Below, piece after piece: positions 1 through 64,000 of a stretch of DNA of 64,000 nt; positions within the stretch are counted from its first letter, which is position 1, and every line of letters starts with the position of its first letter. Where the stretch lies: positions 99,741 to 163,740 of the forward strand of contig CABMHR010000001.1 of the NCBI GenBank assembly GCA_902386025.1. The letters are read 5' to 3'. The translations under genes were made by a program, and so were the position numbers. Below the pieces are notes generated by a model. That model was not told the DNA's origin. It did not search any database and saw only the letters and a list, made by a program, of their open reading frames with translations. Origin of the DNA: an uncultured archaeon (GTDB lineage: Archaea > Nanobdellota > Nanobdellia > Pacearchaeales > GW2011-AR1).

Positions 1-635
1 CCATCTTTTTTTGAAAGTTTATTTTTATTTATAGGAATAATAAATTCTCCTGCACAGTAAGGAAAAAAACTTAATTGATTATGGGGCAATTTAATATTCT
101 TTCCTAACATTCTGTTTTCTAAAAATTTTAATTCATTTGGATCCCCTTTATGCATTATCCCATCTGCATGTTCAAAACAGAACCTTTCTGATTTAATCTC
201 AAACTTTGGAACACCTGCTTTTTTTGCTCTTTCTAAAGTATCATAAGATTGGGATCTTATATCATATGGGAAATAAATAAAAGCTGCTCTCTTGGTTAAA
301 ATTCTAGATATTGCACTTGGCCAGTTAGGAGAAGCTCTGACAAGAACAGCGTATGGCTTTAATCTTAATGATTCAACAACTGCTTTAATTATTGTTTTTA
401 CATTTTTAGTTATAGAGAGAAATATATATTTAAAATTTTTAAAATTCATCTTGAAGAAATTAACATTAAAGTAGATAATTTTGTCAAAAGCGATATTATG
501 AAACTCCTTAGAAACCCCCTTATTTCCTAAAATTTGTATAAGGACTGTTTCATATCCTTTTTTTCTAAGCAGCATCGCCAGTTTGTATATCATAACTGTG
601 GAGTATGGCTCCACAAAAACAATTTGTTTTTTCAT
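1..635 (-). CDS. Putative glycosyltransferase (GT-B-like), partial; 3' end lies beyond window start
   Basis: Hand translation: ATG at 635-633 (minus) opens a stop-free frame to position 1 (MKKQIVFVEPYSTVMIYKLAMLLRKKGYETVLIQ...FEHADGIMHKGDPNE...). It is missing from the ORF track only because no stop falls inside the window. The family call rests on a Rossmann-like N-terminus and locus context. Confidence 0.4.
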   Translation of the reverse strand, partial: MKKQIVFVEPYSTVMIYKLAMLLRKKGYETVLIQILGNKGVSKEFHNIAFDKIIYFNVNFFKMNFKNFKYIFLSITKNVKTIIKAVVESLRLKPYAVLVRASPNWPSAISRILTKRAAFIYFPYDIRSQSYDTLERAKKAGVPKFEIKSERFCFEHADGIMHKGDPNELKFLENRMLGKNIKLPHNQLSFFPYCAGEFIIPINKNKLSKKD

Positions 636-636
636 T

Positions 637-1149
637 TTATTTATCATTTCTTGACTCCTTATTATATTTTATTATTCTGGCGGGGTTTCCACAAACAACA
701 GCATTTTCTGGAACATCTTTATTCACAACACTTCCTGCTCCAATCGTGGCATTTTTACCAATTTTTACTCCCTTAAGGATTATTGCATGTGTTCCTATCC
801 ATACCCCATCATTTATTTCTATGGGAGAGTCTATCATATCTTCTTCTCTTGGTCCCAAGGGCATTTTATGATCATTATCATATATTGAAGCGTGCGGACC
901 AATCCCCACATTTTTACCAATCTTAATTTTTTTGCGTGAACTTATTATTGCCCCCGCTCCAATACTTGTCCAATTCCCTATTTCTAAGTTGTAGGGCCTA
1001 TAAATAAAAATATTTTCATAGATTTTTACACCCTTTCCTATTTTTGCTCCAGCAATTTTATAAAATATCTTTCTAAGATTCTTCCCAATTTCCCCCCCAA
1101 TATTCCTCAGGAGAGATGCTCCTATTTGATAAAAAAAGGTATATATCAT
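637..1149 (-). CDS. Hexapeptide-repeat (left-handed beta-helix) O-acyl/acetyltransferase
   Basis: Repeated [LIV]-G-x4 turns (IGKNVGIGPHASI; IGTHAIILKGVKIGKNATIGAGSVV; C-terminal VVCGNPARI), typical of LacA/NodL/WbbJ-type sugar acetyltransferases. Confidence 0.8.
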   Translation of the reverse strand: MIYTFFYQIGASLLRNIGGEIGKNLRKIFYKIAGAKIGKGVKIYENIFIYRPYNLEIGNWTSIGAGAIISSRKKIKIGKNVGIGPHASIYDNDHKMPLGPREEDMIDSPIEINDGVWIGTHAIILKGVKIGKNATIGAGSVVNKDVPENAVVCGNPARIIKYNKESRNDK

Positions 1150-1150
1150 T

Positions 1151-1375
1151 TTATTTAGAACTAATATTTTTAACTAAATCTCCAAATGTGAAAATATCTT
1201 CAGCATTTTTGATAATTACATTAAAATTTGACTCTACTGCCGCAATAAACTGATAAAACCTCACAGAACTATGACTATTCAAATGTTCATTATCCAAAAT
1301 TAAACCATCACCGATTTCTGATTCTTTCATTCCCCAAAATTCAGAGAAAAATCTTATTAATCTTGCTCTTTCCAT
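1151..1375 (-). CDS. Small carrier-protein-like protein (ACP/PCP fold candidate)
   Basis: 74 aa and acidic. LNSHSSVRFYQFIAAVE resembles the D-S-L-x-helix phosphopantetheine site. Lies next to the FkbH/AcpS module. Confidence 0.5.
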   Translation of the reverse strand: MERARLIRFFSEFWGMKESEIGDGLILDNEHLNSHSSVRFYQFIAAVESNFNVIIKNAEDIFTFGDLVKNISSK

Positions 1376-1543
1376 CTACCATCCCTCATGACAAACAGGG
1401 CAGATATAATCTTCAGTGCCGTCTTCTTTAATTATTTTTGTCAGATAATCACAAATTTTTTCTTCTTTTAATCTTTCTAATGTAACAAGACATTTGCAGC
1501 ATCTAATCTTTTTCCCTGATTTTTTGAGCATATTCCCAAACAT
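1376..1543 (-). CDS. 55-aa zinc-ribbon-like mini-protein (below ORF-track cutoff)
   Basis: Hand translation: MFGNMLKKSGKKIRCCKCLVTLERLKEEKICDYLTKIIKEDGTEDYICPVCHEGW. Its TAG stop (1376-1378) directly abuts the ATG of the carrier protein (1375). Paired Cys motifs CCKC ... CPVC. Confidence 0.45.
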   Translation of the reverse strand: MFGNMLKKSGKKIRCCKCLVTLERLKEEKICDYLTKIIKEDGTEDYICPVCHEGW

Positions 1544-1628
1544 ATAAACATACTTAAAAAACTTCCTATTCTATCCTACATAAATCTTAAAAAACTCCCT
1601 AATTTTATCTTAAATAAGTTTAATTAAA

Positions 1629-3395
1629 ATGGGATTAGGAGAATATTTAAATCAAAGTAAGAAAATAATCCAAAATCCATCTATTAATTCCTGTAAAATA
1701 GCAATTCTCTCAAATTTTACAATCAATGGACTTGGGGAAGTTATGCAAGTTCTCTGCAATAATCAAAAAATTTACGCTGAAGTTTATACCCCTGATTACA
1801 ACCAATACATGCAAGAAATTTTTAATAAATCCAGTCGTCTATATAAATTCTCCCCAAATATAATTTTTTTACTAATCGACACAGAATATATGTTGGGGGG
1901 GGATTTTTACTCTTTCCCTTATAGGCTAACTAATAAAGAGAGAGAAAATAATATTGAAAAAAAATTTCAGGAATTAAAAAGTTTAATAATCTCTTTAGAG
2001 CAGAATACTTCCTGCAAGATAGTTATTAACAATTTTTTATATCCTCTTTATTCAAGCAGGGGTATTTTGGAAAACAAACAGGATTATGGTATTAAAAAAG
2101 CTATTATGGATTTTAATAATCAACTTGAGGATTTAGCAAAAAATGATTCACAATTATTTGTTTTCGATATTAACTCTTTTGTGATGAAAGAGGGATATAA
2201 CTCCATTATGGACAGCAAAATGGACTATCTTGCAGATATGAAATTATCTCCCTCCGCAATTGTCTCTTTAGCTAAAGAATATCTAGCGTATATCTTTCCT
2301 TTAATGTCTATGACAAAAAAGTGTATAATTCTTGATTTAGACAACACTTTATGGGGGGGGATAATCGGAGAAGAAGGAATATCAAATATCAAACTTAGCC
2401 CAGAAAAAGAGGGGAAACCTTTTTATGATTTTCAAAAAAGACTTCTTGAATTATCAGAAAGGGGAATTATTCTAGCCATTAATAGCAGGAATAATTACAA
2501 CGATGCAATAGAAGTGATTAAGAATCACCCTTATATGCTGTTGAGAGAAGATAATTTTGCTTCTATAAAGATAAATTGGGATGATAAAGTAAAAAATATA
2601 AAAGAGATTGCAAATGATTTAAATATCGGGATAGATAGTCTTGTTTTTATAGACGACGATAAAACAAATAGGGAATTTGTAAAAAAAATGCTCCCAGAAG
2701 TTTTCGTTGTAGAATTACCTGAAAGTTCCTGTGATTATGTGAAAACTCTTGAAGCATTAAAAATCTTTAATTCCTTTTCAATAACTAAAGAAGATTTGGA
2801 AAAAAAAGAGATGTATGTTTCCCAGAAGAAAAGAGATGAATTAAAGGCGAAAGTTTCTGATTTGAATTCATTCTTAAATGAATTGAAACTAGAAGGAGAG
2901 ATAATCTCTGTTAATGACTTCAATATTTCAAGAACTTCACAATTGACTCAGAAAACCAACCAATTTAATTTAACAACTAAAAGGTACTCTGAAGGGGATA
3001 TTAATAGTTTTTTAAAAGACGAAAATTATTTGCTTAAATTAATTCGAGTGAAAGATAAATTTGGCGACTATGGAATAACCGGTTTAGCAGTGTTTAAGAA
3101 AATTGATAATTCTATATCAGAACTGGATAACTTTCTTTTAAGCTGTAGAATTCTGGGGAAGAACATAGAATTTGTATTTTTGCAAAAGTTGATTGACGAA
3201 TTGGGAAAAAGAGAAATTAAAAAAATAAAAGCGAGGTTTATCCCAACATCAAAAAATGCACCTGCCGCAAATTTTTTAAGAGAAGCAGGATTTATTTTAG
3301 AAGGAAAATCTGGAGGAGAGGAAAACTATACTTTAGATATAGGGAAAGAAAATAAAAAAAACATTTTTATGGAGATAAAATATGCTGACTCTTAA
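1629..3395 (+). CDS. FkbH-like HAD-IIIC domain protein with C-terminal GNAT-like domain
   Basis: Signature LDLDNTLWGG (HAD subfamily IIIC / FkbH) plus VFIDDD. The C-terminal region (GDYGITGL...LSCRILGKNIE) is acyltransferase-like. Overlaps the downstream ACP by 14 nt. Confidence 0.8.
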   Translation: MGLGEYLNQSKKIIQNPSINSCKIAILSNFTINGLGEVMQVLCNNQKIYAEVYTPDYNQYMQEIFNKSSRLYKFSPNIIFLLIDTEYMLGGDFYSFPYRLTNKERENNIEKKFQELKSLIISLEQNTSCKIVINNFLYPLYSSRGILENKQDYGIKKAIMDFNNQLEDLAKNDSQLFVFDINSFVMKEGYNSIMDSKMDYLADMKLSPSAIVSLAKEYLAYIFPLMSMTKKCIILDLDNTLWGGIIGEEGISNIKLSPEKEGKPFYDFQKRLLELSERGIILAINSRNNYNDAIEVIKNHPYMLLREDNFASIKINWDDKVKNIKEIANDLNIGIDSLVFIDDDKTNREFVKKMLPEVFVVELPESSCDYVKTLEALKIFNSFSITKEDLEKKEMYVSQKKRDELKAKVSDLNSFLNELKLEGEIISVNDFNISRTSQLTQKTNQFNLTTKRYSEGDINSFLKDENYLLKLIRVKDKFGDYGITGLAVFKKIDNSISELDNFLLSCRILGKNIEFVFLQKLIDELGKREIKKIKARFIPTSKNAPAANFLREAGFILEGKSGGEENYTLDIGKENKKNIFMEIKYADS

Positions 3396-3624
3396 GGAAC
3401 TTGTTGCTAAAGTTTTAGATATTGATAAAAGAATAATTAATAATGAATCCTCTCCAGAAAATATTCCCTCTTGGGATTCTTTTAATGGGTTGATGATAGT
3501 TTCGGAACTTGAAACTAATTTTAATGTAAAATTTACCTTAGAAGAAGTAGTCGCCGTAAGAAATTTTAAAGACATAAAAGAAGCCTTGGAAAGACATGGG
3601 ATTAAAGAAGGATTAAATGATTAA
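3382..3624 (+). CDS. Acyl carrier protein
   Basis: 80 aa. WDSFNGLMIVSELETNF matches the DS(L/F) phosphopantetheinylation motif followed by helix II. Confidence 0.65.
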   Translation: MLTLKELVAKVLDIDKRIINNESSPENIPSWDSFNGLMIVSELETNFNVKFTLEEVVAVRNFKDIKEALERHGIKEGLND

Positions 3625-3665
3625 TTATCCTGGCTTATTAATTCAAAAATGGAGAGTAAAATTTA

Positions 3666-4088
3666 ATGGAGCTTAATGATTACAAATATGAAGAAATAAA
3701 TGTTGGAGACATTTTTGAATTTAAAAGAAACATCACGGCAGATAATCTAAACGAATACGCTAAATTAACGGGGGATTTTAATCCATTACATTGTGATGAG
3801 GAATATGCAAAAAAAACTATTTTTAAAGGAAGGATTATCCATGGCATGCTTGCAGGTAGTCTGTTTTCAACTCTTGTTGGGATGATGTGTCCAGGCAAAA
3901 GAAATCTTTATTTAAGTCAAAGTTTAAATTTCAAAAGGCATATATACCCCAATTCAGAATTAACTGTTAAGGGAGTTATAAAAAATAAGATAGATAGTAT
4001 GAAGATAATCGTGTTGGGCACCGAAATATTAGTTGATGGAAAAATAGTAATAAATGGTGAAGCGAAAGTTAAAGTTTTAGGAGATTAA
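3666..4088 (+). CDS. MaoC-like (R)-specific enoyl hydratase/dehydratase (hot-dog fold)
   Basis: DFNPLHCDEEYAKKTIFKGRIIHGM matches the MaoC hydratase motif (D-x-N-P-x-H ... H-G). Confidence 0.8.
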   Translation: MELNDYKYEEINVGDIFEFKRNITADNLNEYAKLTGDFNPLHCDEEYAKKTIFKGRIIHGMLAGSLFSTLVGMMCPGKRNLYLSQSLNFKRHIYPNSELTVKGVIKNKIDSMKIIVLGTEILVDGKIVINGEAKVKVLGD

Positions 4089-4821
4089 AATCAAAAAAAA
4101 AGTTGCATTAATAATTGGGGGATCAGGGGGGATTGGTATAGAGGTAGCTAAATTAATGTCTAAAAAAGGTATGGCTGTATGTTTAACTTGTTTTAAAGAT
4201 TTAGATAAAACAAAAGAGATAGTTCAAAGTGAAAGACTGGATAATGTAAAATTGTATAGTTTAGATTTAACTGATGAAAACAGCATTAACAATATGATTT
4301 CACTAGTATTAAACGAAAATGAAAGTTTAGATTCGGTTATCTATTGCGTTTCAAAACCAGTGATAAATAAGGGGGTAAAAGAATTGGAATGGAGTGATTT
4401 TCAAGATCATATTAATATTCAAATTAAAGGATTCTTTGATATTATTAAATTGTTGTATCCTTTAATTAATAGGGGGGACAAAATAAAATTTATAGCATTA
4501 ATAACACAATATTGTACAGGTAAACCTCCTGTAAAATTGGCTCATTATATCACTGCTAAGTATGGTTTAATGGGTTTGATGAAATGTATGGCTTCAGAAT
4601 TAGCTAAAACTCGATGTACATTTAATATGGTATCTCCGGGCATGGTTAAAACAAGATTATTATCAAACCTCCCACCAAAGTTTTTAGAAATGGCCGATTC
4701 TGAAAAAAGGTTATCAGACTCTAAGGATGTTGCAAAAATTATCTACTTCTTATCGTCTGAGGATTCTGATAATCTTAATGGGGTAAATATTTTAATAAAT
4801 AATGGTGAAATATTTACTTAA
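4084..4821 (+). CDS. Short-chain dehydrogenase/reductase (FabG-like); probable non-AUG start upstream of the track ATG (4156)
   Basis: YITAK (YxxxK) lies in the tracked ORF. The Rossmann motif KVALIIGGSGGIGIEVA is encoded in frame at 4099-4149, upstream of the first ATG. The frame is open from 4081 (stop TAG at 4078-4080) with no ATG/GTG/TTG. ATT at 4084-4086 overlaps the MaoC stop TAA (4086-4088). Confidence 0.7.
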   Translation: MKIKKKVALIIGGSGGIGIEVAKLMSKKGMAVCLTCFKDLDKTKEIVQSERLDNVKLYSLDLTDENSINNMISLVLNENESLDSVIYCVSKPVINKGVKELEWSDFQDHINIQIKGFFDIIKLLYPLINRGDKIKFIALITQYCTGKPPVKLAHYITAKYGLMGLMKCMASELAKTRCTFNMVSPGMVKTRLLSNLPPKFLEMADSEKRLSDSKDVAKIIYFLSSEDSDNLNGVNILINNGEIFT

Positions 4822-5437
4822 ATCCGTTTTCTAATTCATCTTTAACCCTATTCAAAAATTGAAGTGCTTTTTGACAATCTGCTACTCTGCTATCATATGA
4901 AAGGGTTAAATTAAATCTTTTTATAAAAAGAATTTCTGTGTCTTTACTTTCGAAATCTTCAAATTCCGAAGAAATAGAAATCATTGCGGATTGATTTTCA
5001 TAAATGGGAGGAATAATAGAATAAACTCCAAAAGAAAAGAGATTTGTTATAGAAAAACTACCATTTTGCTTCTCAGAATCTGATAATTCTCCATGAAGAT
5101 ATTTAAGAGCCATTTCCTTTATTTCTTTTGATAATTCTATCAAAGATTTTTGATCAGCATGTTTAATATTTATTATTTCTGAACCCCTCCCAATATTAAT
5201 AAAATATCCCAAATCAATTGAGGGATAGAGCATTATTCCATTATCAAATTTTGAATTAAGTTCTGGAAAATTTTTTAAATTTTTGCAAATAGAATAAATG
5301 ATAATGTCTCCGGGACTTAGATTATACTTCTCTTCGCTTTTAATCTTTTCTATTAAAGAATGGATATTCTTGCTTTTAATTTGAACCGTAAGTGTACTTG
5401 TTGGTCCAAATGATTTAAAAGATTCTTTATCTTCCAT
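4814..5437 (-). CDS. 2-oxoacid dehydrogenase E2 / CAT-fold acyltransferase catalytic-domain homologue (variant active site)
   Basis: FSITNLFSFGVYSIIPPIYENQSAMISI and LTLSYDSRVADCQKALQFLNRVKDELENG align by eye to the E2 motifs TISNlG...PIIn.Pq.AILg and LSyDHRviDGa.A..FL..lk..LE.P. DHR is DSR here. Confidence 0.6.
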   Translation of the reverse strand: MEDKESFKSFGPTSTLTVQIKSKNIHSLIEKIKSEEKYNLSPGDIIIYSICKNLKNFPELNSKFDNGIMLYPSIDLGYFINIGRGSEIINIKHADQKSLIELSKEIKEMALKYLHGELSDSEKQNGSFSITNLFSFGVYSIIPPIYENQSAMISISSEFEDFESKDTEILFIKRFNLTLSYDSRVADCQKALQFLNRVKDELENGFK

Positions 5438-5771
5438 TTTTATCTATGATTACATATGCAACTGCATATTCCCCTGAATGAGCGATGCTGCAATGTATAC
5501 TTTTGTTTAATTTGCCTTTAATATATACCTCGGGTATGCCTTTTTGATTATTTATTATCTCTATCTCCTTAAAAAAAATCTTTTTACCAAAAGCTTTTAT
5601 TACTGATTCTTTTGCACAAAATTTTCCAGCATAACTTATTATGGGTTCTTTCTTTTTCTCGCAATAATCTCTTTCTCTTTCTGTAAAGATTAATTCAAAA
5701 AAGCGTTTGTTTGCAAACTTTTTCTTAAAACGTGTTATTAGTTCAATATCCGCCCCAATTCCCGATATCAT
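5427..5771 (-). CDS. acpS: Holo-ACP synthase (4'-phosphopantetheinyl transferase, AcpS type)
   Basis: 114 aa. GIGADIELITRF ... FTERERDYC ... YAGKFCAKESVIKAFG match the AcpS family layout. Confidence 0.8.
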   Translation of the reverse strand: MISGIGADIELITRFKKKFANKRFFELIFTERERDYCEKKKEPIISYAGKFCAKESVIKAFGKKIFFKEIEIINNQKGIPEVYIKGKLNKSIHCSIAHSGEYAVAYVIIDKNGR

Positions 5772-5858
5772 TGTTTGGATTAAAATTGTTTAAAGATTTT
5801 TAAACTTTGCCTAGAACAATTAGAGATTTAAATGATTTAGATTTTTTTAATATAAAAG

Positions 5859-5868
5859 TTTAAATAAA
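5859..5868 (+). promoter_or_regulatory. TATA-box-like element (TTTAAATAAA) about 25 nt upstream of the ATG at 5888
   Basis: A/T box centred about 25 nt before the start codon. The same spacing recurs at other operon-first genes in this window. Confidence 0.35.
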
Positions 5869-5887
5869 GGGAGAACAGGAGATTACC

Positions 5888-7507
5888 ATGGAAATTTTAT
5901 TGATAATGCCCAAATATTTCTGTTCAAGCAAAGACACAAAGCCCAATTATGATTACCTCTTTCCGATTGGGCTTCCTTATATTTATTCTGTGATAAAATC
6001 TCACGGCTATAATATTGAAGCATATAATCTAAATCATGAAGAAGGTAAAATAAGTGAATTAATAAAGAAAAAATTAGATAATAAAAAATATGATTTAGTC
6101 TGCACTGGGGGGATGGCAATAGATTATTCCGTAATAGAAAAAATAATAAATACTTGCAAATCTCATAAAAGCAACCCTAAAGTGATTTTAGGTGGCCCAG
6201 TCCTAACGAGCAATAGGGAAGTTATATCAGAAAATCTTAATTTTGATATAGGGGTAATAGGGGAAGGAGAAGTAACCATAATAGAAATCTTGAACCATCT
6301 GAAGAATGATAAGAACATGGGAGACATAGATGGGATTTGTTATAAGGATAAAGATAAAAAAATAATCTTTACTCCTTCCAGAAAACAAATAGAGGATTTA
6401 GATTCCATCCCTTTCCCCGATTATGAAGCATTTGGATATGAAAAACTTCTAGGCAATACAGACCCTTTATTAACTTGTTTTGGATTGTTGGATTACCCCC
6501 GAGTTTATCCTCTTTTGGGAAGCAGAGGATGTCCATTTCAATGCACTTTTTGTCATCATTCGATTGGCTCCAAATATAGAAAAAGATCAATAAAAAATAT
6601 CACAGAGGAGATGGAATTTGCTATCAAAAAATATGATATAAATTTTTTTAATTTAAATGATGATTTATTCTCTGTTGATAAAAGTAGGCTTTATGAATTT
6701 TGCGATGAGATGCAAAGATTAGAAAAAAAATATTCAAAAAAGCTATTTTGGTGGTGTTCATTATGGGTGGGGGCAATCGATGAAAAAATGCTGAATACTC
6801 TCAAAGAATCTGGATGCCTTTATGTTTCATTTGGTTTTGAAAGTTATAGCAAGACTGTTCTTAAAAGTATGAAAAAACCTATCACTCCCGAACAGATAGA
6901 CGCTGCCATAAAATTGTGCATGAAAACAAAAATGCCGATAGTTGGAAATTTTATATTTGGAGACATTGCTGAAACCAAAGAAACTGCAAGAGAGACATTG
7001 GACTATTGGAAGAAAAATTGTAGGGGGCAAGTAAAATTATTTTTTATACACCCTTACCCTGGGAGCGAGATTTATAAAAGCTGTTTAGACAGAGGGATAA
7101 TAAAAGATGAATTAAATTTCATAAAAAATGAGATGCATCACACTTATATTAGGAATATGACTCTTAATATGGAAGATAGAGATTTTGAAGAATTAAAAAA
7201 AGAGATATATCATTTAACAAAAACAGATATCCCTTACAAAGTTCCATTTAAGATTAAGCATGTCGGAAAAGAAAAATATGAATTATCTTTAAAATGTCAT
7301 TTTTGCAAAGAGAAAATAACTCTTAAAAATTGCATTATTAAGAATAAAGGATATTTCAGTTCATTTTTAATATGTAGAAATTGCCAAATGAAATATAATG
7401 TATGCAGTAAATTATATAAATTTACTATGGACCATTATTTAAAATTGGATTTTTTCAGGAAGAATTATCTAATTCTTAGGGATAAGTTTTTGAGCAAGAG
7501 GCTTTAA
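5888..7507 (+). CDS. B12-binding-domain radical SAM enzyme (class B)
   Basis: N-terminal Rossmann-like cobalamin-domain pattern (LLIMPKY...GLPYIYSVIKSHGYNIEAYNL...LVCTGG) and GSRGCPFQCTFCHH (CX3CX2C). Confidence 0.8.
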   Translation: MEILLIMPKYFCSSKDTKPNYDYLFPIGLPYIYSVIKSHGYNIEAYNLNHEEGKISELIKKKLDNKKYDLVCTGGMAIDYSVIEKIINTCKSHKSNPKVILGGPVLTSNREVISENLNFDIGVIGEGEVTIIEILNHLKNDKNMGDIDGICYKDKDKKIIFTPSRKQIEDLDSIPFPDYEAFGYEKLLGNTDPLLTCFGLLDYPRVYPLLGSRGCPFQCTFCHHSIGSKYRKRSIKNITEEMEFAIKKYDINFFNLNDDLFSVDKSRLYEFCDEMQRLEKKYSKKLFWWCSLWVGAIDEKMLNTLKESGCLYVSFGFESYSKTVLKSMKKPITPEQIDAAIKLCMKTKMPIVGNFIFGDIAETKETARETLDYWKKNCRGQVKLFFIHPYPGSEIYKSCLDRGIIKDELNFIKNEMHHTYIRNMTLNMEDRDFEELKKEIYHLTKTDIPYKVPFKIKHVGKEKYELSLKCHFCKEKITLKNCIIKNKGYFSSFLICRNCQMKYNVCSKLYKFTMDHYLKLDFFRKNYLILRDKFLSKRL

Positions 7508-7508
7508 T

Positions 7509-8324
7509 TCATTTCTGTTTGGAAAAGAATCCTTTCCAAAATCCAAATATATTAACAAAGTGAATTGCTGGTGCCGCGGTTATCATATATATCGGGAATA
7601 AATAAAAATATTTTTTAAAAGGAAACCCGTAAATAATAAGAAGAAACCCAAAAAAAGGAAGTGCTCGAAGAAGTCTTATTCCAAGATTATCCAATCTTGT
7701 TTTATGCATTCTTACCATTTTTCCATTCCCTTCAGAATAACTAAATAATCGTTTTAGGGTATAACTAACATTTTTTTGATTATGCAGGTGAAACACCCCC
7801 ACTCCTGCATTAACAATTCTCCCTCTTTTTCTAAGCTTTATGGACAAATCTGCATCTGGAGCGAATTTTACTGCTTCGTTGATCATTCCAACTTCAATTA
7901 AATCTTTTTTTCTGTAAGCACACGCTCGTATGTCTGTGGGGGGAGCTCGCATATTCATTGTGGGGTCTTCTCTTTCTCTTTCTTTTATGATCAACAATCT
8001 CAATAAAAGAGAGTATTTTTTCCAGCGTTCTTCTGATAACAAAAGATATGAACCTGTTGCAGCAATATTTTTATCTTCTAATGGTTTAATCAATTTTTCA
8101 AGCCAAATCTCTTTTTCTGGAACACAGTCTTGTTCCAAAATTACAATAATTTCTCCCTTGGATTTTTTTATCCCAGCATTCATAGATTCCACTTCAGGCA
8201 GGTTCCAACTCTCAATAATCTCTGCATTTATTGTTTGCTTCTTTAACATTTCCTTTAATTTTTCAAAAACCTCTCTTTCAGGTTTATACAAGGGGATAAT
8301 AATAGAAACTTTTGGTATTTTCAT
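7509..8324 (-). CDS. Family 2 glycosyltransferase with C-terminal membrane segment
   Basis: VSIIIPLYKPE start, ILEQDCVP (DxD-like), hydrophobic C-terminus. Confidence 0.75.
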   Translation of the reverse strand: MKIPKVSIIIPLYKPEREVFEKLKEMLKKQTINAEIIESWNLPEVESMNAGIKKSKGEIIVILEQDCVPEKEIWLEKLIKPLEDKNIAATGSYLLLSEERWKKYSLLLRLLIIKEREREDPTMNMRAPPTDIRACAYRKKDLIEVGMINEAVKFAPDADLSIKLRKRGRIVNAGVGVFHLHNQKNVSYTLKRLFSYSEGNGKMVRMHKTRLDNLGIRLLRALPFFGFLLIIYGFPFKKYFYLFPIYMITAAPAIHFVNIFGFWKGFFSKQK

Positions 8325-8345
8325 GTTATTTGTTATTATTAAACT

Positions 8346-8810
8346 TTAATTATCTTTTACGGTCCAAACATCTCCAAAATAAAAAGGGTCTCTCCTTTGA
8401 GTAGCTTTCTCTTGAGGGTTATATTCCTTATCAATCAAATGAAGAATAACTGCCTCTTTATTCGCTAAAGGAGTGTATCCATGCCATATCTTTGGAGAAG
8501 TCTTAACAAGTATTGGATTTCTCTCTCCAATTATAAAAGTCTTAACTTCTTTTGTTCCATCTTCTTTTTCTTTTATAGACACGTACTTAATATTCCCTTT
8601 TATACAGGTGGTGCATTCTGTTTGAGTTTCATTAAGATATAATCCTTTTATTATTCCCGGATATAAAACTGAAACAAGGGCTTGTCCAACATTTCCATTA
8701 AAAATATTATTATCTTTCCTTATCGAGATTAAATATCCTTGATCATTTGCAAAAGTGTCTAATTTTTTTACGTTTTCTTCTGCAGATTTGTCTGTATTTG
8801 AATCTTCCAT
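8346..8810 (-). CDS. RmlC-like cupin (dTDP-4-dehydrorhamnose 3,5-epimerase-related / sugar ketoisomerase)
   Basis: GIIKGLYL ... KIWHGYTPLANKEAVILHLIDKEYNPQ ... RRDPF follows the RmlC pattern (RGLH ... HGF ... Y.p..e ... dp). The first motif is degenerate. Confidence 0.5.
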   Translation of the reverse strand: MEDSNTDKSAEENVKKLDTFANDQGYLISIRKDNNIFNGNVGQALVSVLYPGIIKGLYLNETQTECTTCIKGNIKYVSIKEKEDGTKEVKTFIIGERNPILVKTSPKIWHGYTPLANKEAVILHLIDKEYNPQEKATQRRDPFYFGDVWTVKDN

Positions 8811-8957
8811 AATTTCAATTCAGGAATGTTCTTTAAATAAATTATTGATTTAGAATATATAACCCTAACCAATCCCCAATAAAAATTTTTTAGAAAGGAA
8901 AAGATTCTTGAATAATATTCAAAGCGTAGTTAAAATCTATACATCCTATTAATAACA

Positions 8958-8967
8958 TTTTTAAATA
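8958..8967 (+). promoter_or_regulatory. TATA-box-like element (TTTTTAAATA) about 25 nt upstream of the ATG at 8987
   Basis: Same position relative to the ATG as the other candidate boxes; suggests a leaderless or short-leader transcript. Confidence 0.35.
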
Positions 8968-8986
8968 AAGTTTAGCACCATTTTTA

Positions 8987-9973
8987 ATGGTAAGAACAAC
9001 TTCTTGGATTGATGTTTATCCCATAAACGAATCTGGTTTAGTCAGATATAATAAATTAGAAATTGTTAATTCTGGGGCAAGAGTTCAATTAAGCAAAGAA
9101 CTTTCTGATTATTGCACTGAGCAGTGGACTCCTAAAGCAGCAAAAGGCTGGAAAAGTTCTTGGTTGGCATTTGCTGAAAATCTTAAGTATTCATCTGACG
9201 GAGAACAGACTTATGTGACTATTAAACTAGGAGCAATGCCTTTCTTTATTTGTGATGGGATTGTTAAATCAATTGAAGAACAGAAAGATTTTGCTCCCAA
9301 ACAGGGATATGCCAATAGTGTGTCTATTGGTTTTCCAACTGCAACAAAAGATGGGAAAATAATGCTTCAGAGAAGAGCTCCAGATGTTCATTGTCCTAAT
9401 ATACTAATTCATGAACCTTGTGGTTATATGGCTTCAATGAATTTTGCTCCCAGAGCAGAATGTGACTTGGGAAAATATGCAGAGGATAGCAGATTGTTTG
9501 ATTTGGTGGGGCAACTGGATTATAGAAAAGAAGAAATAGCAAAAACCTTTAGCATTCCTTCTGAATTAGTTTCTTACGAACTAAGACAGGACTTTCTTGC
9601 AGCGGGATGGATAACCAAGGAAATGTATTTTTCAACAACAGGAAGAATTGATGTTAATTCAATAGAATTGAAAATTCCAGAGAATCAGGAAATATTCTTT
9701 GTTCCATTTGAACATTTGAAAGATTTAATCTACAATCAAGGAAAACTTTCTCAAATAAATGCAAATGGCTATCGTCCTTTAGATGCAAGAGAAATCCCAT
9801 TAATTGATGAAACGCTAATTGGGCTTGTTTGGGGATATGAAAAATTAACCGGAGAGAAATTGGATGTTGAAGACACAATTGCAAGATTAAACCACGACGG
9901 AATGAACATTAAAGTTTATCCTGCTTCTTCAGATGGTTTGAGTAATGAATATCAGTTTCCAACTAGGTTTTAA
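8987..9973 (+). CDS. Hypothetical protein (328 aa, no family recognised)
   Basis: Long clean ORF with its own TATA-like box. Amino-acid usage is richer in W/C/Q/A and poorer in K than its neighbours (by eye). Confidence 0.5.
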   Translation: MVRTTSWIDVYPINESGLVRYNKLEIVNSGARVQLSKELSDYCTEQWTPKAAKGWKSSWLAFAENLKYSSDGEQTYVTIKLGAMPFFICDGIVKSIEEQKDFAPKQGYANSVSIGFPTATKDGKIMLQRRAPDVHCPNILIHEPCGYMASMNFAPRAECDLGKYAEDSRLFDLVGQLDYRKEEIAKTFSIPSELVSYELRQDFLAAGWITKEMYFSTTGRIDVNSIELKIPENQEIFFVPFEHLKDLIYNQGKLSQINANGYRPLDAREIPLIDETLIGLVWGYEKLTGEKLDVEDTIARLNHDGMNIKVYPASSDGLSNEYQFPTRF

Positions 9974-9980
9974 TTAAATT

Positions 9981-12593
9981 TTAATATCTTATGTTAGTTG
10001 TCTGAGTTATCTTATTAAACACTTCTTCACCATTCTCCTTTCCCAATCTATCTATCACACAATCATGATATCTTGCCATTGATAACATCTTGCTTGTTTC
10101 AGAATTAAAATCTGTTTCTAATGCTGCCATTAGCCACTTTCTGTCAATTGGGTTTTCAGTCAAATAATTTTTTCCTTCATTTAATAGAGCTTTCATCCAC
10201 CTTTCATCAATTTCTCCCTTAACATACAATGTCCCGAATTTACAGATATTTCTTAATTTTTTCTCTATTTCTTCTGGAAATCGCAATCCCCCAATCCCCG
10301 TATTTGTGTCCCCAGAACAACTATCATTAATTGTAAATCCTCTTTCTCTCGCTATTTTGTCTATATGAGTATGGGGGTAAATTTGAAGAGGATAGAGGGA
10401 AATAATACTCCCCTTGCCAATTCTTTTCATTCCTTCTAATGTATCTAATGCATCTTCAACAGGATCGGATATTGGAAGTCCTACGATTGCCTGCAGATTA
10501 ACCCTATAGCCAAATGAAACCAGTCGGTCATACGCTTTTTTTATTTGTTCTTCATTATCCCATTGTCTGTTAAACATTTTCAATGATTCTGGACGAATTG
10601 CTTGAACTCCCAGCCCAACACAATTCACGATACCTCTTAATTTCTTTAATATCACGTCTGATGCTTTCAAAACACTGACAGAAGTTGTTGAGACATACAT
10701 TGGAAGATTTATCTCTTTTTTCCAAGCATCAATAAATTCAGAGAGCCATTCTTCTGCATTTCTTCCAGCAAATAAATCATCATCCACCCACTCAATGTCA
10801 TCTGTAGGATACTTTTTTATTACCTTTGCTTCTTCTATAACGGTTTTAATATCTCTTCTTCCTAAGAAATAATTTATCTGTGCTTCATTTCCAAACAATT
10901 CTCTTCTGTGCAGACTTGAAGAACTGCAATAAGTGCAGGCATATGGGCAACCTAACATAGAGAGAATAATCTTTCTGTAGCGGTATCCCATTCTTGGGAT
11001 ATCTTCATAACATTTTTCTCTTGCAGGCATAGGCAAATCATTTGGATTTCCAGGAATTGTTGTGATTATTCCTCTCTCACCTCCGAGGAATCTTTCAACA
11101 GAACCATTTACCGGGCCTCTGACAACAACATCAATATTTGGCAATTCTGAAATCTCTGGAGAAGCAGTTGCATGATGCCCCCCAAAAACCGAAATTACCT
11201 GGGGATTTTTTTCCTTAATCTTATTTAAAATATCATATGCCTGTGGGAAAAAAGTAGTCATTGGGGAAAACAAAACATAATTTGGACACCATTCCAGAAT
11301 ATGTTCAATTACTTTATCATCTCCTTCTGCATCAAAGAATTTTATTTCTTGATTTAATCTCTGCAACTCTCCTCCAACAAAATACAGCCCGTATGATTCT
11401 TCATTACCAAAACATATCAGTGCATGCTTCATTTTCTCCTCTCTCTTTTGGTAGAGATTTTTCTGTTTATAAAATTCTTTTATTTTTTCACAGATATATT
11501 TAACATCTTTTTTGTTAACTGCAGGATTAATTGGCAAATAAAGATATTTTTCATGAATATAATCCATATTTGGGCAGGAGCATTTAAATTTTTTAAATAC
11601 TTCAAATAAATCATTACGCAATTGCACCATATTCACATCAATGCCATTATTCAAAAGAAATTCTGCTAATTCATCCCTATATTCTGATAAAATTCCAAAT
11701 AACCAATAAGAACCGCCTGCTATTGGAATTACTTCTTTTGGTAGTTCTTTTAGATATTCTAATGCTAAAGATTTTCTATATTCAATAATCAAATCTAAAT
11801 GGGGAAGTGATGCTAATCCAAAGCAAGCATCAATGTCTGTGGGTTGGTATTTATAGCCTGCTTCTTCAATATCAAAAGTCATTTCCCTGCGTTCCCAAGC
11901 CTGATAATTTTTTCTGGCTTTCAGCTCTCTATCAATGCCAAACCATCTTAACAATTTAGCTCTATCGTATTCTTCTTTATTTTTTAAAACTAATATCCCC
12001 CCATCTCCAGTGGTTATATGTTTGATTGCTTGAAGAGAATAACAAATATAATCCCCCTCCAAATTTTTTGGTGCATGGTGTTGCGAAGCATCAACAATAA
12101 CGGGGATATTCTTTTCCCTAGCTAATTTAAATATTTCTGGGTTTGCTTCTATTCCTCCCAAATGAACAACGACAATTGCTTTTGTATTTTCAGTTATTTT
12201 TTTTCTTACATCAATTGGGTCAATATTCAAAGTGTCTCTTTCTATATCTGCAAAAACAATTTTTACATTACGCCTCATAAGACCCATTTGTCCTGCAGTG
12301 CAGTCTAAAACAGGAACTATAACTTCATCATCTTTTTTAAGATTCAATAAATGATATGCTAGTTCAAGTGCAGAAGTCCCTGAATTCAGGAATAAAACAT
12401 GCTTATAACCAAATTTTTTGCCAAATTCTTTTTCAAATTTATCTACTTTCGGCCCTTGACCGAGCCATCTTCCTTCAAGTGTCTCTTCTATTTCTTTTAA
12501 TATTTCTTGTTTTGGAACAAATGGCCAAAAAAGAGGAATCTTTAATTTTTTTGTATCTTGAAAGATTTCCTTTAAAGTTTTATCCTCATCCAT
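9981..12593 (-). CDS. Fusion protein: DegT/DnrJ/EryC1-type PLP sugar aminotransferase/dehydratase (N) + B12-binding radical SAM domain (C)
   Basis: N-terminal half: GQGPKVDKFEKEF..., SGTSALELA, YSLQAIKHITTGDGG (PLP-Lys motif). C-terminal half starts near ...EEKMKHALICFGNEESYG with a cobalamin-domain pattern and LGCPYACTYCSSS (CX3CX2C). One uninterrupted 870-aa frame. Confidence 0.75.
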   Translation of the reverse strand: MDEDKTLKEIFQDTKKLKIPLFWPFVPKQEILKEIEETLEGRWLGQGPKVDKFEKEFGKKFGYKHVLFLNSGTSALELAYHLLNLKKDDEVIVPVLDCTAGQMGLMRRNVKIVFADIERDTLNIDPIDVRKKITENTKAIVVVHLGGIEANPEIFKLAREKNIPVIVDASQHHAPKNLEGDYICYSLQAIKHITTGDGGILVLKNKEEYDRAKLLRWFGIDRELKARKNYQAWERREMTFDIEEAGYKYQPTDIDACFGLASLPHLDLIIEYRKSLALEYLKELPKEVIPIAGGSYWLFGILSEYRDELAEFLLNNGIDVNMVQLRNDLFEVFKKFKCSCPNMDYIHEKYLYLPINPAVNKKDVKYICEKIKEFYKQKNLYQKREEKMKHALICFGNEESYGLYFVGGELQRLNQEIKFFDAEGDDKVIEHILEWCPNYVLFSPMTTFFPQAYDILNKIKEKNPQVISVFGGHHATASPEISELPNIDVVVRGPVNGSVERFLGGERGIITTIPGNPNDLPMPAREKCYEDIPRMGYRYRKIILSMLGCPYACTYCSSSSLHRRELFGNEAQINYFLGRRDIKTVIEEAKVIKKYPTDDIEWVDDDLFAGRNAEEWLSEFIDAWKKEINLPMYVSTTSVSVLKASDVILKKLRGIVNCVGLGVQAIRPESLKMFNRQWDNEEQIKKAYDRLVSFGYRVNLQAIVGLPISDPVEDALDTLEGMKRIGKGSIISLYPLQIYPHTHIDKIARERGFTINDSCSGDTNTGIGGLRFPEEIEKKLRNICKFGTLYVKGEIDERWMKALLNEGKNYLTENPIDRKWLMAALETDFNSETSKMLSMARYHDCVIDRLGKENGEEVFNKITQTTNIRY

Positions 12594-12667
12594 CCTTTTT
12601 CTCCATATCTTTATTATTCAAGTTTTTCTTTTTAAGCTTTCTCAATCTTTTGTATATATCCTTAATA

Positions 12668-13555
12668 CTAGATATTATCTTTTTTTATAAGATAATCAAG
12701 TACTTCAGATTGTTTTTTTGTTATCTGTGAAAGCTTTTCTATAATCGCTTGTTTATTATCACTTTTTGAAGGGAATTTAAATGTTTCAGAAAAATCATCG
12801 GTATCGCTCCAAAAACTTTCTTCGGTTATTTCTCTTCCCTTTGCTAAATTGCTTGCTCGGTTAAGTGATTCAAAAGTTCCTGCATCTGACCAAAATCCCT
12901 TGAGTATATCATAATAGCATTTTCCAGATTTTACATAAACATCTATAGCATCAGTAATTTCCAATTCTCCCCGTGCAGAACGCTTTAATGTTCTTATTAC
13001 ATCAAAGATTTTTGAATCAAATATGCATAATCCTGTAGAAGCCAAATTGCTCTTTGGATTTTCAGGTTTTTCTTCCACATAGATTACCTTGCTTCCCTCT
13101 ATAACTGCAATTCCAAATCTTTTGGCTGCTTTTAATCCCACTTCTTTTAAAAAAAGTTTGCATCCTCCTGTTTCTTTCATTTTATTTTCAAAATCTTTTA
13201 TCTGCTGGGAAAAATTTTCTTCAAATATATTATCCCCTAATATTTCTACTATTGGTTCTTTATTTGCAAAATCTTCTGCTAATGCTAATGCTTCAGCAAT
13301 ACCCCCAGAACCTTCTTGAACTTTGTAGGTTAGATTAACTCCAAAATCAGCACCAGAGCCAAGGAGGTTTGTAAAATCCCCAACATGTTCTCTCCCAGAG
13401 ATAATCATAATATCTTTAATTCCTGCATCAATCAGGGTAAAAAGAGGGTAATAAATCATTGGCTTATTGTAAACAGGAAGTAAATGTTTGTTTGTAACTT
13501 TCGTGCAAGGCATTAATCGTGAACCAGTCCCTCCTGCTAAGATTACCCCTTTCAT
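12668..13555 (-). CDS. rmlA: Glucose-1-phosphate thymidylyltransferase-like NDP-sugar pyrophosphorylase (long form)
   Basis: MKGVILAGGTGSRLMPCTKVTNKHLLPVYNKPMIYYPL. Start set to the internal ATG at 13555, which forms an ATGA overlap with the rmlB stop; the track start at 13576 would overlap rmlB by 25 nt. Confidence 0.8.
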   Translation of the reverse strand: MKGVILAGGTGSRLMPCTKVTNKHLLPVYNKPMIYYPLFTLIDAGIKDIMIISGREHVGDFTNLLGSGADFGVNLTYKVQEGSGGIAEALALAEDFANKEPIVEILGDNIFEENFSQQIKDFENKMKETGGCKLFLKEVGLKAAKRFGIAVIEGSKVIYVEEKPENPKSNLASTGLCIFDSKIFDVIRTLKRSARGELEITDAIDVYVKSGKCYYDILKGFWSDAGTFESLNRASNLAKGREITEESFWSDTDDFSETFKFPSKSDNKQAIIEKLSQITKKQSEVLDYLIKKDNI

Positions 13556-14544
13556 ATTTTTAATGGCCTCCACCAATCAGGATTGTTTTTATACCATTCA
13601 ATAACCTTTTCTATTTCTTCTTCTAAATTTTTATGAATGTATGTGAAACCCAGCTTTTTCAATTTGTGCCCTAAAATAGAATATCTAAAATCATGTGCCT
13701 TTCTATGAGGGACTTTTTCAATCATCTCTTCTCCAAATCCAAGGTATCTCAAAATAATTTTTGTAATCTCATAATTTGTCTTCTCATTTTCCCCTGGAAT
13801 ATTATAGATATTTCCATTTTCTCCGTTCTTTGAAATAAACCAAATTGCTCTGCAATTATCTTTGACATTCAGCCAGTCTCTTACATTTAATCCTGGATTT
13901 TCTTCACTCCACATTAAAGGGACTTTTTTTCCTTCAATAAGATTGGTAATAAATAAAGGAAGAATCTTTTCAGGAAATTGATATGGGCCATAATTATTTG
14001 CACTTCTTGTAATTATTACTGGAAGATTATGAGTTTTAAAATAAGAAAGAGCCATTATTTCTGCAGCAGCTTTACTTGAAGAATAAGGACTTGAAGGGTT
14101 CAAGAAAGATTCTTCAGAAAAATTTCCTTGATTTATGCTCCCATAAACTTCATCTGTTGAAATCTGAATAATCTTTTTTATTTTGTTATTTAACGCGGCT
14201 TTAAATATATTACATGCCCCCAAAAAATTAGACTGCTCAAAAGCATTCGAATTTTCAATACTTCTATCTACATGACTTTCTGCTGCAAAATTGAAGATTA
14301 TATCCGGCTTATTTTTTGCTATAATATAATTAACAAGTTCCATGTTTGTAATATCTCCCTCTATAAATTCATAATTTTTGTTTTGGGAAAGATTCATATG
14401 TTCAATATTTCTCCCTTTTCCTGCATAAGTCATCTTGTCTATATTGAGAATCATTACTTCTTCCCCGATTTCCTTATCTGTCAAGAGGTATTGGATGAAG
14501 TTGCTTCCAATAAATCCACAGCCTCCCGTCACCAAAATCTTCAT
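13552..14544 (-). CDS. rmlB: dTDP-glucose 4,6-dehydratase
   Basis: ILVTGGCGFIGSNF, STDEVYG, YSSSKAAAE (YxxxK). Confidence 0.85.
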   Translation of the reverse strand: MKILVTGGCGFIGSNFIQYLLTDKEIGEEVMILNIDKMTYAGKGRNIEHMNLSQNKNYEFIEGDITNMELVNYIIAKNKPDIIFNFAAESHVDRSIENSNAFEQSNFLGACNIFKAALNNKIKKIIQISTDEVYGSINQGNFSEESFLNPSSPYSSSKAAAEIMALSYFKTHNLPVIITRSANNYGPYQFPEKILPLFITNLIEGKKVPLMWSEENPGLNVRDWLNVKDNCRAIWFISKNGENGNIYNIPGENEKTNYEITKIILRYLGFGEEMIEKVPHRKAHDFRYSILGHKLKKLGFTYIHKNLEEEIEKVIEWYKNNPDWWRPLKI

Positions 14545-14644
14545 TTTAATACAATCTTCAAGTTCTTTTTAAGAATTCTTATGTTAAGATATATAGTATA
14601 AATACCCCTTCCTTTTTAGTATAAGAATTAAAGATACATAATTC

Positions 14645-14653
14645 TTATAAATA
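14645..14653 (+). promoter_or_regulatory. TATA-box-like element (TTATAAATA) about 24 nt upstream of the ATG at 14673
   Basis: Lies in the divergent intergenic region between rmlB and the GT4 gene. Confidence 0.35.
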
Positions 14654-14672
14654 TCTTATTTTCTAATCCACT

Positions 14673-15827
14673 ATGAGAATTGCTCATATAAATATGTTTT
14701 TTCTTCCGACTTTTGGAGGGGTAGAACAGGTAATGTATGAATTGGCAAAGAGGCAAGTTCAAGAAGGGCACGAGGTTCATATTTTTTGCTGTGATTCAGA
14801 CAAAAATTTAAAGATAGAAAAAAAAGAAGATATCATAGAAGGAATTTATGTTCATAGATTTCCCTACTGGTTCAGACTTTCTTTAAACACTTTTATCTGG
14901 CCTTCATTATTATGGAGATTCAGAAACTATGGGAAATTTGATGTAGTTCATACTCATGTTTCAGGACATGCATATATATTATTTGCAGGAGTTCTTTGTA
15001 AAATGAGAAAAATTAAACATATCCACACAACACACTGCCCTTGGACAGACTCTTCTTTTCGTCCATGGATATTGAAACCATTTTTATTTCTGAATGATTT
15101 ATTCTTCAATAAATTTTCATTTAGTTTTATTGACAAAATAATTGCAATCACCCCTTGGGAGATTGAAACCTTAAAGAAATATGTTGAAGATAAAGATAAA
15201 ATAACAATAATCCCCAATGGTGTAGATAAAATTTTGTATAAACAAGTTAAAAATAATGAATTTAAGAAAAAAAATAATATTAAAGAGAAATATCTTGTTT
15301 TGTTTTTTGGTAGATTAAATCCAACAAAAGGACCAGAAGTATTGGCAAGAGCAGCAATAAATATCACCAAACAAAGAAAAGACATCTTTTTTGCATGGAT
15401 TGGGCCAGATGAAGGAAAGGCAGAAGAGGTTAAGAGATTAATAAAAAACTTCCCCAATATGAGGTATTTTGGTCCGATAAAAGGAAAAGAGAACATTGCA
15501 GAAATGTATCAAGCAGCAGATGTTTATGTTCTTCCTAGTTACAGGGAAGGGCTTCCATTAACTTTATTTGAAGCAATGGCATCAGGACTTCCAATAATAG
15601 CTTCTCCAGTTAACGGAGTCCCTTATGAGATGAAAAAAGATGAAAATGGGTTCTTTTCAAACTATCAAGATATTGAATCCTTAGAAAAAAACATATTAAG
15701 AATTATAAATAATCCAAGATTAGCAGAGAAGATATCAAAAAATAATATTGTCAAATCTAAAGATTATTCTTGGGAAGATATTTATAAAAAATATATGGGA
15801 GAATATGAAAAACTTCTAAAATATTAA
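14673..15827 (+). CDS. GT-B glycosyltransferase (family 4 / group 1)
   Basis: GGVEQVMYELAKR..., C-terminal EGLPLTLFEAMASGLPIIAS (EX7E region). Confidence 0.8.
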   Translation: MRIAHINMFFLPTFGGVEQVMYELAKRQVQEGHEVHIFCCDSDKNLKIEKKEDIIEGIYVHRFPYWFRLSLNTFIWPSLLWRFRNYGKFDVVHTHVSGHAYILFAGVLCKMRKIKHIHTTHCPWTDSSFRPWILKPFLFLNDLFFNKFSFSFIDKIIAITPWEIETLKKYVEDKDKITIIPNGVDKILYKQVKNNEFKKKNNIKEKYLVLFFGRLNPTKGPEVLARAAINITKQRKDIFFAWIGPDEGKAEEVKRLIKNFPNMRYFGPIKGKENIAEMYQAADVYVLPSYREGLPLTLFEAMASGLPIIASPVNGVPYEMKKDENGFFSNYQDIESLEKNILRIINNPRLAEKISKNNIVKSKDYSWEDIYKKYMGEYEKLLKY

Positions 15828-15828
15828 A

Positions 15829-17361
15829 ATGAAGATAACTCTAATTTCTACATCAACTTATCCCTCAGACCAAGGAATAAGAACAATCTCTGCAGTTCTA
15901 AAAAAAGCAGGATATGATGTAACCCTCATTTTTATGGCTCTTTCTGAAGATTATTCTGTAAACTATTCACTATCTGAACTGAGACAGTTAGAAAATCTCT
16001 GCAAGAATAGTCAGTTAATAGGCATAAATTCCTTTGCATCTACTTCTATGAGAGCGAAACGCATAATTTCTTATCTAAAAAAATTGAAAATCCCAATTGT
16101 TTATGGGGGGGTTCATGCAACAATCGCTCCGGAAGATTGCATAAACCTCTGTGATATTATCTGCTTGGGAGAGGGAGAAGAAGCGATAATGGATTTAGCT
16201 AAATCAATAGAAAAGGAAAAATCTATAGATAAAATAAAAAATATTTGGATAAATAAAGGTGGAAAAATAATCAGAAACCCAGTAAGAAGATTAATTGATA
16301 ATATTGATAATATCCCCTTCCCAGATTATGAAACCCAAAACCATTTTATCTTAGATTCTGGCAGAATAAGAAGGTTTCAAGAAAAAGATTTAGACGGAGC
16401 AATATTCTTCCTTACGGGGAGAGGATGCCCTTATGGATGTGATTATTGCAGTAATAGCTTATTAAATGAATTATATAAGGGAAAATGCAAAAAGATAATT
16501 CGCTGGCATTCTCCAGAATACATTATTGACGGAATTTTGGAAATGAAAAAGAAGTTTCCATCACTCAGCTATTTTGATATCCGTGACGATACTTTTTCAT
16601 TGCGTCCGTTAGAAGATATAAAAAAATTTTGCAGTTTATACAAGGAAAAAGTCAATATGAGGTTTAAATGTTTGGGAGACCCAAAAACAATAACTGAAGA
16701 AAAAATATCCTTGCTGGTTGATGCAGGATGCACCGACATTATTATTGGTATTCAGGGAAGTGAAAAAACAAATTTAGAAATTTATCACCGAAATCAAAAA
16801 GATGAAAATGTTTTAAATGCTTCCAAAATACTTCATAAATATAAAGACAAATTGGCAGTAATGTATGATGTAATCACCTGTAATCCATATGAACTACCAG
16901 AAAATATAATTTTATTAATAAGACTATTGCAGAAGCTTCCAAAACCTTATTTTTTATCGGTGAATAATCTTGTATTCTTTCCAGGCTCCAAATTGGATAA
17001 AAGAGCAAGAGAAGACGGGAAGATAAAGACTGAAAAAGATGCAGCATATCAACTTAATTATTGGGACAGAAAAGCACATATTCTCCTTAAAAGGAAAAAT
17101 ATGTATCTGGTATTAATCCTGAACTTAATGAGGGGTTCAGCTACAAGAACTCGTTTTGGAATTATGCCCAATTTTTTATTAAATTATTTATTAAAAAAGA
17201 AGAGGATAAGAAGAAATTTGAAGAACAACTTCTTAACATTAACTGTTTTATATTGCATTGGTTTTTATGATTTAATAAGAGAAAAAATTATCAAACCTGC
17301 TTATAGAAGCCTTCCAATAAACTTTAAGGTTTGGTATGACCAGATAAGGTACAGATTGTGA
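15829..17361 (+). CDS. B12-binding-domain radical SAM enzyme
   Basis: MKITLISTS...AVLKKAGYDVTLIF (cobalamin-domain pattern), GRGCPYGCDYCSN (CX3CX2C). Confidence 0.8.
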   Translation: MKITLISTSTYPSDQGIRTISAVLKKAGYDVTLIFMALSEDYSVNYSLSELRQLENLCKNSQLIGINSFASTSMRAKRIISYLKKLKIPIVYGGVHATIAPEDCINLCDIICLGEGEEAIMDLAKSIEKEKSIDKIKNIWINKGGKIIRNPVRRLIDNIDNIPFPDYETQNHFILDSGRIRRFQEKDLDGAIFFLTGRGCPYGCDYCSNSLLNELYKGKCKKIIRWHSPEYIIDGILEMKKKFPSLSYFDIRDDTFSLRPLEDIKKFCSLYKEKVNMRFKCLGDPKTITEEKISLLVDAGCTDIIIGIQGSEKTNLEIYHRNQKDENVLNASKILHKYKDKLAVMYDVITCNPYELPENIILLIRLLQKLPKPYFLSVNNLVFFPGSKLDKRAREDGKIKTEKDAAYQLNYWDRKAHILLKRKNMYLVLILNLMRGSATRTRFGIMPNFLLNYLLKKKRIRRNLKNNFLTLTVLYCIGFYDLIREKIIKPAYRSLPINFKVWYDQIRYRL

Positions 17362-17420
17362 AACAGAAGGATGTTCACTTTTCATCTTATTTCTAATTTG
17401 TAATTCTTGCTACATAAATC

Positions 17421-17428
17421 TTTTTAAG
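17421..17428 (+). promoter_or_regulatory. TATA-box-like element (TTTTTAAG) about 25 nt upstream of the ATG at 17450
   Basis: Same position relative to the ATG as the other candidates. Confidence 0.3.
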
Positions 17429-17449
17429 AGCAGTTTATTTTTAGGAAAA

Positions 17450-18322
17450 ATGATATCCATTATTGTAACTGCTTTTGAATCTCCAGATTATACCAAAGAA
17501 TGTATTGAGAGGATTTTAAATCAGGATATTCAGGAAGAGTATGAATTAATCGCAGCATGCCCAGACAAACCAACAAAAAAGATTATTATGGATTATAAAA
17601 AAAATTTCCCTAAATTAATAAAATATATCCATCAGGATTATACTTGTTCAAAAAATCAGCTTATGAATAATATCCTTCAAATTGCTAAAGGGAGAATTTT
17701 AATCTGGACAGACGGAAATAAATTTTTTGAAAAAGATGCAATAAACTTACTCTTAAAACCTTTTCAGGATGAAAAAGTAGGGGTTGTTGGGGGGAGGATA
17801 ATCCCTTTAAATAATAAGGGAACCATCTACGATGTTTGGGCAAATGTTCTTACAAAAGGGCTTCATAAAATGAGAGAAAAGAGGTTTCAAAAAAGAACTT
17901 TCATAGAACATAGTTCCAACATTTTAGCTATGAGAAGCGGGATAATAAAAAAAATTCCTCTTGATGTTGCAGAAGGGTCTGTAATTTCTTTCTTAATAAC
18001 CAATAAGGGGTATAAAAATGTGTATGTTAAAGAAGCAATGGTTTTAGTTAAGTATCCAAAAGGATTAAAAGAATGTTTTAAACAAAGAGCCCGCAGTGCA
18101 AAAGCTCATATGGAACTGTTAAAATATTCCAAAAATAGCAGAATTAAATATAATAATTTTTATAATCAGGTTTTATCTCAAATACTGAAAAATATTTTTA
18201 AAGAATTTTTTCAATCTTTATTATTTGTATTCTTTATGATTTTCGTGCAGTTGAGAGCCTATTTTTCTTTAAGGATAAGAAAAAAAAATTATATAGCAAG
18301 ATGGATAGTGGAAAAGAAATAA
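17450..18322 (+). CDS. Family 2 glycosyltransferase (paralogue of 24165..25076)
   Basis: MISIIVTAFESPDYT..., WTDGNKF, GGRIIP. Colinear with the 24165 gene along its whole length. Confidence 0.7.
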   Translation: MISIIVTAFESPDYTKECIERILNQDIQEEYELIAACPDKPTKKIIMDYKKNFPKLIKYIHQDYTCSKNQLMNNILQIAKGRILIWTDGNKFFEKDAINLLLKPFQDEKVGVVGGRIIPLNNKGTIYDVWANVLTKGLHKMREKRFQKRTFIEHSSNILAMRSGIIKKIPLDVAEGSVISFLITNKGYKNVYVKEAMVLVKYPKGLKECFKQRARSAKAHMELLKYSKNSRIKYNNFYNQVLSQILKNIFKEFFQSLLFVFFMIFVQLRAYFSLRIRKKNYIARWIVEKK

Positions 18323-18334
18323 TCTCTATAGGAA

Positions 18335-18856
18335 TTAATCATTCTGGAAACTTTTTATATAATTAACGATTTCTGTTGTGGCGAGTTTTTGGTCAGCAGT
18401 ATATATTATTTCCCCCCCGACTTTTTTAATCATCTCACGCTCTTCATTTATTGCAGGAGTGTCCAGATTAATTATATCTGGTCCTTTTATGTAGCAGGAA
18501 GGTTTAATTAACTCTATAACCTCTGTTCCTTTTTCATAATCTGAAATAATCACGCAGTCTACAGATTCAAGGCTGGCAACCATATATGCTCTTAATGTTT
18601 CAGAGAATATAGGTCTTCCTGAACCTTTTCTTAAACGTATGAATTTATCTGCCGTTAGAGAAACAATTAGGTAATCACACAATCTTTTTGCCGATTCAAG
18701 ATGTATCACGTGCCCCGGATGAAGGAGGTCAAAACATCCATGACAAAGCCCCACTTTTTTACCGAATGATTTTAATTTTGAAGCAAAGACTGCTGCTTCA
18801 TTGAGTTCAACAATTTTTCCTGAAGAGAACGCTTCGGGGTTATTTACAAGCAGCAT
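18335..18856 (-). CDS. Cytidylyltransferase-family nucleotidyltransferase (RfaE domain II / heptose-1-P adenylyltransferase-like)
   Basis: GLCHGCFDLLHPGHVIHL, i.e. the (H/T)xGH motif of the cytidylyltransferase superfamily. Confidence 0.7.
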   Translation of the reverse strand: MLLVNNPEAFSSGKIVELNEAAVFASKLKSFGKKVGLCHGCFDLLHPGHVIHLESAKRLCDYLIVSLTADKFIRLRKGSGRPIFSETLRAYMVASLESVDCVIISDYEKGTEVIELIKPSCYIKGPDIINLDTPAINEEREMIKKVGGEIIYTADQKLATTEIVNYIKSFQND

Positions 18857-19954
18857 TTAAACTAATCTCCTGTGCCCCCGATCGATATTTTCAACAATCT
18901 TCTCAACATCAAATCCTTCTTCTTTAATCCAATTAACATAATCTTTAATAGATTTTTCTGGAGTGTTAATTGGCAACCATCCAATACTTTTTAGTTTAAA
19001 AATATCTGAAACTGCATTTCTTGTATCTGTTCTTCTAAATCTTCCATCAATAAGAATTTCAGAATCTGATTTGGTAATCTCTTTAACCATTATAGCAAAT
19101 TCTTTTATACTATATCCTTTTCCTCCACCAACATTAAATATTTCAAAGTCTGTTTTTGAACTTTCTATCATCAGTATATTTGCCCTGGCAACATCCTCCA
19201 CATTGACAAAATCTCTTAATTGGTTTCCATCTTCTGTAACCGTGATTGGTTTACCTGCCAGTGCCTGTGTAACAAAAATCCTTAATGCTCCAGAATAAAT
19301 GTTTCTAGGAGATTGTCTCGCCCCTTGAACAATTGAATATCTTAAAATAGAAACAGGGATATTATATGTTCTTCCAAGCCTTAATGCCATTGCTTCTGAA
19401 GCCATTTTTGATAGCCCGTATGAATTTGTGGGATTAATCTTCTGATTTTCTCTAAATGGGACAAATTTTGCTGATCTGCCTTTAATATCTGTTACTTCCC
19501 ACCCCTTATTCTTTAATTGTTCTTCACTTCTCAATTCTGGAAAAAATTCCTGCCCATCTTCTGAAATATAAATACCATCTCCGTATACAAATTGCGAACT
19601 CGAATAAACAATCTTTTTTACAGATAATTTGTATTCTAAAATTATTTCAAAGATTAATGATAAACTTACTGTATTCACCATAAAGAATCTACTAAAATCA
19701 GGCATCTGGTCCTGATATGCTGCAAGATGAATAATATAATCAACCCCTTTCATTGCTTCAATTAATTGTTTCTTATCTGTGACACTTCCTTTTATTAATT
19801 CGTAGCCTTTTCCTTGCACATAATCTGGCCATTCCCCATTATGAACGGGGGGGCTTAAATCATCCATAATCTTTATTTTATATCCTTTCTTTTTCAATAA
19901 ATCTGCAGTATGACTCCCAATAAATCCTGCACCCCCAGTTATTAATACATTCAT
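18857..19954 (-). CDS. NAD-dependent sugar-nucleotide epimerase/dehydratase (extended SDR)
   Basis: VLITGGAGFIGSH, YGLSKMASE (YxxxK). Confidence 0.75.
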   Translation of the reverse strand: MNVLITGGAGFIGSHTADLLKKKGYKIKIMDDLSPPVHNGEWPDYVQGKGYELIKGSVTDKKQLIEAMKGVDYIIHLAAYQDQMPDFSRFFMVNTVSLSLIFEIILEYKLSVKKIVYSSSQFVYGDGIYISEDGQEFFPELRSEEQLKNKGWEVTDIKGRSAKFVPFRENQKINPTNSYGLSKMASEAMALRLGRTYNIPVSILRYSIVQGARQSPRNIYSGALRIFVTQALAGKPITVTEDGNQLRDFVNVEDVARANILMIESSKTDFEIFNVGGGKGYSIKEFAIMVKEITKSDSEILIDGRFRRTDTRNAVSDIFKLKSIGWLPINTPEKSIKDYVNWIKEEGFDVEKIVENIDRGHRRLV

Positions 19955-20562
19955 TTTACTTCCTCCTTAAAAAATTCCCCTGTACTCTTTAAATCTCTCA
20001 TCTTTTCCCTCAACCAGCAGGTGATAAGGTGGGATAATATGCTATGTGAATCTTCTATCCTTCCGTAATGAGAATCTTCGTATAAAATATAATAGTCTAC
20101 CATATTTTTTACCTTCCCTCCATTAGCTCCTAAAAACCCAATAACAACCGCTTTCTTTTCCTGAGCAACTTTTACTGCTCTCACAATATTTTCACTATTC
20201 CCACTACCAGTTATAGCAATTAATATATCTCCTCTTACCATCAAATTGTTTAGTTGTTGAGAAAAAACATTATTATATGTAACATCATTTGCTAACGCGG
20301 TTAATAAAGGGGTGTTATCAGTTAAAGATACAACCCTAAATCTTTTTTCTGTAATATCATATATCTTTTTTAATGTCCCCTTTCCCAAATCACACGCTAA
20401 ATGGGAAGCAATAGCGGCACTTCCCCCATTTCCAATAATAAAAATTTGTTGATTATTTTTCCAAGCATTCAACAAAATATCCACTACTCTTTCTATATCT
20501 GACGGATTTAGCTTATCTAACCCTTCTTTTAATTTGTTAATATATTCTTTTACAAAATCCAT
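19951..20562 (-). CDS. gmhA: SIS-domain phosphoheptose isomerase-like protein
   Basis: IIGNGGSAAIASHLACDLGK and ITGSGNSENI are typical of GmhA/SIS. Context of a kinase plus nucleotidyltransferases. Confidence 0.7.
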   Translation of the reverse strand: MDFVKEYINKLKEGLDKLNPSDIERVVDILLNAWKNNQQIFIIGNGGSAAIASHLACDLGKGTLKKIYDITEKRFRVVSLTDNTPLLTALANDVTYNNVFSQQLNNLMVRGDILIAITGSGNSENIVRAVKVAQEKKAVVIGFLGANGGKVKNMVDYYILYEDSHYGRIEDSHSILSHLITCWLREKMRDLKSTGEFFKEEVK

Positions 20563-21537
20563 TTATTCTTCAACATGAACAATTTTACTTCCAAATGGCC
20601 CAAATTCTAACTCAAAGGGGATTTCTCTAAGCTCCAATGTAGCTCTTACTTTGTCTTGTTTTTCAGGTTCAACATAAAATAATAGAAATCCCCCCGTACC
20701 AGTACCGGTGCATATTTTTCCCCCTATTGCTCCTGCTTCTCTAGCAAGGGTGTAATATTTATCAATTTCCGAATTAGAGACATTTTTTATGACTTTCTTT
20801 TTAAATTCCCAATTCTCGTGTAAAAGTTCCCCAAATCTTCTTAAGTCTGATGCATATAATGCATCTCTGCTTAAGTATACAGTTTCTTTGATTTTATGAA
20901 GTATCTCTTCTCTTCTATTCTTTTCTATATCTTGCGATAGCAGTATGTCCTTTGTATCTCTTTTCACTCCCGTGTCAAAAAGTAATAAATTTTCTGATAA
21001 ATTTCTTTTTAATAATTTTGGGATTATTATGGGGTTAACAATAATCTCCTCATCTTTCCCAAATTCAATAAGATTAAGCCCCCCATGAGATACTGCATAA
21101 TAATCTTGAAACCCAAAAGGTTTTGATGTTTTTTTTCCAATTTCCACAGATTCTTTTGCAAGTTCTGCTCCAGATTTATGTTTTCCGATTAAAGCATGGA
21201 GGGCATTTAATGAACCAACAGTAAAAGCACTTGAACTCCCCAATCCTTGTCCTTTTGGGATATCTGACAAATTAACAAGTTCTACTCCCTTTGTTATTCC
21301 GGTGGATTTTAAACATTCTTTCCAAACTTCGTTTTCAACATCTTCCACATTTTTTACAATTTCATTTTTTGAATACTTTAACCAAAGTTCATTATCAATT
21401 CTTTCTTTTGCAAATACATAAGCATATCGGTTAATGGTAGCATTAAGAACAACCCCCCCATAAGTTTCCCTGTAATCTTTTATGTCTGTTGCTCCTCCGC
21501 AGAAATTTAATCTTAAAGGGGTTTTTGAGATTATCAT
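20563..21537 (-). CDS. GHMP-family sugar kinase (heptose-7-P kinase HddA-like), copy 1
   Basis: MIISKTPLRLNFCGGATD ... PKGQGLGSSSAF (GHMP motif II) ... GTGTGGF. Confidence 0.7.
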   Translation of the reverse strand: MIISKTPLRLNFCGGATDIKDYRETYGGVVLNATINRYAYVFAKERIDNELWLKYSKNEIVKNVEDVENEVWKECLKSTGITKGVELVNLSDIPKGQGLGSSSAFTVGSLNALHALIGKHKSGAELAKESVEIGKKTSKPFGFQDYYAVSHGGLNLIEFGKDEEIIVNPIIIPKLLKRNLSENLLLFDTGVKRDTKDILLSQDIEKNRREEILHKIKETVYLSRDALYASDLRRFGELLHENWEFKKKVIKNVSNSEIDKYYTLAREAGAIGGKICTGTGTGGFLLFYVEPEKQDKVRATLELREIPFELEFGPFGSKIVHVEE

Positions 21538-22220
21538 ATTTTACCCTCAATTAATTGAGAAACATTTAATTCTTTCCACCCTAAAAATATTTCATAAGCT
21601 CCTGCCTCTTTTAATCTGTTAAGTATAAATGAATTATTATACACAGGCATCCCAATTGCTTTAGAGCCAGCAGATATTGCTGCCTTAATCCCATTATGCG
21701 AGTCTTCAAATACTAATTGTTCTTCTGATTTAATCCCCATCCTCCTTGCAGTTTCTAAATAAACATCTGGGGAGGGTTTTAAGTTCTGCACATCTTCTTT
21801 CAATATAATTTTATCATTTGTGAAATAATTACAAAGCCCAGATTCTTTTAAAATAAAAATTGCTTTATCTGAAGGAGTTAGCGAACCTATAGAAAAAGGA
21901 ATTTCTAAATCTTTTATTGTTTGAAGAACTTCTAAAAATCCTTCACGGGGGAATATTTTTTTACGATATAACTGCCTTTCATATAATTCCTGATCTATTT
22001 TTAACATTTCGTCAATAGACATATATCTATAACCTAGATTCTGAACATCTTCCATTATTTTCTCACCCGGCCCACCAACAAAATGTTCAATTTTACTTAT
22101 GGCTTCTTCAATAGATAAATTTAATCCTACCCTCCTAAACAATTCTAAATGTGCGTCATGATGCAGTTTCTCCAAGTCTACTATTGTTCCTTCGAGATCA
22201 AATGCAATTCCTTTTATCAT
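21534..22220 (-). CDS. HAD-superfamily hydrolase (beta-phosphoglucomutase/phosphatase-like)
   Basis: IAFDLEGTIVD (motif I), FEDSHNGIKAA (motif IV region). Confidence 0.7.
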   Translation of the reverse strand: MIKGIAFDLEGTIVDLEKLHHDAHLELFRRVGLNLSIEEAISKIEHFVGGPGEKIMEDVQNLGYRYMSIDEMLKIDQELYERQLYRKKIFPREGFLEVLQTIKDLEIPFSIGSLTPSDKAIFILKESGLCNYFTNDKIILKEDVQNLKPSPDVYLETARRMGIKSEEQLVFEDSHNGIKAAISAGSKAIGMPVYNNSFILNRLKEAGAYEIFLGWKELNVSQLIEGKI

Positions 22221-22221
22221 C

Positions 22222-23199
22222 TTAATTGTTATAGATTATCCTGCTTCCTCGGTTTTCAAATTTAAATTTATATTCCTCTAAATCACAAAACGCATTTCTT
22301 ATTGCTTCTTGTTTTTTGTAATCAATATAAATTAAAAGGAATCCAACCCCCCCTGCCCCAGAGAGTTTTGCTCCTTCCGCCCCTAACTCCATCGCAAGGC
22401 GGTGATATTTTTCAATAAAGGGATTATTTATACTAGAAATTAACTCTTTTTTAATAACCCAATTCTCATTTAATATCTTTCCAAATTCTTCTCCTCTTCC
22501 CAATTTTATCTTTTTAGAGATATAGTCTGCAAGATTCCTCATATCTACCATTGAATTAAATACTCTTGGATTTGTTCTCATTTCTTTATCTTGTTCTTTA
22601 AGTATAGAAGAAGTTTGTCTTTGCCCACCTAAATAGAACATCATCATATTTTTTTCTATATAATCTATCATATTTTTTTCTTCTGTTAATGGAGAAACTA
22701 TAACCTTTTTGTTAATAAATTCCATTTTATTAAGTCCTCCAAGAGCAGCAACATATTGGTCCTGTCTGCCTATTGGTTCTTTTAAAATATCTATTTCTAT
22801 CTCACTTGCTTCTTCTGCTAATTTCTCAAGATTAACTGAATTGCCTTTATAGTTATGCAATGCATTTAACACACCTACTGTGAAAGAACTAGAGCCACCC
22901 AATCCTGTCCCGCTATTAACCTCTGCAATAGAATAAATTTCAATCCCTTCACAAATCCCCGCAATTTTCATCGCTTCTCTTACTCTTCCGTTTTTAATTA
23001 AATGAGGGTTGGTTACATTTTCAATTTTATTATCACAAATAATTCTAATATTCTTGTCAGAGGAAGGATGAACAATTACATAAATATATTTCTTAATTGC
23101 AGCGTTTATTATGCATCCCCTTTCTCTCTCACAAAAACTACCAATATCTGTCCCATCTCCGACTAAGTCCACTCTGTAAGGAGTTTTTGATATTATCAT
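22222..23199 (-). CDS. GHMP-family sugar kinase, copy 2 (paralogue of 20563..21537)
   Basis: MIISKTPYRVDLVGDGTD ... NSGTGLGGSSSF ... GAGGVGF. Confidence 0.7.
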   Translation of the reverse strand: MIISKTPYRVDLVGDGTDIGSFCERERGCIINAAIKKYIYVIVHPSSDKNIRIICDNKIENVTNPHLIKNGRVREAMKIAGICEGIEIYSIAEVNSGTGLGGSSSFTVGVLNALHNYKGNSVNLEKLAEEASEIEIDILKEPIGRQDQYVAALGGLNKMEFINKKVIVSPLTEEKNMIDYIEKNMMMFYLGGQRQTSSILKEQDKEMRTNPRVFNSMVDMRNLADYISKKIKLGRGEEFGKILNENWVIKKELISSINNPFIEKYHRLAMELGAEGAKLSGAGGVGFLLIYIDYKKQEAIRNAFCDLEEYKFKFENRGSRIIYNN

Positions 23200-23282
23200 C
23201 TTTTTTCTTATGAACTCAAAATTCTTTTTTAAATATTATGAAGATATAATCTCTATCTTTCATATTTTATAGGAGAAATTAA

Positions 23283-24035
23283 TTAAATCTTAGGAAGTAA
23301 ATTCCCTTGGGTATTTATAATATCTTTCTGTGCTTTTTCGTATCTTTCAAATGTTCCTATATCCTGCACGTAAGCATTTGGATTGAATGCATACATTACA
23401 CCGCTATTTTGCAATAATCTTGGGAATAAATCTGTTCCTAAATCCTCTTTTTCTTCCCTTAAATATTTTAAAACTTCTGGTTCAAGTATATAAACACATG
23501 ATGCAGATTCTCCCTTAATATTCCCAGAAATTAAATCTTCTTTTTTTGGTTTTTCCACAAAATTTAAAACTCTTCCATCATCATCCACATTCACAATCCC
23601 TCTTGTCCATGGTTCATCATGTTTGTGCAATGTTATTGTTGCAATTGAAGGGTGCTCTTTATAAAAAGAAATAACCTTCCCTAAATCCATATCGCTTAAA
23701 TTATCTGCATAAATAACTAAAAATGGTTCATTGGAACAAAAGCCAGGATAAGTTTCCTCAATTTTTTTTATTGAAGTCGCTGTTCCAAGGAGAGTTTCTT
23801 CCTTGGAATATATTATACTAACCCCAAATCTTTCCCCATCTCCAAAATAGTTCTCAATTTGTTCTCCCAAATGATAAAGATTTATTGCAATTTCTTTAAT
23901 ATTATATCTCTTTAAAAGTTCAATCCAATACTGAAGAAGAGGTTTTCCTGCTATTGGTAACATTACTTTTGGTATTTTATCTGTGAGGGGGATTAATCTT
24001 TCACCTCGTCCAGCAGAGAGCAAAATTGCTTTCAT
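23283..24035 (-). CDS. NDP-sugar pyrophosphorylase (mannose/heptose-1-P guanylyltransferase-like)
   Basis: MKAILLSAGRGERLIPLTDKIPKVMLPIAGKPLL (G-x-G-x-R-L signature). Confidence 0.75.
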   Translation of the reverse strand: MKAILLSAGRGERLIPLTDKIPKVMLPIAGKPLLQYWIELLKRYNIKEIAINLYHLGEQIENYFGDGERFGVSIIYSKEETLLGTATSIKKIEETYPGFCSNEPFLVIYADNLSDMDLGKVISFYKEHPSIATITLHKHDEPWTRGIVNVDDDGRVLNFVEKPKKEDLISGNIKGESASCVYILEPEVLKYLREEKEDLGTDLFPRLLQNSGVMYAFNPNAYVQDIGTFERYEKAQKDIINTQGNLLPKI

Positions 24036-24135
24036 TCAAAGAACTGTTAAATATCTTATTTAAAGATTGTTAAAGAACCCTATACTTTTTTATTCTGTTA
24101 ACTTTAATTAAAGAATATATCTCTAATCAATAATC

Positions 24136-24145
24136 TTTTTAAAAA
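24136..24145 (+). promoter_or_regulatory. TATA-box-like element (TTTTTAAAAA) about 25 nt upstream of the ATG at 24165
   Basis: Lies in a divergent intergenic region, with the same spacing as the other candidates. Confidence 0.35.
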
Positions 24146-24164
24146 GGTTAAATTTTCTTGATAA

Positions 24165-25076
24165 ATGATATCCATTATTGTAACTGCCTATGAAGATCCC
24201 AACTCTACAAAAGAAGCTATCTGGAGATTACTAAACCAAGATGATTTTTATGAGAAATTTGAATTAATCGCAGCATGCCCAGATAAACCAACAAAAAAGA
24301 TTATTATGGATTATAAAAAAAAATTCCCTAAATTAATAAAATATGTTAAACAAGATGATCCTGACAAAAATAAACTAATGAATAAGATATTAAGATTAAC
24401 ACGGGGGGGGATTATAGTCTGGACAGACGGGAATAAGTTTGTAGATAAAAATGCTATTCAATTGATTATCAAGGAATTTAAAGACCCTTATGTAGGTTGT
24501 GCGGGAGGAAGGCCTATCCCCCAAAATAAAAGTGATAATCTTTTTGGATTTTGGGCACATACCCTTACAAATGCTGCTCATAGATTAAGAGAAAAAAGAT
24601 TTTCTCACGGAAAATTTGTAGAACAATGTGCAAACCTCCTTGCAATGAGAACGGGGATTATTGAAGAAATACCAAAAAATGTTGCAGAAGATTCTATTAT
24701 TCCTTATTTAATTTCTAAGAAGGGATATAAAAATGTATATGTTGGAGACGCAAAAGTTTATGTGATGTATCCAAGAAATTTCAGAGATTGGGTGAAACAG
24801 AAAGTTCGTTCTGCAAAATCTCATGAAGCAATGAATAAACACATTTCTTCTAGAAAGATTAAACAAAAAACTTTATTGAATGAGTTTCTCTATGGATTTT
24901 TATTTGTATTATCTTCCCCCAAAACTCCCAGAGAATTATTCTGGACTATTTTGCTTTATCCAGCAAGGCTATATGTATGGGCATTAACTTTCTACGAGAT
25001 AAAAATTAAAAAAAGTCCCTATGTTGCAGTATGGTCTCGTTCTGAGTCAACTAAAACATTAGATTATAAAAAATGA
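24165..25076 (+). CDS. Family 2 glycosyltransferase (paralogue of 17450..18322)
   Basis: MISIIVTAYEDPNST..., WTDGNKF, GGRPIP. Contains a G8 tract at 24403-24410. Confidence 0.7.
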   Translation: MISIIVTAYEDPNSTKEAIWRLLNQDDFYEKFELIAACPDKPTKKIIMDYKKKFPKLIKYVKQDDPDKNKLMNKILRLTRGGIIVWTDGNKFVDKNAIQLIIKEFKDPYVGCAGGRPIPQNKSDNLFGFWAHTLTNAAHRLREKRFSHGKFVEQCANLLAMRTGIIEEIPKNVAEDSIIPYLISKKGYKNVYVGDAKVYVMYPRNFRDWVKQKVRSAKSHEAMNKHISSRKIKQKTLLNEFLYGFLFVLSSPKTPRELFWTILLYPARLYVWALTFYEIKIKKSPYVAVWSRSESTKTLDYKK

Positions 25077-26101
25077 GATTAAAGAGAAAACTAAACTATT
25101 TTATTAAATATGTATTATTGCATCCTTTTAGATTAATCAATCTGTTAAAAATTAATTTTTCTAAGAGATTAAAATTAACTCAAATTTGGGGATTCCCCTC
25201 AACACTTATGATAGAACCAACCAACATTTGTAATCTAAAATGTCCTTTATGCCCTACGGGAGCAGGTTTAATAAAGAGAGAAAAAGGTTTTTTGACATTT
25301 TCTAACTTTAAGAAAGTTATTGACGAATCTTTCCCTTACATTTTCCACCTTAGATTATGGAATTGGGGAGAACCTTTATTAAACAAAGAGATATTCAAAA
25401 TGATTTCTTATGCCAAAAAGAAAAATCTATTTGTTAATTTAAGCACGAATAGCAATTTTTTGGATAAGGAAATATCCCAGAAGATAATTCTATCCGGTCT
25501 TGATGAATTAATCATATCTTTAGATGGTGCTTCTGAAGAAACTTATAAAACCTACAGGAAAGGGGGGGATTTTAACAAGGTGATTAATTCAATTAGGTTT
25601 TTAATCAGCGAGAGAAAACGGCTTAATTGCAAGGTTCCTTATGTTAAATTGCAGTTTATTATTATGAAAAGCAATGAAAATGAAATTGCTAAAATAAAAT
25701 ACCTTGCTAAAAATCTTGATGTTGATGAACTTTCCTTTAAGACAGTGGGAATAATGGATTATTTTTCTAAGGAAAACATAAAAAAGTATATCCCAACAAA
25801 TAAAAAATATTCCAGATATTTATTAAATTCTGGAGAAGTTGTTTCTAAAGAAAAAGTTAAAAATGGGTGTGATTTTCTTTGGAATGAAGCAGTTGTAAAT
25901 TGGGATGGTAGTATGGTTCCCTGTTGTTTTGATATGAATAATCATCATCTTTTTGGAAATGCATTTATTACCCCTTTAAGAGAAAATTGGAATAATAAAC
26001 AATATGTTTCGTTTAGAAAAGCCATATTAACCTGCAAAAAAAATATTGCATTATGTAAAAATTGCCCTGGGACAAATAAACAGACATTTATCAAAATTTA
26101 A
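25073..26101 (+). CDS. Radical SAM enzyme with C-terminal SPASM-like Cys-rich domain
   Basis: EPTNICNLKCPLCPTG (CX3CX2C). C-terminus has GCDFLWNEAVVNWDGSMVPCCFD ... CKNCPG. Confidence 0.75.
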   Translation: MRLKRKLNYFIKYVLLHPFRLINLLKINFSKRLKLTQIWGFPSTLMIEPTNICNLKCPLCPTGAGLIKREKGFLTFSNFKKVIDESFPYIFHLRLWNWGEPLLNKEIFKMISYAKKKNLFVNLSTNSNFLDKEISQKIILSGLDELIISLDGASEETYKTYRKGGDFNKVINSIRFLISERKRLNCKVPYVKLQFIIMKSNENEIAKIKYLAKNLDVDELSFKTVGIMDYFSKENIKKYIPTNKKYSRYLLNSGEVVSKEKVKNGCDFLWNEAVVNWDGSMVPCCFDMNNHHLFGNAFITPLRENWNNKQYVSFRKAILTCKKNIALCKNCPGTNKQTFIKI

Positions 26102-26138
26102 CTATCGCAATAAATAAAAACCCTTTACCCTCTGTTTT

Positions 26139-27851
26139 ATGATGGAAGAAGGGATAGAAAAGAGGAAGTCCAAAATAAGCAAATTTCTCTTTGGATGGGT
26201 TAAAGACAATTACGACAGGATTTTTCTTGCAATACTCTTGGCAGCATTTGCACTAAGATTGTATATTTTCTTTCAGACAATGCATCAGCCATTGTGGTGG
26301 GATGAAGCAGATTATTTATCTGCAGGAAAAAGGTGGGGTTTGAGCCTTGATATAAGAGATATTTGGTATTATAGGAGGGGTTTTTTATTCCCCCTCATAA
26401 GTGCATTATTTTTTAAAACTGGATTAGGGGAGACAGGAATAAGATTTCTTGAAGTTTTATTTTCAACAGGGATTGTTGCTGTTTCCTATGCTTTGATATC
26501 CAAGATGTTCAGCAAGAAACTTGCATTGCTTACTTCCATAGCATTATCTGCATCATGGATAATCTTATTCTTTACAGGAAGAATATTAACCGATATTCCT
26601 GCAGCATTCTTCTTGCTTTTGGCTCTTCTCCTTTTCTGGAAGGGTTATGTCTTGAAAGAAGGAAATAAATTTTTGTATCTCTTCGGTTTTATATTTGTAT
26701 GTGCTGTAATGACAAGAATGCAGTCTCTTATGCTAGCCCCTCCTTTTTTGATTTATATATTTATAAAAGAAAAATTCAAAATGTTTAAGAACAAGCAGTT
26801 ATGGATTACACTGGGAATATTTTTACTCTTGCTGGTTCCTTACTTGATTATATATTCTACGCATTATGGAAATCCTATTGCAGATTTAGCTTCCCACTAT
26901 CTTGGAATAGGCAGTTCTGCTCATCCCGTCTCCTCTGGAAATGTCAGAACTTTTTCAATGGCGACATTCAATTATTTTAAAGATTTGCCCTATATGGTAA
27001 CTACTCCTATACTTATTTTATTAATAATTGGAGCAATTTATTTCCTTAATGATTTGATAATTGGTTTGGACAAAGTGAGAAAAGACGAAATCTTGAGCAA
27101 TAAGCTCTTTGTTGTATTGTGGATTCTTTCTTTGTTCCTGATAATGGGATACATCGGTTCTGTGTCTTATGTTGAACAAAGATACGTAACTGCTGCACTG
27201 CCGTTTTTATTTATGATAGCAGTTTCTCCTCTTATCCTTTTTGAGAAAATAATTTCAAAGTATCTAAAAATAAACAAAAGATTAATCTTTGTCGGGCTGT
27301 TTGTAATTTTAATTGCTATGATGATTCCCAATTTTACATTGACGAAAAATCTTACAGAAAATAAATTATATTCTTATTACTCAATTGAACAGGCAGGAAA
27401 ATTAATCAAGGCAGATTCAAATTCTACAGATATTATTATGTCTACTTCGCTTCCTCAAATTACATATTATTCTGAACGCTCAGTTTATCCATATGAAGTT
27501 CATGAAGACGGAATTAATAAAGGAGACAATTCACTCCTTAAATATTCGGAGGGAGAAAAAGGATTTGAAGAATTTCTCACAGACAAGAAGCCAAAATATT
27601 TAATGACATCTTCTATTTTTGAAGATTATCCAACCTGGATTTTAACACAAGGGCAAAAAGAGGGATATAATTTTATTGTTATGCCTTTTTTCAATTCTTC
27701 GATAGTTTATGATGCAAAAACAAACCAGATGGTCTCTTTGGATTTAAAAGGAGAGATAAAAAAGGAGAATATGACTTTAACATTATTCTTCCCCAAGTCT
27801 GTAGATGAAATAAATGGGGTATTTATCTATAAGGTAGAATATAACAACTAA
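26139..27851 (+). CDS. GT-C fold membrane glycosyltransferase (ArnT/PMT family 39-like)
   Basis: Multi-span hydrophobic N-terminal two-thirds with an early WWDEADY loop motif, followed by a soluble C-terminal domain. Confidence 0.7.
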   Translation: MMEEGIEKRKSKISKFLFGWVKDNYDRIFLAILLAAFALRLYIFFQTMHQPLWWDEADYLSAGKRWGLSLDIRDIWYYRRGFLFPLISALFFKTGLGETGIRFLEVLFSTGIVAVSYALISKMFSKKLALLTSIALSASWIILFFTGRILTDIPAAFFLLLALLLFWKGYVLKEGNKFLYLFGFIFVCAVMTRMQSLMLAPPFLIYIFIKEKFKMFKNKQLWITLGIFLLLLVPYLIIYSTHYGNPIADLASHYLGIGSSAHPVSSGNVRTFSMATFNYFKDLPYMVTTPILILLIIGAIYFLNDLIIGLDKVRKDEILSNKLFVVLWILSLFLIMGYIGSVSYVEQRYVTAALPFLFMIAVSPLILFEKIISKYLKINKRLIFVGLFVILIAMMIPNFTLTKNLTENKLYSYYSIEQAGKLIKADSNSTDIIMSTSLPQITYYSERSVYPYEVHEDGINKGDNSLLKYSEGEKGFEEFLTDKKPKYLMTSSIFEDYPTWILTQGQKEGYNFIVMPFFNSSIVYDAKTNQMVSLDLKGEIKKENMTLTLFFPKSVDEINGVFIYKVEYNN

Positions 27852-27852
27852 A

Positions 27853-28539
27853 ATGAAATTTGAATCAAATTTAGATAAAGGAATTGATTATAATAATGAA
27901 TATCATCTGGCAAAATTTGGAAAATGGCTGAAACATAGGCAAATATATGAATTAAAGGGAAAGGTTGCTAAAAAAAATATTTTTTCTTATTCTTTTGACG
28001 AAAATTCAAGAGTTTTGGAAATTGGCTGTGGCATAGGGCAGATAACCGCTTGGGTTAAGAATAAACATGGATTTGATATAAATAAAGAGTTATATCCCCC
28101 CTTGAAAAAAGAGGGATTTGTGATGCATGATTCTGTTAAAGAGATTCCAAATAATTATTTTGATGAACTTGTAATGTCTATGGTATTAGAACATATTCCA
28201 GAACCGATAAATTTTATTAATTCTCTTAAGGTTAAACTAAAAGAAAACGGAAAAATAAGACTGGCATTGCCTCGTGCATATTATCATAAAATGAAAGATA
28301 TGAATAAATCAGCAGATGGGCATTATTACTGCTGGGGATTCCCAGACATCAATTATCTTCTTAATAGGTGTGGTTTTGAAGTGTTAATCAATAAAAAGTT
28401 TTTTAGGAGGGGGATTGACAGGCTTTTTTTCATTTCAAAGATAAGTTTTCCGCTTTATATGATGATGATACAATTTCTCGGATTTCTGAAGAATGATTTT
28501 GATATAATCATTATTGCTAAAAAAAATAAACAAGTTTAA
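27853..28539 (+). CDS. Class I SAM-dependent methyltransferase
   Basis: VLEIGCGIGQ (motif I), MSMVLEHIPEP. Confidence 0.7.
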   Translation: MKFESNLDKGIDYNNEYHLAKFGKWLKHRQIYELKGKVAKKNIFSYSFDENSRVLEIGCGIGQITAWVKNKHGFDINKELYPPLKKEGFVMHDSVKEIPNNYFDELVMSMVLEHIPEPINFINSLKVKLKENGKIRLALPRAYYHKMKDMNKSADGHYYCWGFPDINYLLNRCGFEVLINKKFFRRGIDRLFFISKISFPLYMMMIQFLGFLKNDFDIIIIAKKNKQV

Positions 28540-29069
28540 ACAGTTTGCTTTGTTTCAAAAGCAAATATCTTTGTAACGCTGAAGAAATTTATTTTCCTCT
28601 TCATTTCAAAGTTCTCTTTTAATATTTTTAGAATTTCATCATAAGAAGTTATATGCTCTTTTGGAACTTCTGTCTTGCCTACAAACTTCCTCATTTTTCT
28701 TGAAATAAAATTTCCTGTGGGTATAGAGACAATAATTTCAAAATTATCATTCATCTTCTTGAAATCTCCAATTATTTTTTTTATTTCGGGAGCAGGGATG
28801 TGTTCAAGGACATCAAGGCAGAATATCTTTGTTGGTTTTACTTTCCTGTAATCTTTTACAAATGTTTTTTCTGGATTTATGTCATATCCTATAATATAAA
28901 ATTTTCTTAATTTATTTTCAAGCCATCCTGCCCCGCATCCAAAATCAAGAATTACATCCTCTTTTTTAAGATGAGCAAGCTTTACTGCAGCATTTACTTT
29001 CTGCCTGAAATATGTCTTTGTCAGCAGATTCTTGCTTTCATAAGTGTTTTCAAGAAGATTATTTTCCAT
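28536..29069 (-). CDS. Class I SAM-dependent methyltransferase
   Basis: ILDFGCGAGW (motif I), CLDVLEHIP. Confidence 0.65.
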   Translation of the reverse strand: MENNLLENTYESKNLLTKTYFRQKVNAAVKLAHLKKEDVILDFGCGAGWLENKLRKFYIIGYDINPEKTFVKDYRKVKPTKIFCLDVLEHIPAPEIKKIIGDFKKMNDNFEIIVSIPTGNFISRKMRKFVGKTEVPKEHITSYDEILKILKENFEMKRKINFFSVTKIFAFETKQTV

Positions 29070-29119
29070 TATGAAAATTCTCCTGAATTTTTATTTGTGC
29101 TGAACTTCTGTTCTGTCAT
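29067..29119 (-). promoter_or_regulatory. Hairpin + TAATG-coupled mini-ORF cassette, copy 1 (upstream of methyltransferase)
   Basis: The coding strand reads ATGACAGAACAGAAGTTCAGCACAAATAAAAATTCAGGAGAATTTTCATAATG. The mini-ORF MTEQKFSTNKNSGEFS (29119..29069) ends in a TAA that shares a base with the methyltransferase ATG. Hairpin at 29074-29091 (AAAATTC/GAATTTT stem). 38 nt are identical to 45817-45854. Confidence 0.5.
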
Positions 29120-29960
29120 TTTTTAGCTTTTCCCTGAATATTTTATTTAATTCAATAACTTTAAGGTTTTTCTTTTTTCCTTCTTCATTAAGAATATAAA
29201 TTCCATTCATTTCCCTGCATTTTGGATTATATCCATGCATAGCTTTGACAGGAATTCTTCCCTGCCAGTAATTTGGCAGTATTAAAACACTAGGATTTGC
29301 AAGAAAAATATAATCTCCGTATCTTTTGTCTTTCCAGTCAATCCATTCCCCGTCCTTTGAATTAAAATTTGGCTTCTCCCCCCAGTATCTTGCGAAGGTT
29401 GAATCAATCATGCAATCTTTTGTTTCAGGAACAGATATTATTTTTTTTATGTCTATCATTCCGTGGTCTGAAAGAATTATGTCAAATTTCAGCTTTGAAA
29501 CTCTTCTGTCTATTTCTCTTATTATTTTTTTTGTCTCTTCGCTTTTTGTTCCATATTTATGGGCAATTTTGTCAATTTCTCCTATGTAAAGATATTCTAC
29601 CCCCCTTATCTTCTCAAACGGCTTTCCTATTTCCGTATCAAATTTATAAAGTTTCTTCAGAGGGATATTTCCTGTTCTGAATAATCTTTTTCTTGACAAT
29701 AATCTCTGCAGATTGATAAGAATTTCAACAGGAAGCCTTCCCATCCATTGAACTTTTTTTGTCCATTTCAAGCGGGAATTTTCTTTCTTGTGGAAAAAAG
29801 CAAGCATATCATTTCCTCCGTAAAAAAAAGTTTTCATTCCTCCCTCAAAACCCAGAGGCATTTCAAGCTCCCCCCATTGAAATTTTTTTGTCAGATGGGA
29901 CAAATAAGGGGCATATTCAAGATACTCCGGCTTGAATGAATCAATCATTATAATCTTCAT
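29091..29960 (-). CDS. Alkaline-phosphatase-superfamily enzyme (nucleotide pyrophosphatase/phosphodiesterase- or phosphotransferase-like)
   Basis: N-terminal IIMIDSFKPEYL and later IILSDHGM resemble the metal-ligand motifs of the AP/NPP superfamily. Confidence 0.5.
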   Translation of the reverse strand: MKIIMIDSFKPEYLEYAPYLSHLTKKFQWGELEMPLGFEGGMKTFFYGGNDMLAFFHKKENSRLKWTKKVQWMGRLPVEILINLQRLLSRKRLFRTGNIPLKKLYKFDTEIGKPFEKIRGVEYLYIGEIDKIAHKYGTKSEETKKIIREIDRRVSKLKFDIILSDHGMIDIKKIISVPETKDCMIDSTFARYWGEKPNFNSKDGEWIDWKDKRYGDYIFLANPSVLILPNYWQGRIPVKAMHGYNPKCREMNGIYILNEEGKKKNLKVIELNKIFREKLKNDRTEVQHK

Positions 29961-31351
29961 TTTTTATTCAATCCTAAAAAAGCAATTCCTGCATTTAAGT
30001 ATATTTTAAATTTCTCAACGTCTCTTATGTTTTTTAATGCTTTGATAAATATCTTTGGCCTGAAATAAAATTCTCTGTATGCTTTCTTCTGCATTTCCAT
30101 CAGGGTTTTCTCATCAAGTTCTCCATGATGAAATATCACATTTCCATAGGCAATATAATCTCTGTAATTCTTTGGGTAAATTTCCCCCTCTTTTTTTATT
30201 ATTTTCCAATAATCTGTGTTTGGGAAGGGAATTGTTATATGAAATGTTGCAGTGTCCAAGTCAAGAGTTTTTGCAAAGTTTATTGTATCCTGCATTGTCC
30301 TCTCATTTTCCCCAAGATTTCCAAACATAAACAGCCCTCTTGTTTCAATTCCAGCCTCTCTGCACCAATTTACTGCCTGCCTGACTTTTTGAAGATTTAT
30401 GCTCTTTTTCATTTTATTTAAAATTTCTTCATTTCCGGATTCTATCCCAAGAGAAACCATGTAGCATCCTGCAAGTTTCATTTTTTTCAGCAAATCAGGA
30501 GTTATTCTGTCAACTCTGATTCCATTGGAGCATCTCCAGCTCATTTTTTTGTTTAACCCTTTTTTTATCATCAAATCGCAGAATTCTTCAACCCTTTCAG
30601 AAAGAAGAGTAAAATTATCGTCGACAAAATCCCAATCTCTCGCCCCCCTTCTGTAAATTTCTTCAACTTCTTTGATAATATTTTCTGGGCTTCTAAATCT
30701 GAATTTTCTCCCGTGAACTAAATGATCTGCACAGAAAATGCACTGGTAAGGGCACCCTCTTGAACTCAAAATGTAATCGCTTGGATTTTGTTTTGCTCCT
30801 GCGCTGAAATATTTTTCCATTGGAAGAAGCTCTCTTGCGGGAAGAGGAAGCTCGTCTAATTTATCATTAAGCTCTCTTTCTGAATTATGGATTATTTTTT
30901 TATTCTTTCTGTATGAAAGCCCTTTTATTTTACTCAAGGTTTTTTTCTGCACAAGTTCAAGCATTGCAAATTCCCCCTCTCCCCTTATAAGATAATCAAA
31001 TCTATCAAATTTTTCCAGAGTTTCTTGAGGCATAGAACTTGCGTGAATTCCTCCAATAACAACTTTTATATTCTTTGGACAGAGTTTTGCTATTTCATAA
31101 GCTTCTTCTATCATGCTTGTAGTTGAAGTTATTCCAACCCAATCAGGAGAATATTCTTTTATGCATCTTTCTATTTGAAAATGATTTAGATTATTTGCAT
31201 TTGCTTCCAATATCTTTACTTCAATGTTGTTATTTTTCAAGACTGAAGCAATATAAGCCAGTCCAAGCGGGGGGAAAATAGGTGTTATTTCCTTCTTTTT
31301 TGCATAAGCATAAATCTGCCGATAATTTGGCTGTATAAGCAATACTCTCAT
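29957..31351 (-). CDS. B12-binding-domain radical SAM enzyme
   Basis: MRVLLIQPNY...PPLGLAYIASVLKNNNIEVKILEAN, SSRGCPYQCIFCADH (CX3CX2C). Confidence 0.8.
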   Translation of the reverse strand: MRVLLIQPNYRQIYAYAKKKEITPIFPPLGLAYIASVLKNNNIEVKILEANANNLNHFQIERCIKEYSPDWVGITSTTSMIEEAYEIAKLCPKNIKVVIGGIHASSMPQETLEKFDRFDYLIRGEGEFAMLELVQKKTLSKIKGLSYRKNKKIIHNSERELNDKLDELPLPARELLPMEKYFSAGAKQNPSDYILSSRGCPYQCIFCADHLVHGRKFRFRSPENIIKEVEEIYRRGARDWDFVDDNFTLLSERVEEFCDLMIKKGLNKKMSWRCSNGIRVDRITPDLLKKMKLAGCYMVSLGIESGNEEILNKMKKSINLQKVRQAVNWCREAGIETRGLFMFGNLGENERTMQDTINFAKTLDLDTATFHITIPFPNTDYWKIIKKEGEIYPKNYRDYIAYGNVIFHHGELDEKTLMEMQKKAYREFYFRPKIFIKALKNIRDVEKFKIYLNAGIAFLGLNKK

Positions 31352-31392
31352 TTTATTTAACCTTTTGCCTGATTAATAAAGATTATCCTTCT

Positions 31393-32529
31393 TTAAACCA
31401 GCTTTTGCAGATAATATATAGAATACAATTTCAAAATCCTGTCCTTTAAAGGTTGGGTATTGCCGGTTAGTTTTTTTAAGTATTTTTCTGCCTCTTTTTT
31501 TTCGTTTAATGAATAAAGAATTAGAGAAATGGCTATAATTATCCCTGCGTCTCTCCAATGCATTAAACTTTTTATTAAAAATTCTTTTTTTCTTAATCCT
31601 TCAGCAAAAAATCTTAGATTTAGATAATACTGGGCTGGAAATAAAAACCTGCTTCCAAGATAATCATCAAAATAATTATAAGGCAGTTTTTTATACGCTT
31701 CTTTGCATAAAGCTTTCCAGTCTTCTGTTCTCTCATTAAGGTCTCTCTGAAGAGCTTTTTTTAATGTCCATTCAACCCATTTTTTTGATTCTTCAAAGAA
31801 AGAATTAACTTTTTCTATTTCATACCCCCCGTATAATTTTGCTTTTGTTGCTTTGCTCACAAGGCTCTTTAGCTCTTTATGAACATCTATTTCCTGAAAT
31901 GCCTTCTCTCTGTCCTGTGCTTTTGAAGAATATTTTCCTTGAAGAATTAGCAGGGCAGAGCATAAATCAATAAACCCCTTGATTGCATAAATAGATTTTA
32001 TCTTCTCTGAATTTCCTTCAGCAATTGCAAAATGATCCATCTTGTTAAAAAGAAGCCGGATAGCATCTGATTTTGATATTTTTACATCTGGTATCTTTTT
32101 GAGGATATCTTTGTCTCCGTAAACAACCAAGCTCGTCTTTAAATCAAAAGTTCTTTGTGTGGGATATAATTTTTGCAGATTTTTGTAAGGAATGCAATGC
32201 ATATCTACGTGAAAGAACTTGTTTTCATCATATGTCTGTTCAAAATTTTCAACAATCTCCAGCCCGCCCCTGCCTATTGCTGCTGAACATTTCTTTCCAA
32301 GTTCTTCTAGAATTTCATTGCTTATTTTTTTCTTGGTTATCAAGTATAAATCATAATCATTTAAGGGGGTTATTTTTCCTTTAATCTTTTTGAAACTTCC
32401 ATTCTCGTGCCCGAATCCCCCAAAAAATACAATTGCTATAGGCTTGACTTCCTTTAATACAAGATTTTTTATTATCTTCAAATCCTGTTCTATCTTTTCA
32501 TCCGCTTGTTTTGATGTTGTGTATTTCAT
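31393..32529 (-). CDS. Hypothetical protein, possible Pol-beta-type nucleotidyltransferase fold + helical domain
   Basis: VFFGGFGHENGS ... NDYDLYLIT ... HVDMH loosely fits a G-[SG] ... DxD ... D/H nucleotidyltransferase pattern. Weak. Confidence 0.45.
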   Translation of the reverse strand: MKYTTSKQADEKIEQDLKIIKNLVLKEVKPIAIVFFGGFGHENGSFKKIKGKITPLNDYDLYLITKKKISNEILEELGKKCSAAIGRGGLEIVENFEQTYDENKFFHVDMHCIPYKNLQKLYPTQRTFDLKTSLVVYGDKDILKKIPDVKISKSDAIRLLFNKMDHFAIAEGNSEKIKSIYAIKGFIDLCSALLILQGKYSSKAQDREKAFQEIDVHKELKSLVSKATKAKLYGGYEIEKVNSFFEESKKWVEWTLKKALQRDLNERTEDWKALCKEAYKKLPYNYFDDYLGSRFLFPAQYYLNLRFFAEGLRKKEFLIKSLMHWRDAGIIIAISLILYSLNEKKEAEKYLKKLTGNTQPLKDRILKLYSIYYLQKLV

Positions 32530-33508
32530 TTTTTTTGTCCAATAAGAGGATTATTATTGCAATTATGCAGGGGATTATATTTGTTATTATTATGCTAAAA
32601 ATGGACATAGAGAAAACCTTTACAGCGCTTACCTCAAGTATTCCAAATAGCCCTATCATTGTCAGTTCTCTTGTTCCAAATCCATTTATTGTGATAGGAA
32701 TTTGTGCAACAAGAGTTGCAACAGGCAGTATCATTAAGAAATAAATGAATTTGACATTTATCCCTAAGGACAATCCAACAAGGTAGATTATAACATAATT
32801 CATAATCCAAGTTATTATATTTATTAAAAATACAAATGATAAAAAAGGAAGAGAAGGGAGGTCTTCATAAAAAGAATTAAATAAAACTCTGCTTTTTTCT
32901 TTTAGCCTGTTTGGGATGAATCTTCTGTAAATAATTCTTAGGAAAAATCTGCTGTTTTCTTTCTTGTAGAAGACAAGAAAAAGGAGAATTATAACTGCAA
33001 AAATACCAATCATTAAATAAAGATATGAATCGGGAATTAATTTTTTATAGCGCAGAAATCCAAATATTGCTACGAGTGCAAACAAAGAGCAGATGTCCAT
33101 AATCTTGTCTATTACAAAATTGCTAAGCCCTTTCCCAGTTTCTGTTCCTTTTCTTTTAAGATAATCTGTTCTTATTATTGTCCCAATCTTTCCGGGGGTT
33201 ACAAAGCCGTAGAAATTGGCTATAAGATTTATTTTAAATGCTTCCCCAAAAGGCACATTTATTTTTTGTTTTCTTGCTATGACAAACCATTTCAGGGTTT
33301 GCAGTATGAAAAAAATAGCTACAAATACAAGAGAAATGGCGATATAATCCCATTTTATGCTGTTAAATTCCTGAAATACTTTTGCAACGTCTAATCTTAC
33401 TAAAAGATAGATGAATAATCCAATTCCTATAAGGGGGAGATATTTTTTGATTGTCGCCCATTTCATAAAAGACAATGATTTTTTCTCAATAAAAACCTTA
33501 TGGAACAA
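32498..33508 (-). CDS. Polytopic membrane protein, flippase-like/UPF0104 (lysyl-PG synthase TM-region-like)
   Basis: About 8 hydrophobic segments; GFVTPGKIGTIIRTDYLKR resembles the conserved P-G-x-G loop of that family. Confidence 0.45.
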   Translation of the reverse strand: MFHKVFIEKKSLSFMKWATIKKYLPLIGIGLFIYLLVRLDVAKVFQEFNSIKWDYIAISLVFVAIFFILQTLKWFVIARKQKINVPFGEAFKINLIANFYGFVTPGKIGTIIRTDYLKRKGTETGKGLSNFVIDKIMDICSLFALVAIFGFLRYKKLIPDSYLYLMIGIFAVIILLFLVFYKKENSRFFLRIIYRRFIPNRLKEKSRVLFNSFYEDLPSLPFLSFVFLINIITWIMNYVIIYLVGLSLGINVKFIYFLMILPVATLVAQIPITINGFGTRELTMIGLFGILEVSAVKVFSMSIFSIIITNIIPCIIAIIILLLDKKNEIHNIKTSG

Positions 33509-33510
33509 TG

Positions 33511-34965
33511 CTATTTCACAAAATCCTTCAAATGTCCGAAAACTGCCTTTATCCCCTTAAAATTGAATTTAAAATCATTCCAGCTTCTTATATTCCTTGC
33601 CCTCTGAAAAATATAGGCGGGGGTTAAAAATATTGTATAAATTCTGCTGCAAATTCCTGCAACATCTCTGGCATCAGAGTTTTCTGTTCTCAGAACAGGC
33701 TCTCTCATATCATATCTTTCATATTCTAACGGATTAAATAAAAACCATTTATTCTCTTTTGCCTCTTTCCATAAAGGAGTTCCAGGATAGGGAACAAGAA
33801 CAGTTGCCTGCAGTAAATCAGCTTTTCCGCTTTGCATTAATTTTTTCGCAAGCTGGAATGTCCTCAATGCATCTTCTTTGGTTTCCCAAGGATATCCCAC
33901 TATCATTGTCAAGTGCACAGTAAGTCCTGCTTTCTTCGCCATTCTGCATCCTTCAAATATATCTTTAATTTTTATCCCCTTGTTTAATCTGTCCAATGTT
34001 TTTTGATTTGCACTTTCAAGTCCAAATTTAAGAAGCCTGAATCCTGCTTTTTTCATTAAATCAAATTCTTCTTGATTCAATGCCCCAAATCTCATATTGC
34101 AGGAATATTTTATCTTCCTGCTGTACCCTCTTTTTATCAATCCTTCACATAAATCTTTCAGCCATTTTCCAGTCATCAGGGTTCCAGAATCATCAAAGAT
34201 TTCTTTTGCATTATATTTCTCTATTAATATTCCAATTTCATTTAAAACATTTTCAACACTTCTGACTCTAAAGCAGGGAAATAAAATTGGCCACGCGCAG
34301 AACTTGCATTTTCCCCACCAGCAGTCTCTTCCAGACATAATATAAAAAAAAGGCTTTCCCTGCAAATTATATTCTTTTTCATAAAGCCCCCATTTTGTCA
34401 GCTCTCTGTCAATAAACGGAAGTTCGTCCAGATTATGCTTGAGGATAATTTTTCCTGAATTGATTATTCTGTCATTTTTTCTGTAATATATTCCCTTGGG
34501 GCAGTTTTTGCTTTTTTTCTTAATCCAGCTGCATAATTCCAGAAGACTAAAATCAAAATCCCCCCCGCACAAGACAAAATCTACTTTTGAATTTTTCATG
34601 CTTTCTTCTGGGAATGAAGTTGTGTGATCTCCCAATAATGCTATTTTCATTCTTGGGAATTTTTCTTTTAATGCATTAATAATCTTCCAATGTTGTTTTA
34701 TCACAGGAGTTTTTGTCTCAAAGGCAAATAAATCTGGATTCTCTTTTTCTATTCTTGATAGAAATTCCTTCCAAGAAAGTTTTTCTGCTATTGCATCAAG
34801 CCAGCATACTTCATAATTATTTTTTTTCAAAAGAGTTGCAGCACTTCCAAGTATAACGGGAAACATATAGCTGGGATTTGAAAACCACTGAAACTGCCTG
34901 TTCTGGCTTAGCAGTGCAACTCCTTTTTTTGAGAATGTTGGGGGATATCCTATAATTATTTTCAT
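33511..34965 (-). CDS. B12-binding-domain radical SAM enzyme with atypical CX4CX2C cluster motif
   Basis: The cobalamin-domain-like N-terminus is followed by SGRDCWWGKCKFCAW (Cys215/220/223; 34297-34323). Confidence 0.7.
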   Translation of the reverse strand: MKIIIGYPPTFSKKGVALLSQNRQFQWFSNPSYMFPVILGSAATLLKKNNYEVCWLDAIAEKLSWKEFLSRIEKENPDLFAFETKTPVIKQHWKIINALKEKFPRMKIALLGDHTTSFPEESMKNSKVDFVLCGGDFDFSLLELCSWIKKKSKNCPKGIYYRKNDRIINSGKIILKHNLDELPFIDRELTKWGLYEKEYNLQGKPFFYIMSGRDCWWGKCKFCAWPILFPCFRVRSVENVLNEIGILIEKYNAKEIFDDSGTLMTGKWLKDLCEGLIKRGYSRKIKYSCNMRFGALNQEEFDLMKKAGFRLLKFGLESANQKTLDRLNKGIKIKDIFEGCRMAKKAGLTVHLTMIVGYPWETKEDALRTFQLAKKLMQSGKADLLQATVLVPYPGTPLWKEAKENKWFLFNPLEYERYDMREPVLRTENSDARDVAGICSRIYTIFLTPAYIFQRARNIRSWNDFKFNFKGIKAVFGHLKDFVK

Positions 34966-35000
34966 AATCTTATCTTATATTTGTGTTATTTAAATGTATT

Positions 35001-35783
35001 TTACAGGCGCATTTTCATTCTTTGCGGAAGTTTTCTGTAAAATCTTACTATAAATTTGAAAGGTGAATGAATAAGCCTTAATCTTATTCCTGACAGCAGC
35101 ATTCTGATAGGAGTTTTTTTTATGTTTACCTTGGAGCCGACTTCATCATGCCAGATTGTAGGTATTGCTTTTATTTTTGCTTTGCTTTCTTTTTTAAGGC
35201 AGTATAATAAGGCTATATCAAACCCCCAGTTGCTTGTAACAAGTTTGTTGATATTTTTTTCAATAATCTCTCTTTTAAACAATTTTGCCCCGCATTGAGT
35301 ATCTCTGTGATTAAATAAAAAAAGAGTCCTTACAATCCAATTATACCCTCTGCTGACAAATCTTCTGAATGTGCTTTGTTTCGGGGTAATAATGCTTCTT
35401 TTGTTCCACCTGTCTGCAATTATTCCATCATATCCATCTATTCCTTTAATCAAATCATAAAAAGCTTCAGGTGGAGTTGACATATCTCCGTCGACAAATC
35501 CTATCAAATTATTTTTTCTTTTCAGTGCATCCTTAAATCCGCAGATTATTGCAAACCCTTTTCCCCCTTCTTTAAACCGAATATGCCTTATTTCCTTATA
35601 TTTCTTTGAATATGCTTGGATTATTTCTTCTGTTCTGTCTGTTGTGTTATTTATAACGAAAAGAAGCTCAAAATCATCAATTTCTTTTTTCTTTTTCTTT
35701 TCCTCAAAAAAGACAGAATATTTTTCCAATATTTTGACAATTCTTTTTTCTTCATTGTGCACAGGAACTACAATTGAAATCAT
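35001..35783 (-). CDS. Family 2 glycosyltransferase (dolichyl-phosphate hexose synthase-like)
   Basis: MISIVVPVHNEE, FVDGDMSTP (DxD). Size and layout match Dol-P-Glc/Man synthases. Lies adjacent to aglH/aglB-type genes. Confidence 0.7.
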   Translation of the reverse strand: MISIVVPVHNEEKRIVKILEKYSVFFEEKKKKKEIDDFELLFVINNTTDRTEEIIQAYSKKYKEIRHIRFKEGGKGFAIICGFKDALKRKNNLIGFVDGDMSTPPEAFYDLIKGIDGYDGIIADRWNKRSIITPKQSTFRRFVSRGYNWIVRTLFLFNHRDTQCGAKLFKREIIEKNINKLVTSNWGFDIALLYCLKKESKAKIKAIPTIWHDEVGSKVNIKKTPIRMLLSGIRLRLIHSPFKFIVRFYRKLPQRMKMRL

Positions 35784-35849
35784 ATCTTATCTTCTGATAG
35801 AACCCTTAAAAGATTAATTATTTCATAATATATACTCTCTATAAAGTGA

Positions 35850-36860
35850 TTAAACAGCATTAAACAACTCTGTTCTGAATAAAACAAATCCTATTATAAT
35901 TATAAATATTTGAAACAAGTTTATCAGCAGAACAACATCTGTTTCATAGACTTTTTTGCTTGGTTTTATTTTCTTTAATACATTAATTGCAAGATGTTCC
36001 AGCCCGTATATTTTTTCATATGGCTGTTCCAAGCTCCCATCTGGATTAACTCTTGCAAAGCTCTGCTTTTTCAGTTTTCCTCTTGACTTGAGGATTGTTT
36101 CAAGGATATATGGAATAAAAAAGAAGACAGCAATCCCTTCTATATTTCCTAAAATTGCTATTGTTCCGATTAATGCTCCGACGCAGTAAGTAAGAATATT
36201 CCCCGGGAATACTTTGGCAGGATTTTTGTTGTATATGTAAAACGGAACAAGCGAAGCAACCATGCATAATGTGATAACACTCAGCCATTTTTGCCCCATT
36301 AGGAATGTTATTCCTGCAAGAGAAGAAAGAATTATTATTCCTTGGCTGGTTTCAAGCCCGTTATATCCTGCAAGAAAATTAAATGTTGCAGACGCTCCGA
36401 TTATCCCAATAGGAATAATAATTAACGGAAAAATCCATCCAAAGTTTATTCCCATTATTGTTGATTGTCCTGCGTTTATCACTATCAGAGGGATTGAAGC
36501 AAACAAAAGAAGAATTAATCTTGACTTTATTGTTAATCCGCCTTTTCTCCATCCAAGCAAATCATCCAGCATTCCTATAAATGCAATTACTAAAATGACG
36601 CTTAAAGATGCGAAAATTTCTATTAAATTATCCTTTGATTTAAAATAAAATGTTTTTATTGCAATATAAGATAATGTTCCTAATATAAATGCAAGAAACA
36701 TACTTATTCCTCCAGAACCGGCAACATTTTTTGGGTGCTCTGGCTTGTTCATATCTTCCCAAACAAGCCCTATATCTTTTGCTTTCCTAATCCAAAATGG
36801 AATTAAGAATAATCCTGTAAAGAAGCTTAAAAGAAGAGGGATTAACAGAATCAAATTCAT
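35850..36860 (-). CDS. MraY/WecA-family (GT4 polyprenyl-phosphate) HexNAc-1-phosphate transferase, AglH-like
   Basis: About 10 TM segments; GMLDDLLGW motif; FPGNILTY. Directly downstream of aglB. Confidence 0.75.
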   Translation of the reverse strand: MNLILLIPLLLSFFTGLFLIPFWIRKAKDIGLVWEDMNKPEHPKNVAGSGGISMFLAFILGTLSYIAIKTFYFKSKDNLIEIFASLSVILVIAFIGMLDDLLGWRKGGLTIKSRLILLLFASIPLIVINAGQSTIMGINFGWIFPLIIIPIGIIGASATFNFLAGYNGLETSQGIIILSSLAGITFLMGQKWLSVITLCMVASLVPFYIYNKNPAKVFPGNILTYCVGALIGTIAILGNIEGIAVFFFIPYILETILKSRGKLKKQSFARVNPDGSLEQPYEKIYGLEHLAINVLKKIKPSKKVYETDVVLLINLFQIFIIIIGFVLFRTELFNAV

Positions 36861-36861
36861 C

Positions 36862-39633
36862 TTAACTTACCCCACTTATTTCTTCAGGATAATCTGTACT
36901 CAAATAGGTGGAATTCAGTTTTATATCTGAAGGGTAGCTTACATTCCATATTTTAATAGGGCCCTGCAATCCGCCTGCTGGTGCATAGTATACAAATTCC
37001 CCCAAATTCAATCCCTGTTTCTTTAAATCGTCAATAATAAGGCTGTCTTCCGAATGAACCAGCTTGAAATAATTAGAATTTTCATTGAACAAATATAATC
37101 TTGTCAATTCGGAATTAATCACTCTTTTACTTAAATAAAATCCTGCTCCTGTTTTAGAGATGCTTATAGTTCCGTCTGTTTGCGATTTAATTAATGGAAA
37201 GAGAAATATTCCAGCATCCATTCCATTTTTAAAATCATATAATTGCCCCCCCATATATACATATCTAATCTCTGTTTCATATCTTTGTCCATTGTATCCA
37301 AATACTATTGTTGGTTGATTTGGTTTTCCTTCTTTAGTGAAGCTTATAATTGCCCCTGCAACACCTGTCTTTTGAGAAGGTAGTAAGGTTTCTTGTCCAT
37401 CTTTTGTGATTAAAAAATCCTCATCAAGAGCAGCCCCTATAGGGTAAACATAGGTTGTTTGATTATTTGTTTCATAAGTTTGTGCTTCATCTAAGAATAT
37501 AGTCGGAATCCAAGAATATCTGTCATAATTTGCATCAGAGCCAATGCTTGAAAAAGCTCCATATTTTCCAATGTCGGTTGAATCAATCAGAAGATTAGTT
37601 GCATTATGTGCATAAAGGAAATCCAAGGCTTCTCTTTCATCTGTTCCTGTCAGAACATTTCTTCCCATAAAATAATCCCAATATCCAATAGCATTCCCCC
37701 CGTCTAATATTGTTGCCCTCTCACCAAGCGATTGAACCCAGTATCCGTAATCCCACCAATGTGCAAATACAGCAGTTAATGAAGTATTGTCTCTAACCCA
37801 ATCCATTGCTTTCTGCCATTGTTGGGTATAACTTGTTGGAGCATAATTTTCTGCAAGGTTTTTATCACTGACATAATAAGTCCAAAGGGTAAATATTGAA
37901 GCTATTAAAACAACAAGAACAAAAATTCCCAAAAATAATTTCTTTGTATCTTCTTTTTCCCGAAGATATCTATGGCTGCTTTTTATGATTAAAAATGCAA
38001 CTGCAATAGGACTTACAGCTCCAAGCACCATTATTAATCTTACTGCTCCTCTCGCACTTATAATTCCCAATGTAAATATTATAAAATAAAGAATATAAGA
38101 GAAATCAAAGTTCTTGAATACTGAAAATTCTCCTGCTTTGTGTCTTTTATAAACAACATATGCAAAACCTGCTAGGAATAATAATGTTGCTCCGAAATAA
38201 AGCAAAATGCTGATAAAACTCTGCCCGTTGAACATGCTGCTTGAAGAATATTTGCTGAATATCATTCCGAAAAGAAGAATGACATATCCTGAAGTCAAGA
38301 TTATTTTTTCTTTTTTATTCAGCTCTTTTATTATAAAAGAGAAAATCAATACTGAACCAATAAACATAAGCCAAAAATACAGAGGGATATTTGCAACTGT
38401 TGGGCCAAACTCTCCAACCCATTCGCTTGTGAAATATGGCTGTTTATTCTCTGCAACAGTTACACTAAACCTCCCTTGGTTAATAGGATTTACAGTGTTT
38501 GATATAATATCTTCTCCAACATGAACAATAGAAGAACCTCCTGAAGTGATTAATGAGAAAATTATTCCTATGACTATTGTTATTATAAGGGCAATAATTG
38601 GTTCTGGTAATTTAATAAACTTCTTTGCTTTGGTTTCCAGATTAAATATTTTTTTCTTGAAAATTAAAAAGTCAATCAAAAGAATAAAAAATACAATTAA
38701 TACGAGCTCTGTTGTGCTTGAATTAAGAATATTGCTCAAGCTGAATCTGTCTGAAAAAGGCATTGCGCTTATCAAAAACCCAGCAATCCAGATGCAGTAA
38801 ATATAAAACTTTTTTTCATCTATTTTCCCAAGAATGAATGAAAATAAAACTGCTCCTGCAATTCCCACAAGAACAAAATCAATAAATCCAGAGATTAAAC
38901 CCAGCATTGCTGTAGAAATTCCAGCTAAAACGCTGAAGATTACTGCATTCTTTATCTTTTCTGATTTGAATGCTTTGATAAAAAAGTAAAGTCCTATAAA
39001 TATAAAGAAGAAAGCAGCTGATTCTTTTTCAGGTATTCCTGCGATTGTTCTTGTTAATAAAGAAGGTATGAGGACAAAGAAAGCAGTTGCAATTAAAGCG
39101 ATTATATTTGCTGTCTTCCCGTCTTTTTTATAAAATATTTCTCTAGCAAAAAGGAAAAATGCAATTCCCGTTAAAACAGCCATAACTACTGGAAATATTA
39201 TTGCAGCATAAGTTACTGTTACATTCTTGTCAAATATTCCCAAGAACTTGCTGAACCATGCAATCAAATAAGGGAGAAGAATAGTTTCTCCTGAAGGAGA
39301 AGCAGGAGCACAGGAACTTCCAGAACATATATTCGCAAGAGGGACATATCTCATAACATCCAATACAAACAATTTTCCGTGTTCTGCTATATATTGAGCC
39401 CACCTAAGAAATAAAAAGGGGTCTAAATCAGGCCCTAATGTCCAAGTTCCTGTAGTTACATCTTTTAATTTTGGAATATTTCTTGTTCTGATAAAAACAC
39501 TTATTGATATTATAACAGCAAGAATTGCATAAACAATTAAATTAATCTTTTTTTTGAGAAAACTAATAGCCTTCTGCTTTCTGGCTTCAATCTCTTTTTC
39601 AGACACAAACTCTTTTGTTTCTCCTTCTACCAT
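36862..39633 (-). CDS. aglB: Archaeal oligosaccharyltransferase (STT3 homologue)
   Basis: 923 aa. Polytopic N-terminal domain, the catalytic WWDYG motif (AHWWDYGYWVQ), and a DK-type motif candidate (DSTDIGKYGA). Confidence 0.9.
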   Translation of the reverse strand: MVEGETKEFVSEKEIEARKQKAISFLKKKINLIVYAILAVIISISVFIRTRNIPKLKDVTTGTWTLGPDLDPFLFLRWAQYIAEHGKLFVLDVMRYVPLANICSGSSCAPASPSGETILLPYLIAWFSKFLGIFDKNVTVTYAAIIFPVVMAVLTGIAFFLFAREIFYKKDGKTANIIALIATAFFVLIPSLLTRTIAGIPEKESAAFFFIFIGLYFFIKAFKSEKIKNAVIFSVLAGISTAMLGLISGFIDFVLVGIAGAVLFSFILGKIDEKKFYIYCIWIAGFLISAMPFSDRFSLSNILNSSTTELVLIVFFILLIDFLIFKKKIFNLETKAKKFIKLPEPIIALIITIVIGIIFSLITSGGSSIVHVGEDIISNTVNPINQGRFSVTVAENKQPYFTSEWVGEFGPTVANIPLYFWLMFIGSVLIFSFIIKELNKKEKIILTSGYVILLFGMIFSKYSSSSMFNGQSFISILLYFGATLLFLAGFAYVVYKRHKAGEFSVFKNFDFSYILYFIIFTLGIISARGAVRLIMVLGAVSPIAVAFLIIKSSHRYLREKEDTKKLFLGIFVLVVLIASIFTLWTYYVSDKNLAENYAPTSYTQQWQKAMDWVRDNTSLTAVFAHWWDYGYWVQSLGERATILDGGNAIGYWDYFMGRNVLTGTDEREALDFLYAHNATNLLIDSTDIGKYGAFSSIGSDANYDRYSWIPTIFLDEAQTYETNNQTTYVYPIGAALDEDFLITKDGQETLLPSQKTGVAGAIISFTKEGKPNQPTIVFGYNGQRYETEIRYVYMGGQLYDFKNGMDAGIFLFPLIKSQTDGTISISKTGAGFYLSKRVINSELTRLYLFNENSNYFKLVHSEDSLIIDDLKKQGLNLGEFVYYAPAGGLQGPIKIWNVSYPSDIKLNSTYLSTDYPEEISGVS

Positions 39634-39687
39634 CTTTTAAAGGAACTGGAAATCATATTTAAACATTTCTTTACAGGGGATTGTGCT

Positions 39688-40548
39688 TTATTGGAACAGC
39701 AAGGGAGTGAAGAAAACCTCAATAAACGCAGCAACAAGCAGAATGAAAATTGCAATTGCTATAAGGATTAATACATTTTTCATAATTCTTGGGAATTTTT
39801 TGTTTCCTATCCCATTTTTGATTACTCCAACTCCGAGCATTCCTCCTGCAAGAGCAGTTATGAAATAAGCCGCAATTTCAGGAAAGCCGTGAATCATATA
39901 ACGCAGTATTCCGAAAGGAATCTCGCTTAATTTATACTGCGTAAAAATTCCTATTGCTGCAGAAATAACGCTCGCATTCCAAGCAAGAATGAAAATAGCA
40001 CCTGCTCCGAAAATCAAGGAAAATATTAAAGTGAATATAAGAACTCCAAAATTATTTCCCAATATAGAAAGGAATCTTGAGCTGTTGCTTAATGCACTTG
40101 TTGAAATTACTTTGCTTGTGAAGGAATATTCAGAGATGCATTTGTCTATATCTCCGGGGTTGTTGATATTGCAGTATGTTTCTATCTGCGCATTCAGCAG
40201 ATTTGAATCCTGAAGAACTATATACCATATTGAAAATGCAAGAATAAATCCAAGGAAAAGCCACAAGAAAGCATAAATAGCGTCGCTGTGCATTCTCCAA
40301 ACTTCAAAGAATCCGTCTACTTCTTCATCTTCTTCCTCTTCATTTTTGATTATAAAATACATAAATGGGATTGAAAACATTACGCAGAAAAGAACAACAA
40401 TTAATCCAGAAGATTTTGATAATACAGAATCTCCTCTAAACATAAAATGAACAAGGAGCAGGGAAAGCGAGGCATATAGAAGCCCAATAAAAAACATTTT
40501 CCACGGCCCTTTCTCAACTCTTTTTGGATTAATCAAAGATTCTAGCAT
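39688..40548 (-). CDS. SpoIIM-like (DUF95) integral membrane protein
   Basis: YMIHGFPEIAAYFITALAG plus 5-6 TM segments resemble the stage II sporulation protein M family. Confidence 0.5.
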   Translation of the reverse strand: MLESLINPKRVEKGPWKMFFIGLLYASLSLLLVHFMFRGDSVLSKSSGLIVVLFCVMFSIPFMYFIIKNEEEEDEEVDGFFEVWRMHSDAIYAFLWLFLGFILAFSIWYIVLQDSNLLNAQIETYCNINNPGDIDKCISEYSFTSKVISTSALSNSSRFLSILGNNFGVLIFTLIFSLIFGAGAIFILAWNASVISAAIGIFTQYKLSEIPFGILRYMIHGFPEIAAYFITALAGGMLGVGVIKNGIGNKKFPRIMKNVLILIAIAIFILLVAAFIEVFFTPLLFQ

Positions 40549-40568
40549 CTATATATGTGGAAAAGAGA

Positions 40569-40578
40569 TTTTTTAAAC
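40569..40578 (+). promoter_or_regulatory. TATA-box-like element (TTTTTTAAAC) about 25 nt upstream of the ATG at 40599
   Basis: The identical 10-mer also sits about 25 nt upstream of the ATG at 60636. Supports 40599 rather than GTG 40557 as the start. Confidence 0.4.
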
Positions 40579-40598
40579 TTTCATATGCTGTTTATTAT

Positions 40599-41414
40599 AT
40601 GGATGCCAAAAAGAGGTTTGACGAAATTGCAGAAGAAATTAAGAAAGTTAAAATTCAAGGAGCAGGAAATATTGCAAAATCCGCCTTATATGCTTATTCA
40701 TTAATTCCAACAAAAGAATCAATCAAAAAACTTCTTTCTCTGCGTCCAACAGAGCCTATGCTTGAAAAAGTTCTCTCTCTTGTTGGTAAAAAATCATATA
40801 TGGAAATCTTAAGTCATTTTGATTCTGCACAAAACGGAATAAACAGATATGTTATTAAGCTGATAAAAAATAAAGACAGGATTTTCACACACTGTCATTC
40901 AACAAATGTTGTAAATGCTCTGGTATTTGCAAAAAAATCTTGGGCGAAATTTGAAGTATATAATACTGAAACTCGTCCGCTGTTTCAAGGAAGAAGAACT
41001 GCAGATGAATTAAGAAAAGCAGGGATAAAAGTCACAATGTTTGTTGATTCTGCGTCGGCAATTGCAATGGAAAAAGAGAACAGGAAAGACAAGGTTTATG
41101 TAAATAAGGTTTTTCTAGGTGCAGATGCTTTGCTTCACAACGGAATAATAAACAAAATCGGAAGCGGACTTATTTCAGAGCTTGCCTATTCTCATAAAAT
41201 TCCTGTTTATATAATTGCAGATTCTTGGAAATATTCAAGAAAAAAAGTGCCTATAGAAAACAGAAGCCTGAATGAAATCTGGAATCGTGCTCCAAAAGAC
41301 ATCAGAATAAAGAATCCTGCTTTTGAATTTGTTCCAAAGAAATATATAACCGGAATTGTGACAGAGCTCGGAATTATGAAATATGACAAGTTTGTGAAGA
41401 AAATGAGAAATTAA
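40599..41414 (+). CDS. eIF-2B alpha/beta/delta-family protein, ribose-1,5-bisphosphate isomerase-like
   Basis: IQGAGNIAKSAL, THCHSTNVVNAL, LGADALLHNGIINKIGS. The track start GTG 40557 would leave only 8 nt to the divergent gene, so the in-frame ATG at 40599 is preferred. Confidence 0.7.
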   Translation: MDAKKRFDEIAEEIKKVKIQGAGNIAKSALYAYSLIPTKESIKKLLSLRPTEPMLEKVLSLVGKKSYMEILSHFDSAQNGINRYVIKLIKNKDRIFTHCHSTNVVNALVFAKKSWAKFEVYNTETRPLFQGRRTADELRKAGIKVTMFVDSASAIAMEKENRKDKVYVNKVFLGADALLHNGIINKIGSGLISELAYSHKIPVYIIADSWKYSRKKVPIENRSLNEIWNRAPKDIRIKNPAFEFVPKKYITGIVTELGIMKYDKFVKKMRN

Positions 41415-41803
41415 TTCTCTGCTTCATCCATAATTTTATTCAATTCTTTTCCGAGCTCTTCAAGATTATTTTCTAATTCTTTTTTTATTCCTTCCAATTT
41501 TTTTATCTGCTCTTCAATCAGTTTTTTAGTGTCTGGGATGTTTTTCTTCACAAAATTTCCGTTTCCTATGTCAACATTAAGCTCTTCAGAAATCAGCTTA
41601 GCCTTGACAAAAATCCCTTTTCCAAAAGGTGCAAAAATCTCCTTGTCTTTTCCTCCAACAAGCTCATCTAATCCAAAATTAAGGCTATTAAGTTCAATTA
41701 TTCCTTTTTCAACCGCTTCTATCTGCTGCTGAATTTCCCTTATCTGCCTTTCAAACATGCTGAACTTAAAATAAAGTTCCTGCTGTTCTTGTTCATTTTT
41801 CAT
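41411..41803 (-). CDS. pfdA: Prefoldin alpha subunit
   Basis: Coiled-coil N and C termini flank beta-hairpin segments (EIFAPFGKGIFVKAKL ... NVDIGNGNFVKK); size fits. Confidence 0.7.
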   Translation of the reverse strand: MKNEQEQQELYFKFSMFERQIREIQQQIEAVEKGIIELNSLNFGLDELVGGKDKEIFAPFGKGIFVKAKLISEELNVDIGNGNFVKKNIPDTKKLIEEQIKKLEGIKKELENNLEELGKELNKIMDEAEN

Positions 41804-41899
41804 TAGAATTAGATTTAAATTCAGCTTTTAAAAGTTGTTATTGCTTTGGCACAAATTCAAGGGGAAAATCAAGCGAAGAAAACCGATTAGGTTGTCGCG

Positions 41900-42460
41900 C
41901 TAAACAACTTTTAGATATTTCTTTAGTATGCTGCTGAATATTATTGTGGCTATAAGGTAAAACCAGAACCAATTCATAAAACCCAAAAACTTAAATCCAT
42001 CTAATAACGGATTTGTAAAATAATCATTAAACCATCTGAAAAAAAGAATAAAGGGGATTCCTGTAAACAAAACTGCCCTGCTTGTAAGCTTGAAAGTTCT
42101 TGGAATAAATTCAAATTGTTTTTTTGAAAGTTCTGCCACTTTTTCAGGATTTTCCTTGAATTTTTTCATCTCTTCCTGAAGGAGTTTTTGCTCCTGCCTA
42201 AGTTCTTTCAATGCCTTTTGGTCTGTTGCATATTTTTGGATTAGAGTTGTTATTAACGCAATAATAAGAAGGATTATCAGCATTCCTATTGTTAAATTCC
42301 AATTAAGCAATGCACCTGCAGTTGGGTCCAGTGCAGCGTGAACAGAATCTTTTATCCAAGAAACTTTGTTCCAGTAAAACGCTACAGCTAAAGAAGCAAA
42401 CATTACAATAATAATAGGAAGAAAACTTCCCTTCTTTGATTTCTCTAAACTTTCCATCAA
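41900..42460 (-). CDS. DUF106 / EMC3-TMCO1-like membrane protein (archaeal YidC-like insertase candidate)
   Basis: Three TM segments with a charged coiled-coil loop (LRQEQKLLQEEMKKFKENPEK). Lies immediately downstream of secY, as in many archaea. Confidence 0.6.
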   Translation of the reverse strand: MMESLEKSKKGSFLPIIIVMFASLAVAFYWNKVSWIKDSVHAALDPTAGALLNWNLTIGMLIILLIIALITTLIQKYATDQKALKELRQEQKLLQEEMKKFKENPEKVAELSKKQFEFIPRTFKLTSRAVLFTGIPFILFFRWFNDYFTNPLLDGFKFLGFMNWFWFYLIATIIFSSILKKYLKVV

Positions 42461-42487
42461 TCTTATAGCTGAATTTTGTTTTTAAAC

Positions 42488-43930
42488 TTAAGTTTTCATG
42501 AATTTTCTGAAAGCAGGATTCATATCTTCCTGATGCTGCTGCACAATACTTTGATAGAACTGGAAGAATATCATAATTACCAAGAGAATCGCTGTTCCTG
42601 AAATTAATGCTCCCATTAAATTTGTTACCGAAGCTAAAAGTCCAATTGCGATTCCGCCCATTACTGTCAAGGGAGCAATGTATCTTTCAAGTATGCTTTC
42701 TAAAACCCTTTCATCCTGCCTGAATCCTGCAACCTGCAGTCCAGAAGAAATAATTTTATGAGCCTGTGCTTTTGCATCCATTCCAGATGTCTTAACCCAA
42801 AATACTGCAAAGAGAGTTGACAATACTACATAAAACAATGTATGGGTTAATCCCTGCAGCAAATATTTCGGAAGAAATCCTCCTCTGATTATCAAGTCAA
42901 GAAGATTATTTGAACCCATCCAGAATGACAGCCCTGAAACTGCTTGTCCGTTGCTGAAATGCCCTAAAAATCCAAGATGCGACGCGAATTTTGCAAGCCC
43001 AAAACATGCTGAACTTCCTGCAGTCAGGCACGGAGCAGCAGCATTTTCAATAATTCCCCCGAACACTTGGAAACTGACAATTAACGCAGCAGTTAAAATT
43101 ACAGGAATATTTGAAGAATAAAAAAATGCAAGAGGCCACTTTACTGCATACCCTCTTAACTTCCCATAAGACAATGGAACTTCAACTTTCAGCGACTGAG
43201 CCCAGACAATTATCAGGAAGATAATTATTGTAACAATAATTGCAGCAAGTGCAGAAATTAATTCTGTAGGATATTTGTTGATTATTGATTGTATCAAAAC
43301 AAAGACTTTTCCGGGACATGCTGTTTTTCCGAAGTCAAGAAGACAATTTGTTCCCTGCTGTGTTACAAACTGAAACATGCTTGTAATCAGCTGCCATGAA
43401 ACACCTGCTCCGATAAACAAGCTTATACCAGAGCCAAAACCCCATTTGCTGACTAAATCATCCATATAAAAAATCGCAAGCCCTCCGATTACCATCTGCA
43501 AAATTAACAGCCATTCTAATCCTGGAGTTGCCTGAAGCCCTTTCATTAAAACATAAATCAACGCTTCAAATATAATGAAAAAGAATGTAAGGATTCTCTG
43601 AATTCCCTGAAAGAATTTCTTTCCTTCTGATGTAGCTGTATCTATTTTTAATATTCCGCTTCCTGTCAGCAGCTGAAGTATAACAGAAGCCATTACTATA
43701 GGCCCAATACCCAAAGAGATAATGCTGCCAAAATCTGTTCCTAAAATTATTGCGAGATATTTGAATCTTTCAAGAGCATTATTTGAAAGCCCGAATAGCG
43801 GGATATTTGCAAGGACAAAGAATGAGACAAGAACTATCAGTGTCCATTTTAATTTTACATTAAAGCTCAGCTTTTTTTCTTCCGGATGTTTAACTTCTGG
43901 AATAAACTGAAATATCTTCCTGAAATCCAT
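42488..43930 (-). CDS. secY: Preprotein translocase subunit SecY
   Basis: 10-TM layout, GIGPIVMASVILQLL, position after rpl15. Confidence 0.95.
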   Translation of the reverse strand: MDFRKIFQFIPEVKHPEEKKLSFNVKLKWTLIVLVSFFVLANIPLFGLSNNALERFKYLAIILGTDFGSIISLGIGPIVMASVILQLLTGSGILKIDTATSEGKKFFQGIQRILTFFFIIFEALIYVLMKGLQATPGLEWLLILQMVIGGLAIFYMDDLVSKWGFGSGISLFIGAGVSWQLITSMFQFVTQQGTNCLLDFGKTACPGKVFVLIQSIINKYPTELISALAAIIVTIIIFLIIVWAQSLKVEVPLSYGKLRGYAVKWPLAFFYSSNIPVILTAALIVSFQVFGGIIENAAAPCLTAGSSACFGLAKFASHLGFLGHFSNGQAVSGLSFWMGSNNLLDLIIRGGFLPKYLLQGLTHTLFYVVLSTLFAVFWVKTSGMDAKAQAHKIISSGLQVAGFRQDERVLESILERYIAPLTVMGGIAIGLLASVTNLMGALISGTAILLVIMIFFQFYQSIVQQHQEDMNPAFRKFMKT

Positions 43931-43978
43931 CAGTTAGTTAGCAAAAAATAGTTTAAAAAGATTGGGATTATTCAATAA

Positions 43979-44431
43979 TTATTCTTCTTTTGGAAGAGAA
44001 ATTTCCCCGCCTGCACTCTTCACACTTTCAATTGCAGATTTTGATGCTTCTTTTGCTTTAATGAAAAGTTTGTTCTTCACTTTTTCATTTCCGAGTATTT
44101 TGTAATCTTCAAGATTAATTTCCCATTTGTCTCCTGATTTTTTCCCGAATGTTTCAAGATTTCTTTCTATTGTCATAAGGCTTATTCTTTTTCTTTTGTC
44201 TCTTTCTGTTCCTCGGCTTGTTACTCCCTGCTTTCCAAAATAATCATTTCCGTATAATTTGATTACAAGAGTTTTTTTCTGGTCTGCTCTTTTTCCTGTT
44301 CCTGACATTCCAACTCCTCCTCTGTGCCCTGCTTTCTTATGCTTCTTTCTTGCTCCCCAGCCGCAGCTTCCTGCCCCTCTTCCGAGCATTCTTCCTGACT
44401 TTTTACGTTTGTGTGTTTTTTTGAGTGTCAT
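43979..44431 (-). CDS. rpl15: 50S ribosomal protein uL15
   Basis: GRGAGSCGWGARKKHKKAGHRGGVGMSGTGKR; operon position. Confidence 0.9.
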   Translation of the reverse strand: MTLKKTHKRKKSGRMLGRGAGSCGWGARKKHKKAGHRGGVGMSGTGKRADQKKTLVIKLYGNDYFGKQGVTSRGTERDKRKRISLMTIERNLETFGKKSGDKWEINLEDYKILGNEKVKNKLFIKAKEASKSAIESVKSAGGEISLPKEE

Positions 44432-44432
44432 T

Positions 44433-44681
44433 TTACATTCCTGCTTCTAAAAGCATTTCATTTAACATTTTATAATAGTCGTCTCTGGGGGAATATCTTC
44501 CTCTTTCTACTTCACTAACTTCTCCGCCGCAATAGACATATTCTTTATCAACTATTTCCCAGTTGTCTCTACAAATTGTTTTTGTATGGCTTCCCCATTC
44601 TGAAGTAATTAGTTCTCTTCCTGCTTCTTTTGCTTCCTTTGTTTTAATATCAATTATTCTTTTTATAAGAATGTTTGTCAT
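44433..44681 (-). CDS. Orphan small ORF F (82 aa) inserted between rpl30 and rpl15
   Basis: MTNILIKRIIDIKTKEAKEAGRELITSEWG...; its ATG shares a base with the rpl30 stop (TAATG) and its stop lies 1 nt before the rpl15 ATG. No family recognised. Confidence 0.6.
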   Translation of the reverse strand: MTNILIKRIIDIKTKEAKEAGRELITSEWGSHTKTICRDNWEIVDKEYVYCGGEVSEVERGRYSPRDDYYKMLNEMLLEAGM

Positions 44682-45037
44682 TATAGCATCCTCTCAACTA
44701 ACTTATTTATTTCTTTTCCGTGATTGCCCAAAACTCCTTTCTTAACTCCGAAATGCAGTTTGCTGTCAATCCCTTTTCTTGGGGGATGAAGCCTGAAAAC
44801 TTTTGTCTTTTCCTTGAATTTCTTTCCTCTTGCTTCAATTAATTTTTTATAAGTTTCAGCATCTAATTCTCCGAATGCAACGAAATCTTTTATCTCTTTT
44901 ATCATCCCCATTTCAACAGGAGTTGGCTTATCAAGAACAATGCAGGAATATTTTCTTGTAAGTCCGAGCCTTCTGAATGTTTCTCTGACTTCTTCTCTGA
45001 TTTTTACATCTCCTGAAATTCTTATTATAACTATCAT
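44681..45037 (-). CDS. rpl30: 50S ribosomal protein uL30
   Basis: IVIIRISGDVKIREEVRETFRRLGLTRKYSCIVL. Confidence 0.9.
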   Translation of the reverse strand: MIVIIRISGDVKIREEVRETFRRLGLTRKYSCIVLDKPTPVEMGMIKEIKDFVAFGELDAETYKKLIEARGKKFKEKTKVFRLHPPRKGIDSKLHFGVKKGVLGNHGKEINKLVERML

Positions 45038-45819
45038 TCTTCTTTCTCCTTGTTTGTTTTCTTTAAAGCATCAATTGTCGCTCTTATAAGATTGACAGTT
45101 GTTCCCTTTGTTCCGAATGTCTTGCTGTAAACATCTTTTATTCCTGCAAGTTTCAGAACTTTTTTCATCTCCCCCGCAACTACTAATCCTGTTCCTTGAG
45201 GTGCAGGTATTAATGTTACTCTTACACTTCCTGATTTTCCTGTTATCTTGAATGGAATGCTGTGTTCTTCATTGCAAGCGCAGTCAAAACTTGCGCACGC
45301 TCTTCTTATTTTTATAATTGCTAATTTTGCCTGCCTTATTGATTTGTCTCTTGCAGGAAGAGTTTCTTTTGCATGCCCCATTCCTATTCCAACATGCCCG
45401 TTTCCGTCTCCAACAACTGCAAGCGTTGAGAAAGTAGGAACATTTCCTTCTTTTGTTTTTCTCTGCGTCTGCTTCCACGCTCTTCTTTTTCCTCCCCCGA
45501 ATTTTCCTTTTGACTGCCCTATGAAAAGCAGGTCAGACTGAACATTTATTAGGGAATCAACAATCTGCTCTTCCAAGATTTTCCTTTTTCCTTCGAGAAT
45601 TTCATCTATGTTTTTTATTTTCTTTTCCTTTACTTCTTTTCCAAGTTTTGTTTTTGGAACCCAAGAGGCAAGTTTTGATGCTGCTTCTCTTTCTGCTTCC
45701 TTTTCTCTTTCTGTTCTCTTGTCAACAGCAACCAAATCTTTTCCGATTTCCTTTTCAAGAAGTTCCTGGCTGATTTCTTCAGCTGTTCTCTTGTCAACTT
45801 TTTTTGCTTTCTCTGTCAT
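45034..45819 (-). CDS. rps5: 30S ribosomal protein uS5 (with K/E-rich N-terminal extension)
   Basis: VVGDGNGHVGIGMGHAKE, TLIPAPQGTGLV. Confidence 0.9.
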   Translation of the reverse strand: MTEKAKKVDKRTAEEISQELLEKEIGKDLVAVDKRTEREKEAEREAASKLASWVPKTKLGKEVKEKKIKNIDEILEGKRKILEEQIVDSLINVQSDLLFIGQSKGKFGGGKRRAWKQTQRKTKEGNVPTFSTLAVVGDGNGHVGIGMGHAKETLPARDKSIRQAKLAIIKIRRACASFDCACNEEHSIPFKITGKSGSVRVTLIPAPQGTGLVVAGEMKKVLKLAGIKDVYSKTFGTKGTTVNLIRATIDALKKTNKEKEE

Positions 45820-45872
45820 TATGAAAATTCTCCTGAATTTTTATTTGTGCTGAAATTTCCTATTTCTGTCAT
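45817..45872 (-). promoter_or_regulatory. Hairpin + TAATG-coupled mini-ORF cassette, copy 2 (fills the rpl18-rps5 gap)
   Basis: Mini-ORF MTEIGNFSTNKNSGEFS (45872..45819). Its ATG lies 1 nt after the rpl18 stop and its TAA overlaps the rps5 ATG. Hairpin at 45824-45841. 45817-45854 is identical to 29067-29104. Confidence 0.5.
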
Positions 45873-45873
45873 T

Positions 45874-46368
45874 TTATTTTTTCTCTATGCTTGATTTAAT
45901 TTCCTTGAATGTTTTTGAAAAGTCCTTCTTCATATTTTTCCCGCTTATTCTGTCTTCATCTGGGAAATTTTCTTCTGGACATTTTATCTTGACACCAGCG
46001 TCGTTGATTCCCTTGAGGAATGCAAATGCCTTGTTCTTGCTGATAGCTCTTATCATTCCAATATCTGCTATTGGGGCTTTTAGCTTCTTGCCGATAATTT
46101 CTTTTCCGAGCAGGAATCCTGTAAGGTATGATGCAGGGACTGATTTCAGGCTTCCGCTGAATTCATCAGGCCAACCGTATTTTTTCAGATTCTTTGAAGT
46201 TATTCCAATTTCAATCTTGTCCTGCGCTTCTCTGCTAGACACATATTGGGCTATTATGTATTTGTTGGTTTTTCTGAATACAATTCTTGGAGATTCGCCT
46301 TTAAGAAGCTTGAATCTTCTGGCATAATCTGTCTTGCTTTCTCTTCGTCTTCGTTTGTCTATTTTCAT
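45874..46368 (-). CDS. rpl18: 50S ribosomal protein uL18
   Basis: RRRRESKTDYARRFKLLKG...PRIVFRKTNKYIIAQ. Confidence 0.9.
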   Translation of the reverse strand: MKIDKRRRRESKTDYARRFKLLKGESPRIVFRKTNKYIIAQYVSSREAQDKIEIGITSKNLKKYGWPDEFSGSLKSVPASYLTGFLLGKEIIGKKLKAPIADIGMIRAISKNKAFAFLKGINDAGVKIKCPEENFPDEDRISGKNMKKDFSKTFKEIKSSIEKK

Positions 46369-46766
46369 TTCTTTATTCCTCCAATGTAATTTTTGAAATC
46401 TGATTTGCTTGTGAAAAATCTATTTCTTATCTTCTTCCTGTAATCTTCTTTTTCTTTTTTTGTCATTTTTCCGCTTATTTCCTTAAGATGTTTTCTCAGT
46501 CTTCTTGTAAGTGCAACATATTCTTTTTTTCTTCTGTTGACTTTTTTTCTCACATTTCCAGTGCTTCTTCTCTTCTTCCTGTTTTCCAGTTTCTTTCTTC
46601 CTTTAATGGGAACTATGACTATTGCCCCGTCTTTATGCAAGTCTTTCATATCCTGTTTTGTAAGCGCTTCTTTTATCTCGTTTAATCTCGGTTCCATAAA
46701 TTTGATTCTGCTTTCTCCTACTCCAAATGTTCTTGCTGCAAGCGCTTTTTTCTTTTTTAAGTTCAT
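46365..46766 (-). CDS. rpl19e: 50S ribosomal protein eL19
   Basis: KKKALAARTFGVGESRIKF; operon position. Confidence 0.9.
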   Translation of the reverse strand: MNLKKKKALAARTFGVGESRIKFMEPRLNEIKEALTKQDMKDLHKDGAIVIVPIKGRKKLENRKKRRSTGNVRKKVNRRKKEYVALTRRLRKHLKEISGKMTKKEKEDYRKKIRNRFFTSKSDFKNYIGGIKK

Positions 46767-47233
46767 TCTTTCTTTTCCTCCGCTTTCTTTTCTTCCTTCG
46801 CCTCTTTCTCTTCCTTCTTGATTTCTTTCTTTGTTTTCTTTTCTTCTGCTTTCATCTTCTGTCTTTTTTCAAATTTTTTTAATATTTTCTTTGCATTTAC
46901 ATTTGAAATTTGAATTCCTTTTTCCTCTGCTTTCTTTGCAATTTCAAGTTTTTTCTTCATTCCGATGTTTCCTATTACTGCAATTTCATTTTTTCTTATT
47001 TTCTCAAGTTCCCTTGTATTCATTACAATAACTGGTTTTTTTCCTTTAATCATATCTCTTGTCTTCTCTTCTGTTCTGTATCCAATTTTTACTATTGCAG
47101 GATATCCTTTTCTTTCATTTCTTGTTTTGCTGTGTCTTCCTTTTGGGCTTCTCCAGACTTGCTTTTTCTTTCTTCCTTTTCCAAGTCTTGATGCCTTGCT
47201 CCAGTTTCTTCTAAGGAATTTTAATTTCGCCAT
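46763..47233 (-). CDS. rpl32e: 50S ribosomal protein eL32 (with K/E-rich C-terminal tail)
   Basis: RRNWSKASRLGKGRKKKQVWRSPKGRHSKTRNERKGYP. The tail reads KKFEKRQKMKAEEKKTKKEIKKEEKEAKEEKKAEEKKE. Confidence 0.9.
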   Translation of the reverse strand: MAKLKFLRRNWSKASRLGKGRKKKQVWRSPKGRHSKTRNERKGYPAIVKIGYRTEEKTRDMIKGKKPVIVMNTRELEKIRKNEIAVIGNIGMKKKLEIAKKAEEKGIQISNVNAKKILKKFEKRQKMKAEEKKTKKEIKKEEKEAKEEKKAEEKKE

Positions 47234-47234
47234 T

Positions 47235-47777
47235 TTAGATAGGTTCTCCGCATTTACTTGTTATGAATATTCCGTCTTGAAAGATTCTTCTGTCTCTGTT
47301 GACGATTCTTGTTACATTTTCAAAATTTGCGGCTGCCTGTCCTGCTGTCTCTTTGTCAGATGCATCTATTGTTATAATTTCCTTGTCAATCTGGACATTT
47401 GCACCTGCTGGAATTTTAACTTTCCTTGGAGAACGCTCCCCCAAAAAGTTTTTGATTATTGCTTCATTCCCCTTTACTTCAACAGTTATTGGGAAATGGC
47501 TGAAGCATATCTTCAGCTTGTATTCAAATTTTTCCTGAACCCCTTTTATCATATTCTGAATATGAGAAGCAATTGTGTTAATTCTTTTTTTCTCATTCTT
47601 TGAGGATTTTTTGTTTCCTATAATTATCTCATTTCCTTTTTTTTCAAGAGCAAGATTCATCAAGTCAAATTCTCTTTCATTTTTCTTTCCATCTTTTTCA
47701 ACAATTACTCTTGCTCCGTCTATCTTTGTTTCAATTCCTTCAGGAATTTCAATTTTTTTGAATAATTCTTTTTTCAT
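47235..47777 (-). CDS. rpl6: 50S ribosomal protein uL6
   Basis: IEIPEGIETKIDGARVIVEKDGKK.... The ATG at 47777 sits 1 nt after the rps8 stop; the track start at 47795 would overlap rps8 by 17 nt. Confidence 0.85.
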   Translation of the reverse strand: MKKELFKKIEIPEGIETKIDGARVIVEKDGKKNEREFDLMNLALEKKGNEIIIGNKKSSKNEKKRINTIASHIQNMIKGVQEKFEYKLKICFSHFPITVEVKGNEAIIKNFLGERSPRKVKIPAGANVQIDKEIITIDASDKETAGQAAANFENVTRIVNRDRRIFQDGIFITSKCGEPI

Positions 47778-47778
47778 T

Positions 47779-48159
47779 TTAGTAGAAATAAGCAATTAAG
47801 CTTCCTCCAATTCCTTCCTCAACTGCTTCCTCGTGAGTCATCAAGCCCTTGTTTGTTGAGATTATCATCTCCCCTATTCCTCTTGCAGGAAGATATCTTC
47901 TGATATATTTTTCAATTTCATCTTTTCCCACTGTGAATCTTGGCTTTATTGCCTTGCATTCTGCAACGTTTCCAAGAGTTATTTCAACGCTCTTTTCTTT
48001 TGGATTAATCTTATACTTCTTTATTGCTTCTTTTTGCTTCATTATTTTTAGAATTTCAATTAGCAAATTTGAGATTTTCTTTATCTCAATTGTTTCTTTT
48101 CCTGCTTTTCTGGCGTTTTTCATCATATTTAATGCGTCAGCAACTGTGTCCTGGCTCAT
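47779..48159 (-). CDS. rps8: 30S ribosomal protein uS8
   Basis: MSQDTVADALNMMKNARKAGK... Confidence 0.9.
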   Translation of the reverse strand: MSQDTVADALNMMKNARKAGKETIEIKKISNLLIEILKIMKQKEAIKKYKINPKEKSVEITLGNVAECKAIKPRFTVGKDEIEKYIRRYLPARGIGEMIISTNKGLMTHEEAVEEGIGGSLIAYFY

Positions 48160-48329
48160 TTTAATCTATAACCTCCAAGATTATCTAAATGAATTTCTTC
48201 ATTGCATTTAAATGGGTTTATCTTTTCTTTTGCCCACATCGGAATATAATCTGTTGCTATGTCTGTTAGGATTTTGAATTCCTTCTCGCTAATCTTTCTT
48301 TCAATTCTTGTTAAATGTTGTTCTTTCAT
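48156..48329 (-). CDS. Orphan small ORF E (57 aa, not in ORF track) inserted between rps14 and rps8
   Basis: Hand translation: MKEQHLTRIERKISEKEFKILTDIATDYIPMWAKEKINPFKCNEEIHLDNLGGYRLK. Its ATG lies 1 nt after the rps14 stop and its TGA forms an ATGA overlap with the rps8 start. It exactly fills an otherwise unexplained 171-nt gap. Confidence 0.55.
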   Translation of the reverse strand: MKEQHLTRIERKISEKEFKILTDIATDYIPMWAKEKINPFKCNEEIHLDNLGGYRLK

Positions 48330-48330
48330 T

Positions 48331-48561
48331 TTAGTTGTATTTTTTGAATCCGATTTCTGTTGCGATTTCTCTGAAGCAGTGTCGGCATAAATTTAATCCG
48401 TATGATTTGATGTGAGCATTGAATCTTCCGCATCTTTCGCATTTGTCAACTGCTATTCCTGTTGTTCTTTCTTTTGGTTTGTTGTGTTTTAAAAACTTTT
48501 CAAGCACAGCTGGTTTGTTCTTCAGCTGTTTTGTTATTTTTCTCCAATCTGATGCAGTCAT
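48331..48561 (-). CDS. rps14: 30S ribosomal protein uS14 (zinc-binding type)
   Basis: [25 protein letters not shown]. Confidence 0.9.
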
Positions 48562-48562
48562 T

Positions 48563-49102
48563 TTATCTGAATTCTGTCTGGAAATTGTCTTCCATAAATT
48601 TAATTATTTCTTCCCTGCTTATTGTCTGTCTTGCGGGGATTTTTCCTCTCTTCATTTTTCTCAAGCTGACTCTTCTTCCGTTTCTCTTGAAAACGACTGT
48701 TACATCCATCCCCATAATTCCTATGTCTCTTTGATATTCCATCCCAGGAATTTCAATATATTCTTTTATTCCGAATGAAAAATTATTTGTGCTTATCTGT
48801 TTTCTTCTTAATTTATTCTCAATTGCAATAAGCATTCTCTTCAGCATTTCATTTGCATTTTTTCTTATTGTAACAACTGCCCCAACTTCAAGTTTTGGAC
48901 GAACCCCAAATGCAGGAATTCTCTTGTGTGATTTCATCTTTGCCGGATTTCTTCCTGTAATCATATTAAGAAGCTTTACTCCTTTCTCAAGCTGTTCTGC
49001 AGTCCCGCCTATGCTTAATACAACTTTCTCAATTCTTATGTTTCTCATTAGGTTGTTTTCCATATCTTTCTTTTCTTTTGCTGGTTTTATTTTGTTTTCC
49101 AT
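48563..49102 (-). CDS. rpl5: 50S ribosomal protein uL5
   Basis: [17 protein letters not shown]..., [12 protein letters not shown]. Confidence 0.9.
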
Positions 49103-49104
49103 TT

Positions 49105-49755
49105 TTATTCTACTATCATAAGCTGATTTATTAAAATATTAATTTCTTTTTCTCCTGATTTTATTGTTGCAATCTTGTCCTCAATATTTAGCTTTGTAAT
49201 TTCTCCTTTCTTTCCGATATGTTTTCCTGAAAATACAACTGCCTTTGCTTTATCTTTCAAAGGTATGCATTTTTCTATCTTTCCTTCTTTAAGGTTGATT
49301 AATACAGAATCATTTGTGTTGCATTTGATGTCCGAAATAAAATTTCTCCCGTCGCTTAAATTTAACTGCGTCTTTTTCCCTTTCAAAACTTTCTTGTTTA
49401 TTATTTTTGCAATTTTTCTTCCCGCTTCATTGTCTTTTATTTCATTAAGGAAGAATTTTCCGTTGTCAGACAATTCAACTCTGTAGCTTTTCTTCAAGGG
49501 AAGAACATTAAGCGTGTCAAAGAACAGGACATTGCTTTTTTCATCTTTTACTGCTTTTTCATTTACCAAAATTTGTCTTGCGTGGATTATTTTTTTTGCT
49601 TCCCTTCTGTTCTGCGCCAGTTTCATTATTTCTCTTAATACAATAAGCATTGGGATTCCTTCTTCCATTCCGAAGTTGGGCTTTACTATGTATGCTGTTC
49701 CTTTTCTTTCAACAGGCCATTTGTTCGGTGCACTTTCACGTTTTAGATGGCTCAT
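49105..49755 (-). CDS. rps4e: 30S ribosomal protein eS4
   Basis: MSHLKRESAPNKWPVERKGTAYIVKP. Confidence 0.9.
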   Translation of the reverse strand: MSHLKRESAPNKWPVERKGTAYIVKPNFGMEEGIPMLIVLREIMKLAQNRREAKKIIHARQILVNEKAVKDEKSNVLFFDTLNVLPLKKSYRVELSDNGKFFLNEIKDNEAGRKIAKIINKKVLKGKKTQLNLSDGRNFISDIKCNTNDSVLINLKEGKIEKCIPLKDKAKAVVFSGKHIGKKGEITKLNIEDKIATIKSGEKEINILINQLMIVE

Positions 49756-49961
49756 AGTGCGTAAACCTCCCTTATTTTTTCACTGAAAAATTTCTGGTAT
49801 CCTCTAAGGTAATCTGTGTTGTCAGAAGTGATAAGAACAATTGCTAAATTGTCTAATTGTATTTTCTTTTCTTCTGAATTTTTAGCCAGTTCAATTCTTG
49901 ACATACATTCTGCACACTGGAAAATTCTTTTTCTTCCTTCTGCTAATTCTTTATTTTTCAT
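49752..49961 (-). CDS. Orphan small ORF D (69 aa) inserted between rpl24 and rps4e
   Basis: MKNKELAEGRKRIFQCAECMSRIELAKNSEEKK.... ATGA start/stop overlaps at both ends (with the rpl24 stop and the rps4e start). Confidence 0.6.
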   Translation of the reverse strand: MKNKELAEGRKRIFQCAECMSRIELAKNSEEKKIQLDNLAIVLITSDNTDYLRGYQKFFSEKIREVYAL

Positions 49962-50374
49962 TTTTTGTTCTCCTTAACTTCTGTTTTTTTTGATTGTTCT
50001 TCTTTGCTTGTTTTCATTCGTTTTTTGTCGTCCTGATTTAATTCTATAATCTGAAGATTTGAAGGCTGCATTTTAATGTTTGCTTTGCTTCCATCCTGCT
50101 TTTTTACTTGTATTCCTTCAATCTTTACTTTTGATGTCTTGACATTTACTTCTATTACTTTTCCTGTTTTTTTCTTGAATTTTCCCCTCATAATTCTTAC
50201 GCTGTCTCCTTTTCTGACAACAATGTTTCTTTTCTTGAATTTTTTTCTTAATTCTTTTGAAAGATTCACACTTAGCAAATTTCTTTTTATGTGAAGCGGA
50301 GCGTTCGCTGAATATTTTCTCTGCTTTCTTGGCTGGGAACTTCCTTTCCAGTGTTTGCTGAATTTGTTTTTCAT
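49958..50374 (-). CDS. rpl24: 50S ribosomal protein uL24 (KOW)
   Basis: VRKGDSVRIMRGKFKKKTGKVIEVN. Confidence 0.9.
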   Translation of the reverse strand: MKNKFSKHWKGSSQPRKQRKYSANAPLHIKRNLLSVNLSKELRKKFKKRNIVVRKGDSVRIMRGKFKKKTGKVIEVNVKTSKVKIEGIQVKKQDGSKANIKMQPSNLQIIELNQDDKKRMKTSKEEQSKKTEVKENKK

Positions 50375-50616
50375 CTTAATAGTTGTGCCTCTGCCTTATG
50401 TTTTTCCCAATATTTATTAATTAAACTGAAATATCCATCTTTGTAATCTGAGATGTTGTATCCTTCATCTTCAGCAATTCTTTCTATTTCCAGCACATTG
50501 CGTGCTTCTGCCCATATCTCCCCGCCTTTCTCTACTGCTTCCTCAAGCACTCCTAATCTTTTTTCTAATAGTCCGATAAGCCCTTCTCTAATTTTCCTTT
50601 CATTTTTTCCTTTCAT
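50371..50616 (-). CDS. Orphan small ORF C (81 aa from the internal ATG) inserted between rpl14 and rpl24
   Basis: MKGKNERKIREGLIGLLEKRLGVLEEAVEKGGEIWAEARN.... The ATG at 50616 lies 1 nt after the rpl14 stop, and its TGA forms an ATGA overlap with the rpl24 start. The 116-aa track version (to 50721) would overlap rpl14 by 104 nt. Confidence 0.6.
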   Translation of the reverse strand: MKGKNERKIREGLIGLLEKRLGVLEEAVEKGGEIWAEARNVLEIERIAEDEGYNISDYKDGYFSLINKYWEKHKAEAQLLR

Positions 50617-50617
50617 C

Positions 50618-51019
50618 TTAATATACAACTGCAGCGATTTTTGCCACAGACGGCCATCGCTCCATAACCTCCCTTGCAATTGCTCCTTTAATTTGAGTTC
50701 CTTTTGGATTTCCTTTTTCATCTTTTAGAAGAGCTACGGCGTTGTCTTCAAATGCTACCCTCTCCCCGTTTAATCTTCTGTATGATTTTTTCTGCCTTAC
50801 TAATATTGCATCAAAAACTTTTCCTTTCATTTCAGGAAGTCCTTTTCTGACGCTGACTTTCACCCAGTCTGCAATCTTTGCATACTGCTGTCTCCCCTTT
50901 GTGCTTTTCCCTCTCTTGACTGAAACTAATCTAACAATCTTTGCTCCGCTATTGTCAGCAGCAACCATTGTTGCTCCCAAATTCAATCCTCGTGATGCTC
51001 TTGCAGATATTGCTTTCAT
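50618..51019 (-). CDS. rpl14: 50S ribosomal protein uL14
   Basis: LNLGATMVAADNSGAKIVRLVSV. Confidence 0.9.
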   Translation of the reverse strand: MKAISARASRGLNLGATMVAADNSGAKIVRLVSVKRGKSTKGRQQYAKIADWVKVSVRKGLPEMKGKVFDAILVRQKKSYRRLNGERVAFEDNAVALLKDEKGNPKGTQIKGAIAREVMERWPSVAKIAAVVY

Positions 51020-51065
51020 TTTACAAACTCCTGTTGGAGAACGAATGAAAATATTTTATTTGCTT

Positions 51066-51260
51066 TCATTCTCCTTCCTCCGTAATTTTCTCTCCGTAAA
51101 TTCTCATTGGTATCCTTTTTCCATTCTCAACTGAATAATCCCCGTCATTTTCTTCTGCTGTAAAATTTTCAATTGGGATGAATTCGTAATTTCTTGTTGG
51201 TTTGTTAAATTTTCTTCTTTCTCTTTCAAGTTCTTTTTGTGTCATTTCAATTCTTTCCAT
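51066..51260 (-). CDS. Orphan small ORF B (64 aa) inserted between rps17 and rpl14
   Basis: MERIEMTQKELERERRKFNKPTRNYEFIPIENFTAEENDGDYSVENGKRIPMRIYGEKITEEGE. Its ATG shares a base with the rps17 stop (TAATG). A 46-nt spacer containing GGAG precedes rpl14. Confidence 0.6.
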   Translation of the reverse strand: MERIEMTQKELERERRKFNKPTRNYEFIPIENFTAEENDGDYSVENGKRIPMRIYGEKITEEGE

Positions 51261-51616
51261 TATCTCTCTCCTGCGTTTTTTATTTTTTTAATTACAGTGA
51301 AGTGGATTATCTTGCTTAATGGACGGCATTCTTGTATTTTTATCAAATCTCCGATATTGATTTGCTTCTCCATGCATTCTGCAAGATGAGCGTGTATTTT
51401 TGTTTTTGATTTGAAGTATCTCTCGAACTTTCTTGAATATACTCTTCTTTCAAGCTCGATTGTGACTCTTGTTGGGAGTTTCTTTGTAACTCTTCCTTCA
51501 AAGGTTCTTCCTCTGATTTTCAAATCTCCGTGAAGATGGCATTTCTTGTCGCTGCACGCAGCACCGCCTATTTCTGATTTTTCTTTCTGTTTCTTTTCGT
51601 TTTCTTGTTTTTTCAT
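51260..51616 (-). CDS. rps17: 30S ribosomal protein uS17
   Basis: GRTFEGRVTKKLPTRVTIELERRVYSRKFERY... Confidence 0.9.
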   Translation of the reverse strand: MKKQENEKKQKEKSEIGGAACSDKKCHLHGDLKIRGRTFEGRVTKKLPTRVTIELERRVYSRKFERYFKSKTKIHAHLAECMEKQINIGDLIKIQECRPLSKIIHFTVIKKIKNAGER

Positions 51617-51686
51617 TTTGTTTTTGTTTATGTGTGTTTTCTTTTCTCGTTTCTACCATTGTAGGTTCTTTTTTTAAAGAACCCCA

Positions 51687-51980
51687 TTAGTCAATCGACT
51701 CTGGGTTAAATCCAAGCTTCACAAGGACTTCTTTTATCTTTTTCCTGTGATCTCCCTGAAGTTCTACCTCGCTGTCTCTGTAAGTTCCGCCGCACGCAAG
51801 CTCGTTTTTAAGGGCTTTTGCGACTTCTTTCACATCGACTCCACTTAGTCCGCTGACAATAGTGACATATTTGCCGTATCTTTTCTTCTCGGCAGTCACT
51901 TTGATATTCTGCGAACCCTTAGCGATTTTTTCACACACGCAGGCTTGTTTTGGAAGCCCGCACTTTGGACATATTTCCAT
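51687..51980 (-). CDS. Translation initiation factor aSUI1 (aIF1)
   Basis: N-terminal Zn-knuckle CPKCGLPKQACVC, then KYVTIVSGL...ELACGGTYRDSEVELQGDHRKKI (SUI1 fold signature). Confidence 0.85.
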   Translation of the reverse strand: MEICPKCGLPKQACVCEKIAKGSQNIKVTAEKKRYGKYVTIVSGLSGVDVKEVAKALKNELACGGTYRDSEVELQGDHRKKIKEVLVKLGFNPESID

Positions 51981-52039
51981 TATGAAATTTGTTCTGCAAA
52001 TTTTATTTGTGTTGAACGAATTTTAATGAGTTCTGTCAT
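51978..52039 (-). promoter_or_regulatory. Hairpin + TAATG-coupled mini-ORF cassette, copy 3 (diverged; fills the rpl29-aSUI1 gap)
   Basis: Mini-ORF MTELIKIRSTQIKFAEQIS (52039..51980). Its ATG lies 2 nt after the rpl29 stop and its TAA overlaps the aSUI1 ATG. The hairpin at 51985-52003 (AAATTTG/CAAATTT) keeps pairing through two compensatory changes relative to copies 1 and 2. Confidence 0.5.
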
Positions 52040-52041
52040 GT

Positions 52042-52254
52042 TTATTTATCGTTCCCAACCTTCTTGAAATTTTTATTTTCTAATCTGTTGAGTGTTAATA
52101 TTCGTGCAATTGTCTTCTTTATTTCTTTTGCTTTTGAAGTTCCTGACTTTGAAGCATTTGCTCTTGTTTTTATAAGTTCAAATTTCAATTCGTCTATTTT
52201 TTTCATTCTTTCTTCCTTGCTCATTTTGTTTATATCTTTTATTTTTAATTTCAT
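52042..52254 (-). CDS. rpl29: 50S ribosomal protein uL29
   Basis: KMSKEERMKKIDELKFELIKTRA. Confidence 0.85.
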   Translation of the reverse strand: MKLKIKDINKMSKEERMKKIDELKFELIKTRANASKSGTSKAKEIKKTIARILTLNRLENKNFKKVGNDK

Positions 52255-52931
52255 TCTTTCTTCCTCCTTGCTTTAACTTTCTTTTCTTCTTTTTCAATCT
52301 CAACTGCTACTGAATTCATCTTTAACTTTTCAATAATATCTTTGTTCAGGACTAATTTGTCTGTCAAAACTGCATGAGGAGAAAGTATGCTGACTTTAAC
52401 CCCGACTGTTCCTGGGCGTGTTTGTGCTACTGCTCTTGCTCTATCAACTACTTTTGCAGTATCTCCGACTTTTCTAAGATATCCCTGCGAGAATCTCCAA
52501 GTTTTTGCCCTCGCACTTGGAAGCTTTCCTCCCAAGACAATCTCTGCTCCTAATGCTCCTGCATTCATAATTCTCTGAAGATTTTTGTAAGCAACTACCT
52601 TGAATTTCAGCGGGCCAAATCTTTCCAAGCTTAATGCAATTTCATCTGCAATAATCTGCGCGTCAAATTCTGGCTGGAGTATTTCATCAATTTCTATTCT
52701 TGGATTTTCAAGCTTGAATTTTGTCTTAAGCATATCTGTCAAGCTTTCTATTTTTTCTCCTCTCTTGCCTATAACAATTCCGGGCTTGTTTGTGGAAATG
52801 ATGACTTTTTCTCCGATAGGAGTGTATTCAATTTTTACTCTGCTGATTTTTCCCTTTCCAAGTATTGTTTTGATGTATTCCTTTATAGCAAATTCATCTT
52901 TCTTGAATTTTACAGTTGCTCTTTCTTCCAT
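52251..52931 (-). CDS. rps3: 30S ribosomal protein uS3 (KH domain)
   Basis: KPGIVIGKRGEKIESLT; operon position. Confidence 0.9.
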   Translation of the reverse strand: MEERATVKFKKDEFAIKEYIKTILGKGKISRVKIEYTPIGEKVIISTNKPGIVIGKRGEKIESLTDMLKTKFKLENPRIEIDEILQPEFDAQIIADEIALSLERFGPLKFKVVAYKNLQRIMNAGALGAEIVLGGKLPSARAKTWRFSQGYLRKVGDTAKVVDRARAVAQTRPGTVGVKVSILSPHAVLTDKLVLNKDIIEKLKMNSVAVEIEKEEKKVKARRKKE

Positions 52932-52937
52932 ACTGAT

Positions 52938-53525
52938 TTACTTTTTCTCCTTGTGTTTTTTCTTTATTTTATTTTTCTCCACAGCTTTTATGTGAATGTG
53001 AGTTCTTTTTCTTTTTATTCTGCCAAATCTCCCGTATGGGCGTGATGCTCTGTTCGGAACAGCTTCTGTGATTATCGGCTCTTCCATATTGTTCATATTT
53101 GCATTTGCTTTCAGGGATTTAAGCATCTGAATGAAAAATCCAACTGGCTTTGTCATATATCTTCCAGACATCATTCCCTTCCCTTTTCTGTGGGGAATTT
53201 CTCCTGTCATTGGAATTGCTTTTTTTAATTTTTCAACTTCTTCCAAATCTGAAATTGCCTTGTCTATTGATTTTCTTTTTATGAATTTGCAGATCGCAAC
53301 AGAATCTTTTGTTGATATAGGAAGAGATATTCCGTTTACAACAGATTCATCTCTCTTTACTTTTGGAATTATTTTTCTCTCTTTCTTTCCATTCTTATTT
53401 TCTTCTGCCTTTGCTTCTTTCTTTTCTTCCTTTTTCATTTCAGCTCCGTCTATCTTTTCAACATTCTTCTGTTTTTCCATTACTTTGTTTTCTCTCTGTT
53501 TTGCGTTGTAATCTTTTTCTGTCAT
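52938..53525 (-). CDS. rpl22: 50S ribosomal protein uL22 (with K/E-rich N-terminal extension)
   Basis: GISLPISTKDSVAICKFIKRKSIDKAISDLEEV. Confidence 0.9.
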   Translation of the reverse strand: MTEKDYNAKQRENKVMEKQKNVEKIDGAEMKKEEKKEAKAEENKNGKKERKIIPKVKRDESVVNGISLPISTKDSVAICKFIKRKSIDKAISDLEEVEKLKKAIPMTGEIPHRKGKGMMSGRYMTKPVGFFIQMLKSLKANANMNNMEEPIITEAVPNRASRPYGRFGRIKRKRTHIHIKAVEKNKIKKKHKEKK

Positions 53526-53526
53526 T

Positions 53527-53934
53527 TTATTTCTTGGCTTTTGCTTTGCTTCCTTTAGTTGCTCCTACTCCTGCATTGCTGTGCTTTACTTTCATTCTTG
53601 TTGGTGCGAATTCTCCTAATCTATGCCCCAGCATTTCTTTCGTGATTTCAACAGGGAAAAATTCGTGCCCGTTGTGAATGAGTATCTTCAATCCGACTAA
53701 CTGGGGAACAATAACCAATGCTCTATTGTGAGTTTTTATCTGCTTGTTCTTTTCTGTTTTTCTTTTTGTTCTGCTAACGAAATCTTCAATTTCCTGAAAC
53801 TGCCTTAAAGCAGCTCTTCTCTGCCTTGATTTCAAGTATTTTGCAAATTCACGAACATCTAAAGTTTTCAACTCGTCAATTGATTTTCCTTTGTATGTGA
53901 ATGCTTTTTTGTTTGATGTTATTATTTCTGCCAT
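53527..53934 (-). CDS. rps19: 30S ribosomal protein uS19
   Basis: HNGHEFFPVEITKEMLGHRLGEFAPTR. Confidence 0.9.
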   Translation of the reverse strand: MAEIITSNKKAFTYKGKSIDELKTLDVREFAKYLKSRQRRAALRQFQEIEDFVSRTKRKTEKNKQIKTHNRALVIVPQLVGLKILIHNGHEFFPVEITKEMLGHRLGEFAPTRMKVKHSNAGVGATKGSKAKAKK

Positions 53935-53935
53935 T

Positions 53936-54637
53936 TTATCTCTTTCTCCTTCCTGTTCTTGCAGGGCGTATTAATCCAACTCTTGCTCCTGCAGGGGCAT
54001 TTCTCTTTGCAATCTTGCTCTTGATTCTCTTTCCTCTACCAGAACCGAATGGGTGGTCTATTGCATTCATCTTGACTGCAGAAGTTCTCGGCCACAATTT
54101 ATTTCTTGTTTTCTTGATATAAAAACTCTTACCTGCCTTCACAATCGGCTTGTCTAATCTTCCGCTTCCAGCGACGCTGCCAACGATTGCCCTGCATTTT
54201 TGGTTGAATTTCTTTTCTTTCTTTGAAGGCATTAATACGAACACATCATCTCCGAAAATTCTGTTTACAACAGCATAGCTTCCTGCTGTTTTTATGAAAA
54301 CTCCGCCGTCTCCTGGGCGGGATTCTATGTCATAAACTTTTGTCTTTATCGGAATATCTTTTAATCTCATTATGTTCCCGTCTTTTACTTCTTTTCCTTC
54401 AAAGCTTATTTTCTGCCCCTCAATCATTCCGTTGAATGCAGGGATGTGGAAACATTCGCCGTTGTATTTTATCTTCGCCAAAGGAGCAGTGTGCCCTGAA
54501 GAATTAATCAATTCAGCAACTTCCCCTTCTCCGATTAATGCTCTTGGATATTTGAGCCTGATTCTGAAAGCGCTTCTTCTTACTCTGTAGCTGAAGCTTC
54601 CGTGCCCTCGTGCCTGAACAATTATTCTTTTTCCCAT
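53936..54637 (-). CDS. rpl2: 50S ribosomal protein uL2
   Basis: MGKRIIVQARGHGSFSYR..., NAIDHPFGSGRG. Confidence 0.95.
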   Translation of the reverse strand: MGKRIIVQARGHGSFSYRVRRSAFRIRLKYPRALIGEGEVAELINSSGHTAPLAKIKYNGECFHIPAFNGMIEGQKISFEGKEVKDGNIMRLKDIPIKTKVYDIESRPGDGGVFIKTAGSYAVVNRIFGDDVFVLMPSKKEKKFNQKCRAIVGSVAGSGRLDKPIVKAGKSFYIKKTRNKLWPRTSAVKMNAIDHPFGSGRGKRIKSKIAKRNAPAGARVGLIRPARTGRRKR

Positions 54638-54641
54638 GTTA

Positions 54642-54884
54642 TTATATTAATCCCAATTTCGTTGCTACATCAATAGCAGGAAATTCTTTTTTTAATTTAA
54701 CATAAACATATTTCTTATTCCCTTGCACAAGTGTTCTAAGATTCTGAATCTTGACTTTGAAAAGATTTTCAATTTCATTTTTTATTTCTGTTTTTGTTTT
54801 CTCTTTTTCAGTTTCAAATGTAAGAACATTCTGGCTTTCTATCAGCATTACTGCTTTTTCTGTTACAATCGGCTTGATATTCAT
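54642..54884 (-). CDS. rpl23: 50S ribosomal protein uL23
   Basis: MNIKPIVTEKAVMLIESQNVLTFE.... The ATG at 54884 forms an ATGA overlap with the stop of orphan ORF A. The track start at 54929 adds 15 unlikely residues. Confidence 0.85.
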   Translation of the reverse strand: MNIKPIVTEKAVMLIESQNVLTFETEKEKTKTEIKNEIENLFKVKIQNLRTLVQGNKKYVYVKLKKEFPAIDVATKLGLI

Positions 54885-55192
54885 TTTATCTTTCCCTCCA
54901 TTGAAGCATTTTTTATTTCTCTCATGCATCTTCCCAAAAGTCCGCTGAATTTAATCTGCGTTTCATAATTTTTATTAAATTTTGCAGTTATTGATTTAAA
55001 ATATCCTCCAAACATTCTCAAATAAGTGTTTGTTAATTCAGGACGCTCTTTAACTACTTTGCATCCTTCTTTTTTAGTATAATCAACATCCACTAACAAA
55101 TCAACAAGCCCAGCAATAGTGAAGCAATCCACTTCTGGATATGTACCAAGTCTTGATTCAACAAAATTCTCTAGTTCTGCATCTTTGCTCAT
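54881..55192 (-). CDS. Orphan small ORF A (103 aa) inserted between rpl4 and rpl23
   Basis: MSKDAELENFVESRLGTYPEVDCFTIAGLVDLLVDVDYTKKEGCKVVKERPELTN.... ATGA overlaps with the rpl4 stop and the rpl23 start. No family recognised. Confidence 0.6.
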   Translation of the reverse strand: MSKDAELENFVESRLGTYPEVDCFTIAGLVDLLVDVDYTKKEGCKVVKERPELTNTYLRMFGGYFKSITAKFNKNYETQIKFSGLLGRCMREIKNASMEGKIK

Positions 55193-55986
55193 TTTATTTT
55201 TTCTCCAATTTCTTTAATTGCGTTTTCAGTATACATTGTCAATCTTCCAACTCCGCCGTTTGCCAAGTCAGTCACATTTAATCCCTTGGCTTTTTTGACA
55301 TCAATCACATTTGTCTTAAATTTTTCCTTTTCTCCTATAACCAAAAGAAGCCCTGCACTTTTCTTGTATTTTCTTCCTCTTAATTTTCCAATTCCGCTTC
55401 TTACTTTTCTCTGCTTTAATGAAACTTCAAACAAATTTTCTCCAAGTATTTTTTCAAGGCTTAATATTAAATCTTTTACCTTAAGAGAAAGAAGTTTTGG
55501 CTCTACAATAAAAGGCAGCCCTGAAATCTTTTTTCCATTCAATCTTTCATATCTTTCAGAAACAAGTTTTTCATTTCCTGTTGCGCTTAATGCAGATTTC
55601 AGTGCAATTTCTATCTCCTTTTTGTTTATTTTCTTTGTATTAATCATTGACTCAATCTTCGGAGGATGAGCCCTTCTTCCGCCTTTTGCATTTGGAATTT
55701 CTGCACCAACCCAGTTAAACTGGCTTCCTCTTCTTGACATAATTTTTCTTGGAACTCTTGAAATTCCTTTTCCCTGCATAGTCTTCCACACATTTCTTGT
55801 GTGCTGAATATTTCCGCTTGCAGAATGCTGCTTTCCTGCAACAGGCGACGGAGAATACGGCTGTCTCACTTTCTTGGCTTCCAGAACTTTTGAAACAATA
55901 TCTTCTCTTATTTTTTCAGAGAAAGCAGGAGGGAGTTCAATGCTTCCTTTTTCTTTTCCGTTAATATCTAAAATTTTTGCTTTCAT
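55189..55986 (-). CDS. rpl4: 50S ribosomal protein uL4
   Basis: RQPYSPSPVAGKQHSASGNIQHTRNVWKTMQGKGISRVPRK. Confidence 0.9.
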   Translation of the reverse strand: MKAKILDINGKEKGSIELPPAFSEKIREDIVSKVLEAKKVRQPYSPSPVAGKQHSASGNIQHTRNVWKTMQGKGISRVPRKIMSRRGSQFNWVGAEIPNAKGGRRAHPPKIESMINTKKINKKEIEIALKSALSATGNEKLVSERYERLNGKKISGLPFIVEPKLLSLKVKDLILSLEKILGENLFEVSLKQRKVRSGIGKLRGRKYKKSAGLLLVIGEKEKFKTNVIDVKKAKGLNVTDLANGGVGRLTMYTENAIKEIGEKIK

Positions 55987-56924
55987 CTTAACTCCAATAA
56001 TTCAAAATTCTTTTTTAATTGTTTTTTTGTTGCTCTCAACGGAGAAGTAACAAGCAGCTGCCTCTTTGCAGGGCCCTGAACACTTCCTGCTGTGATTATA
56101 TAATCTGTCTTGATGTCTCCGAAATTTCTTATTCCTTTAAATTTGTCCTCTGCTTTTCCTATTCCAATTATTTTGTTGTTGTAAGTAACTCTTGTGAACA
56201 TTCCAATCTGTCCTGCCATTGGCGCTCTGAAAGTTGTTCTTCCGGGATGGAATGAACCCAATGCTCCTGGGCGTCTCTGTCCTTTTTCTGACTTATGAGA
56301 TTTAAGAGTTATTCCAAATCTTTTTACAGGCCCCTGAAATCCTTTTCCCTTTGTCAGTCCTCTGAAATCAACAAGGTTCCCCTTTTCAAAAATATTTGAA
56401 ATCAAAATTTCTTTTCCTAAATTTTCCTTGATGAATTTTATCTTGTCTTCAAAATCTCCGCCGATTGCAATCTCGCTCAAATCAGGAGTTTTCTTTATGT
56501 TTGTTTTCTTTACAACAGAATAGCACAATGCTCTTGCGTCATCATAATCTCCCTTGAATTCTTCTGTCTTCTTTGCGTTCTTTGGGAATTTTACTTTTCT
56601 CTTTAATTCCTTGTCAATGTTTTCGGCAAGAACATCTTTTGCAACTTTTCCATTTTTGTATAATCTTACAGAGAATATTTTCATAGCAGGGCATTCAAGA
56701 ATTGTAACCGGAACAACAATTTTCTTCCCTTTAGTCATTGAATCAGGAGTATCATCCTTTACAAAAGCAGAAGCCATTCCTGCCTTGTAGCAGATAAATC
56801 CTTTAAGCTTTTTATTAGAATCAGACTTTACAGCATTCCAGTTAGGACTAGGCAGAATCTTTTTGGCTCGTTTTCTCGGCCAGTACTGCATGCTTCCTTT
56901 TCTTGGTGAATTTGGTGGTGCCAT
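55983..56924 (-). CDS. rpl3: 50S ribosomal protein uL3
   Basis: MAPPNSPRKGSMQYWPRKRAKK..., GKGFQGPVKRFG. Confidence 0.95.
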   Translation of the reverse strand: MAPPNSPRKGSMQYWPRKRAKKILPSPNWNAVKSDSNKKLKGFICYKAGMASAFVKDDTPDSMTKGKKIVVPVTILECPAMKIFSVRLYKNGKVAKDVLAENIDKELKRKVKFPKNAKKTEEFKGDYDDARALCYSVVKKTNIKKTPDLSEIAIGGDFEDKIKFIKENLGKEILISNIFEKGNLVDFRGLTKGKGFQGPVKRFGITLKSHKSEKGQRRPGALGSFHPGRTTFRAPMAGQIGMFTRVTYNNKIIGIGKAEDKFKGIRNFGDIKTDYIITAGSVQGPAKRQLLVTSPLRATKKQLKKNFELLELR

Positions 56925-57054
56925 ATTTTATATTTGTCAATAGCGGATATCATTTTAACTAACCCTGGATAAAATATGTAGAAAAAACAGGTTTTTAAAT
57001 GTTATGAAGACAACCGATAGACAGATTTTTAAAATATATCCTGCTTATTAAACG

Positions 57055-57219
57055 ATGGGGAGAATAGTTACAAAATACTGCTGGATTGGAGTTCCTTCTG
57101 TCATTTTTGGAGCAGTTCTCTTTGCAATAAACCCCTTTAGTTTCTTATCTGGATTGTTTTTTGCAATAGGCGGGACAATAATTACATTGAACTTATTAGG
57201 GCGATTGAAGAAGTGGTGA
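57055..57219 (+). CDS. Possible 54-aa two-TM mini-protein (below ORF-track cutoff)
   Basis: Hand translation: MGRIVTKYCWIGVPSVIFGAVLFAINPFSFLSGLFFAIGGTIITLNLLGRLKKW. Two hydrophobic helices. No other support. Confidence 0.3.
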   Translation: MGRIVTKYCWIGVPSVIFGAVLFAINPFSFLSGLFFAIGGTIITLNLLGRLKKW

Positions 57220-57236
57220 ATAAGAATAAAAATTAT

Positions 57237-57941
57237 TTATGCCTCGAACTTGGCTTCTTCCTTTGTCTCTTTCCCATCAATAACTGCTTTTCTTACAATT
57301 CTCCCTTTTCTTAAGGATTTTTCCCTGACTACTGCGAAATCTTTTTCGTTCTTTATCTCATCCGGAATTACAATTTCATCTATAAAGAAATCATGTCCTA
57401 TCTCTGCAAGTTTAAAATCTGCCTTTTCCCAGACAAAGCTTTTTGCTATTTTCTCGTCGCTTGTTGTTAATTTGCAGAAATCAGGATTTGGAGCTTCATC
57501 CTTGTTTTTCGGTTTGGCGGATTTCGGAGCCTTTGCTTTTATTTTCAAAACATCCCCGCCTGCAGAAAAACTAAGTGCAAAAAATACTTTTGGGAATTTT
57601 TTAATCAGGTTTATTATTTCATTTCCGCCCATTTCCTTGTCAATAACATATTGTTTGATTCCCATAAACTGCTTTTTATTCTGAAAATCAATTTCTTTTC
57701 CTAAATCTGTTGTGGAAATTATAGCTCCTGTAACTTTTGTCTTCTCATTCCCTAATTTTTCAGCGACTAACCCTACAAATTCGTTCGCAAATTCAGAAGT
57801 TGTTGATATTGTGTAATTATTTTTTACTTTCTTGGCTTTAATCATCGCCCTGTTTCTGAACTCCCCCCTGCTGAATTTTTGAAACTGCAGATGCACATCT
57901 TCGTCGGGAGTTTTGTCAAACACCTTTTTTATAAAATTCAT
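57237..57941 (-). CDS. Hypothetical protein (234 aa) immediately upstream of the r-protein cluster
   Basis: Clean ORF on the same strand as rpl3. No family recognised by eye. Confidence 0.55.
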   Translation of the reverse strand: MNFIKKVFDKTPDEDVHLQFQKFSRGEFRNRAMIKAKKVKNNYTISTTSEFANEFVGLVAEKLGNEKTKVTGAIISTTDLGKEIDFQNKKQFMGIKQYVIDKEMGGNEIINLIKKFPKVFFALSFSAGGDVLKIKAKAPKSAKPKNKDEAPNPDFCKLTTSDEKIAKSFVWEKADFKLAEIGHDFFIDEIVIPDEIKNEKDFAVVREKSLRKGRIVRKAVIDGKETKEEAKFEA

Positions 57942-58043
57942 AGGATATTCTGCCGATTTTTGCTTATAAACCTTTTCAAATTAATATTGTTCTGCATCAT
58001 ATATTTTAGAAGAGTTTTTAAATTTCTTTTACCACTAAATTCT

Positions 58044-59075
58044 ATGGATGAAGCATATTTTAGGAAAGCAACTACTATCGCAATTCTTGGGGTGCTGATT
58101 GTATTGTCTTTCTTTATGCTAAAACCTCTTTTATTGTCAATAATCGGAGGATTTATCCTTGCATTTATTTTTTCTCCTCTTTACAACAAATTATTCAAAT
58201 GGACAAAATCAAGAACCCTTTCTGCAATGATAATCTGCACTTCTCTGCTTTTGCTGATACTTGCCTTTATCTGGTTTTTCACTCCGACAATAGTGAATGA
58301 ATCAATCAAGATTTACAGAGCATCACAGCAGCTGAATGTTGTGGATTTGCTGAAAAAGGTGCTTCCTTTTCTGTTTAATTCCCAAGAATCTTCACAGCAG
58401 TTTGGTTCAATAATACAGACTTTCATAACTAAGATAACAAATTCTCTGATGAATTATTTTTCAAATCTAATCTTAGATTTCCCGACAATCCTTCTTAAGA
58501 TATTTGTTGTATTCTTTACATTTTATTATGCTCTTCGCGACAGGGATAAATTAACTGATTACATAAAGAACTTATTGCCTTTCTCAGACGATGTTGTCAA
58601 GAAACTATTCACTTCAACAAGAGATATAACTACCTCTGTTCTGTTCGGGCAGGTGATTATCGGAGTTGTTCAAGCATTAATTTTAGCAGCAGGATTTTTC
58701 ATATTCGGAGTTCCAAACGCTTGGGTTTTATCTATTGTTGCAATAGTAGGATGCATCCTGCCTATAATCGGCCCGACATTCATCGGACTTCCAGTAGCAG
58801 TATTTCTTTTAATAGCAGGAAACACTTTCTCTGCAGCAGGAGTTATTGTATTCACTGTCCTGTCTCATCTTTCTGACCACGTGACTCGCCCATTGTTTGT
58901 TGCAAAAAGAGCAAAGCTTCACACGGCAATAGCTTTAATAGGAATGATTGGCGGATTCTTGCTTTTCGGAGTTTTGGGATTTGTCCTTGGCCCGCTGATA
59001 ATTGCATACTTAATAATAATTATAGAGATTTACAAGAATAAATCTTCTCCTGGACTTTTAATTCAAAAAGCTTAA
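58044..59075 (+). CDS. AI-2E family transporter (PerM/UPF0118-like permease)
   Basis: About 8 TM segments. FTFYYALRD ..., PIIGPTFIGLPVAVFLL, GFLLFGVLGFVLGPLI. Start moved to the ATG at 58044, because the track start at 57879 overlaps the convergent-upstream gene and encodes a non-protein-like leader. Confidence 0.7.
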   Translation: MDEAYFRKATTIAILGVLIVLSFFMLKPLLLSIIGGFILAFIFSPLYNKLFKWTKSRTLSAMIICTSLLLLILAFIWFFTPTIVNESIKIYRASQQLNVVDLLKKVLPFLFNSQESSQQFGSIIQTFITKITNSLMNYFSNLILDFPTILLKIFVVFFTFYYALRDRDKLTDYIKNLLPFSDDVVKKLFTSTRDITTSVLFGQVIIGVVQALILAAGFFIFGVPNAWVLSIVAIVGCILPIIGPTFIGLPVAVFLLIAGNTFSAAGVIVFTVLSHLSDHVTRPLFVAKRAKLHTAIALIGMIGGFLLFGVLGFVLGPLIIAYLIIIIEIYKNKSSPGLLIQKA

Positions 59076-59117
59076 ACAAGTAAATATAAAAAATACATTT
59101 CTTTCTATATTAAAAAG

Positions 59118-60596
59118 ATGGAATTAAAAGTAAAAGTTCTAAAATGGGCTGCAGGGTTTCCTGTAGCAATGCTGAATGAAAATACTGCTAACATTATCGG
59201 AGTAAAGACAAAAGGAAGAATCTTAATTCAGACTCTTTCTAAAAATCCGTCGAGTGTTTCTACAATAATAGACACTGTCTCAACTCTTGTAGGAAAAGAT
59301 GAAATTGCAATTTCTCAAGAACTTAAAGAGAGGTTAAATCTAAAGCATCATCAAAAAGTTGATGTTGATTTGTCTCCTGTTCCAAAAAGCCTGACTTTTA
59401 TAAAGAAGAAATTAAACGGGGAAATGCTAACTCAAAGCGAAATCAATGAAATAATAAAAGATGTGATAAACAATTCTCTTTCTGAAGCTGAAATAGCACT
59501 TTTCATTTCTGCAATGTATGAAAAAGGCATGAAGCCGAAGGAAACAATTTTTCTTATAAATTCAATTTTAAATTCAGGACAGAGATTAAATCTGAAAGGG
59601 AAAAATATTGTTGACAAACATTCTATAGGAGGAATTCCTGGAAACAGAACAACTCCAATTGTTGTTTCAATCTGTGCTGCAGCAGGATTAATCTTTCCCA
59701 AATCTTCTTCAAGAGCAATAACAACAGCTGCAGGAACAGCAGATGTCATAGAGACAGTTGCAGATGTTGAATTTTCAATGAAAGAACTTAAAAATATTGT
59801 GAAGAAAACAGGAGCCTGTTTAATTTGGGGCGGTTCATTGGAGATTGTTCCTGCAGACGAGAAGATAATCTCAATAGAAAAAATGCTTAACATAGACCCA
59901 GAATCCCAGCTTCTTGCGTCAATTATGTCAAAAAAACTTGCATTGGGAGCAAAGCACATTCTTATTGATATTCCCTATGGGAAGACAGCAAAAGTAAGCA
60001 GGGAAAAAGCATTAAAACTTAAATCAAAATTTGAATATCTTGGAAATCATTTCAACAGAAATATGAAAGTTGTTCTGACAAGAGGAGATGAGCCTATCGG
60101 CAACGGAATAGGCCCAGTATTGGAAATGAGGGATATCATTAAAGTTTTAAGCAATTCTCCCAATCGCCCTCTTGATTTGGAAAAGAAATCTTTGTTCCTT
60201 GCAGGAGAGATTTTTGAAATGACAAGAAAGGTAAAAAAAGGAAAAGGAATAGAATTTGCAAAAAAGATTCTTTATTCTGGAAAAGCATTTGAAAAATTCA
60301 AGGAAATAATAAAAGCCCAGAATGGAAATCTGAAAAGATTAAAAACAGCTAAGTTCCAGAAAGATGTTTTAATGAAAAGAGAAGGAAAAATATCAGAGAT
60401 AGACAACAAAAAGATAAATTTTCTTGCAAGAATATCCGGCTGTCCAATGGATAAATCAGCAGGGCTTTATTTATACAAGCACGTTGGAGACAAGCTGGAA
60501 AAAGGAGAGAAAATACTTACAATTTATTCCGAATCAAAAGCTCGGCTTAGAGAATCATTTAACTTTTATATAAGCCAAAAACCCATAAAATTCTGA
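59118..60596 (+). CDS. deoA: AMP phosphorylase / archaeal thymidine-phosphorylase-family enzyme
   Basis: N-terminal extra domain (MELKVKVLKWAAGFPVAMLNENTA), DKHSIGGIPGNRTTPI, and TTAAGTADVIE are typical of nucleoside phosphorylase family II, archaeal AMPpase type. Confidence 0.8.
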   Translation: MELKVKVLKWAAGFPVAMLNENTANIIGVKTKGRILIQTLSKNPSSVSTIIDTVSTLVGKDEIAISQELKERLNLKHHQKVDVDLSPVPKSLTFIKKKLNGEMLTQSEINEIIKDVINNSLSEAEIALFISAMYEKGMKPKETIFLINSILNSGQRLNLKGKNIVDKHSIGGIPGNRTTPIVVSICAAAGLIFPKSSSRAITTAAGTADVIETVADVEFSMKELKNIVKKTGACLIWGGSLEIVPADEKIISIEKMLNIDPESQLLASIMSKKLALGAKHILIDIPYGKTAKVSREKALKLKSKFEYLGNHFNRNMKVVLTRGDEPIGNGIGPVLEMRDIIKVLSNSPNRPLDLEKKSLFLAGEIFEMTRKVKKGKGIEFAKKILYSGKAFEKFKEIIKAQNGNLKRLKTAKFQKDVLMKREGKISEIDNKKINFLARISGCPMDKSAGLYLYKHVGDKLEKGEKILTIYSESKARLRESFNFYISQKPIKF

Positions 60597-60605
60597 AACA
60601 ACTAA

Positions 60606-60615
60606 TTTTTTAAAC
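60606..60615 (+). promoter_or_regulatory. TATA-box-like element (TTTTTTAAAC) about 25 nt upstream of the ATG at 60636
   Basis: Same 10-mer and spacing as at 40569-40578. Confidence 0.4.
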
Positions 60616-60635
60616 CCTTTTTATGTAGAATAGGC

Positions 60636-60914
60636 ATGGTTGAAAATACTTACAAGACAAAACTTGTTGAATATGCGAAGAAAAACCTGAAAAAAGGATA
60701 CCCTGTTGACACTCTTAGAATCGCTTTGATTAATCAAGGCTACTCACGCCCTACTGTTGATGAATCAATCAAGGAAGCAATCAAACTTTTAGCATCAGAG
60801 GCTCCTGTAATCAAGGAAAAACCACAGATAGAACATGAAGTTGTTGCTGAAGATGAAGTTCCTGTTGTTGAAGTCAAGAAATCTTTCTGGAAGAAATTAT
60901 TCGGAAAGAAATAA
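60636..60914 (+). CDS. Hypothetical small protein (92 aa)
   Basis: Clean ORF with a TATA-like box upstream. No family recognised. Confidence 0.5.
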   Translation: MVENTYKTKLVEYAKKNLKKGYPVDTLRIALINQGYSRPTVDESIKEAIKLLASEAPVIKEKPQIEHEVVAEDEVPVVEVKKSFWKKLFGKK

Positions 60915-60927
60915 TTAATTATAATTA

Positions 60928-61527
60928 TTAAATAAGATATCTAAAATCTTGAATATCAATTTTAATCTTCTTACTGCAAATATTCCATAGGCGGTTTGAT
61001 AAGGTAAAAGCAGACTTCCTTCTTTTATCTGTGAAGTAAATTAAAACTAACTCTTTGTCTTTTGCAACTTCTTTCATAATTGGAGCAAAATCTGTGTCTG
61101 CAGTCATAAATAAAATTTTGTCAATTGAATTATCTATGGAAAATTTAACTAAGTCCATAGTTATCAAAGTATCTACTCCTTTTTGACAATAGTCATTTTT
61201 TATTTTTTGGCATCTGCCTTCTCTTATGATTAATTGTGGGTGCTTTATCTGTTTTAGTTTTGAAATAAATTTGTCATAATTTGCTTTTCGTTCATTTTCT
61301 TCTTTTGTTGGAATCGGATTTTGATATGGCGGAGCAGTATAGAAATAAACTAAATCACATTCACAACCTGATTTATTGGAGATATTTTTCACAAAATCTT
61401 CAATTTTAAACTTCAAATGTTTCCCGCCCCCAAGAAACTTTGTAATAAAAGATAAATATCCAGAATCTATCAAGAAAACGGCTCTTTTTTTCATATTAAA
61501 AAGCATCAGGCAACCCTTGCGGATCAC
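60928..61527 (-). CDS. NYN/LabA-like (PIN-related) domain protein
   Basis: AVFLIDSGYL ... QKGVDTLITMDLV ... ILFMTADTDFAPIM match the acidic-residue pattern of NYN/DUF88 nucleases. GTG start at 61527, or ATG at 61494. Confidence 0.65.
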   Translation of the reverse strand: MIRKGCLMLFNMKKRAVFLIDSGYLSFITKFLGGGKHLKFKIEDFVKNISNKSGCECDLVYFYTAPPYQNPIPTKEENERKANYDKFISKLKQIKHPQLIIREGRCQKIKNDYCQKGVDTLITMDLVKFSIDNSIDKILFMTADTDFAPIMKEVAKDKELVLIYFTDKRRKSAFTLSNRLWNICSKKIKIDIQDFRYLI

Positions 61528-61648
61528 CTGGGATTATGTTAATATTTTAACTATTCCCGCATTTTTAAACATTTGGCTTGCTCTTTTTAAGTTATCTGTA
61601 GAGACATAGTAAGTTTTAAAACCTATCAATTAATTTATAACCCTGTAA

Positions 61649-61728
61649 GCCTCCGTGGCACAATGGTACTGCACTCGCCTTGAGAGCGAGGCCTTTACGG
61701 CTTCCAGGTTCGATTCCTGGCGGGGGCG
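61649..61728 (+). tRNA. tRNA-Ser (anticodon UGA), long variable arm, no encoded CCA
   Basis: Hand-folded cloverleaf. Acceptor GCCTCCG/CGGGGGC (one G-U pair). Anticodon stem CTCGC/GCGAG with loop CTTGAGA. Variable arm GCC-TTTAC-GGC. T-arm CCAGG-TTCGATT-CCTGG. Discriminator G. Confidence 0.85.
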
Positions 61729-61796
61729 TTCCGTAGTTATGAGAACGCCATACCTAAAATTGCTGATTTTTTTCAGCATTTAGGTTCTATAATGGT

Positions 61797-62975
61797 ATGG
61801 ATATACATAACTACAAGAGAAGATTAGAGAGAACATTAGAGAATATTAAAAATTCTAAAGATATTTCGGATAATAATAAAAAAACTATTTTGAAGTTTCA
61901 TGATTCTTGTTTTGCCGATGGGATTAGTGTCTGCAAAATTGAAAGATATTTGTATGACTTAGCTCGATTTTCTCAAATGCTCAATAAAGATTTTGAAAAC
62001 GTGGAAAAAGATGATTTGTTAAAAGTTGCGGGAGAGATAGAGAAGAAAGAGTGGAGTCCAAACAGCAAACAGACTTTTAAGGTTATGATGAAAAAATTCT
62101 ATAAGTGGTTGGAAGGAAATGGAGAAAGCTATCCAGAAAAAATAAAATGGTTAAAAACAAATCTCAAGAATAATCATAAAAAACTACCTGATGAATTAAT
62201 TAATGAAGAGGAAATTGAGAAACTTATTAGATTTTCTAATAATATAAGGGATAGGACATTTATATCTTTGTTATATGAGACAGGTTGCAGAATCGGGGAA
62301 TTGGGTTCTCTTACAATTAAAGATATTTCTTTTGATGAATTTGGTGCTAAACTTATTGTATCAGGAAAAACAGGAGCAAGAATTGTCAGGATAGTTAATT
62401 CTGCACCATATATTCAAGAATGGATTAATAATCACCCCTTCAATAAAAATCAAAACTCATATATTTGGATTAAGAAAAATGGAGAATCAATAAGCTATGC
62501 TCGTCTTTCTTCTATAATCAAGAAAACTGCTAAGAGAGCAGGAATAACAAAAAGGATTCATCCGCATTTATTTAGACACAGCAGAGCTTCTTATCTTGCT
62601 AATTACATAACGGAGTCGCAGATGAAAAATTATCTGGGGTGGACACAATCCAGCAAAATGGCAGGAATTTATGTTCATCTTAATGATACTGATAATGCAA
62701 TATTAAGAATGAACGGACTAAAGAAAGATGAAGAAAAACAAGAGCAAAAACTAAAACCAAAAACATGTATTAGATGTAAAACAATTAATGAGACTACAAA
62801 TAGATTTTGTAAACTATGCGGTTTTATTTTAGACGCAGATACAAGCAAAGAGATATTACAAAAAGAATCTGAAAGAAATCAGATGGATGATATACTTAAT
62901 GAGGTTATGAAAGATAAGGACGTTTTAGAGTTATTGAGCCAGAAGATTAAAGAGAAAAAGTTGATTAATAAATAA
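61797..62975 (+). mobile_element. Tyrosine recombinase/integrase (phage-integrase family) with C-terminal zinc-ribbon
   Basis: ETGCRIGEL (Arg I region), HPHLFRHSRASYLA (H-x-x-R), AGIYVHL (catalytic Tyr region), CIRCKTINETTNRFCKLCG. Starts 69 nt downstream of tRNA-Ser. Confidence 0.85.
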
Positions 62976-63005
62976 TCTTATTAATATTAATAGTTCTATT
63001 CTTTT

Positions 63006-64000
63006 ATGGAGACTGAGTATGAAAGAATAGAAAGATTACTTAAACAAAATCCCAATACTTATCAGTTCTTGGAGAAGAAGTATGGATATACTCCTTTTGA
63101 TTATGATACCGACTGGCATGGTAAGACAGCCAATGGTTGGGTTCAAAGAAAAGAAAAAAGTTTAGATAAAGAGATAAAAAATATTACTAATGAAATATTA
63201 GATAAAATTTTTAATAATATAAAATTACTTGAACCAGAAAAAGATAAAATAAGAGCTTATGTGCTTAATAGTGCTTGGAATTTCCATCTATCTGGTAAAA
63301 AAAGAATAAATGAAAAAGTCTCCTACGGAAATCCTAATCTTATAGGAGAACAAAAAAGAGTGACAATACTTGCTGTAATCTATAATCTTTTAACAAATTG
63401 GGAAAAACAATTTTATGATATATTAAAAAAATCTTCTGGAGAAGATTTTATTTTATTAGAAGATGGATTGAAAGAGGTAAAGAGCATGTTAAAAATTCTT
63501 GAGGAAGATTCTGCTTTACCTAAGGCTAAAAGAAAAATTGAAAGAATTTTATTGACAAAAATTCCTAATGACTTTTTTATTCCAAAAAAAGTAGATACCC
63601 TATTTATAAAATCTAATGAAGTTGGTTTTGATAATTTATTTAAGTCAGATAAAGAAAAAATAAAGAAAAATACAATTCTAAAAAATCAAACTTATGATGA
63701 CATAATAAAAGATATTAAAGTATATAGTGAAATAATACGAACACGAGGGAAAGTGCTTTCATTGTCTATAATGAATGAATTAAGTAAAAAGAATAAGTCA
63801 AGAAGAGGTATAGCAGGAGCATGTTCTTATCTTGTTGCTACTCTTAATTATGTTGATGGGTTTTGGATTTTTCCAATAAAATCTATTTCTGCTTGGGCAA
63901 AGTTTTATGGAATAGATAGAAGCGTCTTTAAACAAAGGATAGAAGAAGTGAAGAGAAGTAAAGTGTGGGTAGATTATGTTACCAACCTTAATCTTTTGAA
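63006..64000 (+). CDS. Hypothetical protein, partial (runs off window end); element-borne candidate
   Basis: Hand translation from the ATG at 63006 is stop-free to 64000 (METEYERIERLLKQNPNTYQFLEKKYGYTPFDYD...RRGIAGACSYLVATLNYVDG...). Two segments faintly resemble TFIIB/cyclin-fold repeats. Weak. Confidence 0.5.
   Translation, partial: METEYERIERLLKQNPNTYQFLEKKYGYTPFDYDTDWHGKTANGWVQRKEKSLDKEIKNITNEILDKIFNNIKLLEPEKDKIRAYVLNSAWNFHLSGKKRINEKVSYGNPNLIGEQKRVTILAVIYNLLTNWEKQFYDILKKSSGEDFILLEDGLKEVKSMLKILEEDSALPKAKRKIERILLTKIPNDFFIPKKVDTLFIKSNEVGFDNLFKSDKEKIKKNTILKNQTYDDIIKDIKVYSEIIRTRGKVLSLSIMNELSKKNKSRRGIAGACSYLVATLNYVDGFWIFPIKSISAWAKFYGIDRSVFKQRIEEVKRSKVWVDYVTNLNLL

Follow-up and report, generated by a model that had tools for sequence, protein, structure and literature searches.

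Native operons can take up ORFan genes, which are then expressed from the native promoters, as described by Price, Arkin & Alm (2006) in 'The life-cycle of operons' (PMC1480536). Insertions inside pre-existing operons are much rarer there than end additions, and new gene pairs show canonical spacing less often (PMC1480536). The ribosomal-protein (r-protein) operon in the window, the whole stretch of 64,000 nucleotides from a DPANN archaeon analyzed here, contains six small ORFs, A to F, which resemble these ORFans as narrow-range, same-strand genes beside native genes that would be expressed from the native promoter. In contrast to the operons described above, up to 12 internal insertions occur here in one of the most conserved operons, nearly all joints are canonical overlaps, and the pattern is found in 59 of 80 species. 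Archaeal S10/spc clusters also carry fixed non-ribosomal passengers (aSUI1, RNase P Rpp29, SecY, adenylate kinase, and Cmk), which are old, broadly conserved genes with known functions. A to F share with them the non-ribosomal character, the common orientation, and the tight spacing in the same string, where aSUI1 and SecY are present as well, but occur in only a few metagenomic lineages and vary even among closely related genomes.

Phage morons and free-standing homing-endonuclease genes show a similar pattern of small, variable, often unrelated genes lying patchily between conserved syntenic genes. Morons bring a promoter and a terminator with them, and the homing-endonuclease genes encode nucleases; A to F have no promoter or terminator of their own and no nuclease, appear to rely on the signals of the host operon, and, unlike phage morons, lie in a cellular chromosome. 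Integron cassettes are likewise promoterless, mostly small genes without an assigned function that are expressed from an upstream promoter, and their content typically resembles the GNAT, NUDIX, MazG, and HTH cargo seen in relatives of the window genome. Contrary to integron arrays, the joints of −4 to +1 nt contain no attC-sized noncoding segment, and the inserts are single and spread over many junctions instead of being stacked at one attI. Eukaryotic r-proteins have dedicated chaperones, such as Acl4 for uL4 and Bcp1 for uL14. Like these, A to F are non-basic and would be coproduced with a specific basic r-protein, but they show neither sequence or fold similarity to them nor conservation across the clade.

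The host operon spans L3 to L15 (43979..56924, minus strand), with Pfam matches above the curated cut-off for every gene. The gene order is L3-L4-L23-L2-S19-L22-S3-L29-aSUI1-S17-L14-L24, continued by S4e-L5-S14-S8-L6-L32e-L19e-L18-S5-L30-L15 and then SecY (42488-43930), and is found identically in 80 related loci. The canonical L3-SecY order claimed in the original prediction is borne out, as Pfam places all 24 flanking genes in the r-protein, aSUI1, and SecY families named there. The six ORFs of 57 to 103 aa also lie where they had been placed, on the minus strand, each exactly filling one junction. That these junctions are normally contiguous holds within the clade, with a median spacing of −4 to +22 nt in the 80 relatives. 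Each insert starts on or at most 1 nt from the upstream r-protein stop codon and ends on or at most 1 nt from the next start codon, in the case of B via a mini-ORF. ATGA overlaps join L4 to A, A to L23, C to L24, L24 to D, D to S4e, and E to S8; TAATG overlaps join S17 to B and L30 to F; and 1-nt spacers separate L14 from C, S14 from E, and F from L15. The predicted joining to both neighbors is confirmed for A, C, D, E, and F. For B, the upstream TAATG overlap stands, whereas the assumption of upstream coupling only does not: the 46-nt spacing between B and L14 is occupied by the 17-codon mini-ORF MKANKIFSFVLQQEFVK (51016..51069, minus strand), whose ATGA overlaps with the stop of B and the start of L14 couple B downstream as well. 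Shine-Dalgarno (SD)-like motifs are embedded in the final codons of both the insert and the gene upstream of it. The start/stop overlaps and the GGAG or GAGG before the next r-protein gene are consistent with the proposed arrangement for cotranslation; across the clade, such a motif is found at −18 to −4 of the next r-protein start for 56% of inserts, compared to 9% of control windows.

Chance is excluded as the source of the six open frames, since a frame covering at least 90% of the gap arises in only 0.05 to 2.4% of shuffles, depending on the gap. The in-frame codon score of the inserts (0.33 to 0.49 bits/codon) equals that of the r-proteins and is negative in all other frames, and GC1 exceeds GC2, which exceeds GC3. 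With an A-over-T skew of 0.32, the inserts are close to the r-proteins (0.36) and far from the other genes of the window (0.11); they also match the r-proteins in A3/T3 and in having few T5 runs. On these measures, 164 inserts in relatives take intermediate values. Judged by coding signature, conserved families, and dN/dS values below 1, the six ORFs are genuine protein-coding genes. The proteins are near neutral to mildly acidic, as predicted, with pI values of 4.9 to 8.6 and net charges of −4 to +2, compared to pI values of 9.0 to 11.0 for the r-proteins and aSUI1. This non-basic character is counted against an escort role in one place of the analysis and in its favor in another. No similarity links the six to one another (phmmer E > 1), and family and profile searches gave no known protein, with no match in Pfam, NCBIfam, PHROG, PADLOC, PDB, or Rfam. 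The term orphan, however, overstates the case for A, B, C, and F, with their 2 to 10 homologue clusters; D and E have only weak same-junction relatives. The dN/dS values, computed for B, C, and F, are 0.24 to 0.43, and on sequence grounds A, B, C, and F are tiny families under purifying selection. Every homologue of these four with readable context, including those in the L3-SecY clusters of relatives, maps to a junction between r-protein genes, which in nearly all cases is the same one, and none was found elsewhere in the genome among the contexts retrieved.

Insert A (103 aa, 54881..55192, minus strand) lies between L4 and L23 and overlaps each of them by ATGA. Its family comprises 11 clusters among 5.8 billion and contains an invariant C-terminal motif, KFSGLLGRxMREIKNA; the homologues in loci L081, L086, L087, and L136 are all directly upstream of L23. 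The AlphaFold2 model (pLDDT, 91) predicts a soluble four-helix bundle, for which no PDB fold match was found. An assignment of A as Hjc was rejected, as the match reaches 13.3 bits against a cut-off of 21.1 and the all-helical model conflicts with it. Insert B (64 aa, 51066..51260, minus strand) overlaps S17 by TAATG, and its stop overlaps the start of the mini-ORF. In loci L001, L083, and L088, the homologue likewise occupies the junction of S17 and L14, the family alignment shows 29 invariant positions, and dN/dS is 0.37 to 0.42 for B versus 0.08 to 0.10 for L14. Insert C (81 aa, 50371..50616, minus strand), between L14 and L24, is flanked by the 13-nt direct repeat TATTAAGATGAAA. One homologue occupies the same junction (L084), one follows L14 on a contig ending before the downstream gene (L089), and one precedes L14 (L053).

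Insert D (69 aa, 49752..49961, minus strand) lies between L24 and S4e, with ATGA overlaps at both ends, and insert E (57 aa, 48156..48329, minus strand) lies between S14 and S8, with a 1-nt spacer upstream and an ATGA overlap downstream. No homologue of D or E was found at an E value of 0.001 or better in 1.84 billion representatives. The sole relative of D, whose coding score is that of real genes, is a weak same-junction match in locus L002 (21% identity; pairwise E, 3e-4), and E shows a weak end-to-end match (30 to 33% identity) to a 62-aa ORF between S14 and S8 in locus L136. The GGAGG Shine-Dalgarno sequence of S8 encodes the C-terminal GG of E. Insert F (82 aa, 44433..44681, minus strand), between L30 and L15, has a TAATG overlap upstream and a 1-nt spacer downstream. 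Its homologues in loci L085, L090, and L091 all lie between L30 and L15, and the family alignment shows 27 invariant positions. The AlphaFold2 model predicts a small beta-sheet-plus-helix domain, with disordered residues 1 to 19 followed by four beta strands and a C-terminal helix (pLDDT, 77 overall and 80 to 94 over the folded part, residues 21 to 82), without a significant PDB match.

Comparison with 80 Pacearchaeota/Woesearchaeota-type species, with junction gaps counted from 120 nt, shows at least one such gap in 59 species and a maximum of 12 in one species. The inserts are a clade-wide phenomenon and not a peculiarity of the window genome. Gaps of 120 to 700 nt (n = 159) are filled to at least 90% by one sense ORF in 91% of cases, compared to 1% of shuffles, and the insert boundaries cluster at −4, −1, and +1 nt. 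A clear homologue among other genomes exists for just 48 of 174 inserts; significant insert pairs are 93 to 95% same-junction, versus a background of 9%, and 5 to 7% cross-junction. The nearest relatives (78 to 80% mean r-protein identity) contain 10, 1, and 12 gaps at different junctions, and the corresponding slot in a relative can be empty or contain either another gene or a diverged homologue. About 20 of 149 inserts in relatives match any family, and these are ordinary enzymes; the cargo includes RNase_T (six members), 2-thiouracil desulfurase, wHTH, and MazG (two each), and GNAT, NUDIX, HAD, and DUF5680 (one each). This extent had been missed in the original prediction. A gene order that ranks among the most fixed in biology is here a site of gene gain and turnover, since 59 of the 80 species carry their own, mostly unrelated sets of inserts.

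The six ORFs are best explained, with a probability of roughly 0.6, as accessory, lineage-restricted, fast-evolving passenger genes of the r-protein operon. The tight start/stop joints suggest that the operon transcript carries the inserts, with termination-reinitiation coupling handing ribosomes from gene to gene. The exact fill may reflect a survivorship filter. Within a long essential operon, translation would become uncoupled from transcription through an untranslated or T-run-containing insert, and, by analogy to archaeal polarity, the resulting premature termination would cost the downstream r-protein genes. Such a polarity filter is established in other archaea. Only open, coupled, and T-run-poor inserts would persist. 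Gain of an insert would be rare, and inserts would afterwards be inherited, lost, or exchanged between relatives, possibly via homologous recombination in the flanking r-protein genes, which are highly conserved. The inserts probably do not share one biochemical function.

The original prediction had proposed lineage-specific ribosome-associated proteins or escort factors for the adjacent r-protein. Each insert would then be made in step with its r-protein through translational coupling, analogous to eukaryotic escorts. The junction fidelity of the families speaks for this, being strict for A (always before L23), B (always before L14), and F (always flanked by L30 and L15); C is adjacent to L14 in every case, on one side or the other, and every family member located maps to an r-protein junction. 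The neutral-to-acidic inserts also contrast with their very basic neighbors. The exclusive location of A, B, C, and F is unexpected for generic accessory genes and would be in line with an operon- or ribosome-linked role. This position fidelity coexists with a distribution not following relatedness, a combination that supports the passenger-gene reading: carriers of the A family show 71 to 75% L4/L23 identity with the window, whereas the closer relatives L001 and L002 (79 to 86%) have no A homologue. Presence is patchy even at 78 to 80% r-protein identity, and 10 of 54 complete clusters contain no insert, so the clade's ribosome requires none of them. In other genomes, these slots are occupied by unrelated ORFs or by ordinary RNase T-like, GNAT, NUDIX, MazG, and HAD enzymes, the dN of the inserts is about 4 times that of the neighboring r-protein, and Pfam, NCBIfam, and PDB show no sequence or fold likeness to a ribosomal protein or assembly factor. 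The escort idea is not supported as originally put and is unlikely; for the passenger genes, a nonessential accessory role is more likely than a structural ribosomal one.

Patchiness would also be expected of selfish mobile cassettes (homing-type elements, addiction modules, or integron-like cassettes) targeting the junctions of a highly expressed operon, the other original proposal. A few families at differing junctions fit it too, namely the inserts between L14 and L24 in L050 and between L30 and L15 in L064 (62% identity), between L3 and L4 in L048 and between L19e and L18 in L049 (45%), and between L24 and S4e in L001 and between S5 and L30 in L008 (47%), besides the C family with its flanking 13-nt repeat. 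Flanking repeats of at least 11 nt show a weak excess (6.7% of inserts versus 0.8 to 2.2% of controls), and truly repeated junction elements exist in the clade. Nevertheless, the cross-junction pairs are a small minority, no clear target-site duplication was seen, and flank-to-flank identity equals the control (10.99 versus 10.9 of 27 positions). The inserts contain no nuclease, integrase, transposase, toxin, or defense domain, lack paralogs both within the window and outside the clusters, and abut their neighbors, leaving no room for an attC-type site; A, B, and F have no relatives in the viral contigs searched. No evidence of self-mobility was found in these sequences, and this origin is very unlikely. 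De novo ORFs arising in situ, as translated spacers in junction-expanding DNA kept only while open and translated, are distinctly improbable. Under this reading, the peptides, and D and E above all, might have little or no function of their own. In its favor, D and E have no homologue in the representatives searched, the nucleotide composition is identical to that of the surrounding operon, the SD sequence of the next gene dictates the C-termini, A-rich coding strands easily encode K/E-rich helices, and a parallel class of coupled mini-ORFs of 12 to 38 codons fills 64 of 144 short gaps. Against this stand the invariant motifs (A, B, C, and F), the dN/dS values (B, C, and F), and the confident predicted folds (A and F). 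Mini-ORF hallmarks occur in only 4 and 2 of 168 ORF inserts, so no continuum from mini-ORF to ORF is seen, and the bona fide enzyme domains among the relatives' inserts must have come from elsewhere.

Three short spacers of the window are coupled mini-ORFs of 17 to 19 codons. The one between B and L14 contains a CTCC-AACA-GGAG hairpin, and its family covers 82 of 148 short r-protein spacers in relatives. The L18/S5 spacer is filled by MTEIGNFSTNKNSGEFS (17 codons, 45819..45872, minus strand), which starts 1 nt past the L18 stop and whose TAA overlaps the S5 ATG. Together with both joints (45817-45876, 60 nt), it is 100% identical to the L5/S14 spacer of locus L004. Its exact 38-nt core is present in 44 metagenome stretches, and a second exact copy in the window (29067..29104, minus strand) lies outside the ribosomal cluster and ends on the ATG of a non-ribosomal gene. 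The L29/SUI1 spacer is filled by MTELIKIRSTQIKFAEQIS (19 codons, 51980..52039, minus strand; translation read directly from the sequence), with a TAATG overlap on the SUI1 start. The latter two mini-ORFs are absent from the original prediction. The sole untranslated gap between L3 and L15 is the 70-nt SUI1/S17 spacer (51617..51686, minus strand), with a strong hairpin directly after the SUI1 stop (minimum free energy, −11.3 kcal/mol; z = −4.2; 0 of 200 shuffles as stable). Similar spacers are found in loci L013, L039, and L053.

Few gene orders in cellular life are as conserved as the L3-SecY string, which phylogenomics and MAG quality checks routinely use as a fixed scaffold. An entire archaeal clade nevertheless tolerates coupled small genes inside this string, up to a dozen of them, and keeps renewing them. 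The window carries the complete archaeal string on its minus strand, from 56924 to 42488, in the order L3-L4-L23-L2-S19-L22-S3-L29-aSUI1-S17-L14-L24-S4e-L5-S14-S8-L6-L32e-L19e-L18-S5-L30-L15-SecY. All of its genes, including all 23 r-protein neighbours of the inserts, pass the Pfam cut-off, which confirms the gene order of the original prediction. The six additional ORFs lie exactly at the predicted positions: A at L4|L23 (54881-55192), B at S17|L14 (51066-51260), C at L14|L24 (50371-50616), D at L24|S4e (49752-49961), E at S14|S8 (48156-48329), and F at L30|L15 (44433-44681). The junction sequences bear out the start/stop overlaps and 1-nt spacers described for these ORFs: six joints (L4|A, A|L23, C|L24, L24|D, D|S4e, and E|S8) overlap by ATGA and two (S17|B and L30|F) by TAATG, and a 1-nt spacer separates the genes at L14|C, S14|E, and F|L15. 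Native joints of the cluster are built in the same way. Eleven of the 12 insert ends show a joint of -4, -1, or +1 nt, and the twelfth is bridged by a coupled mini-ORF. This corrects the earlier view that B is coupled only upstream, as the 46-nt spacer behind it belongs to a 17-codon ORF (MKANKIFSFVLQQEFVK; 51016-51069, minus strand) whose ATG overlaps the TGA of B and whose TGA overlaps the ATG of L14.

The six ORFs show the properties of genuine coding sequences of this operon. A codon model trained on the window ORFs of 200 aa or more gives in-frame scores of 0.33 to 0.49 bits per codon, which is the level of the r-proteins, and negative scores for the five other frames. The GC content follows the order GC1 > GC2 > GC3 in A, C, D, E, and F, and GC1 > GC2 = GC3 (within rounding) in B. 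An open frame covering at least 90% of the respective gap is found in just 0.05 to 2.4% of shuffles. The encoded proteins are near neutral to mildly acidic, as predicted, with pI values of 4.9 to 8.6 compared to 9.0 to 11.0 for the r-proteins and aSUI1. The dN/dS ratios (NG86) are 0.37 to 0.42 for B versus 0.08 to 0.10 for L14, 0.43 for F versus 0.22 for L15, 0.24 for C, and 0.5 to 0.9 for A, where dS is saturated. In nucleotide style, A-F resemble the operon and not the remaining genome: the A-over-T skew is 0.32 in the inserts, 0.36 in the r-proteins, and 0.11 in other window genes, the frequency of A at the third codon position is 0.51, 0.48, and 0.39, and the number of T5 runs per kb is 0.8, 0.9, and 3.6, respectively. 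T-runs are archaeal termination signals, and their scarcity in A-F fits read-through transcription. Together with the r-protein-like strand bias, it indirectly suggests that the inserts are cotranscribed with the native genes. All six inserts contain a Shine-Dalgarno (SD)-like GGAG/GAGG motif in their last codons; the placement of this motif ahead of the next gene fixes residues of the insert, such as the C-terminal GG of E.

Database searches with A-F yield no meaningful match in Pfam, NCBIfam, PHROGs, PADLOC, or the PDB sequences. The proposed lack of resemblance to r-protein families holds for Pfam and NCBIfam at E values of up to 1, and Rfam shows no match to the cluster even at E values of up to 0.5. 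AlphaFold2 predicts confident folds for the two proteins modelled, a four-helix bundle for A (pLDDT of 91 and pTM of 0.80) and, for F, a disordered N terminus followed by four β-strands and a helix, with block-mean pLDDT values of 80 to 94 for residues 21 to 82. Neither model has a significant structural neighbour in the PDB. A PC4/Pur-alpha-like β4-α topology for F appears among nonsignificant Foldseek matches alone (E > 0.2 and TM < 0.41) and serves as a lead only. Several assignments to known families were rejected. An Hjc nuclease match for A reaches 13.3 bits against a cut-off of 21.1, and the model of A is all-helical. In the Nop10 match for F, NCBIfam PRK13130 reaches 13.7 bits, with a cut-off of 68, and covers just 22 residues; F contains no paired CxxC motifs, and a PDB search with the F-family profile yields no chain at E values of up to 10. 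For D and E, the scores of DUF2197, DUF5884, and PRK06901 are all far below the cut-off.

Each of the six proteins forms a singleton 90% cluster, known from a single 241-kb contig. In an exhaustive phmmer search of 1.84 billion representatives, A shows five homologue clusters (42 to 54% identity to the window protein), B two (61 to 65%), C five (35 to 45%), and F two (46 to 53%), compared to none for D and E. The description of all six as orphans therefore does not hold for A, B, C, and F. A profile search enlarges the A family to 11 clusters among 5.8 billion, all of them unnamed, and its alignment contains the invariant motif KFSGLLGRxMREIKNA. The alignments of the B and F families show 29 and 27 invariant positions, respectively. 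Weak same-junction matches are found for D in the related locus L002 (pairwise E value of 3e-4) and for E in L136 (30 to 33% identity over the full length) and may represent fast-diverged orthologues. The homologues lie at an r-protein junction in every contig long enough to read. The A family is located directly upstream of L23 in L081, L086, L087, L136, and L137, with L4 as the upstream gene wherever the contig reaches that far; the B family is located at S17|L14 in L001 and L088 and just ahead of L14 in L083; the F family is located at L30|L15 in L085, L090, and L091; and the C family follows L14 in L084 and L089 and precedes it in L053. The carriers of the A family share 71 to 75% L4/L23 identity with the window and are thus more distant from it than L001 and L002 (79 to 86%), which contain no homologue of A.

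The comparison with relatives confirms the original observation and extends it to a clade-wide pattern. With L14 as a probe, the clusters of 80 GTDB species representatives (L001 to L080) were collected, mostly labelled Pacearchaeota, Woesearchaeota, and Nanoarchaeota, with L14 identities to the window of 72 to 89%, and 23 junctions were mapped in each. Insert starts were trimmed back from the neighbouring gene, as similarity could otherwise stem from an alternative frame of L14. The median junction spacing is -4 to +22 nt, which makes contiguity the norm, as had been assumed for the occupied junctions. Fifty-nine of the 80 loci nevertheless contain one or more gaps of at least 120 nt, with maxima of 12 in L001 and 10 each in L002 and L074. 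Such gaps are found at L30|L15 in 26 loci, at L3|L4 and S17|L14 in 19 loci each, at L14|L24 and S8|L6 in 14 each, and at S14|S8 in 12; S3|L29, L29|SUI1, and S4e|L5 show none in the 80 loci. A single sense-strand open frame covers at least 90% of the gap in 91% of the 159 gaps of 120 to 700 nt, compared to 8% on the antisense strand and 1% in shuffles. The starts and ends of these inserts cluster at -4, -1, and +1 nt from their neighbours, and the encoded proteins are soluble and have medians of 94 aa in length and 6.6 in pI. Their third-position A/T bias is intermediate between those of r-proteins and flank genes. An SD-like GGAG/GAGG motif at positions -18 to -4 of the downstream r-protein start is present in 56% of inserts, 37% of native joints, and 9% of control windows.

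The content of the junctions is diverse and patchily distributed. Only 48 of 174 inserts have a clear homologue in the cluster of another genome. Among significant pairs, 93 to 95% share the same junction, against a background of 9%, and even twilight-zone pairs are three times enriched for the same junction. Some families do occur at different junctions, namely, those shared by L050 (L14|L24) and L064 (L30|L15; 62% identity), by L048 (L3|L4) and L049 (L19e|L18), and by L001 (L24|S4e) and L008 (S5|L30), as well as the C family. About 20 of 149 scanned inserts match a Pfam family, and the cargo is mixed, including 2-thiouracil desulfurase, wHTH, MazG, GNAT, NUDIX, HAD, and DUF5680 proteins. Six of the 149 match the RNase_T domain (DEDD 3'-5' exonuclease); these are taken to be the homologous ORFs of ∼200 to 220 aa at L4|L23 in L006, L010, L031, L037, L050, and L074, the slot occupied by A in the window. 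Insert occupancy does not follow relatedness: among the complete clusters, the three closest to the window (78 to 80% mean r-protein identity) contain 10, 1, and 12 gaps of at least 120 nt, L15|SecY included, at largely different junctions. In L041, the SUI1|S17 insert shows ∼48% identity over 43 aa to part of SUI1 itself, which suggests that some junction ORFs arise by duplication of part of a gene. The same insert also resembles two other ORFs of this locus; the positions concerned are 9363-9602, 15617-15751, and about 20138-20392.

The interpretations offered by the original prediction, a role as ribosome-associated or escort factors and a class of selfish insertions, are partly supported. 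A partnership with the ribosome stays alive through the strict junction fidelity of the insert families and through the finding that, among contexts readable from contigs, no member of the A, B, C, and F families occurs elsewhere in a genome. Against it, the inserts are dispensable across close relatives, evolve fast (with roughly fourfold the dN of the neighbouring r-protein), encode nonbasic proteins, and share their slots with ordinary enzymes in other species. A ribosome-linked function is a possibility. A structural part of the ribosome would be expected in the whole lineage, but 10 of 54 complete relative clusters are insert-free and the nearest relatives occupy different junctions. A reading as a pure translated spacer or a de novo ORF is possible for D and E but does not fit A, B, C, and F.

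Self-mobility, either as a free-standing homing endonuclease or in another form, lacks any enzymatic or structural signature. Nuclease, transposase, and integrase domains were not found in A-F with Pfam, NCBIfam, PHROGs, or PADLOC, paralogues of A-F are absent from the window and from the flanks of the 80 loci, all readable homologue contexts are r-protein junctions, and a scan of viral contigs yielded no relatives of the A, B, and F families. The repeat evidence consists of an exact 13-nt direct repeat (TATTAAGATGAAA) bracketing C (50371-50620, minus strand) and a weak overall excess. The repeat of C is the second longest among 135 inserts, with a control frequency of about 0.2 to 0.3% per pair, and long flanking repeats across these inserts reach 2 to 8 times the control in the tail; the mean flank identity, in contrast, equals that of the control. 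Given this weak excess, target-site duplication was not adopted as a mechanism. An integron cassette would carry an attC site, tens of nucleotides of imperfect inverted repeat, at its 3' end. The stop of each insert falls on the next start codon or 1 nt ahead of it, so that no noncoding segment remains for such a site, and no shared inverted repeats occur at window positions 42000 to 57500. For a toxin-antitoxin or defence component, PADLOC and Pfam show no match, and every insert stands alone between its two flanking r-protein genes.

The inserts are best classed with the operon-embedded ORFans, of which they form an extreme variant that spans the clade. A-F share the strand of the native genes at operon-type spacing, and their range is narrow (5, 2, 5, 0, 0, and 2 homologue clusters). 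Operons are known to grow by the placement of ORFans beside native genes, where native promoters drive them; internal insertions are reported to be uncommon in this process, and new pairs to be less often canonically spaced (PMC1480536). Here the junction inserts are internal, nearly always canonically spaced, and spread across the clade. A full-text literature search, incomplete in coverage and thus no proof of novelty, found no description of r-protein-junction inserts, and the clade apparently is an extreme, undescribed case of ORFan insertion into an operon.

The inserts would be transcribed by read-through of the operon and translated by termination-reinitiation, handing ribosomes to the next essential gene. 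Other archaea show transcription-translation coupling and FttA/aCPSF1-dependent polarity. By analogy, an untranslated or T-rich insertion would cut the expression of everything downstream, so that selection would leave just exactly filling, coupled ORFs. Junction fidelity, patchiness, and incongruence with relatedness fit a rare gain followed by inheritance, loss, and replacement, the last plausibly via recombination in the highly conserved flanking genes. Combining these elements, a tentative overall reading, to which a probability of roughly one in four is given, describes the universal r-protein operon junctions of Pacearchaeota/Woesearchaeota-type DPANN archaea as sites where fast-evolving small proteins are nurtured and exchanged. 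Entry would be filtered by the need to stay translated or lose the downstream genes, the r-protein flanks would act as homology arms for the swapping of inserts between lineages, and some residents (A, B, C, and F) may by now be lineage-specific partners of uL23, uL14, or uL15. The mini-ORFs would occupy the same niche, including a dedicated conserved or mobile class with the sequence M-T-E-..-FSTNKNSGEFS and a TAATG on the next start codon. The clade-wide tolerance and renewal of inserts indicate that the build of an insert (open, coupled, and terminator poor), and not gene content, sets the limits of the operon architecture here. This provides a natural system in which to study how archaeal genes arise and turn over and how translational coupling and polarity work, and it flags ∼170 unannotated small proteins, probably very highly expressed, in poorly known organisms. 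Annotation pipelines and marker-gene concatenation should expect such inserts.

Short spacers of the cluster contain a second kind of coupled ORF. Besides the B|L14 mini-ORF, the L18|S5 gap (54 nt) is a coupled 17-codon mini-ORF and the L29|SUI1 gap (61 nt) a coupled 19-codon mini-ORF. Over the 60 nt that cover the L18|S5 mini-ORF with its two joints (45817-45876, minus strand), the window and the L5|S14 spacer of L004, a locus with ∼73% r-protein identity, are 100% identical. The 38-nt core of this stretch (TTCAGCACAAATAAAAATTCAGGAGAATTTTCATAATG) recurs exactly at 29067-29104 (minus strand), outside the cluster, and is present in 49 exact copies in 44 metagenome stretches, across genomes with r-proteins just 67 to 85% identical (L004, L010, L040, and L092 to L135). 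Forty of the 49 copies keep a 16- to 17-codon frame, M(T/A)E-xx-FSTNKNSGEFS, ending in TAATG on the start of the next gene, which as a rule is an informational one, and some copies form tandem arrays with a period of 49 to 53 nt. The downstream gene belongs to the L3-SecY cluster in 13 of 41 cases, at 11 different junctions; the others include genes for S13, S4, RpoD, HisRS, RadA, and an exosome subunit. The element may be mobile, or it may act as an internal promoter or as a translational-coupling module.

The B|L14 mini-ORF is a member of a more loosely defined family, which spans 82 of 148 short r-protein spacers in the relatives (L001 to L080). Read as codons, these elements of 37 to 119 nt give mini-ORFs that resemble M-K-A-N-(Q/K)-x-F-S-F-I-R, and a hairpin that contains the SD precedes the next ATG. 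Some nucleotide differences between copies are synonymous, a hint that the peptide may matter. Coupled mini-ORFs make up 64 of 144 short gaps. The Woesearchaeota MAG locus L057 shows one repeated element with 69 to 92% identity at five r-protein junctions (3316-3417, 5307-5369, 5890-6032, 6959-7060, and 8060-8161), and its end forms a 9-bp hairpin (TTAAACTCC...GGAGATTTAA) with the SD inside, immediately ahead of the next ATG. Rfam contains no family matching the mini-ORF elements, and the hairpins of two mini-ORF spacers are thermodynamically not significant (z values of -1.3 and -1.5). An origin of the larger inserts as expanded mini-ORF elements was dropped, with element hallmarks in 4 and 2 of 168 ORF inserts; judged by sequence, the elements do not appear to be precursors of larger ORFs. 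They independently show that whatever enters the junctions stays translatable. The SUI1|S17 gap (70 nt; 51617-51686, minus strand) is the sole untranslated gap inside L3-L15. A strong hairpin (GGGGUUCUUUAAAAAAAGAACCU; z value of -4.2) directly follows the SUI1 stop, with an A-rich tract behind it, and similar spacers occur in L013, L039, and L053. This spacer is likely an operon boundary or an RNA processing site.

Downstream of L15, SecY is followed by an EMC3/TMCO1-like membrane protein and the prefoldin alpha subunit (41414-43930, minus strand). The adenylate kinase or Cmk gene, present there in many archaeal clusters, is absent from this segment. Positions 1 to 41000 contain mostly large genes, which by eye look like sugar-nucleotide, glycosyltransferase, and radical-SAM-type genes of cell surface biosynthesis. 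The rest of the window contains ∼5 small ORFs in ∼50 kb, so the density of small ORFs is much higher inside the r-protein cluster.

Follow-up and report, generated by a model that had tools for sequence, protein, structure and literature searches.

What is the short spacer that separates the ribosomal protein genes rpl18 and rps5, and why does it hold a tiny reading frame ending on the rps5 start codon? We addressed this question in the window, i.e. the whole stretch of 64,000 nucleotides of archaeal DNA that was analyzed. An initial annotation had described a 54-nt spacer, in which a 17-codon mini-ORF starts 1 nt after the L18 TAA and shares one base of its own TAA with the S5 ATG. The spacer was indeed found at 45820-45873, and translation gave the same mini-ORF. 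The features of the locus are the following:

45874..46368, minus strand: rpl18 (L18; Pfam Ribosomal_L5e), the gene upstream of copy 1
45820-45873, minus strand: the L18/S5 gap, 54 nt
45817..45872, minus strand: copy 1 of the element, 56 nt from first ATG to terminal ATG, at the L18/S5 junction
45819..45872, minus strand: mini-ORF of copy 1, 17 codons plus TAA, reading MTEIGNFSTNKNSGEFS followed by the stop
45817..45821, minus strand: TAATG overlap between the mini-ORF stop and the S5 start
45034..45819, minus strand: rps5 (S5; Pfam Ribosomal_S5 and S5_C), whose start codon is targeted by copy 1

S5 orthologues start with M[TAV]EK at the position of the terminal ATG. A covariance model (CM R1), scanned over the whole window without filters, detected exactly three copies of the element, all on the minus strand (45817-45872, 29067-29119 and 51978-52039). 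They score 77 bits (E=6.6e-15), 74.7 bits and 59.6 bits respectively, and the next match reaches only 22.7 bits. The two other copies and their neighbouring genes are:

29091-29960, minus strand: Phosphodiest-family gene (Pfam), upstream of copy 2, its stop codon now inside copy 2
29067..29119, minus strand: copy 2, 53 nt, flanked by the Phosphodiest-family gene and a Methyltransf_23 gene
28536..29069, minus strand: methyltransferase gene (Pfam Methyltransf_23), downstream of copy 2
51978..52039, minus strand: copy 3, 62 nt, diverged, at the L29/SUI1 junction
51687..51980, minus strand: SUI1/aIF1 gene (Pfam), downstream of copy 3

Both had been proposed beforehand, the latter as a diverged copy, and both proposals hold. 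Copies 1 and 2 have 33 nt exactly in common and match at 40/41 nt, and 0/100 shuffles gave any match; copy 3 is homologous though diverged, as indicated by its score with the family model (59.6 bits, E=5e-11). Copy 1 is also identical over 56/56 nt to a copy located at a different junction in a different genome. The gene upstream of copy 2 reads into the element and terminates at the TAA of ACAAATAAAA (29093-29091), a read-in that the initial annotation had missed.

The element belongs to a family of about 70 copies distributed in at least 17 genomes of Nanoarchaeota (Pace-/Woesearchaeota-type), all the genomes sampled being MAGs. The covariance model, whose use beyond the window had been suggested, detected 65 non-redundant copies in 490 kb, to which others in L061, L062 and L064 are added. 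Up to 18 are present in the sampled part of the copy-richest MAG. Because copies share descent, these counts do not represent independent events. A search of 596 Gb of genomes with an anchored pattern, which itself imposed the anchors ATGACAGAA, CACAAATA and CATAATG, returned 52 loci, 49 of them in Nanoarchaeota, Pacearchaeota or Woesearchaeota MAGs. Outside this group no genuine copy was detected, whether in other taxa, in viral contigs, in phages, in plasmids or in Rfam: IMG/VR gave 0 matches, INPHARED phages none and PLSDB chance partial matches only. A viral or plasmid vector was dropped, as these three databases gave no genuine match. Element lengths range from 50 to 62 nt, with rare variants of 74-125 nt. 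Two subfamilies exist, one or the other being favoured in individual genomes, and both tandem copies and cargo-bearing variants occur. The genes located downstream are heterogeneous (S5, SUI1, methyltransferase, S14, L22, SecY, permeases and many unknowns), and the majority of copies precede non-r-protein genes. The multi-copy ORFs near elements are FtsX/MacB permeases. The literature searched by topical and core-sequence queries contains no description of the element; these searches did not cover the data of a MITE census in which a MITE-rich Woesearchaeota genome is reported.

Every copy extends from one ATG to another, the latter being the start of a real gene, and all three window copies have precise empty sites in related genomes. 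The junction of copy 1 is empty in L001, L002, L004 and L032 (TAATG or abutting) and in L061 (10-nt gap), and that of copy 3 in L001, L002, L011, L013, L015, L027 and L033 (0-5 nt). For copy 2, the empty allele is found in L063 and the filled one in L064; the reconstructed empty allele of copy 2 reads AAAAATG joined to GAAAATAATC. In the orthologue-pair comparison, only pairs with a downstream identity of at least 0.72 were used. In a filled site, ATG is followed by ACAGAA..H1..CAGCACAAATA..H2(SD)..CATAATG and the gene, versus ATG and the gene in an empty one (H1 and H2 are the hairpins described below); the alleles thus differ by the element body and one ATG. The precise empty sites therefore identify the unit as an insertion at a start codon, with ATG on both sides. 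As ATG flanks both sides in each empty/filled pair, a 3-bp duplication and a target plus an element end cannot be distinguished. The unit had been described as repeated and possibly as a tiny mobile intergenic module; it is indeed repeated, but the empty sites make it a start-codon insertion and not a feature of the spacer.

The orientation of the element is always that of the gene, and its end always falls on the gene's ATG. Copies always follow an ATG, in which only the trinucleotide is constant, the preceding base being variable. After the terminal ATG, the tetranucleotide ACAG is enriched (11/65 copies versus 15/570 background genes, p=1.3e-5). It had been asked whether every copy ends in TAATG at a gene start. 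This is nearly so: the stop/start junction is TAATG in 64/65 copies, and in 62/65 an ORF of 50 codons or more begins at the terminal ATG; the remaining junction is TGATG, a single TAA-to-TGA change that leaves the overlap intact. Of the 65 copies, 39 have their first ATG at a gene stop; in 13 it is spaced from a TATA box as in leaderless genes, and in 5 it follows another copy. The first ATG takes the former place of the gene's own ATG, abutting or overlapping the upstream stop in operons and lying about 28 nt downstream of the TATA box in leaderless genes. In copy 1, the ATG of the mini-ORF holds the ancestral S5 start position, 1 nt past the L18 stop. Across different genomes, at least 10 junctions of one r-protein operon are occupied, and an orthologous gene marked in one genome is unmarked in its neighbours. 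The suggestion of a mobile module is supported by precise empty sites, by this patchy occupancy, by the tandems and by the number of copies in one clade.

The element is built in the following order: ATGACA, hairpin H1, the conserved linker CAGCACAAATA, hairpin H2 with GGAG in its loop, and CATA-ATG. In the three window copies these parts are located as follows:

45852..45866, minus strand: H1 of copy 1, GAAAT-AGGAA-ATTTC, present in the MFE fold
45842..45851, minus strand: linker of copy 1, AGCACAAATA, single-stranded, with invariant or nearly invariant columns in alignment A1
45824..45841, minus strand: H2 of copy 1, AAAATTC-AGGA-GAATTTT, present in the MFE fold
45830-45834, minus strand: SD-like AGGAG of copy 1, at the H2 loop/3' arm
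29102-29113, minus strand: H1 of copy 2, GAAC-AGAA-GTTC
29074-29091, minus strand: H2 of copy 2
52014-52033, minus strand: H1 of copy 3, GAAC-12 nt loop-GTTC
51985-52003, minus strand: H2 of copy 3, AAATTTG-CAGAA-CAAATTT, without SD

The fold is thus made of two separate hairpins and not of a single one, H1 lying 6 nt from the first base of the element and H2 7 nt from the last. The initial annotation had overlooked H1 and the linker. Its description of H2 in copy 1, a hairpin that displays an AGGAG and ends 4 nt (CATA) before the ATG, is correct, with the qualifications that the hairpin is thermodynamically weak and that it does not sequester the SD. The loop of copy 3 lacks AGGAG, which had gone unnoticed.

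Results concerning covariation support the pairing. H1 varies as GAAAT/ATTTC, GAAC/GTTC, GAAAAT/ATTTTC and others, and H2 is 96.3% paired, with compensatory changes in 5/7 pairs. For both hairpins together, 92.5% of cells are paired versus 75.4% in shuffles, double-sided changes concern 112 cells versus 48 in shuffles, and the covariation score is 0.35 versus at most 0.042 when partners are slid. The fold is thermodynamically weak (-4.8 kcal/mol, z=-0.85); a stable fold being unsupported, covariation is the sole support for the hairpins. No bias towards the RNA strand is apparent in the wobble pairs (6 G.U versus 8 A.C), which leaves undecided whether the hairpins act at the RNA or at another level. 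Conservation of the linker is partly imposed by the search pattern, yet it is kept in most copies found by the covariance model alone. The initial annotation would have been refuted by an absence of other copies and of any conservation of frame or pairing; this clearly did not occur, further copies being present and the frame (see below) and both hairpins being conserved.

The same conservation can be read as that of a host cis-regulatory leader, in which a trans-acting protein or RNA would bind the CAGCACAAAUA linker between the hairpins and co-regulate the translation of the marked genes; copies would have spread by duplication, mobility being incidental or long past. Consistent with this reading, the linker and the overall sequence keep about 82% identity across genomes in which S5 proteins share only 75-85%, the window and L064 have 96% identity in the element at the copy 2 site for 75-79% in the flanks, and the r-protein operon is enriched in copies. 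It accounts poorly, however, for the heterogeneity of the downstream genes, for orthologues that carry a copy in one genome while those of its neighbours lack it, and for the tandem copies and cargo-bearing variants; moreover, no Rfam family matches and the fold is weak, without G.U excess. We consider a regulatory leader unlikely, without setting it aside, and retain insertion at start codons as the preferred reading.

Across the inserted family, a reading frame is maintained. Stop codons amount to 1 in the mini-ORF frame versus 101 and 44 in the two others, and the length is 3n+2, i.e. in frame, in 60/65 copies. When left and right halves were swapped between copies, 25.6 +/- 3.6 were in frame versus 59/64 observed, a value reached in 0/10000 permutations; among distinct length combinations, 18/22 are in frame (p=4e-6). 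The cargo-bearing variants of 74 and 107 nt also remain in frame. In most copies the mini-ORF has 15-19 codons, with an overall range of 15 to 35. An SD-like core is present in 58/65 copies; GGAG or GAGG occurs in 47/65 and is invariably placed 9-12 nt before the ATG. Frameshifts affect five or six copies and an SD is missing from 7, yet all persist, so that neither feature is indispensable alone. The A that follows the element's ATG preserves ATGA overlaps with upstream genes. In PMC12548453, which cites Huber 2019 and 2023, the TAATG (-1) overlap is given as a standard coupling motif, and archaeal termination-reinitiation is stated to require overlaps or very short gaps. The coupling or re-initiation function first put forward for the spacer is supported by the upkeep of the frame and of TAATG and by the position of the SD, translation and reinitiation themselves being inferred. 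Comparative evidence thus favours both the mobile and the coupling interpretations, which are mutually compatible.

A frame of this kind could be the scar of a small gene cassette, the mini-ORF being left by in-frame deletion of the 54-119 aa ORFs found at junctions. Relatives do carry such ORFs between L18 and S5 (L003 orf97, L059 orf94, L060 orf88 and L005 orf54), and L003 orf97 likewise begins with ATGACAGAA. The element nevertheless has no similarity to the junction ORFs of relatives, forms a family of definite two-hairpin structure scattered ahead of unrelated genes, and is read in different frames over the same conserved nucleotides by the two subfamilies; a cassette scar is very improbable. 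Still less credit can be given to an internal archaeal promoter, in which the A/T-rich ACAAATAAAAA would act as the TATA box of a leaderless gene starting about 27 nt further downstream. An A/T-rich stretch does lie at -27 to -19 from the terminal ATG, and the real promoters of the window carry TTTAAA at -30 to -27. However, a PWM built from the window's own promoters scores copies 1 and 2 at -2.5 and -2.3 respectively, whereas real first genes average 5.8 and operon-internal genes 0.6, and on these scores a promoter was dropped. In addition, subfamily 2 carries ATACAAAAC at this position, a genuine TATA box, suitably spaced for the first ATG, already precedes 13 copies, and the maintained frame and TAATG junction would be left unexplained.

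A functional micropeptide gene of 15-19 aa would fit an ORF open in about 92% of copies, but the peptide is not what is conserved. The linker is translated as FSTNKN or as SAQIQN, depending on the subfamily, lengths range from 15 to 35 codons, loop-encoded residues vary freely, and the frame and TAATG junction are kept across 22 length classes with no conserved peptide. As the subfamilies read the conserved nucleotides in different frames, a functional peptide was dropped as hardly tenable. Finally, an RNA-level element on either strand (BHB-type intron, antisense C/D-box sRNA, terminator or r-protein autoregulatory operator) is suggested only by weak antisense Rfam C/D-box matches (13.5-14.4 bits) and by a hairpin followed by a T-rich run on the antisense strand, and is barely conceivable, since these matches (E 2.4-4.7) are far under the gathering scores of 40-47 bits, the fold has no bulge-helix-bulge, a spliced or antisense RNA would gain nothing from a maintained frame and SD, and non-r-protein genes follow most copies. 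With Rfam 15, tRNA alone was detected in the whole window at the gathering threshold, and a permissive scan of the locus gave only matches with E of at least 2.3; a known Rfam RNA family was dropped as an identity for the element, with nothing at the gathering threshold and permissive matches at chance level.

If the element is mobile, the enzyme that moves it was not recognized. Within the genome fragments available, neither a transposase nor any other mobilising enzyme was detected: about 560 kb of them contained no TnpA-like ORF (tblastn/blastp with an approximate IS200 TnpA query, best E=0.42), and there was no transposase among 39 window proteins scanned with Pfam. The only recombinase of the window (61797-62975) is Xer-like and below all model cut-offs, with 139.8 bits for the XerA model (cut-off 220) and 47.8 bits for the integron integrase model (cut-off 265); the latter score ruled out an integron integrase.

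In our judgement, the spacer is probably a copy of a clade-specific, non-autonomous and translationally transparent insertion family that settles on start codons, translation and reinitiation being inferred. According to this proposal, ribosomes that once started the gene would now start the 15-19 codon mini-ORF, through the old coupling or at the leaderless 5' end. Their passage would melt the two weak AU-rich hairpins and end at the TAA of TAATG; they would then restart on the restored ATG of the gene, aided by the GGAG that the H2 loop exposes 9-12 nt before it. Through such a relay, an insertion otherwise expected to disrupt tight coupling within an operon would become nearly neutral, and this near-neutrality would allow the element to be maintained and to spread. 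As for the hairpins and the conserved linker, they most likely serve an unidentified mobilising enzyme as recognition features. A more ambitious reading is possible, which we hold only tentatively: an active and undescribed class of prokaryotic mobile elements, with an operon-internal or leaderless start codon as target, a mini-ORF, SD and TAATG serving as a "bicistronic" adaptor that makes insertion into essential coupled operons harmless, and a mobiliser as yet unrecognised in DPANN archaea. The element could then be a single instance of a broader process by which small ORFs and other mini-inserts, with duplicated junctions, are also placed at gene boundaries in these genomes.

If true, this would represent a new survival strategy of selfish DNA in extremely compact genomes, in which the element lands on start codons rather than avoiding genes and carries the signals for its own neutrality. 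It would explain odd spacers and spurious tiny ORFs in the otherwise gapless operons of DPANN archaea, with consequences for start-site and small-ORF annotation in thousands of MAGs. The family would also provide a natural archaeal equivalent, tested by evolution, of a synthetic bicistronic-design part in dozens of sequence variants, as well as a comparative data set on termination-reinitiation under selection in uncultured archaea that mix leaderless and SD-led initiation. It raises the question of which enzyme recognizes a start codon and two small hairpins.

Several known systems share part of these properties. Like MITEs, Correia, ERIC, BOX and Rickettsia palindromic elements (RPEs; PMC10969869), the element is small (50-62 nt), multi-copy, of non-coding size, lineage-specific, polymorphic in presence or absence and of a kind that affects neighbour expression. 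A classical MITE was nevertheless dropped: terminal inverted repeats are lacking (the first 12 nt and the reverse-complemented last 12 nt agree at 4-7 positions, compared with 4-8 in shuffles), and, unlike MITEs and small bacterial repeats, every copy lies at a start codon in the orientation of the gene. RPEs survive through translation compatibility by in-frame insertion (PMC10969869), whereas compatibility is achieved here by a separate coupled mini-ORF. The short ORFs of integrons (attI1 ORF-11/17/18 and those of attC; PMC8876359) also accompany stem-loop recombination-site DNA between genes; there, a small non-functional ORF sustains downstream expression by termination-reinitiation, and start and frame matter while amino-acid changes matter little. 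An integron attC was dropped, as the R'' (RYYYAAC) and R' (GTTRRRY) core sites are found in 0/64 copies and two hairpins replace the long imperfect one; there is no integron integrase, and the element appears to move alone and not within an ORF-attC cassette.

The closest structural match is with PATE-like or IS200/IS605-type "terminal-only" elements. PATEs of Haloquadratum walsbyi are terminal-only IS200/IS605-type derivatives too short for a transposase, 52-bp versions being known (PMC3119063). As in PATEs, terminal inverted repeats are absent and a palindrome is present near each end; the end palindromes are sometimes nearly identical (GAAAAC-AGGAA-GTTTTC and CAAAAC-AGGA-GTTTTG in L042), and copies are multiple. 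PATEs insert 3' of a specific target of 4-6 nt without duplicating it, a behaviour that the insertion of the element beside an ATG may or may not share, only this trinucleotide being constant. PATEs tend to target one another (PMC3119063), and tandem copies occur here. Unlike in PATEs, no IS200/IS605 TnpA or TnpB has been linked to the element, the distances from hairpin to end are very short (3 and 7 nt) and the apparent target is a start codon; a maintained ORF, SD and stop/start overlap are unreported for PATEs (PMC3119063), whose hosts are haloarchaea and not DPANN archaea.

On the translational side, the TAATG (-1) motif and the preserved upstream ATGA (-4) overlaps are those of ordinary coupling (PMC12548453), except that the upstream partner is a dispensable ORF of 15-19 codons carried by the insert instead of a real gene. 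By analogy, the element resembles a natural "bicistronic design" (BCD) cassette. It has the sequence features of a bicistronic coupler, i.e. a leader ORF, an SD near its 3' end and an overlapping stop, this being a functional likeness and not a phylogenetic family. Synthetic BCDs likewise have a short leader cistron with an embedded late SD and a stop overlapping the start of the gene, and in them the translating ribosome unfolds local structure and then reinitiates (PMC8601185); the 16-19 codons and the TAATG junction of the element match them closely. Unlike in a BCD, the first cistron borrows the initiation signal of the target gene, including leaderless 5' ends, and whereas BCDs are engineered bacterial parts, the element is a natural, repeated and apparently mobile archaeal sequence.

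The minus strand of the window (GC content 32.6%) carries a typical archaeal ribosomal-protein operon, L3 to SecY, whose genes mostly abut or overlap by 1-4 nt. An S5 protein search placed the source among DPANN archaea, with named matches at 80% identity in Candidatus Nanoarchaeia and at 76% in Candidatus Pacearchaeota. The initial annotation had read the L18|S5 spacer, one of the few in this operon, as a repeated unit with a mini-ORF and a hairpin, and this reading was borne out. The spacer sequence is exactly as given there; the mini-ORF (45872-45819) translates as MTEIGNFSTNKNSGEFS up to a TAA which overlaps the S5 ATG; and the 3' end of the hairpin AAAATTC-AGGA-GAATTTT lies 4 nt before this ATG. 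The gap and the copies of the element are located as follows.

45820-45873, minus strand: gap between L18 and S5
45817-45872, minus strand: copy 1, at L18|S5
29067-29119, minus strand: copy 2
51978-52039, minus strand: copy 3, at L29|SUI1

Copy 2 is identical to copy 1 at 40 of 41 positions, 33 nt of them in an exact run (matches in 0 of 100 shuffles), and copy 3 is a diverged homologue, as had been proposed. A covariance model of the family, run without filters, found only these three copies in the window (77, 74.7 and 59.6 bits); the next match reached 22.7 bits (E=0.01). This weak match (34431-34475, minus strand) lies within a radical-SAM gene, starts with ATGACAGAA..TTCAG and lacks the second hairpin; it is either chance or a relic.

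The distribution of the family was analyzed in 596 Gb of species-representative genomes, with a pattern anchored on ATGACAGAA, CACAAATA and CATAATG. Among 52 matching stretches, 49 belong to MAGs of Nanoarchaeota, Pacearchaeota or Woesearchaeota; the remaining three (a Bacillus, a Bacteroidaceae genome, an uncultured bacterium) lack every other family feature. The covariance model, trained on 51 unique copies and run against 490 kb of fetched sequence, identified 65 non-redundant copies, and additional ones were present in L061, L062 and L064 (handles L001 to L064 designate loci or contigs fetched from other genomes). One MAG contains 18 copies in the sampled loci alone. Individual genomes are biased towards one subfamily (16 of 18, 8 of 8 and 7 of 7 copies). 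IMG/VR and the INPHARED phages gave no match, the PLSDB plasmids only chance partial ones, and Rfam nothing credible.

Comparison of orthologous junctions with and without the element (filled and empty sites) shows that the element is an insertion at a start codon. At the copy 1 site, L18 and S5 abut or overlap (TAATG) in L001, L002, L004 and L032, and are separated by 10 nt in L061. The copy 3 junction reads AATAAACATGGAAATATGT in L002 and AATAAACATG[ACAGAAC...CATAATG]GAAATATGT in the window, and has a 0-5 nt gap in six further genomes. For copy 2, the metagenome contig L063 provides the empty allele, ...GATGAAAAATGGAAAATAATC, in which the upstream gene ends with an 11-nt overlap (ATGGAAAATAA), matching prediction; L064 carries the filled allele, where the element is 96% identical to that of the window and the flanks 75-79%. 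Similar pairs were obtained for the L5|S14 junction (L032 against the window) and for the SecY promoter (L062 against the window). In all pairs, the filled allele exceeds the empty one by the element body and one ATG. Identity of the element between genomes is about 82%, where S5 proteins share 75-85%, and copy 1 is identical (56/56) to a copy located at a different junction in another genome (L032).

All copies have the orientation of the downstream gene, and in 62 of 65 an ORF of 50 codons or more starts at the terminal ATG. As to the first ATG, 39 copies have it at, or overlapping, the stop of the upstream gene, 13 have it about 28 nt downstream of a TTTAAA box, and in 5 it immediately follows another copy; in such tandems the terminal ATG of one copy doubles as the first ATG of the next. 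By a rough estimate, such a genome should have similar numbers of intergenic ATGs and start codons, so the choice of targets goes beyond "ATG plus purifying selection". Genes starting with ATGACAG, which matches the 5' end of the element itself, are over-represented among the targets (11/65 vs 15/570 background genes, p=1.3e-5), a preference which would account for the tandem copies too. At least ten different junctions of the ribosomal-protein operon are occupied across genomes, each genome having its own subset. A role as leader of a host regulon remains possible as a secondary, exapted function, but it fits poorly with heterogeneous targets and patchy occupancy, and with the tandem copies and cargo-bearing variants.

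Every copy of the inserted element presents the same order: ATG-ACA, a first hairpin (H1), the linker (C)AGCACAAATA, a second hairpin (H2), CATA, ATG. H1 is GAA..loop..TTC with a stem of 3-7 bp; H2 has a stem of 5-8 bp and a purine-rich loop. In the MAFFT alignment 92.5% of stem cells are paired, vs 75.4% in column shuffles (value reached by 0 of 500), two-sided changes concern 112 cells vs 48, and the covariation score drops from 0.35 to 0.042 or less once partners are slid by one column. The two subfamilies differ in the H2 stem: AAAATTC/GAATTTT versus CAAAAC/GTTTTG, CAAAAT/ATTTTG or CAAAACC/GGTTTTG. The minimum free energy fold of copy 1 consists of H1 and H2 alone, and is weak (-4.8 kcal/mol, z=-0.85); since, in addition, G.U pairs (6) show no excess over A.C pairs (8), whether the hairpins act at the level of RNA or single-stranded DNA is unresolved. 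Neither terminal inverted repeats nor attC core sites were found in the copies. Some copies have variant 5' ends (ATGAGCAAAC..TTTGCC, ATGAAAAAT..); in others the stretch from H1 to the linker is enlarged by a further hairpin or by 21-70 nt of cargo. Long variants, with extra sequence or a hairpin there, are:

L015:5867-5973: variant of 107 nt
L027:1957-2030: variant of 74 nt
L027, about 3381-3505, minus strand: variant of about 125 nt

The extra hairpin, CAACC-TAAA-GGTTG, lies between H1 and the linker; this position may be the cargo site of a longer, possibly autonomous, relative.

The open frame of the mini-ORF is conserved and appears to be under selection. One stop was counted in the mini-ORF frame and 101 and 44 in the other two. 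Length is 3n+2 in 60 of 65 copies, the left and right halves changing by non-multiples of three which compensate each other: 59 of 64 copies are in frame, vs 25.6 +/- 3.6 when halves are randomly re-paired (0/10000 permutations), as are 18 of 22 distinct length combinations (p=4e-6). The 74-nt and 107-nt variants keep the frame. The peptide is not conserved: the linker is read ..FSTNKN.. in one subfamily and ..SAQIQN.. in the other, and these different frames contradict a functional micropeptide. The terminus is TAATG in 64 of 65 copies, the sole exception, TGATG, retaining both stop and start. Of 65 copies, 58 have an SD-like core within or at the H2 loop and 47 have GGAG or GAGG, always 9-12 nt from the ATG, within the range (judged by eye) of ordinary operon genes of the window. 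Five or six copies are frameshifted (L064 among them) and seven lack an SD (copy 3 among them), hence neither feature is indispensable on its own.

Window-wide, TTTAAA-type boxes that start 27-30 nt before the ATG precede 18 of 35 first genes vs 2 of 38 operon-internal genes, so primary transcripts are probably mostly leaderless; operon-internal genes use GGAG-type SDs.

Upstream of 5771, 5888, 8987, 24035, 36860-39633 and 43930: examples of TTTAAA-type boxes

The distance from TTTAAA to the first ATG of the element equals the spacing in these leaderless genes. An internal promoter within the element is rejected by a promoter PWM test and by copies already downstream of genuine promoters. A spliced intron, an antisense C/D-box sRNA and a ribosomal-protein operator are each contradicted by specific results.

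Anatomy, insertion position and sequence constraints come from comparison; translation and reinitiation are inferred. The mini-ORF would inherit the initiation context of the target gene, whether a leaderless 5' end or coupling with the gene upstream. Ribosomes translating it would melt both weak hairpins, terminate at the TAA of TAATG and reinitiate on the restored ATG, aided by the SD displayed in the H2 loop. As archaeal termination-reinitiation coupling requires overlaps or very short distances (PMC12548453, citing Huber et al. 2019 and 2023), S5 would lose its coupling to L18 if a 50-nt insert were left untranslated, and would keep it with an insert that is translated and overlaps at both ends. 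H1, H2 and the linker would most plausibly be the features recognised by a mobilising enzyme.

The ribosomal-protein operon of this clade also contains many small unannotated ORFs (54-119 aa, no Pfam family), set between ribosomal-protein genes with overlapping stop and start codons.

48156-48329, minus strand: small ORF in the window
51066-51260, minus strand: small ORF in the window
49752-49961, minus strand: small ORF in the window
44433-44681, minus strand: small ORF in the window
L003:1360-1653: small ORF in a relative
L059:904-1188: small ORF in a relative
L060:95-361: small ORF in a relative
L005:4749-4913: small ORF in a relative
L059:1986-2345: small ORF in a relative

A C-terminal motif, IEKM..YG(E/D)S..EY, is common to the L18|S5 ORFs of L003, L059 and L060, which thus form one small-protein family. 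L003 and L004 (compared at 1340-1680 and 180-220) encode identical S5 proteins, and only L003 has the 97-aa ORF, on either side of which about 20 nt of the L18/S5 junction is repeated (GAAAAGAAATAATGACAGAA); it looks like a gene-sized insertion at the same S5 start codon. Inserts of unrelated sequence and similar logic are found at L061:3540-3650, L061:1735-1845 and L005:1644-1699, each with a mini-ORF that begins at the former ATG and whose stop overlaps the new one, an internal hairpin and an SD. The duplicated junctions that flank them measure 8-9 nt (AACAATGA) or 16 nt (GGAGGAAAAGAAATGA), a variation that points away from a fixed-TSD transposase and towards another mechanism. That the elements themselves are scars of small ORF cassettes is contradicted by specific results. 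Elsewhere in the operon, two relatives have an S-adenosylhomocysteine hydrolase gene (422 aa) inserted between L32e and L19e (L001:7839-9107; L002:7839-9107), and the 70-nt SUI1|S17 spacer of the window contains a perfect palindrome, GGTTCTTTAAAAAAAGAACC (about 51664-51683, minus strand), whose centre resembles the TATA box of the organism and which could be an internal promoter or a terminator. Outside the operon, the following genes were noted.

61649-61728, plus strand: tRNA gene, with a tyrosine recombinase directly after
61797-62975, plus strand: tyrosine recombinase, 392 aa (XerA model 139.8 bits, cut-off 220)
17450-18322, plus strand: family-2 glycosyltransferase gene
24165-25076, plus strand: family-2 glycosyltransferase gene

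The recombinase scored well below cut-offs on integron integrase models; with the tRNA it may mark one boundary of an integrated element that continues beyond the end of the window. Promoter regions and 5' ends of the glycosyltransferase genes (17417-17644 and 24132-24362) are 72-87% identical over about 230 nt, a local duplication in a large glycosylation / B12-radical-SAM gene cluster (about 1-36 kb).

No description of the element was found in the literature searched (including by core sequence) or in Rfam; MITE-census sequences were not compared. In that census one Woesearchaeota genome reaches 105 MITEs per Mb (PMC11602168); the method used requires TIRs, which the element lacks. Nor did the literature searched describe start-codon-specific insertion, a built-in coupling ORF and an SD combined in one element. 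Structurally closest are PATEs, 52-bp "terminal-only" derivatives of IS200/IS605-type transposons, with no inverted repeats, near-terminal palindromes and target-specific insertion (PMC3119063). Membership of this family is unproven, since no IS200/IS605-type transposase linked to the element was found in about 560 kb of fetched DNA with an approximate TnpA probe. In its leader cistron, embedded second RBS and stop/start overlap, the element matches the synthetic bicistronic-design element (PMC8601185), and it is also like the small ORFs of integron attI / attC sites, which restore translation through the stem-loops of recombination sites (PMC8876359). Small mobile repeats are well known, as is mini-ORF coupling from integrons and synthetic biology; a categorically new targeting mechanism is a real possibility.

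Follow-up and report, generated by a model that had tools for sequence, protein, structure and literature searches.

Upstream ORFs, leader peptides and hairpins that occlude the Shine-Dalgarno (SD) sequence (attenuators, fourU thermometers) are known types of leader, and Rickettsia palindromic elements, as well as MITE-, REP- and Correia-type repeats, are palindromic repeats that survive in expressed sequence. Motif 1 of the TURBS (termination upstream ribosomal binding site) pairs with 18S rRNA (helix 26). In calicivirus TURBS, for example that of RHDV, reinitiation depends on a duplex flanking the rRNA-complementary motif (PMC6393290). Termination-reinitiation in Haloferax and E. coli requires ORFs that overlap or lie nearly adjacent (Huber et al. 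2019, PMC6728339; Huber et al. 2023, PMC10666635), and an untranslated spacer of ∼20 nt nearly abolishes coupling in these organisms (PMC10666635). The full-text literature on expression signals and repeats in DPANN/Pacearchaeota yielded no description of an element such as the one analyzed here, in which known principles (short upstream ORF, stop-start overlap, SD, hairpin and dispersed repeat) are joined in a form that we have not found described.

The element lies in a 64,000-nt stretch of archaeal DNA (the window), whose closest relatives are Pacearchaeota/Woesearchaeota/Nanoarchaeota MAGs. Within a long minus-strand ribosomal-protein operon of this 32.6% G+C genome, a 62-base spacer separates rpL29 from aSUI1, and minus strand 52039..51978 reads ATGACAGAACTCATTAAAATTCGTTCAACACAAATAAAATTTGCAGAACAAATTTCATAATG, letter for letter as a first-pass annotation of this DNA had given it. 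That annotation had described the spacer as a diverged third copy of a cassette (here, copy C) in which the TAA of a mini-ORF overlaps the aSUI1 ATG, and the overlap is indeed present as TAATG at 51982..51978. The mini-ORF starts with an ATG 2 nt past the rpL29 stop, and its TAA occupies 51982..51980. The features of the locus, in window positions, are these:

52042..52254, minus strand: rpL29, 70 aa, the gene upstream of copy C (Pfam PF00831).
51978..52039, minus strand: cassette copy C, the whole rpL29-aSUI1 spacer from mini-ORF ATG to aSUI1 ATG (sequence, covariance-model (CM) hit with E = 1.1e-6, empty-site comparison).
51980..52039, minus strand: mini-ORF of copy C, 19 codons plus TAA, MTELIKIRSTQIKFAEQIS (sequence, family-wide frame maintenance).
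52014..52033, minus strand: position of hairpin 1 (HP1) in copy C, GAAC 52033..52030 and GTTC 52017..52014 (family RNAalifold consensus).
52004..52014, minus strand: conserved core of copy C, CAACACAAATA; copies A and B, like most family members, have CAGCACAAATA (sequence).
51985..52003, minus strand: hairpin 2 (HP2) of copy C, AAATTTG 52003..51997, loop CAGAA 51996..51992, CAAATTT 51991..51985 (sequence and alignments).
51978..51982, minus strand: TAATG stop-start overlap of mini-ORF and aSUI1 (sequence).
51687..51980, minus strand: aSUI1, 97 aa, the SUI1-domain gene served by copy C (Pfam PF01253, E = 5.4e-22).

In copy C, HP1 is weak, with a loop enlarged to 12 nt, and is absent from the minimum free energy (MFE) fold; the HP2 loop carries no GGAG. 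The position of copy C corresponds to the boundary between an S10-like and an spc-like operon.

A CM scan of the window detected three copies only (E = 3.5e-8, 3.5e-8 and 1.1e-6), the two others being:

45817..45872, minus strand: cassette copy B, in the rpL18-rpS5 spacer, with mini-ORF MTEIGNFSTNKNSGEFS (sequence, CM scan).
45824..45841, minus strand: HP2 of copy B, AAAATTC 45841..45835 and GAATTTT 45830..45824, loop AGGA (sequence).
29067..29119, minus strand: cassette copy A, between a phosphodiesterase-like and a methyltransferase gene, with mini-ORF MTEQKFSTNKNSGEFS (sequence, CM scan).
29091..29074, minus strand: HP2 of copy A, AAAATTC/GAATTTT, loop AGGA (sequence).

Copies A and B are identical over their final 38 nt, and TAATG is found in both (29071..29067 in copy A, 45821..45817 in copy B). 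The inverted repeat AAAATTC/GAATTTT occurs twice in the window, compared with 0.13 occurrences expected. In copy B, GGAG lies 10 nt before the rpS5 ATG, and in copy A the upstream ORF ends at a TAA within the core (29093..29091). Two further candidates were rejected as copies, the next best CM hit at 4970..5006 because of its E value of 1.8, and ATGACAGAA at 34475 because it is located inside a 484-aa ORF.

The cassette is ∼50 nt long, and is composed of the mini-ORF ATG, HP1, the core CAGCACAAATA, HP2 and the TAATG end, with the linker CAGCACAAAUA conserved between the two hairpins. Its start codon overlaps the stop of the upstream gene or lies only a few nt away from it (ATGA, TAATG, TAAAATG), and the distance from stop to mini-ORF ATG is -4, -1 or 0 to +7 nt in 60/71 operon-internal copies. 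SD-like 4-mers precede about half of the mini-ORF ATGs. The arrangement is like that of termination-reinitiation gene pairs (PMC6728339; PMC10666635), in which the ORFs are likewise co-directional, with the UAAUG overlap seen at the cassette's 3′ end and the ATGA or near-zero distance seen at its 5′ end, and in which the upstream ORF likewise contains the SD, with the restart codon following a few nt later. Unlike in those pairs, the upstream partner in the cassette is an ORF of 16-19 codons without a conserved peptide, carried on a repeat, and the cassette is a relay that connects the following gene with either another gene or a leaderless 5′ end, although the coupling is inferred.

To survey copies elsewhere, 80 related loci were gathered via the SUI1 protein. 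The rpL29 stop abuts the aSUI1 ATG in nearly all of the related loci fetched. Using nhmmer and the CM, with a profile built from the three window copies, the cassette was found in 10/82 related ribosomal-protein loci, and its copies in those ten loci were always on the gene strand, with a (G/T)CATAATG end at the next gene’s start codon. Across genomes, at least nine junctions of one operon are occupied (L23-L2, L2-S19, S19-L22, L22-S3, S3-L29, L29-SUI1, L24-S4e, L18-S5 and L15-SecY). Metagenome contigs were then searched with the pattern CACAAATAMAAA N6-20 TTKCATAATG, which leaves the inner stem unspecified, and at least 120 stretches contained a match; among the matches listed, ∼120 were genuine cassettes and ∼14 were chance hits. 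Several metagenome contigs carried three to five copies each. Because this pattern demands five A’s after ACAAAT, sequences resembling copy C could not be matched by it. Altogether, more than 100 distinct copies were gathered from related DPANN genomes and metagenomes. The explanation that we favor, as probable though well short of settled, is that Pacearchaeota/Woesearchaeota-type DPANN harbor a large family of translated cassettes of ∼50 nt, which serve as leaders or intercistronic units and relay translation, and of which copy C is a diverged member.

The first-pass annotation had drawn attention to the HP2 stem of copy C, reporting that two positions differ from copies A and B on both sides with pairing kept, and that the loops differ as well. 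Both observations were reproduced in MAFFT and CM alignments, where the copies align in gapless register: pair 4 changes from A-T to T-A and pair 7, which closes the loop, from C-G to G-C, while the loop is CAGAA in copy C and AGGA in copies A and B. When 4 substitutions were placed at random among the 14 stem positions, 0.9% of the simulated sets left all 7 pairs intact, and on this basis the copy C comparison alone is only suggestive. The T-A variant of pair 4 is common to other family members (L134, L149 and L170), and its presence here may reflect descent from a subfamily and not evolution in this genome. Simple inversion of the palindrome’s center as the origin of the copy C changes was rejected, since the sequences do not fit.

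When the comparison was extended to 91 distinct metagenome copies among the matches listed, aligned by CM, 93.8% of stem cells held standard pairs, compared with 73.7% after shuffling. Two-sided changes were seen in 5/7 stem pairs, there were 112 double-change cells against 41.7 expected, and the covariation score was 0.392 versus 0.106. Shifting the 3′ partner by one column reduced pairing to 55-69%. The 19 distinct copies from related genomes, whose loci were found independently of the pattern, behaved alike, with 94-95% paired versus 74-78% shuffled across both sets. Since these alignments (A3 and A4) had been built to fit the structure, three further checks were added. RNAalifold, run on a structure-neutral MAFFT alignment, returned the same HP2 helix, plus HP1 just past the mini-ORF start, and 6/10 pairs of the consensus were compensatory. 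In an alignment-free arm-swap test, in which the 5′ half of one copy was joined to the 3′ half of another, real copies averaged -1.97 kcal/mol, and the chimeras -0.75 (z = -9.6; 0/5000 permutations). Finally, at the outermost pair, which the search pattern leaves free (M = A/C, K = G/T), 39 distinct copies had C-G and 22 had A-T, with no A-G or C-T among the distinct copies listed, although A-G does occur in the chance hits. The shuffle statistics overstate independence, as the copies are related to one another. Nevertheless, stem variation without compensation in further homologues, which would have refuted the proposed covariation, was the opposite of what was found, and that proposal, the central one of the first-pass annotation, stands. 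As these comparisons show, HP2 is kept by compensatory substitutions across the family. The level at which pairing acts, RNA or DNA, is undecided, because mismatches are too few: among ∼520 cells there were 5 G.U and 6 A.C, and since G.U is not commoner than A.C, pairing at the RNA level is not demonstrated.

Another way to account for the complementarity is as a by-product, either of chance in A/T-rich DNA or of the Lys (AAA) and Phe (TTT) codons of a conserved micro-protein. As this would predict, A-runs and T-runs make up most of the arms, many of the peptides end K-x-G-[DEG]-F-[AS], and the stems are weak. However, the inner positions that are not A/T covary (TC/GA, CC/GG, C/G, TT/AA, and G/C in copy C), pairing is lost on arm swapping, and the 5′ arm is read in frames that differ by copy (STNKNS, SAQIQN, QHKYKT), so that no peptide is conserved across it. 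We therefore give a by-product origin hardly any credence. A conserved micro-protein was itself rejected, as the core is read in three frames.

Covariation notwithstanding, the stem is weak by calculation. HP2 has an energy of -2.4 kcal/mol in copy C and -3.2 in copies A and B, and family values range from 0 to -6 kcal/mol, averaging -2.0 at 37°C and falling to an average of -4.9 at 15°C. Local segments of 31-32 nt gave z = -3.2 (copy C) and -4.4 (copies A and B) relative to shuffled sequence, at only -2.4 to -3.2 kcal/mol; for whole spacers, z was only -1.0 to -1.5. When the entire copy C spacer is folded, the MFE structure uses another pairing and not HP2. Folding predictions thus make HP2 thermodynamically marginal.

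Among the distinct units with a recognizable 5′ start, 70/83 keep the mini-ORF in frame, and 70/70 of these stop exactly at the TAA of TAATG; the remaining 13/83 (16%) are out of frame or stop early. The lengths from ATG to core and from core to ATG each span all residues modulo 3, yet they are coupled, so that one nucleotide core is read in all three frames, as STN.., SAQ.. or QHK.. depending on the copy, with the ORF still open. The three in-frame classes comprise 18, 29 and 23 units; shuffling gives 27.7 ± 4.3 of 82 by expectation, and 0/20000 shuffles reach 70. Furthermore, copies with the frame CAC AAA TAx carry ATAC, that is, C at x, by which a TAA stop is avoided. These patterns indicate that the mini-ORF is selected for openness and not for its peptide, its frame being kept by compensating indels. 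Selection on the frame had gone unnoticed in the first-pass annotation.

That the core nucleotides are conserved whatever the reading frame might also mean that a protein or RNA (a translation factor, for instance, or a ribosomal protein in autoregulation) recognizes the two hairpins and the linker CAGCACAAAUA as its binding site, and that this site controls a regulon made up mainly of translation-related genes, with the mini-ORF secondary. The two-hairpin architecture with covariation fits such a site, as does the kind of gene often found downstream. In a context-unbiased set, these frequently encode ribosomal proteins (S3, L22, S9, S5, L15, L19e, S4, L23, L29, S13 and S28e), and also prefoldin, Rpb4/RNA polymerase subunits, SecY and an exosome subunit. 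But the genes downstream in the same set span 82 Pfam families, which include transporters and metabolic enzymes, and one subfamily (MKNKFFKDTK) is without the core yet has retained the ORF, HP2 and TAATG. Nor is there an Rfam match: at the gathering threshold, the whole window yielded tRNA-Ser only, and a permissive scan (E up to 10) of the copy B and copy C spacers gave only chance-level hits of 9-18 bits, compared with thresholds of 39-130. A binding site alone also leaves frame maintenance unexplained, and we consider this possibility quite unlikely. The role of the conserved core is not explained by the translated-cassette model. An antisense C/D-box snoRNA was rejected as well (E = 2-4, proper C boxes missing).

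What the HP2 loop contains bears on how the downstream gene may be translated. GGAG-type 4-mers are located 9-11 nt before the ATG in 46/72 distinct HP2 segments, which falls within the SD spacing of 5-11 nt in ordinary genes of the window operon. By this motif and spacing, the AGGA(G) loop of copies A and B is identified as the SD of the downstream gene, a feature absent from the first-pass annotation, and one that has been lost in copy C. Copy C and ∼15% of the family have no SD motif in the HP2 loop, so SD display cannot be the stem’s only reason. Because GGAG is unpaired in the loop and CATAATG is outside the stem, an SD-sequestering hairpin or RNA thermometer was rejected. The cassette is like known leader types in that a short ORF and a small hairpin directly precede a gene start, and differs from them in that its SD is in the loop, unpaired, and in having no terminator/antiterminator alternative, no regulatory codon run and no conserved peptide. 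Its likeness to TURBS is that an rRNA-complementary motif stands between complementary segments just upstream of the stop-start site, with the duplex kept by compensatory changes; this arrangement is present in copies A and B and in the 46/72 distinct HP2 segments, and absent in copy C (CAGAA). Unlike TURBS, which are ∼80 nt long and belong to eukaryotic viruses, the cassette has an ordinary Shine-Dalgarno as its motif and a stem of 5-7 bp. By comparison of their layouts, we regard the resemblance as one of mechanism, by analogy, and not as homology or membership.

Some copies are promoter-proximal, with no gene upstream. In these, the TATA-like TTTWWAW is most frequent at -28..-25 relative to the mini-ORF ATG (12 occurrences), with none from -24 to -17. 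A TATA-like site centered at -31 to -22 was seen in 10/24 promoter-proximal copies, versus 5/70 internal copies, and the box resembles the TTTAAAA(A)CC found before tRNA-Ser and rpL3 of the window. A TATA box ∼26 nt before the mini-ORF ATG is the archaeal signature of a leaderless transcript, here predicted to start at that ATG. It could be asked whether the A/T-rich core is instead a BRE/TATA promoter for a leaderless downstream mRNA, with the palindrome between TATA and start site, since the core AAATAAAAA is upstream of the ATG and copy C is at the S10-like/spc-like boundary, where an internal promoter is plausible. However, the center of the core is just 20-23 nt from the ATG, and not 26-27 nt; the commonest core variant, ATACAAAAC, makes a poor TATA box; upstream of tRNA-Ser and rpL3, likely promoters of the clade have the form TTTAAAA(A)CC; and the boxes in promoter-proximal copies are 26 nt before the mini-ORF ATG, not before the main gene. 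The conserved SD and open frame would also be left unexplained. The promoter reading of the core was rejected on its geometry and on the clade’s TATA consensus, and we see very little chance that it is correct.

We also compared the copy C site with the same junction in other genomes. In the 11 closest relatives (89-94% SUI1 identity), the rpL29-aSUI1 gap is 2-4 nt and contains no cassette, and no orthologue of copy C was found at this junction in the closest SUI1 homologues, where the site is empty in all. In one of these (L207), the empty site reads CATAAATAAAC joined directly to ATGGAAATATGT, whereas the window has GATAAATAAAC, then 59 nt, then ATGGAAATATGT. The inserted unit is as follows:

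52039..51981, minus strand: inserted unit of copy C, 59 nt (empty-site comparison with L207 and other relatives).

From this comparison, the mini-ORF ATG now occupies the original aSUI1 start position, and aSUI1 follows via TAATG. The empty sites show that copy C entered precisely at the aSUI1 ATG and, relative to the 11 closest relatives, did so in this lineage alone. The insertion appears on the same evidence to be recent, of a copy that has diverged and lost GGAG, while the ORF, HP2 and UAAUG have been retained.

Dispersed copies and presence/absence polymorphism are both seen for the cassette, and in this respect it is like a MITE-type element. The cassette may be chiefly a selfish or duplicative repeat, in which the palindrome serves copying or insertion at the DNA level, or was perfected by template switching (quasi-palindrome correction), and in which the open frame and TAATG are mere conditions of tolerance. 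Occupancy is patchy, with the nine or more junctions of one operon filled in different genomes, and copy C is missing in all the close relatives examined, leaving a clean empty site. Identical copies are found within a genome (two in L019; the 38 nt shared by copies A and B in the window), tandem arrays occur (L161, L195 and L090), with a 53-nt period, and 16% of copies are decayed. The lack of a G.U over A.C asymmetry, and the persistence of the copy C stem though its SD is gone, also suit a repeat of this kind. On the other hand, all copies are co-oriented with the next gene and end exactly at its ATG, which is not expected of a strand-symmetric DNA signal. There is no associated transposase and no clear target-site duplication, and terminal inverted repeats are absent apart from the ATGA..TCAT that the ends share; the flanking ATG repeat belongs both to the unit and to the target start codon. 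Moreover, the S19-L22 and L22-S3 junctions are occupied in many genomes by stems that differ and yet are complementary, implying long-term maintenance. Like palindromic repeats, the cassettes are short multi-copy units with presence/absence polymorphism and a hairpin, and leave the region translatable; unlike them, they are strictly gene-oriented, have neither terminal inverted repeats nor target-site duplication, and are always exactly at a start codon, bringing their own start, stop and SD. As a sufficient explanation we find a selfish repeat unlikely, but a DNA-level role is still a live alternative, compatible with a translated relay cassette and not excluding it.

Returning to the translated cassette, we suggest that it probably hands ribosomes to the next gene by termination-reinitiation, although both translation and reinitiation are inferred, and there are no expression, ribosome-profiling or structure-probing data. 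In promoter-proximal copies, the mini-ORF would head a leaderless mRNA. While translating the mini-ORF, ribosomes would melt HP2; termination would then place them on the downstream AUG, where the Shine-Dalgarno displayed on HP2 would aid reinitiation. At copy C, where GGAG is gone, aSUI1 is inferred to rely on reinitiation alone. Because coupling is almost lost at an untranslated spacer of ∼20 nt, a 50-nt insert would need a bridging ORF, and we propose that an insertion of this length is tolerated in a tightly coupled operon, with coupling unbroken, because the cassette is itself translated. On the evidence of frame maintenance, end-to-start translation of the insert is what the family appears to conserve. 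A bolder and more tentative version, which may well not hold in full, is that the cassette is a portable, self-propagating translation-initiation module, insertable before any start codon and translated in whichever frame indels allow, with entry by reinitiation or at a leaderless 5′ AUG and delivery via the hairpin-displayed SD and UAAUG, making it a prokaryotic counterpart of TURBS that has spread through Pacearchaeota-type DPANN.

Since Pacearchaeota/Woesearchaeota are uncultured, there is no experimental knowledge of their expression signals, and the cassette family, with more than 100 distinct copies mostly before ribosomal and core genes, is a concrete, widespread and testable cis-element. 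In it, selection acts on an open reading frame and not on the peptide, and leaderless or reinitiating translation would be coupled with Shine-Dalgarno-type initiation. For annotation, such spacers should be treated neither as genes nor as anonymous intergenic DNA, and the cassette could be used as a synthetic coupling element. It also suggests a route by which insertions may enter coupled ribosomal-protein operons without polar effects.

The cassette, a repeated unit of ~50 nt made up of a mini-ORF ATG, hairpin HP1, a conserved core, hairpin HP2 and a terminal TAATG on the ATG of the next gene, also occurs as tandem whole units, in which the TAATG of each is the start of the next, and in long forms of 93-135 nt, in which one conserved internal insert lies between HP1 and the core. 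At least four conserved kinds of insert were seen, each itself a hairpin, and the mini-ORF remains open across the insert (31-44 codons). The tandem array in L161 holds 3-4 identical units with a 53-nt period. These forms were found in the following stretches from relatives and metagenomes:

Tandem units: L161:2840-3030, L195, L090, L003:6256-6423, L133:887-992, L200:1015-1117
Long forms, group 1: L083, L031:5867-5973, L090, L128, L148, L176
Long forms, group 2: L129, L139, L142, L159, L192
Long forms, group 3: L005:6950-7044, L092, L102, L168
Long forms, group 4: L107, L155, L166

The cassette provides upstream genes with stop codons in at least two frames, through the TGA within ATGA and the TAA within the ATAA core. 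The phosphodiesterase-like ORF 5' of copy A continues into the cassette for 28 nt and ends on the core TAA (29093..29091), and its final ten codons are therefore cassette sequence.

29091..29960, minus strand: phosphodiesterase-like ORF upstream of copy A

The extra segment of copy C, CATTAAAATT, is able to pair with AATTT/TAATG, including the aSUI1 start codon. When the whole copy C spacer is folded, this pairing gives the MFE structure (-5.7 kcal/mol), which is no better than those of shuffles (z = -1). Upstream, in most relatives (L001-L080, fetched via the SUI1 protein, e.g., L067, L012 and L015; also L203-L209), the rpL29 3' tail forms a hairpin, CTCAAC...(GGAG)GTTGAG, with GGAGGT on its 3' arm ~20 nt upstream of the aSUI1 ATG, and its stems show complementary variation from genome to genome. 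The window carries a degraded form, CTCAACAGATT...AAGGTTGGG.

52019..52028 with 51978..51989, minus strand: copy C alternative pairing, MFE fold of the whole spacer
52052..52090, minus strand: rpL29-tail hairpin; in relatives, just 5' of the SUI1 match

The S17-L14 spacer holds an intergenic element that is different from the cassette, with the conserved sequence ATTTTC..TCATTCGT..CAGGAGT.TG.AAATG common to the window and relative L082. In the window a 64-aa ORF (51066..51260) lies upstream of it; in relative L081 a 62-aa gene occupies the corresponding position and had no Pfam match.

51020..51065, minus strand (L082:3739-3789): S17-L14 conserved element

Immediately 5' of the rpL3 ATG lies ATGATATCCGCTATTGACAAATATAAAAT, with a cassette-like ACAAATA motif and an ATG-to-ATG distance of 29 nt; this leader (56922..56953) is without hairpin 2 and without TAATG. 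A TTTAAAAACC box is located ~70 nt 5' of the same ATG.

56922..56953, minus strand: rpL3 leader segment, upstream of rpL3

Cassette subfamilies, among them the core-less MKNKFF subfamily, share opening bases with real genes of the window:

53525, minus strand: rpL22 start, opens with ATGACAGAA
45819, minus strand: rpS5 start, opens with ATGACAGAG
50374, minus strand: rpL24 start, opens with ATGAAAAACAAATTC, like the MKNKFF subfamily

These shared openings hint that cassette 5' ends were derived from duplicated gene starts.
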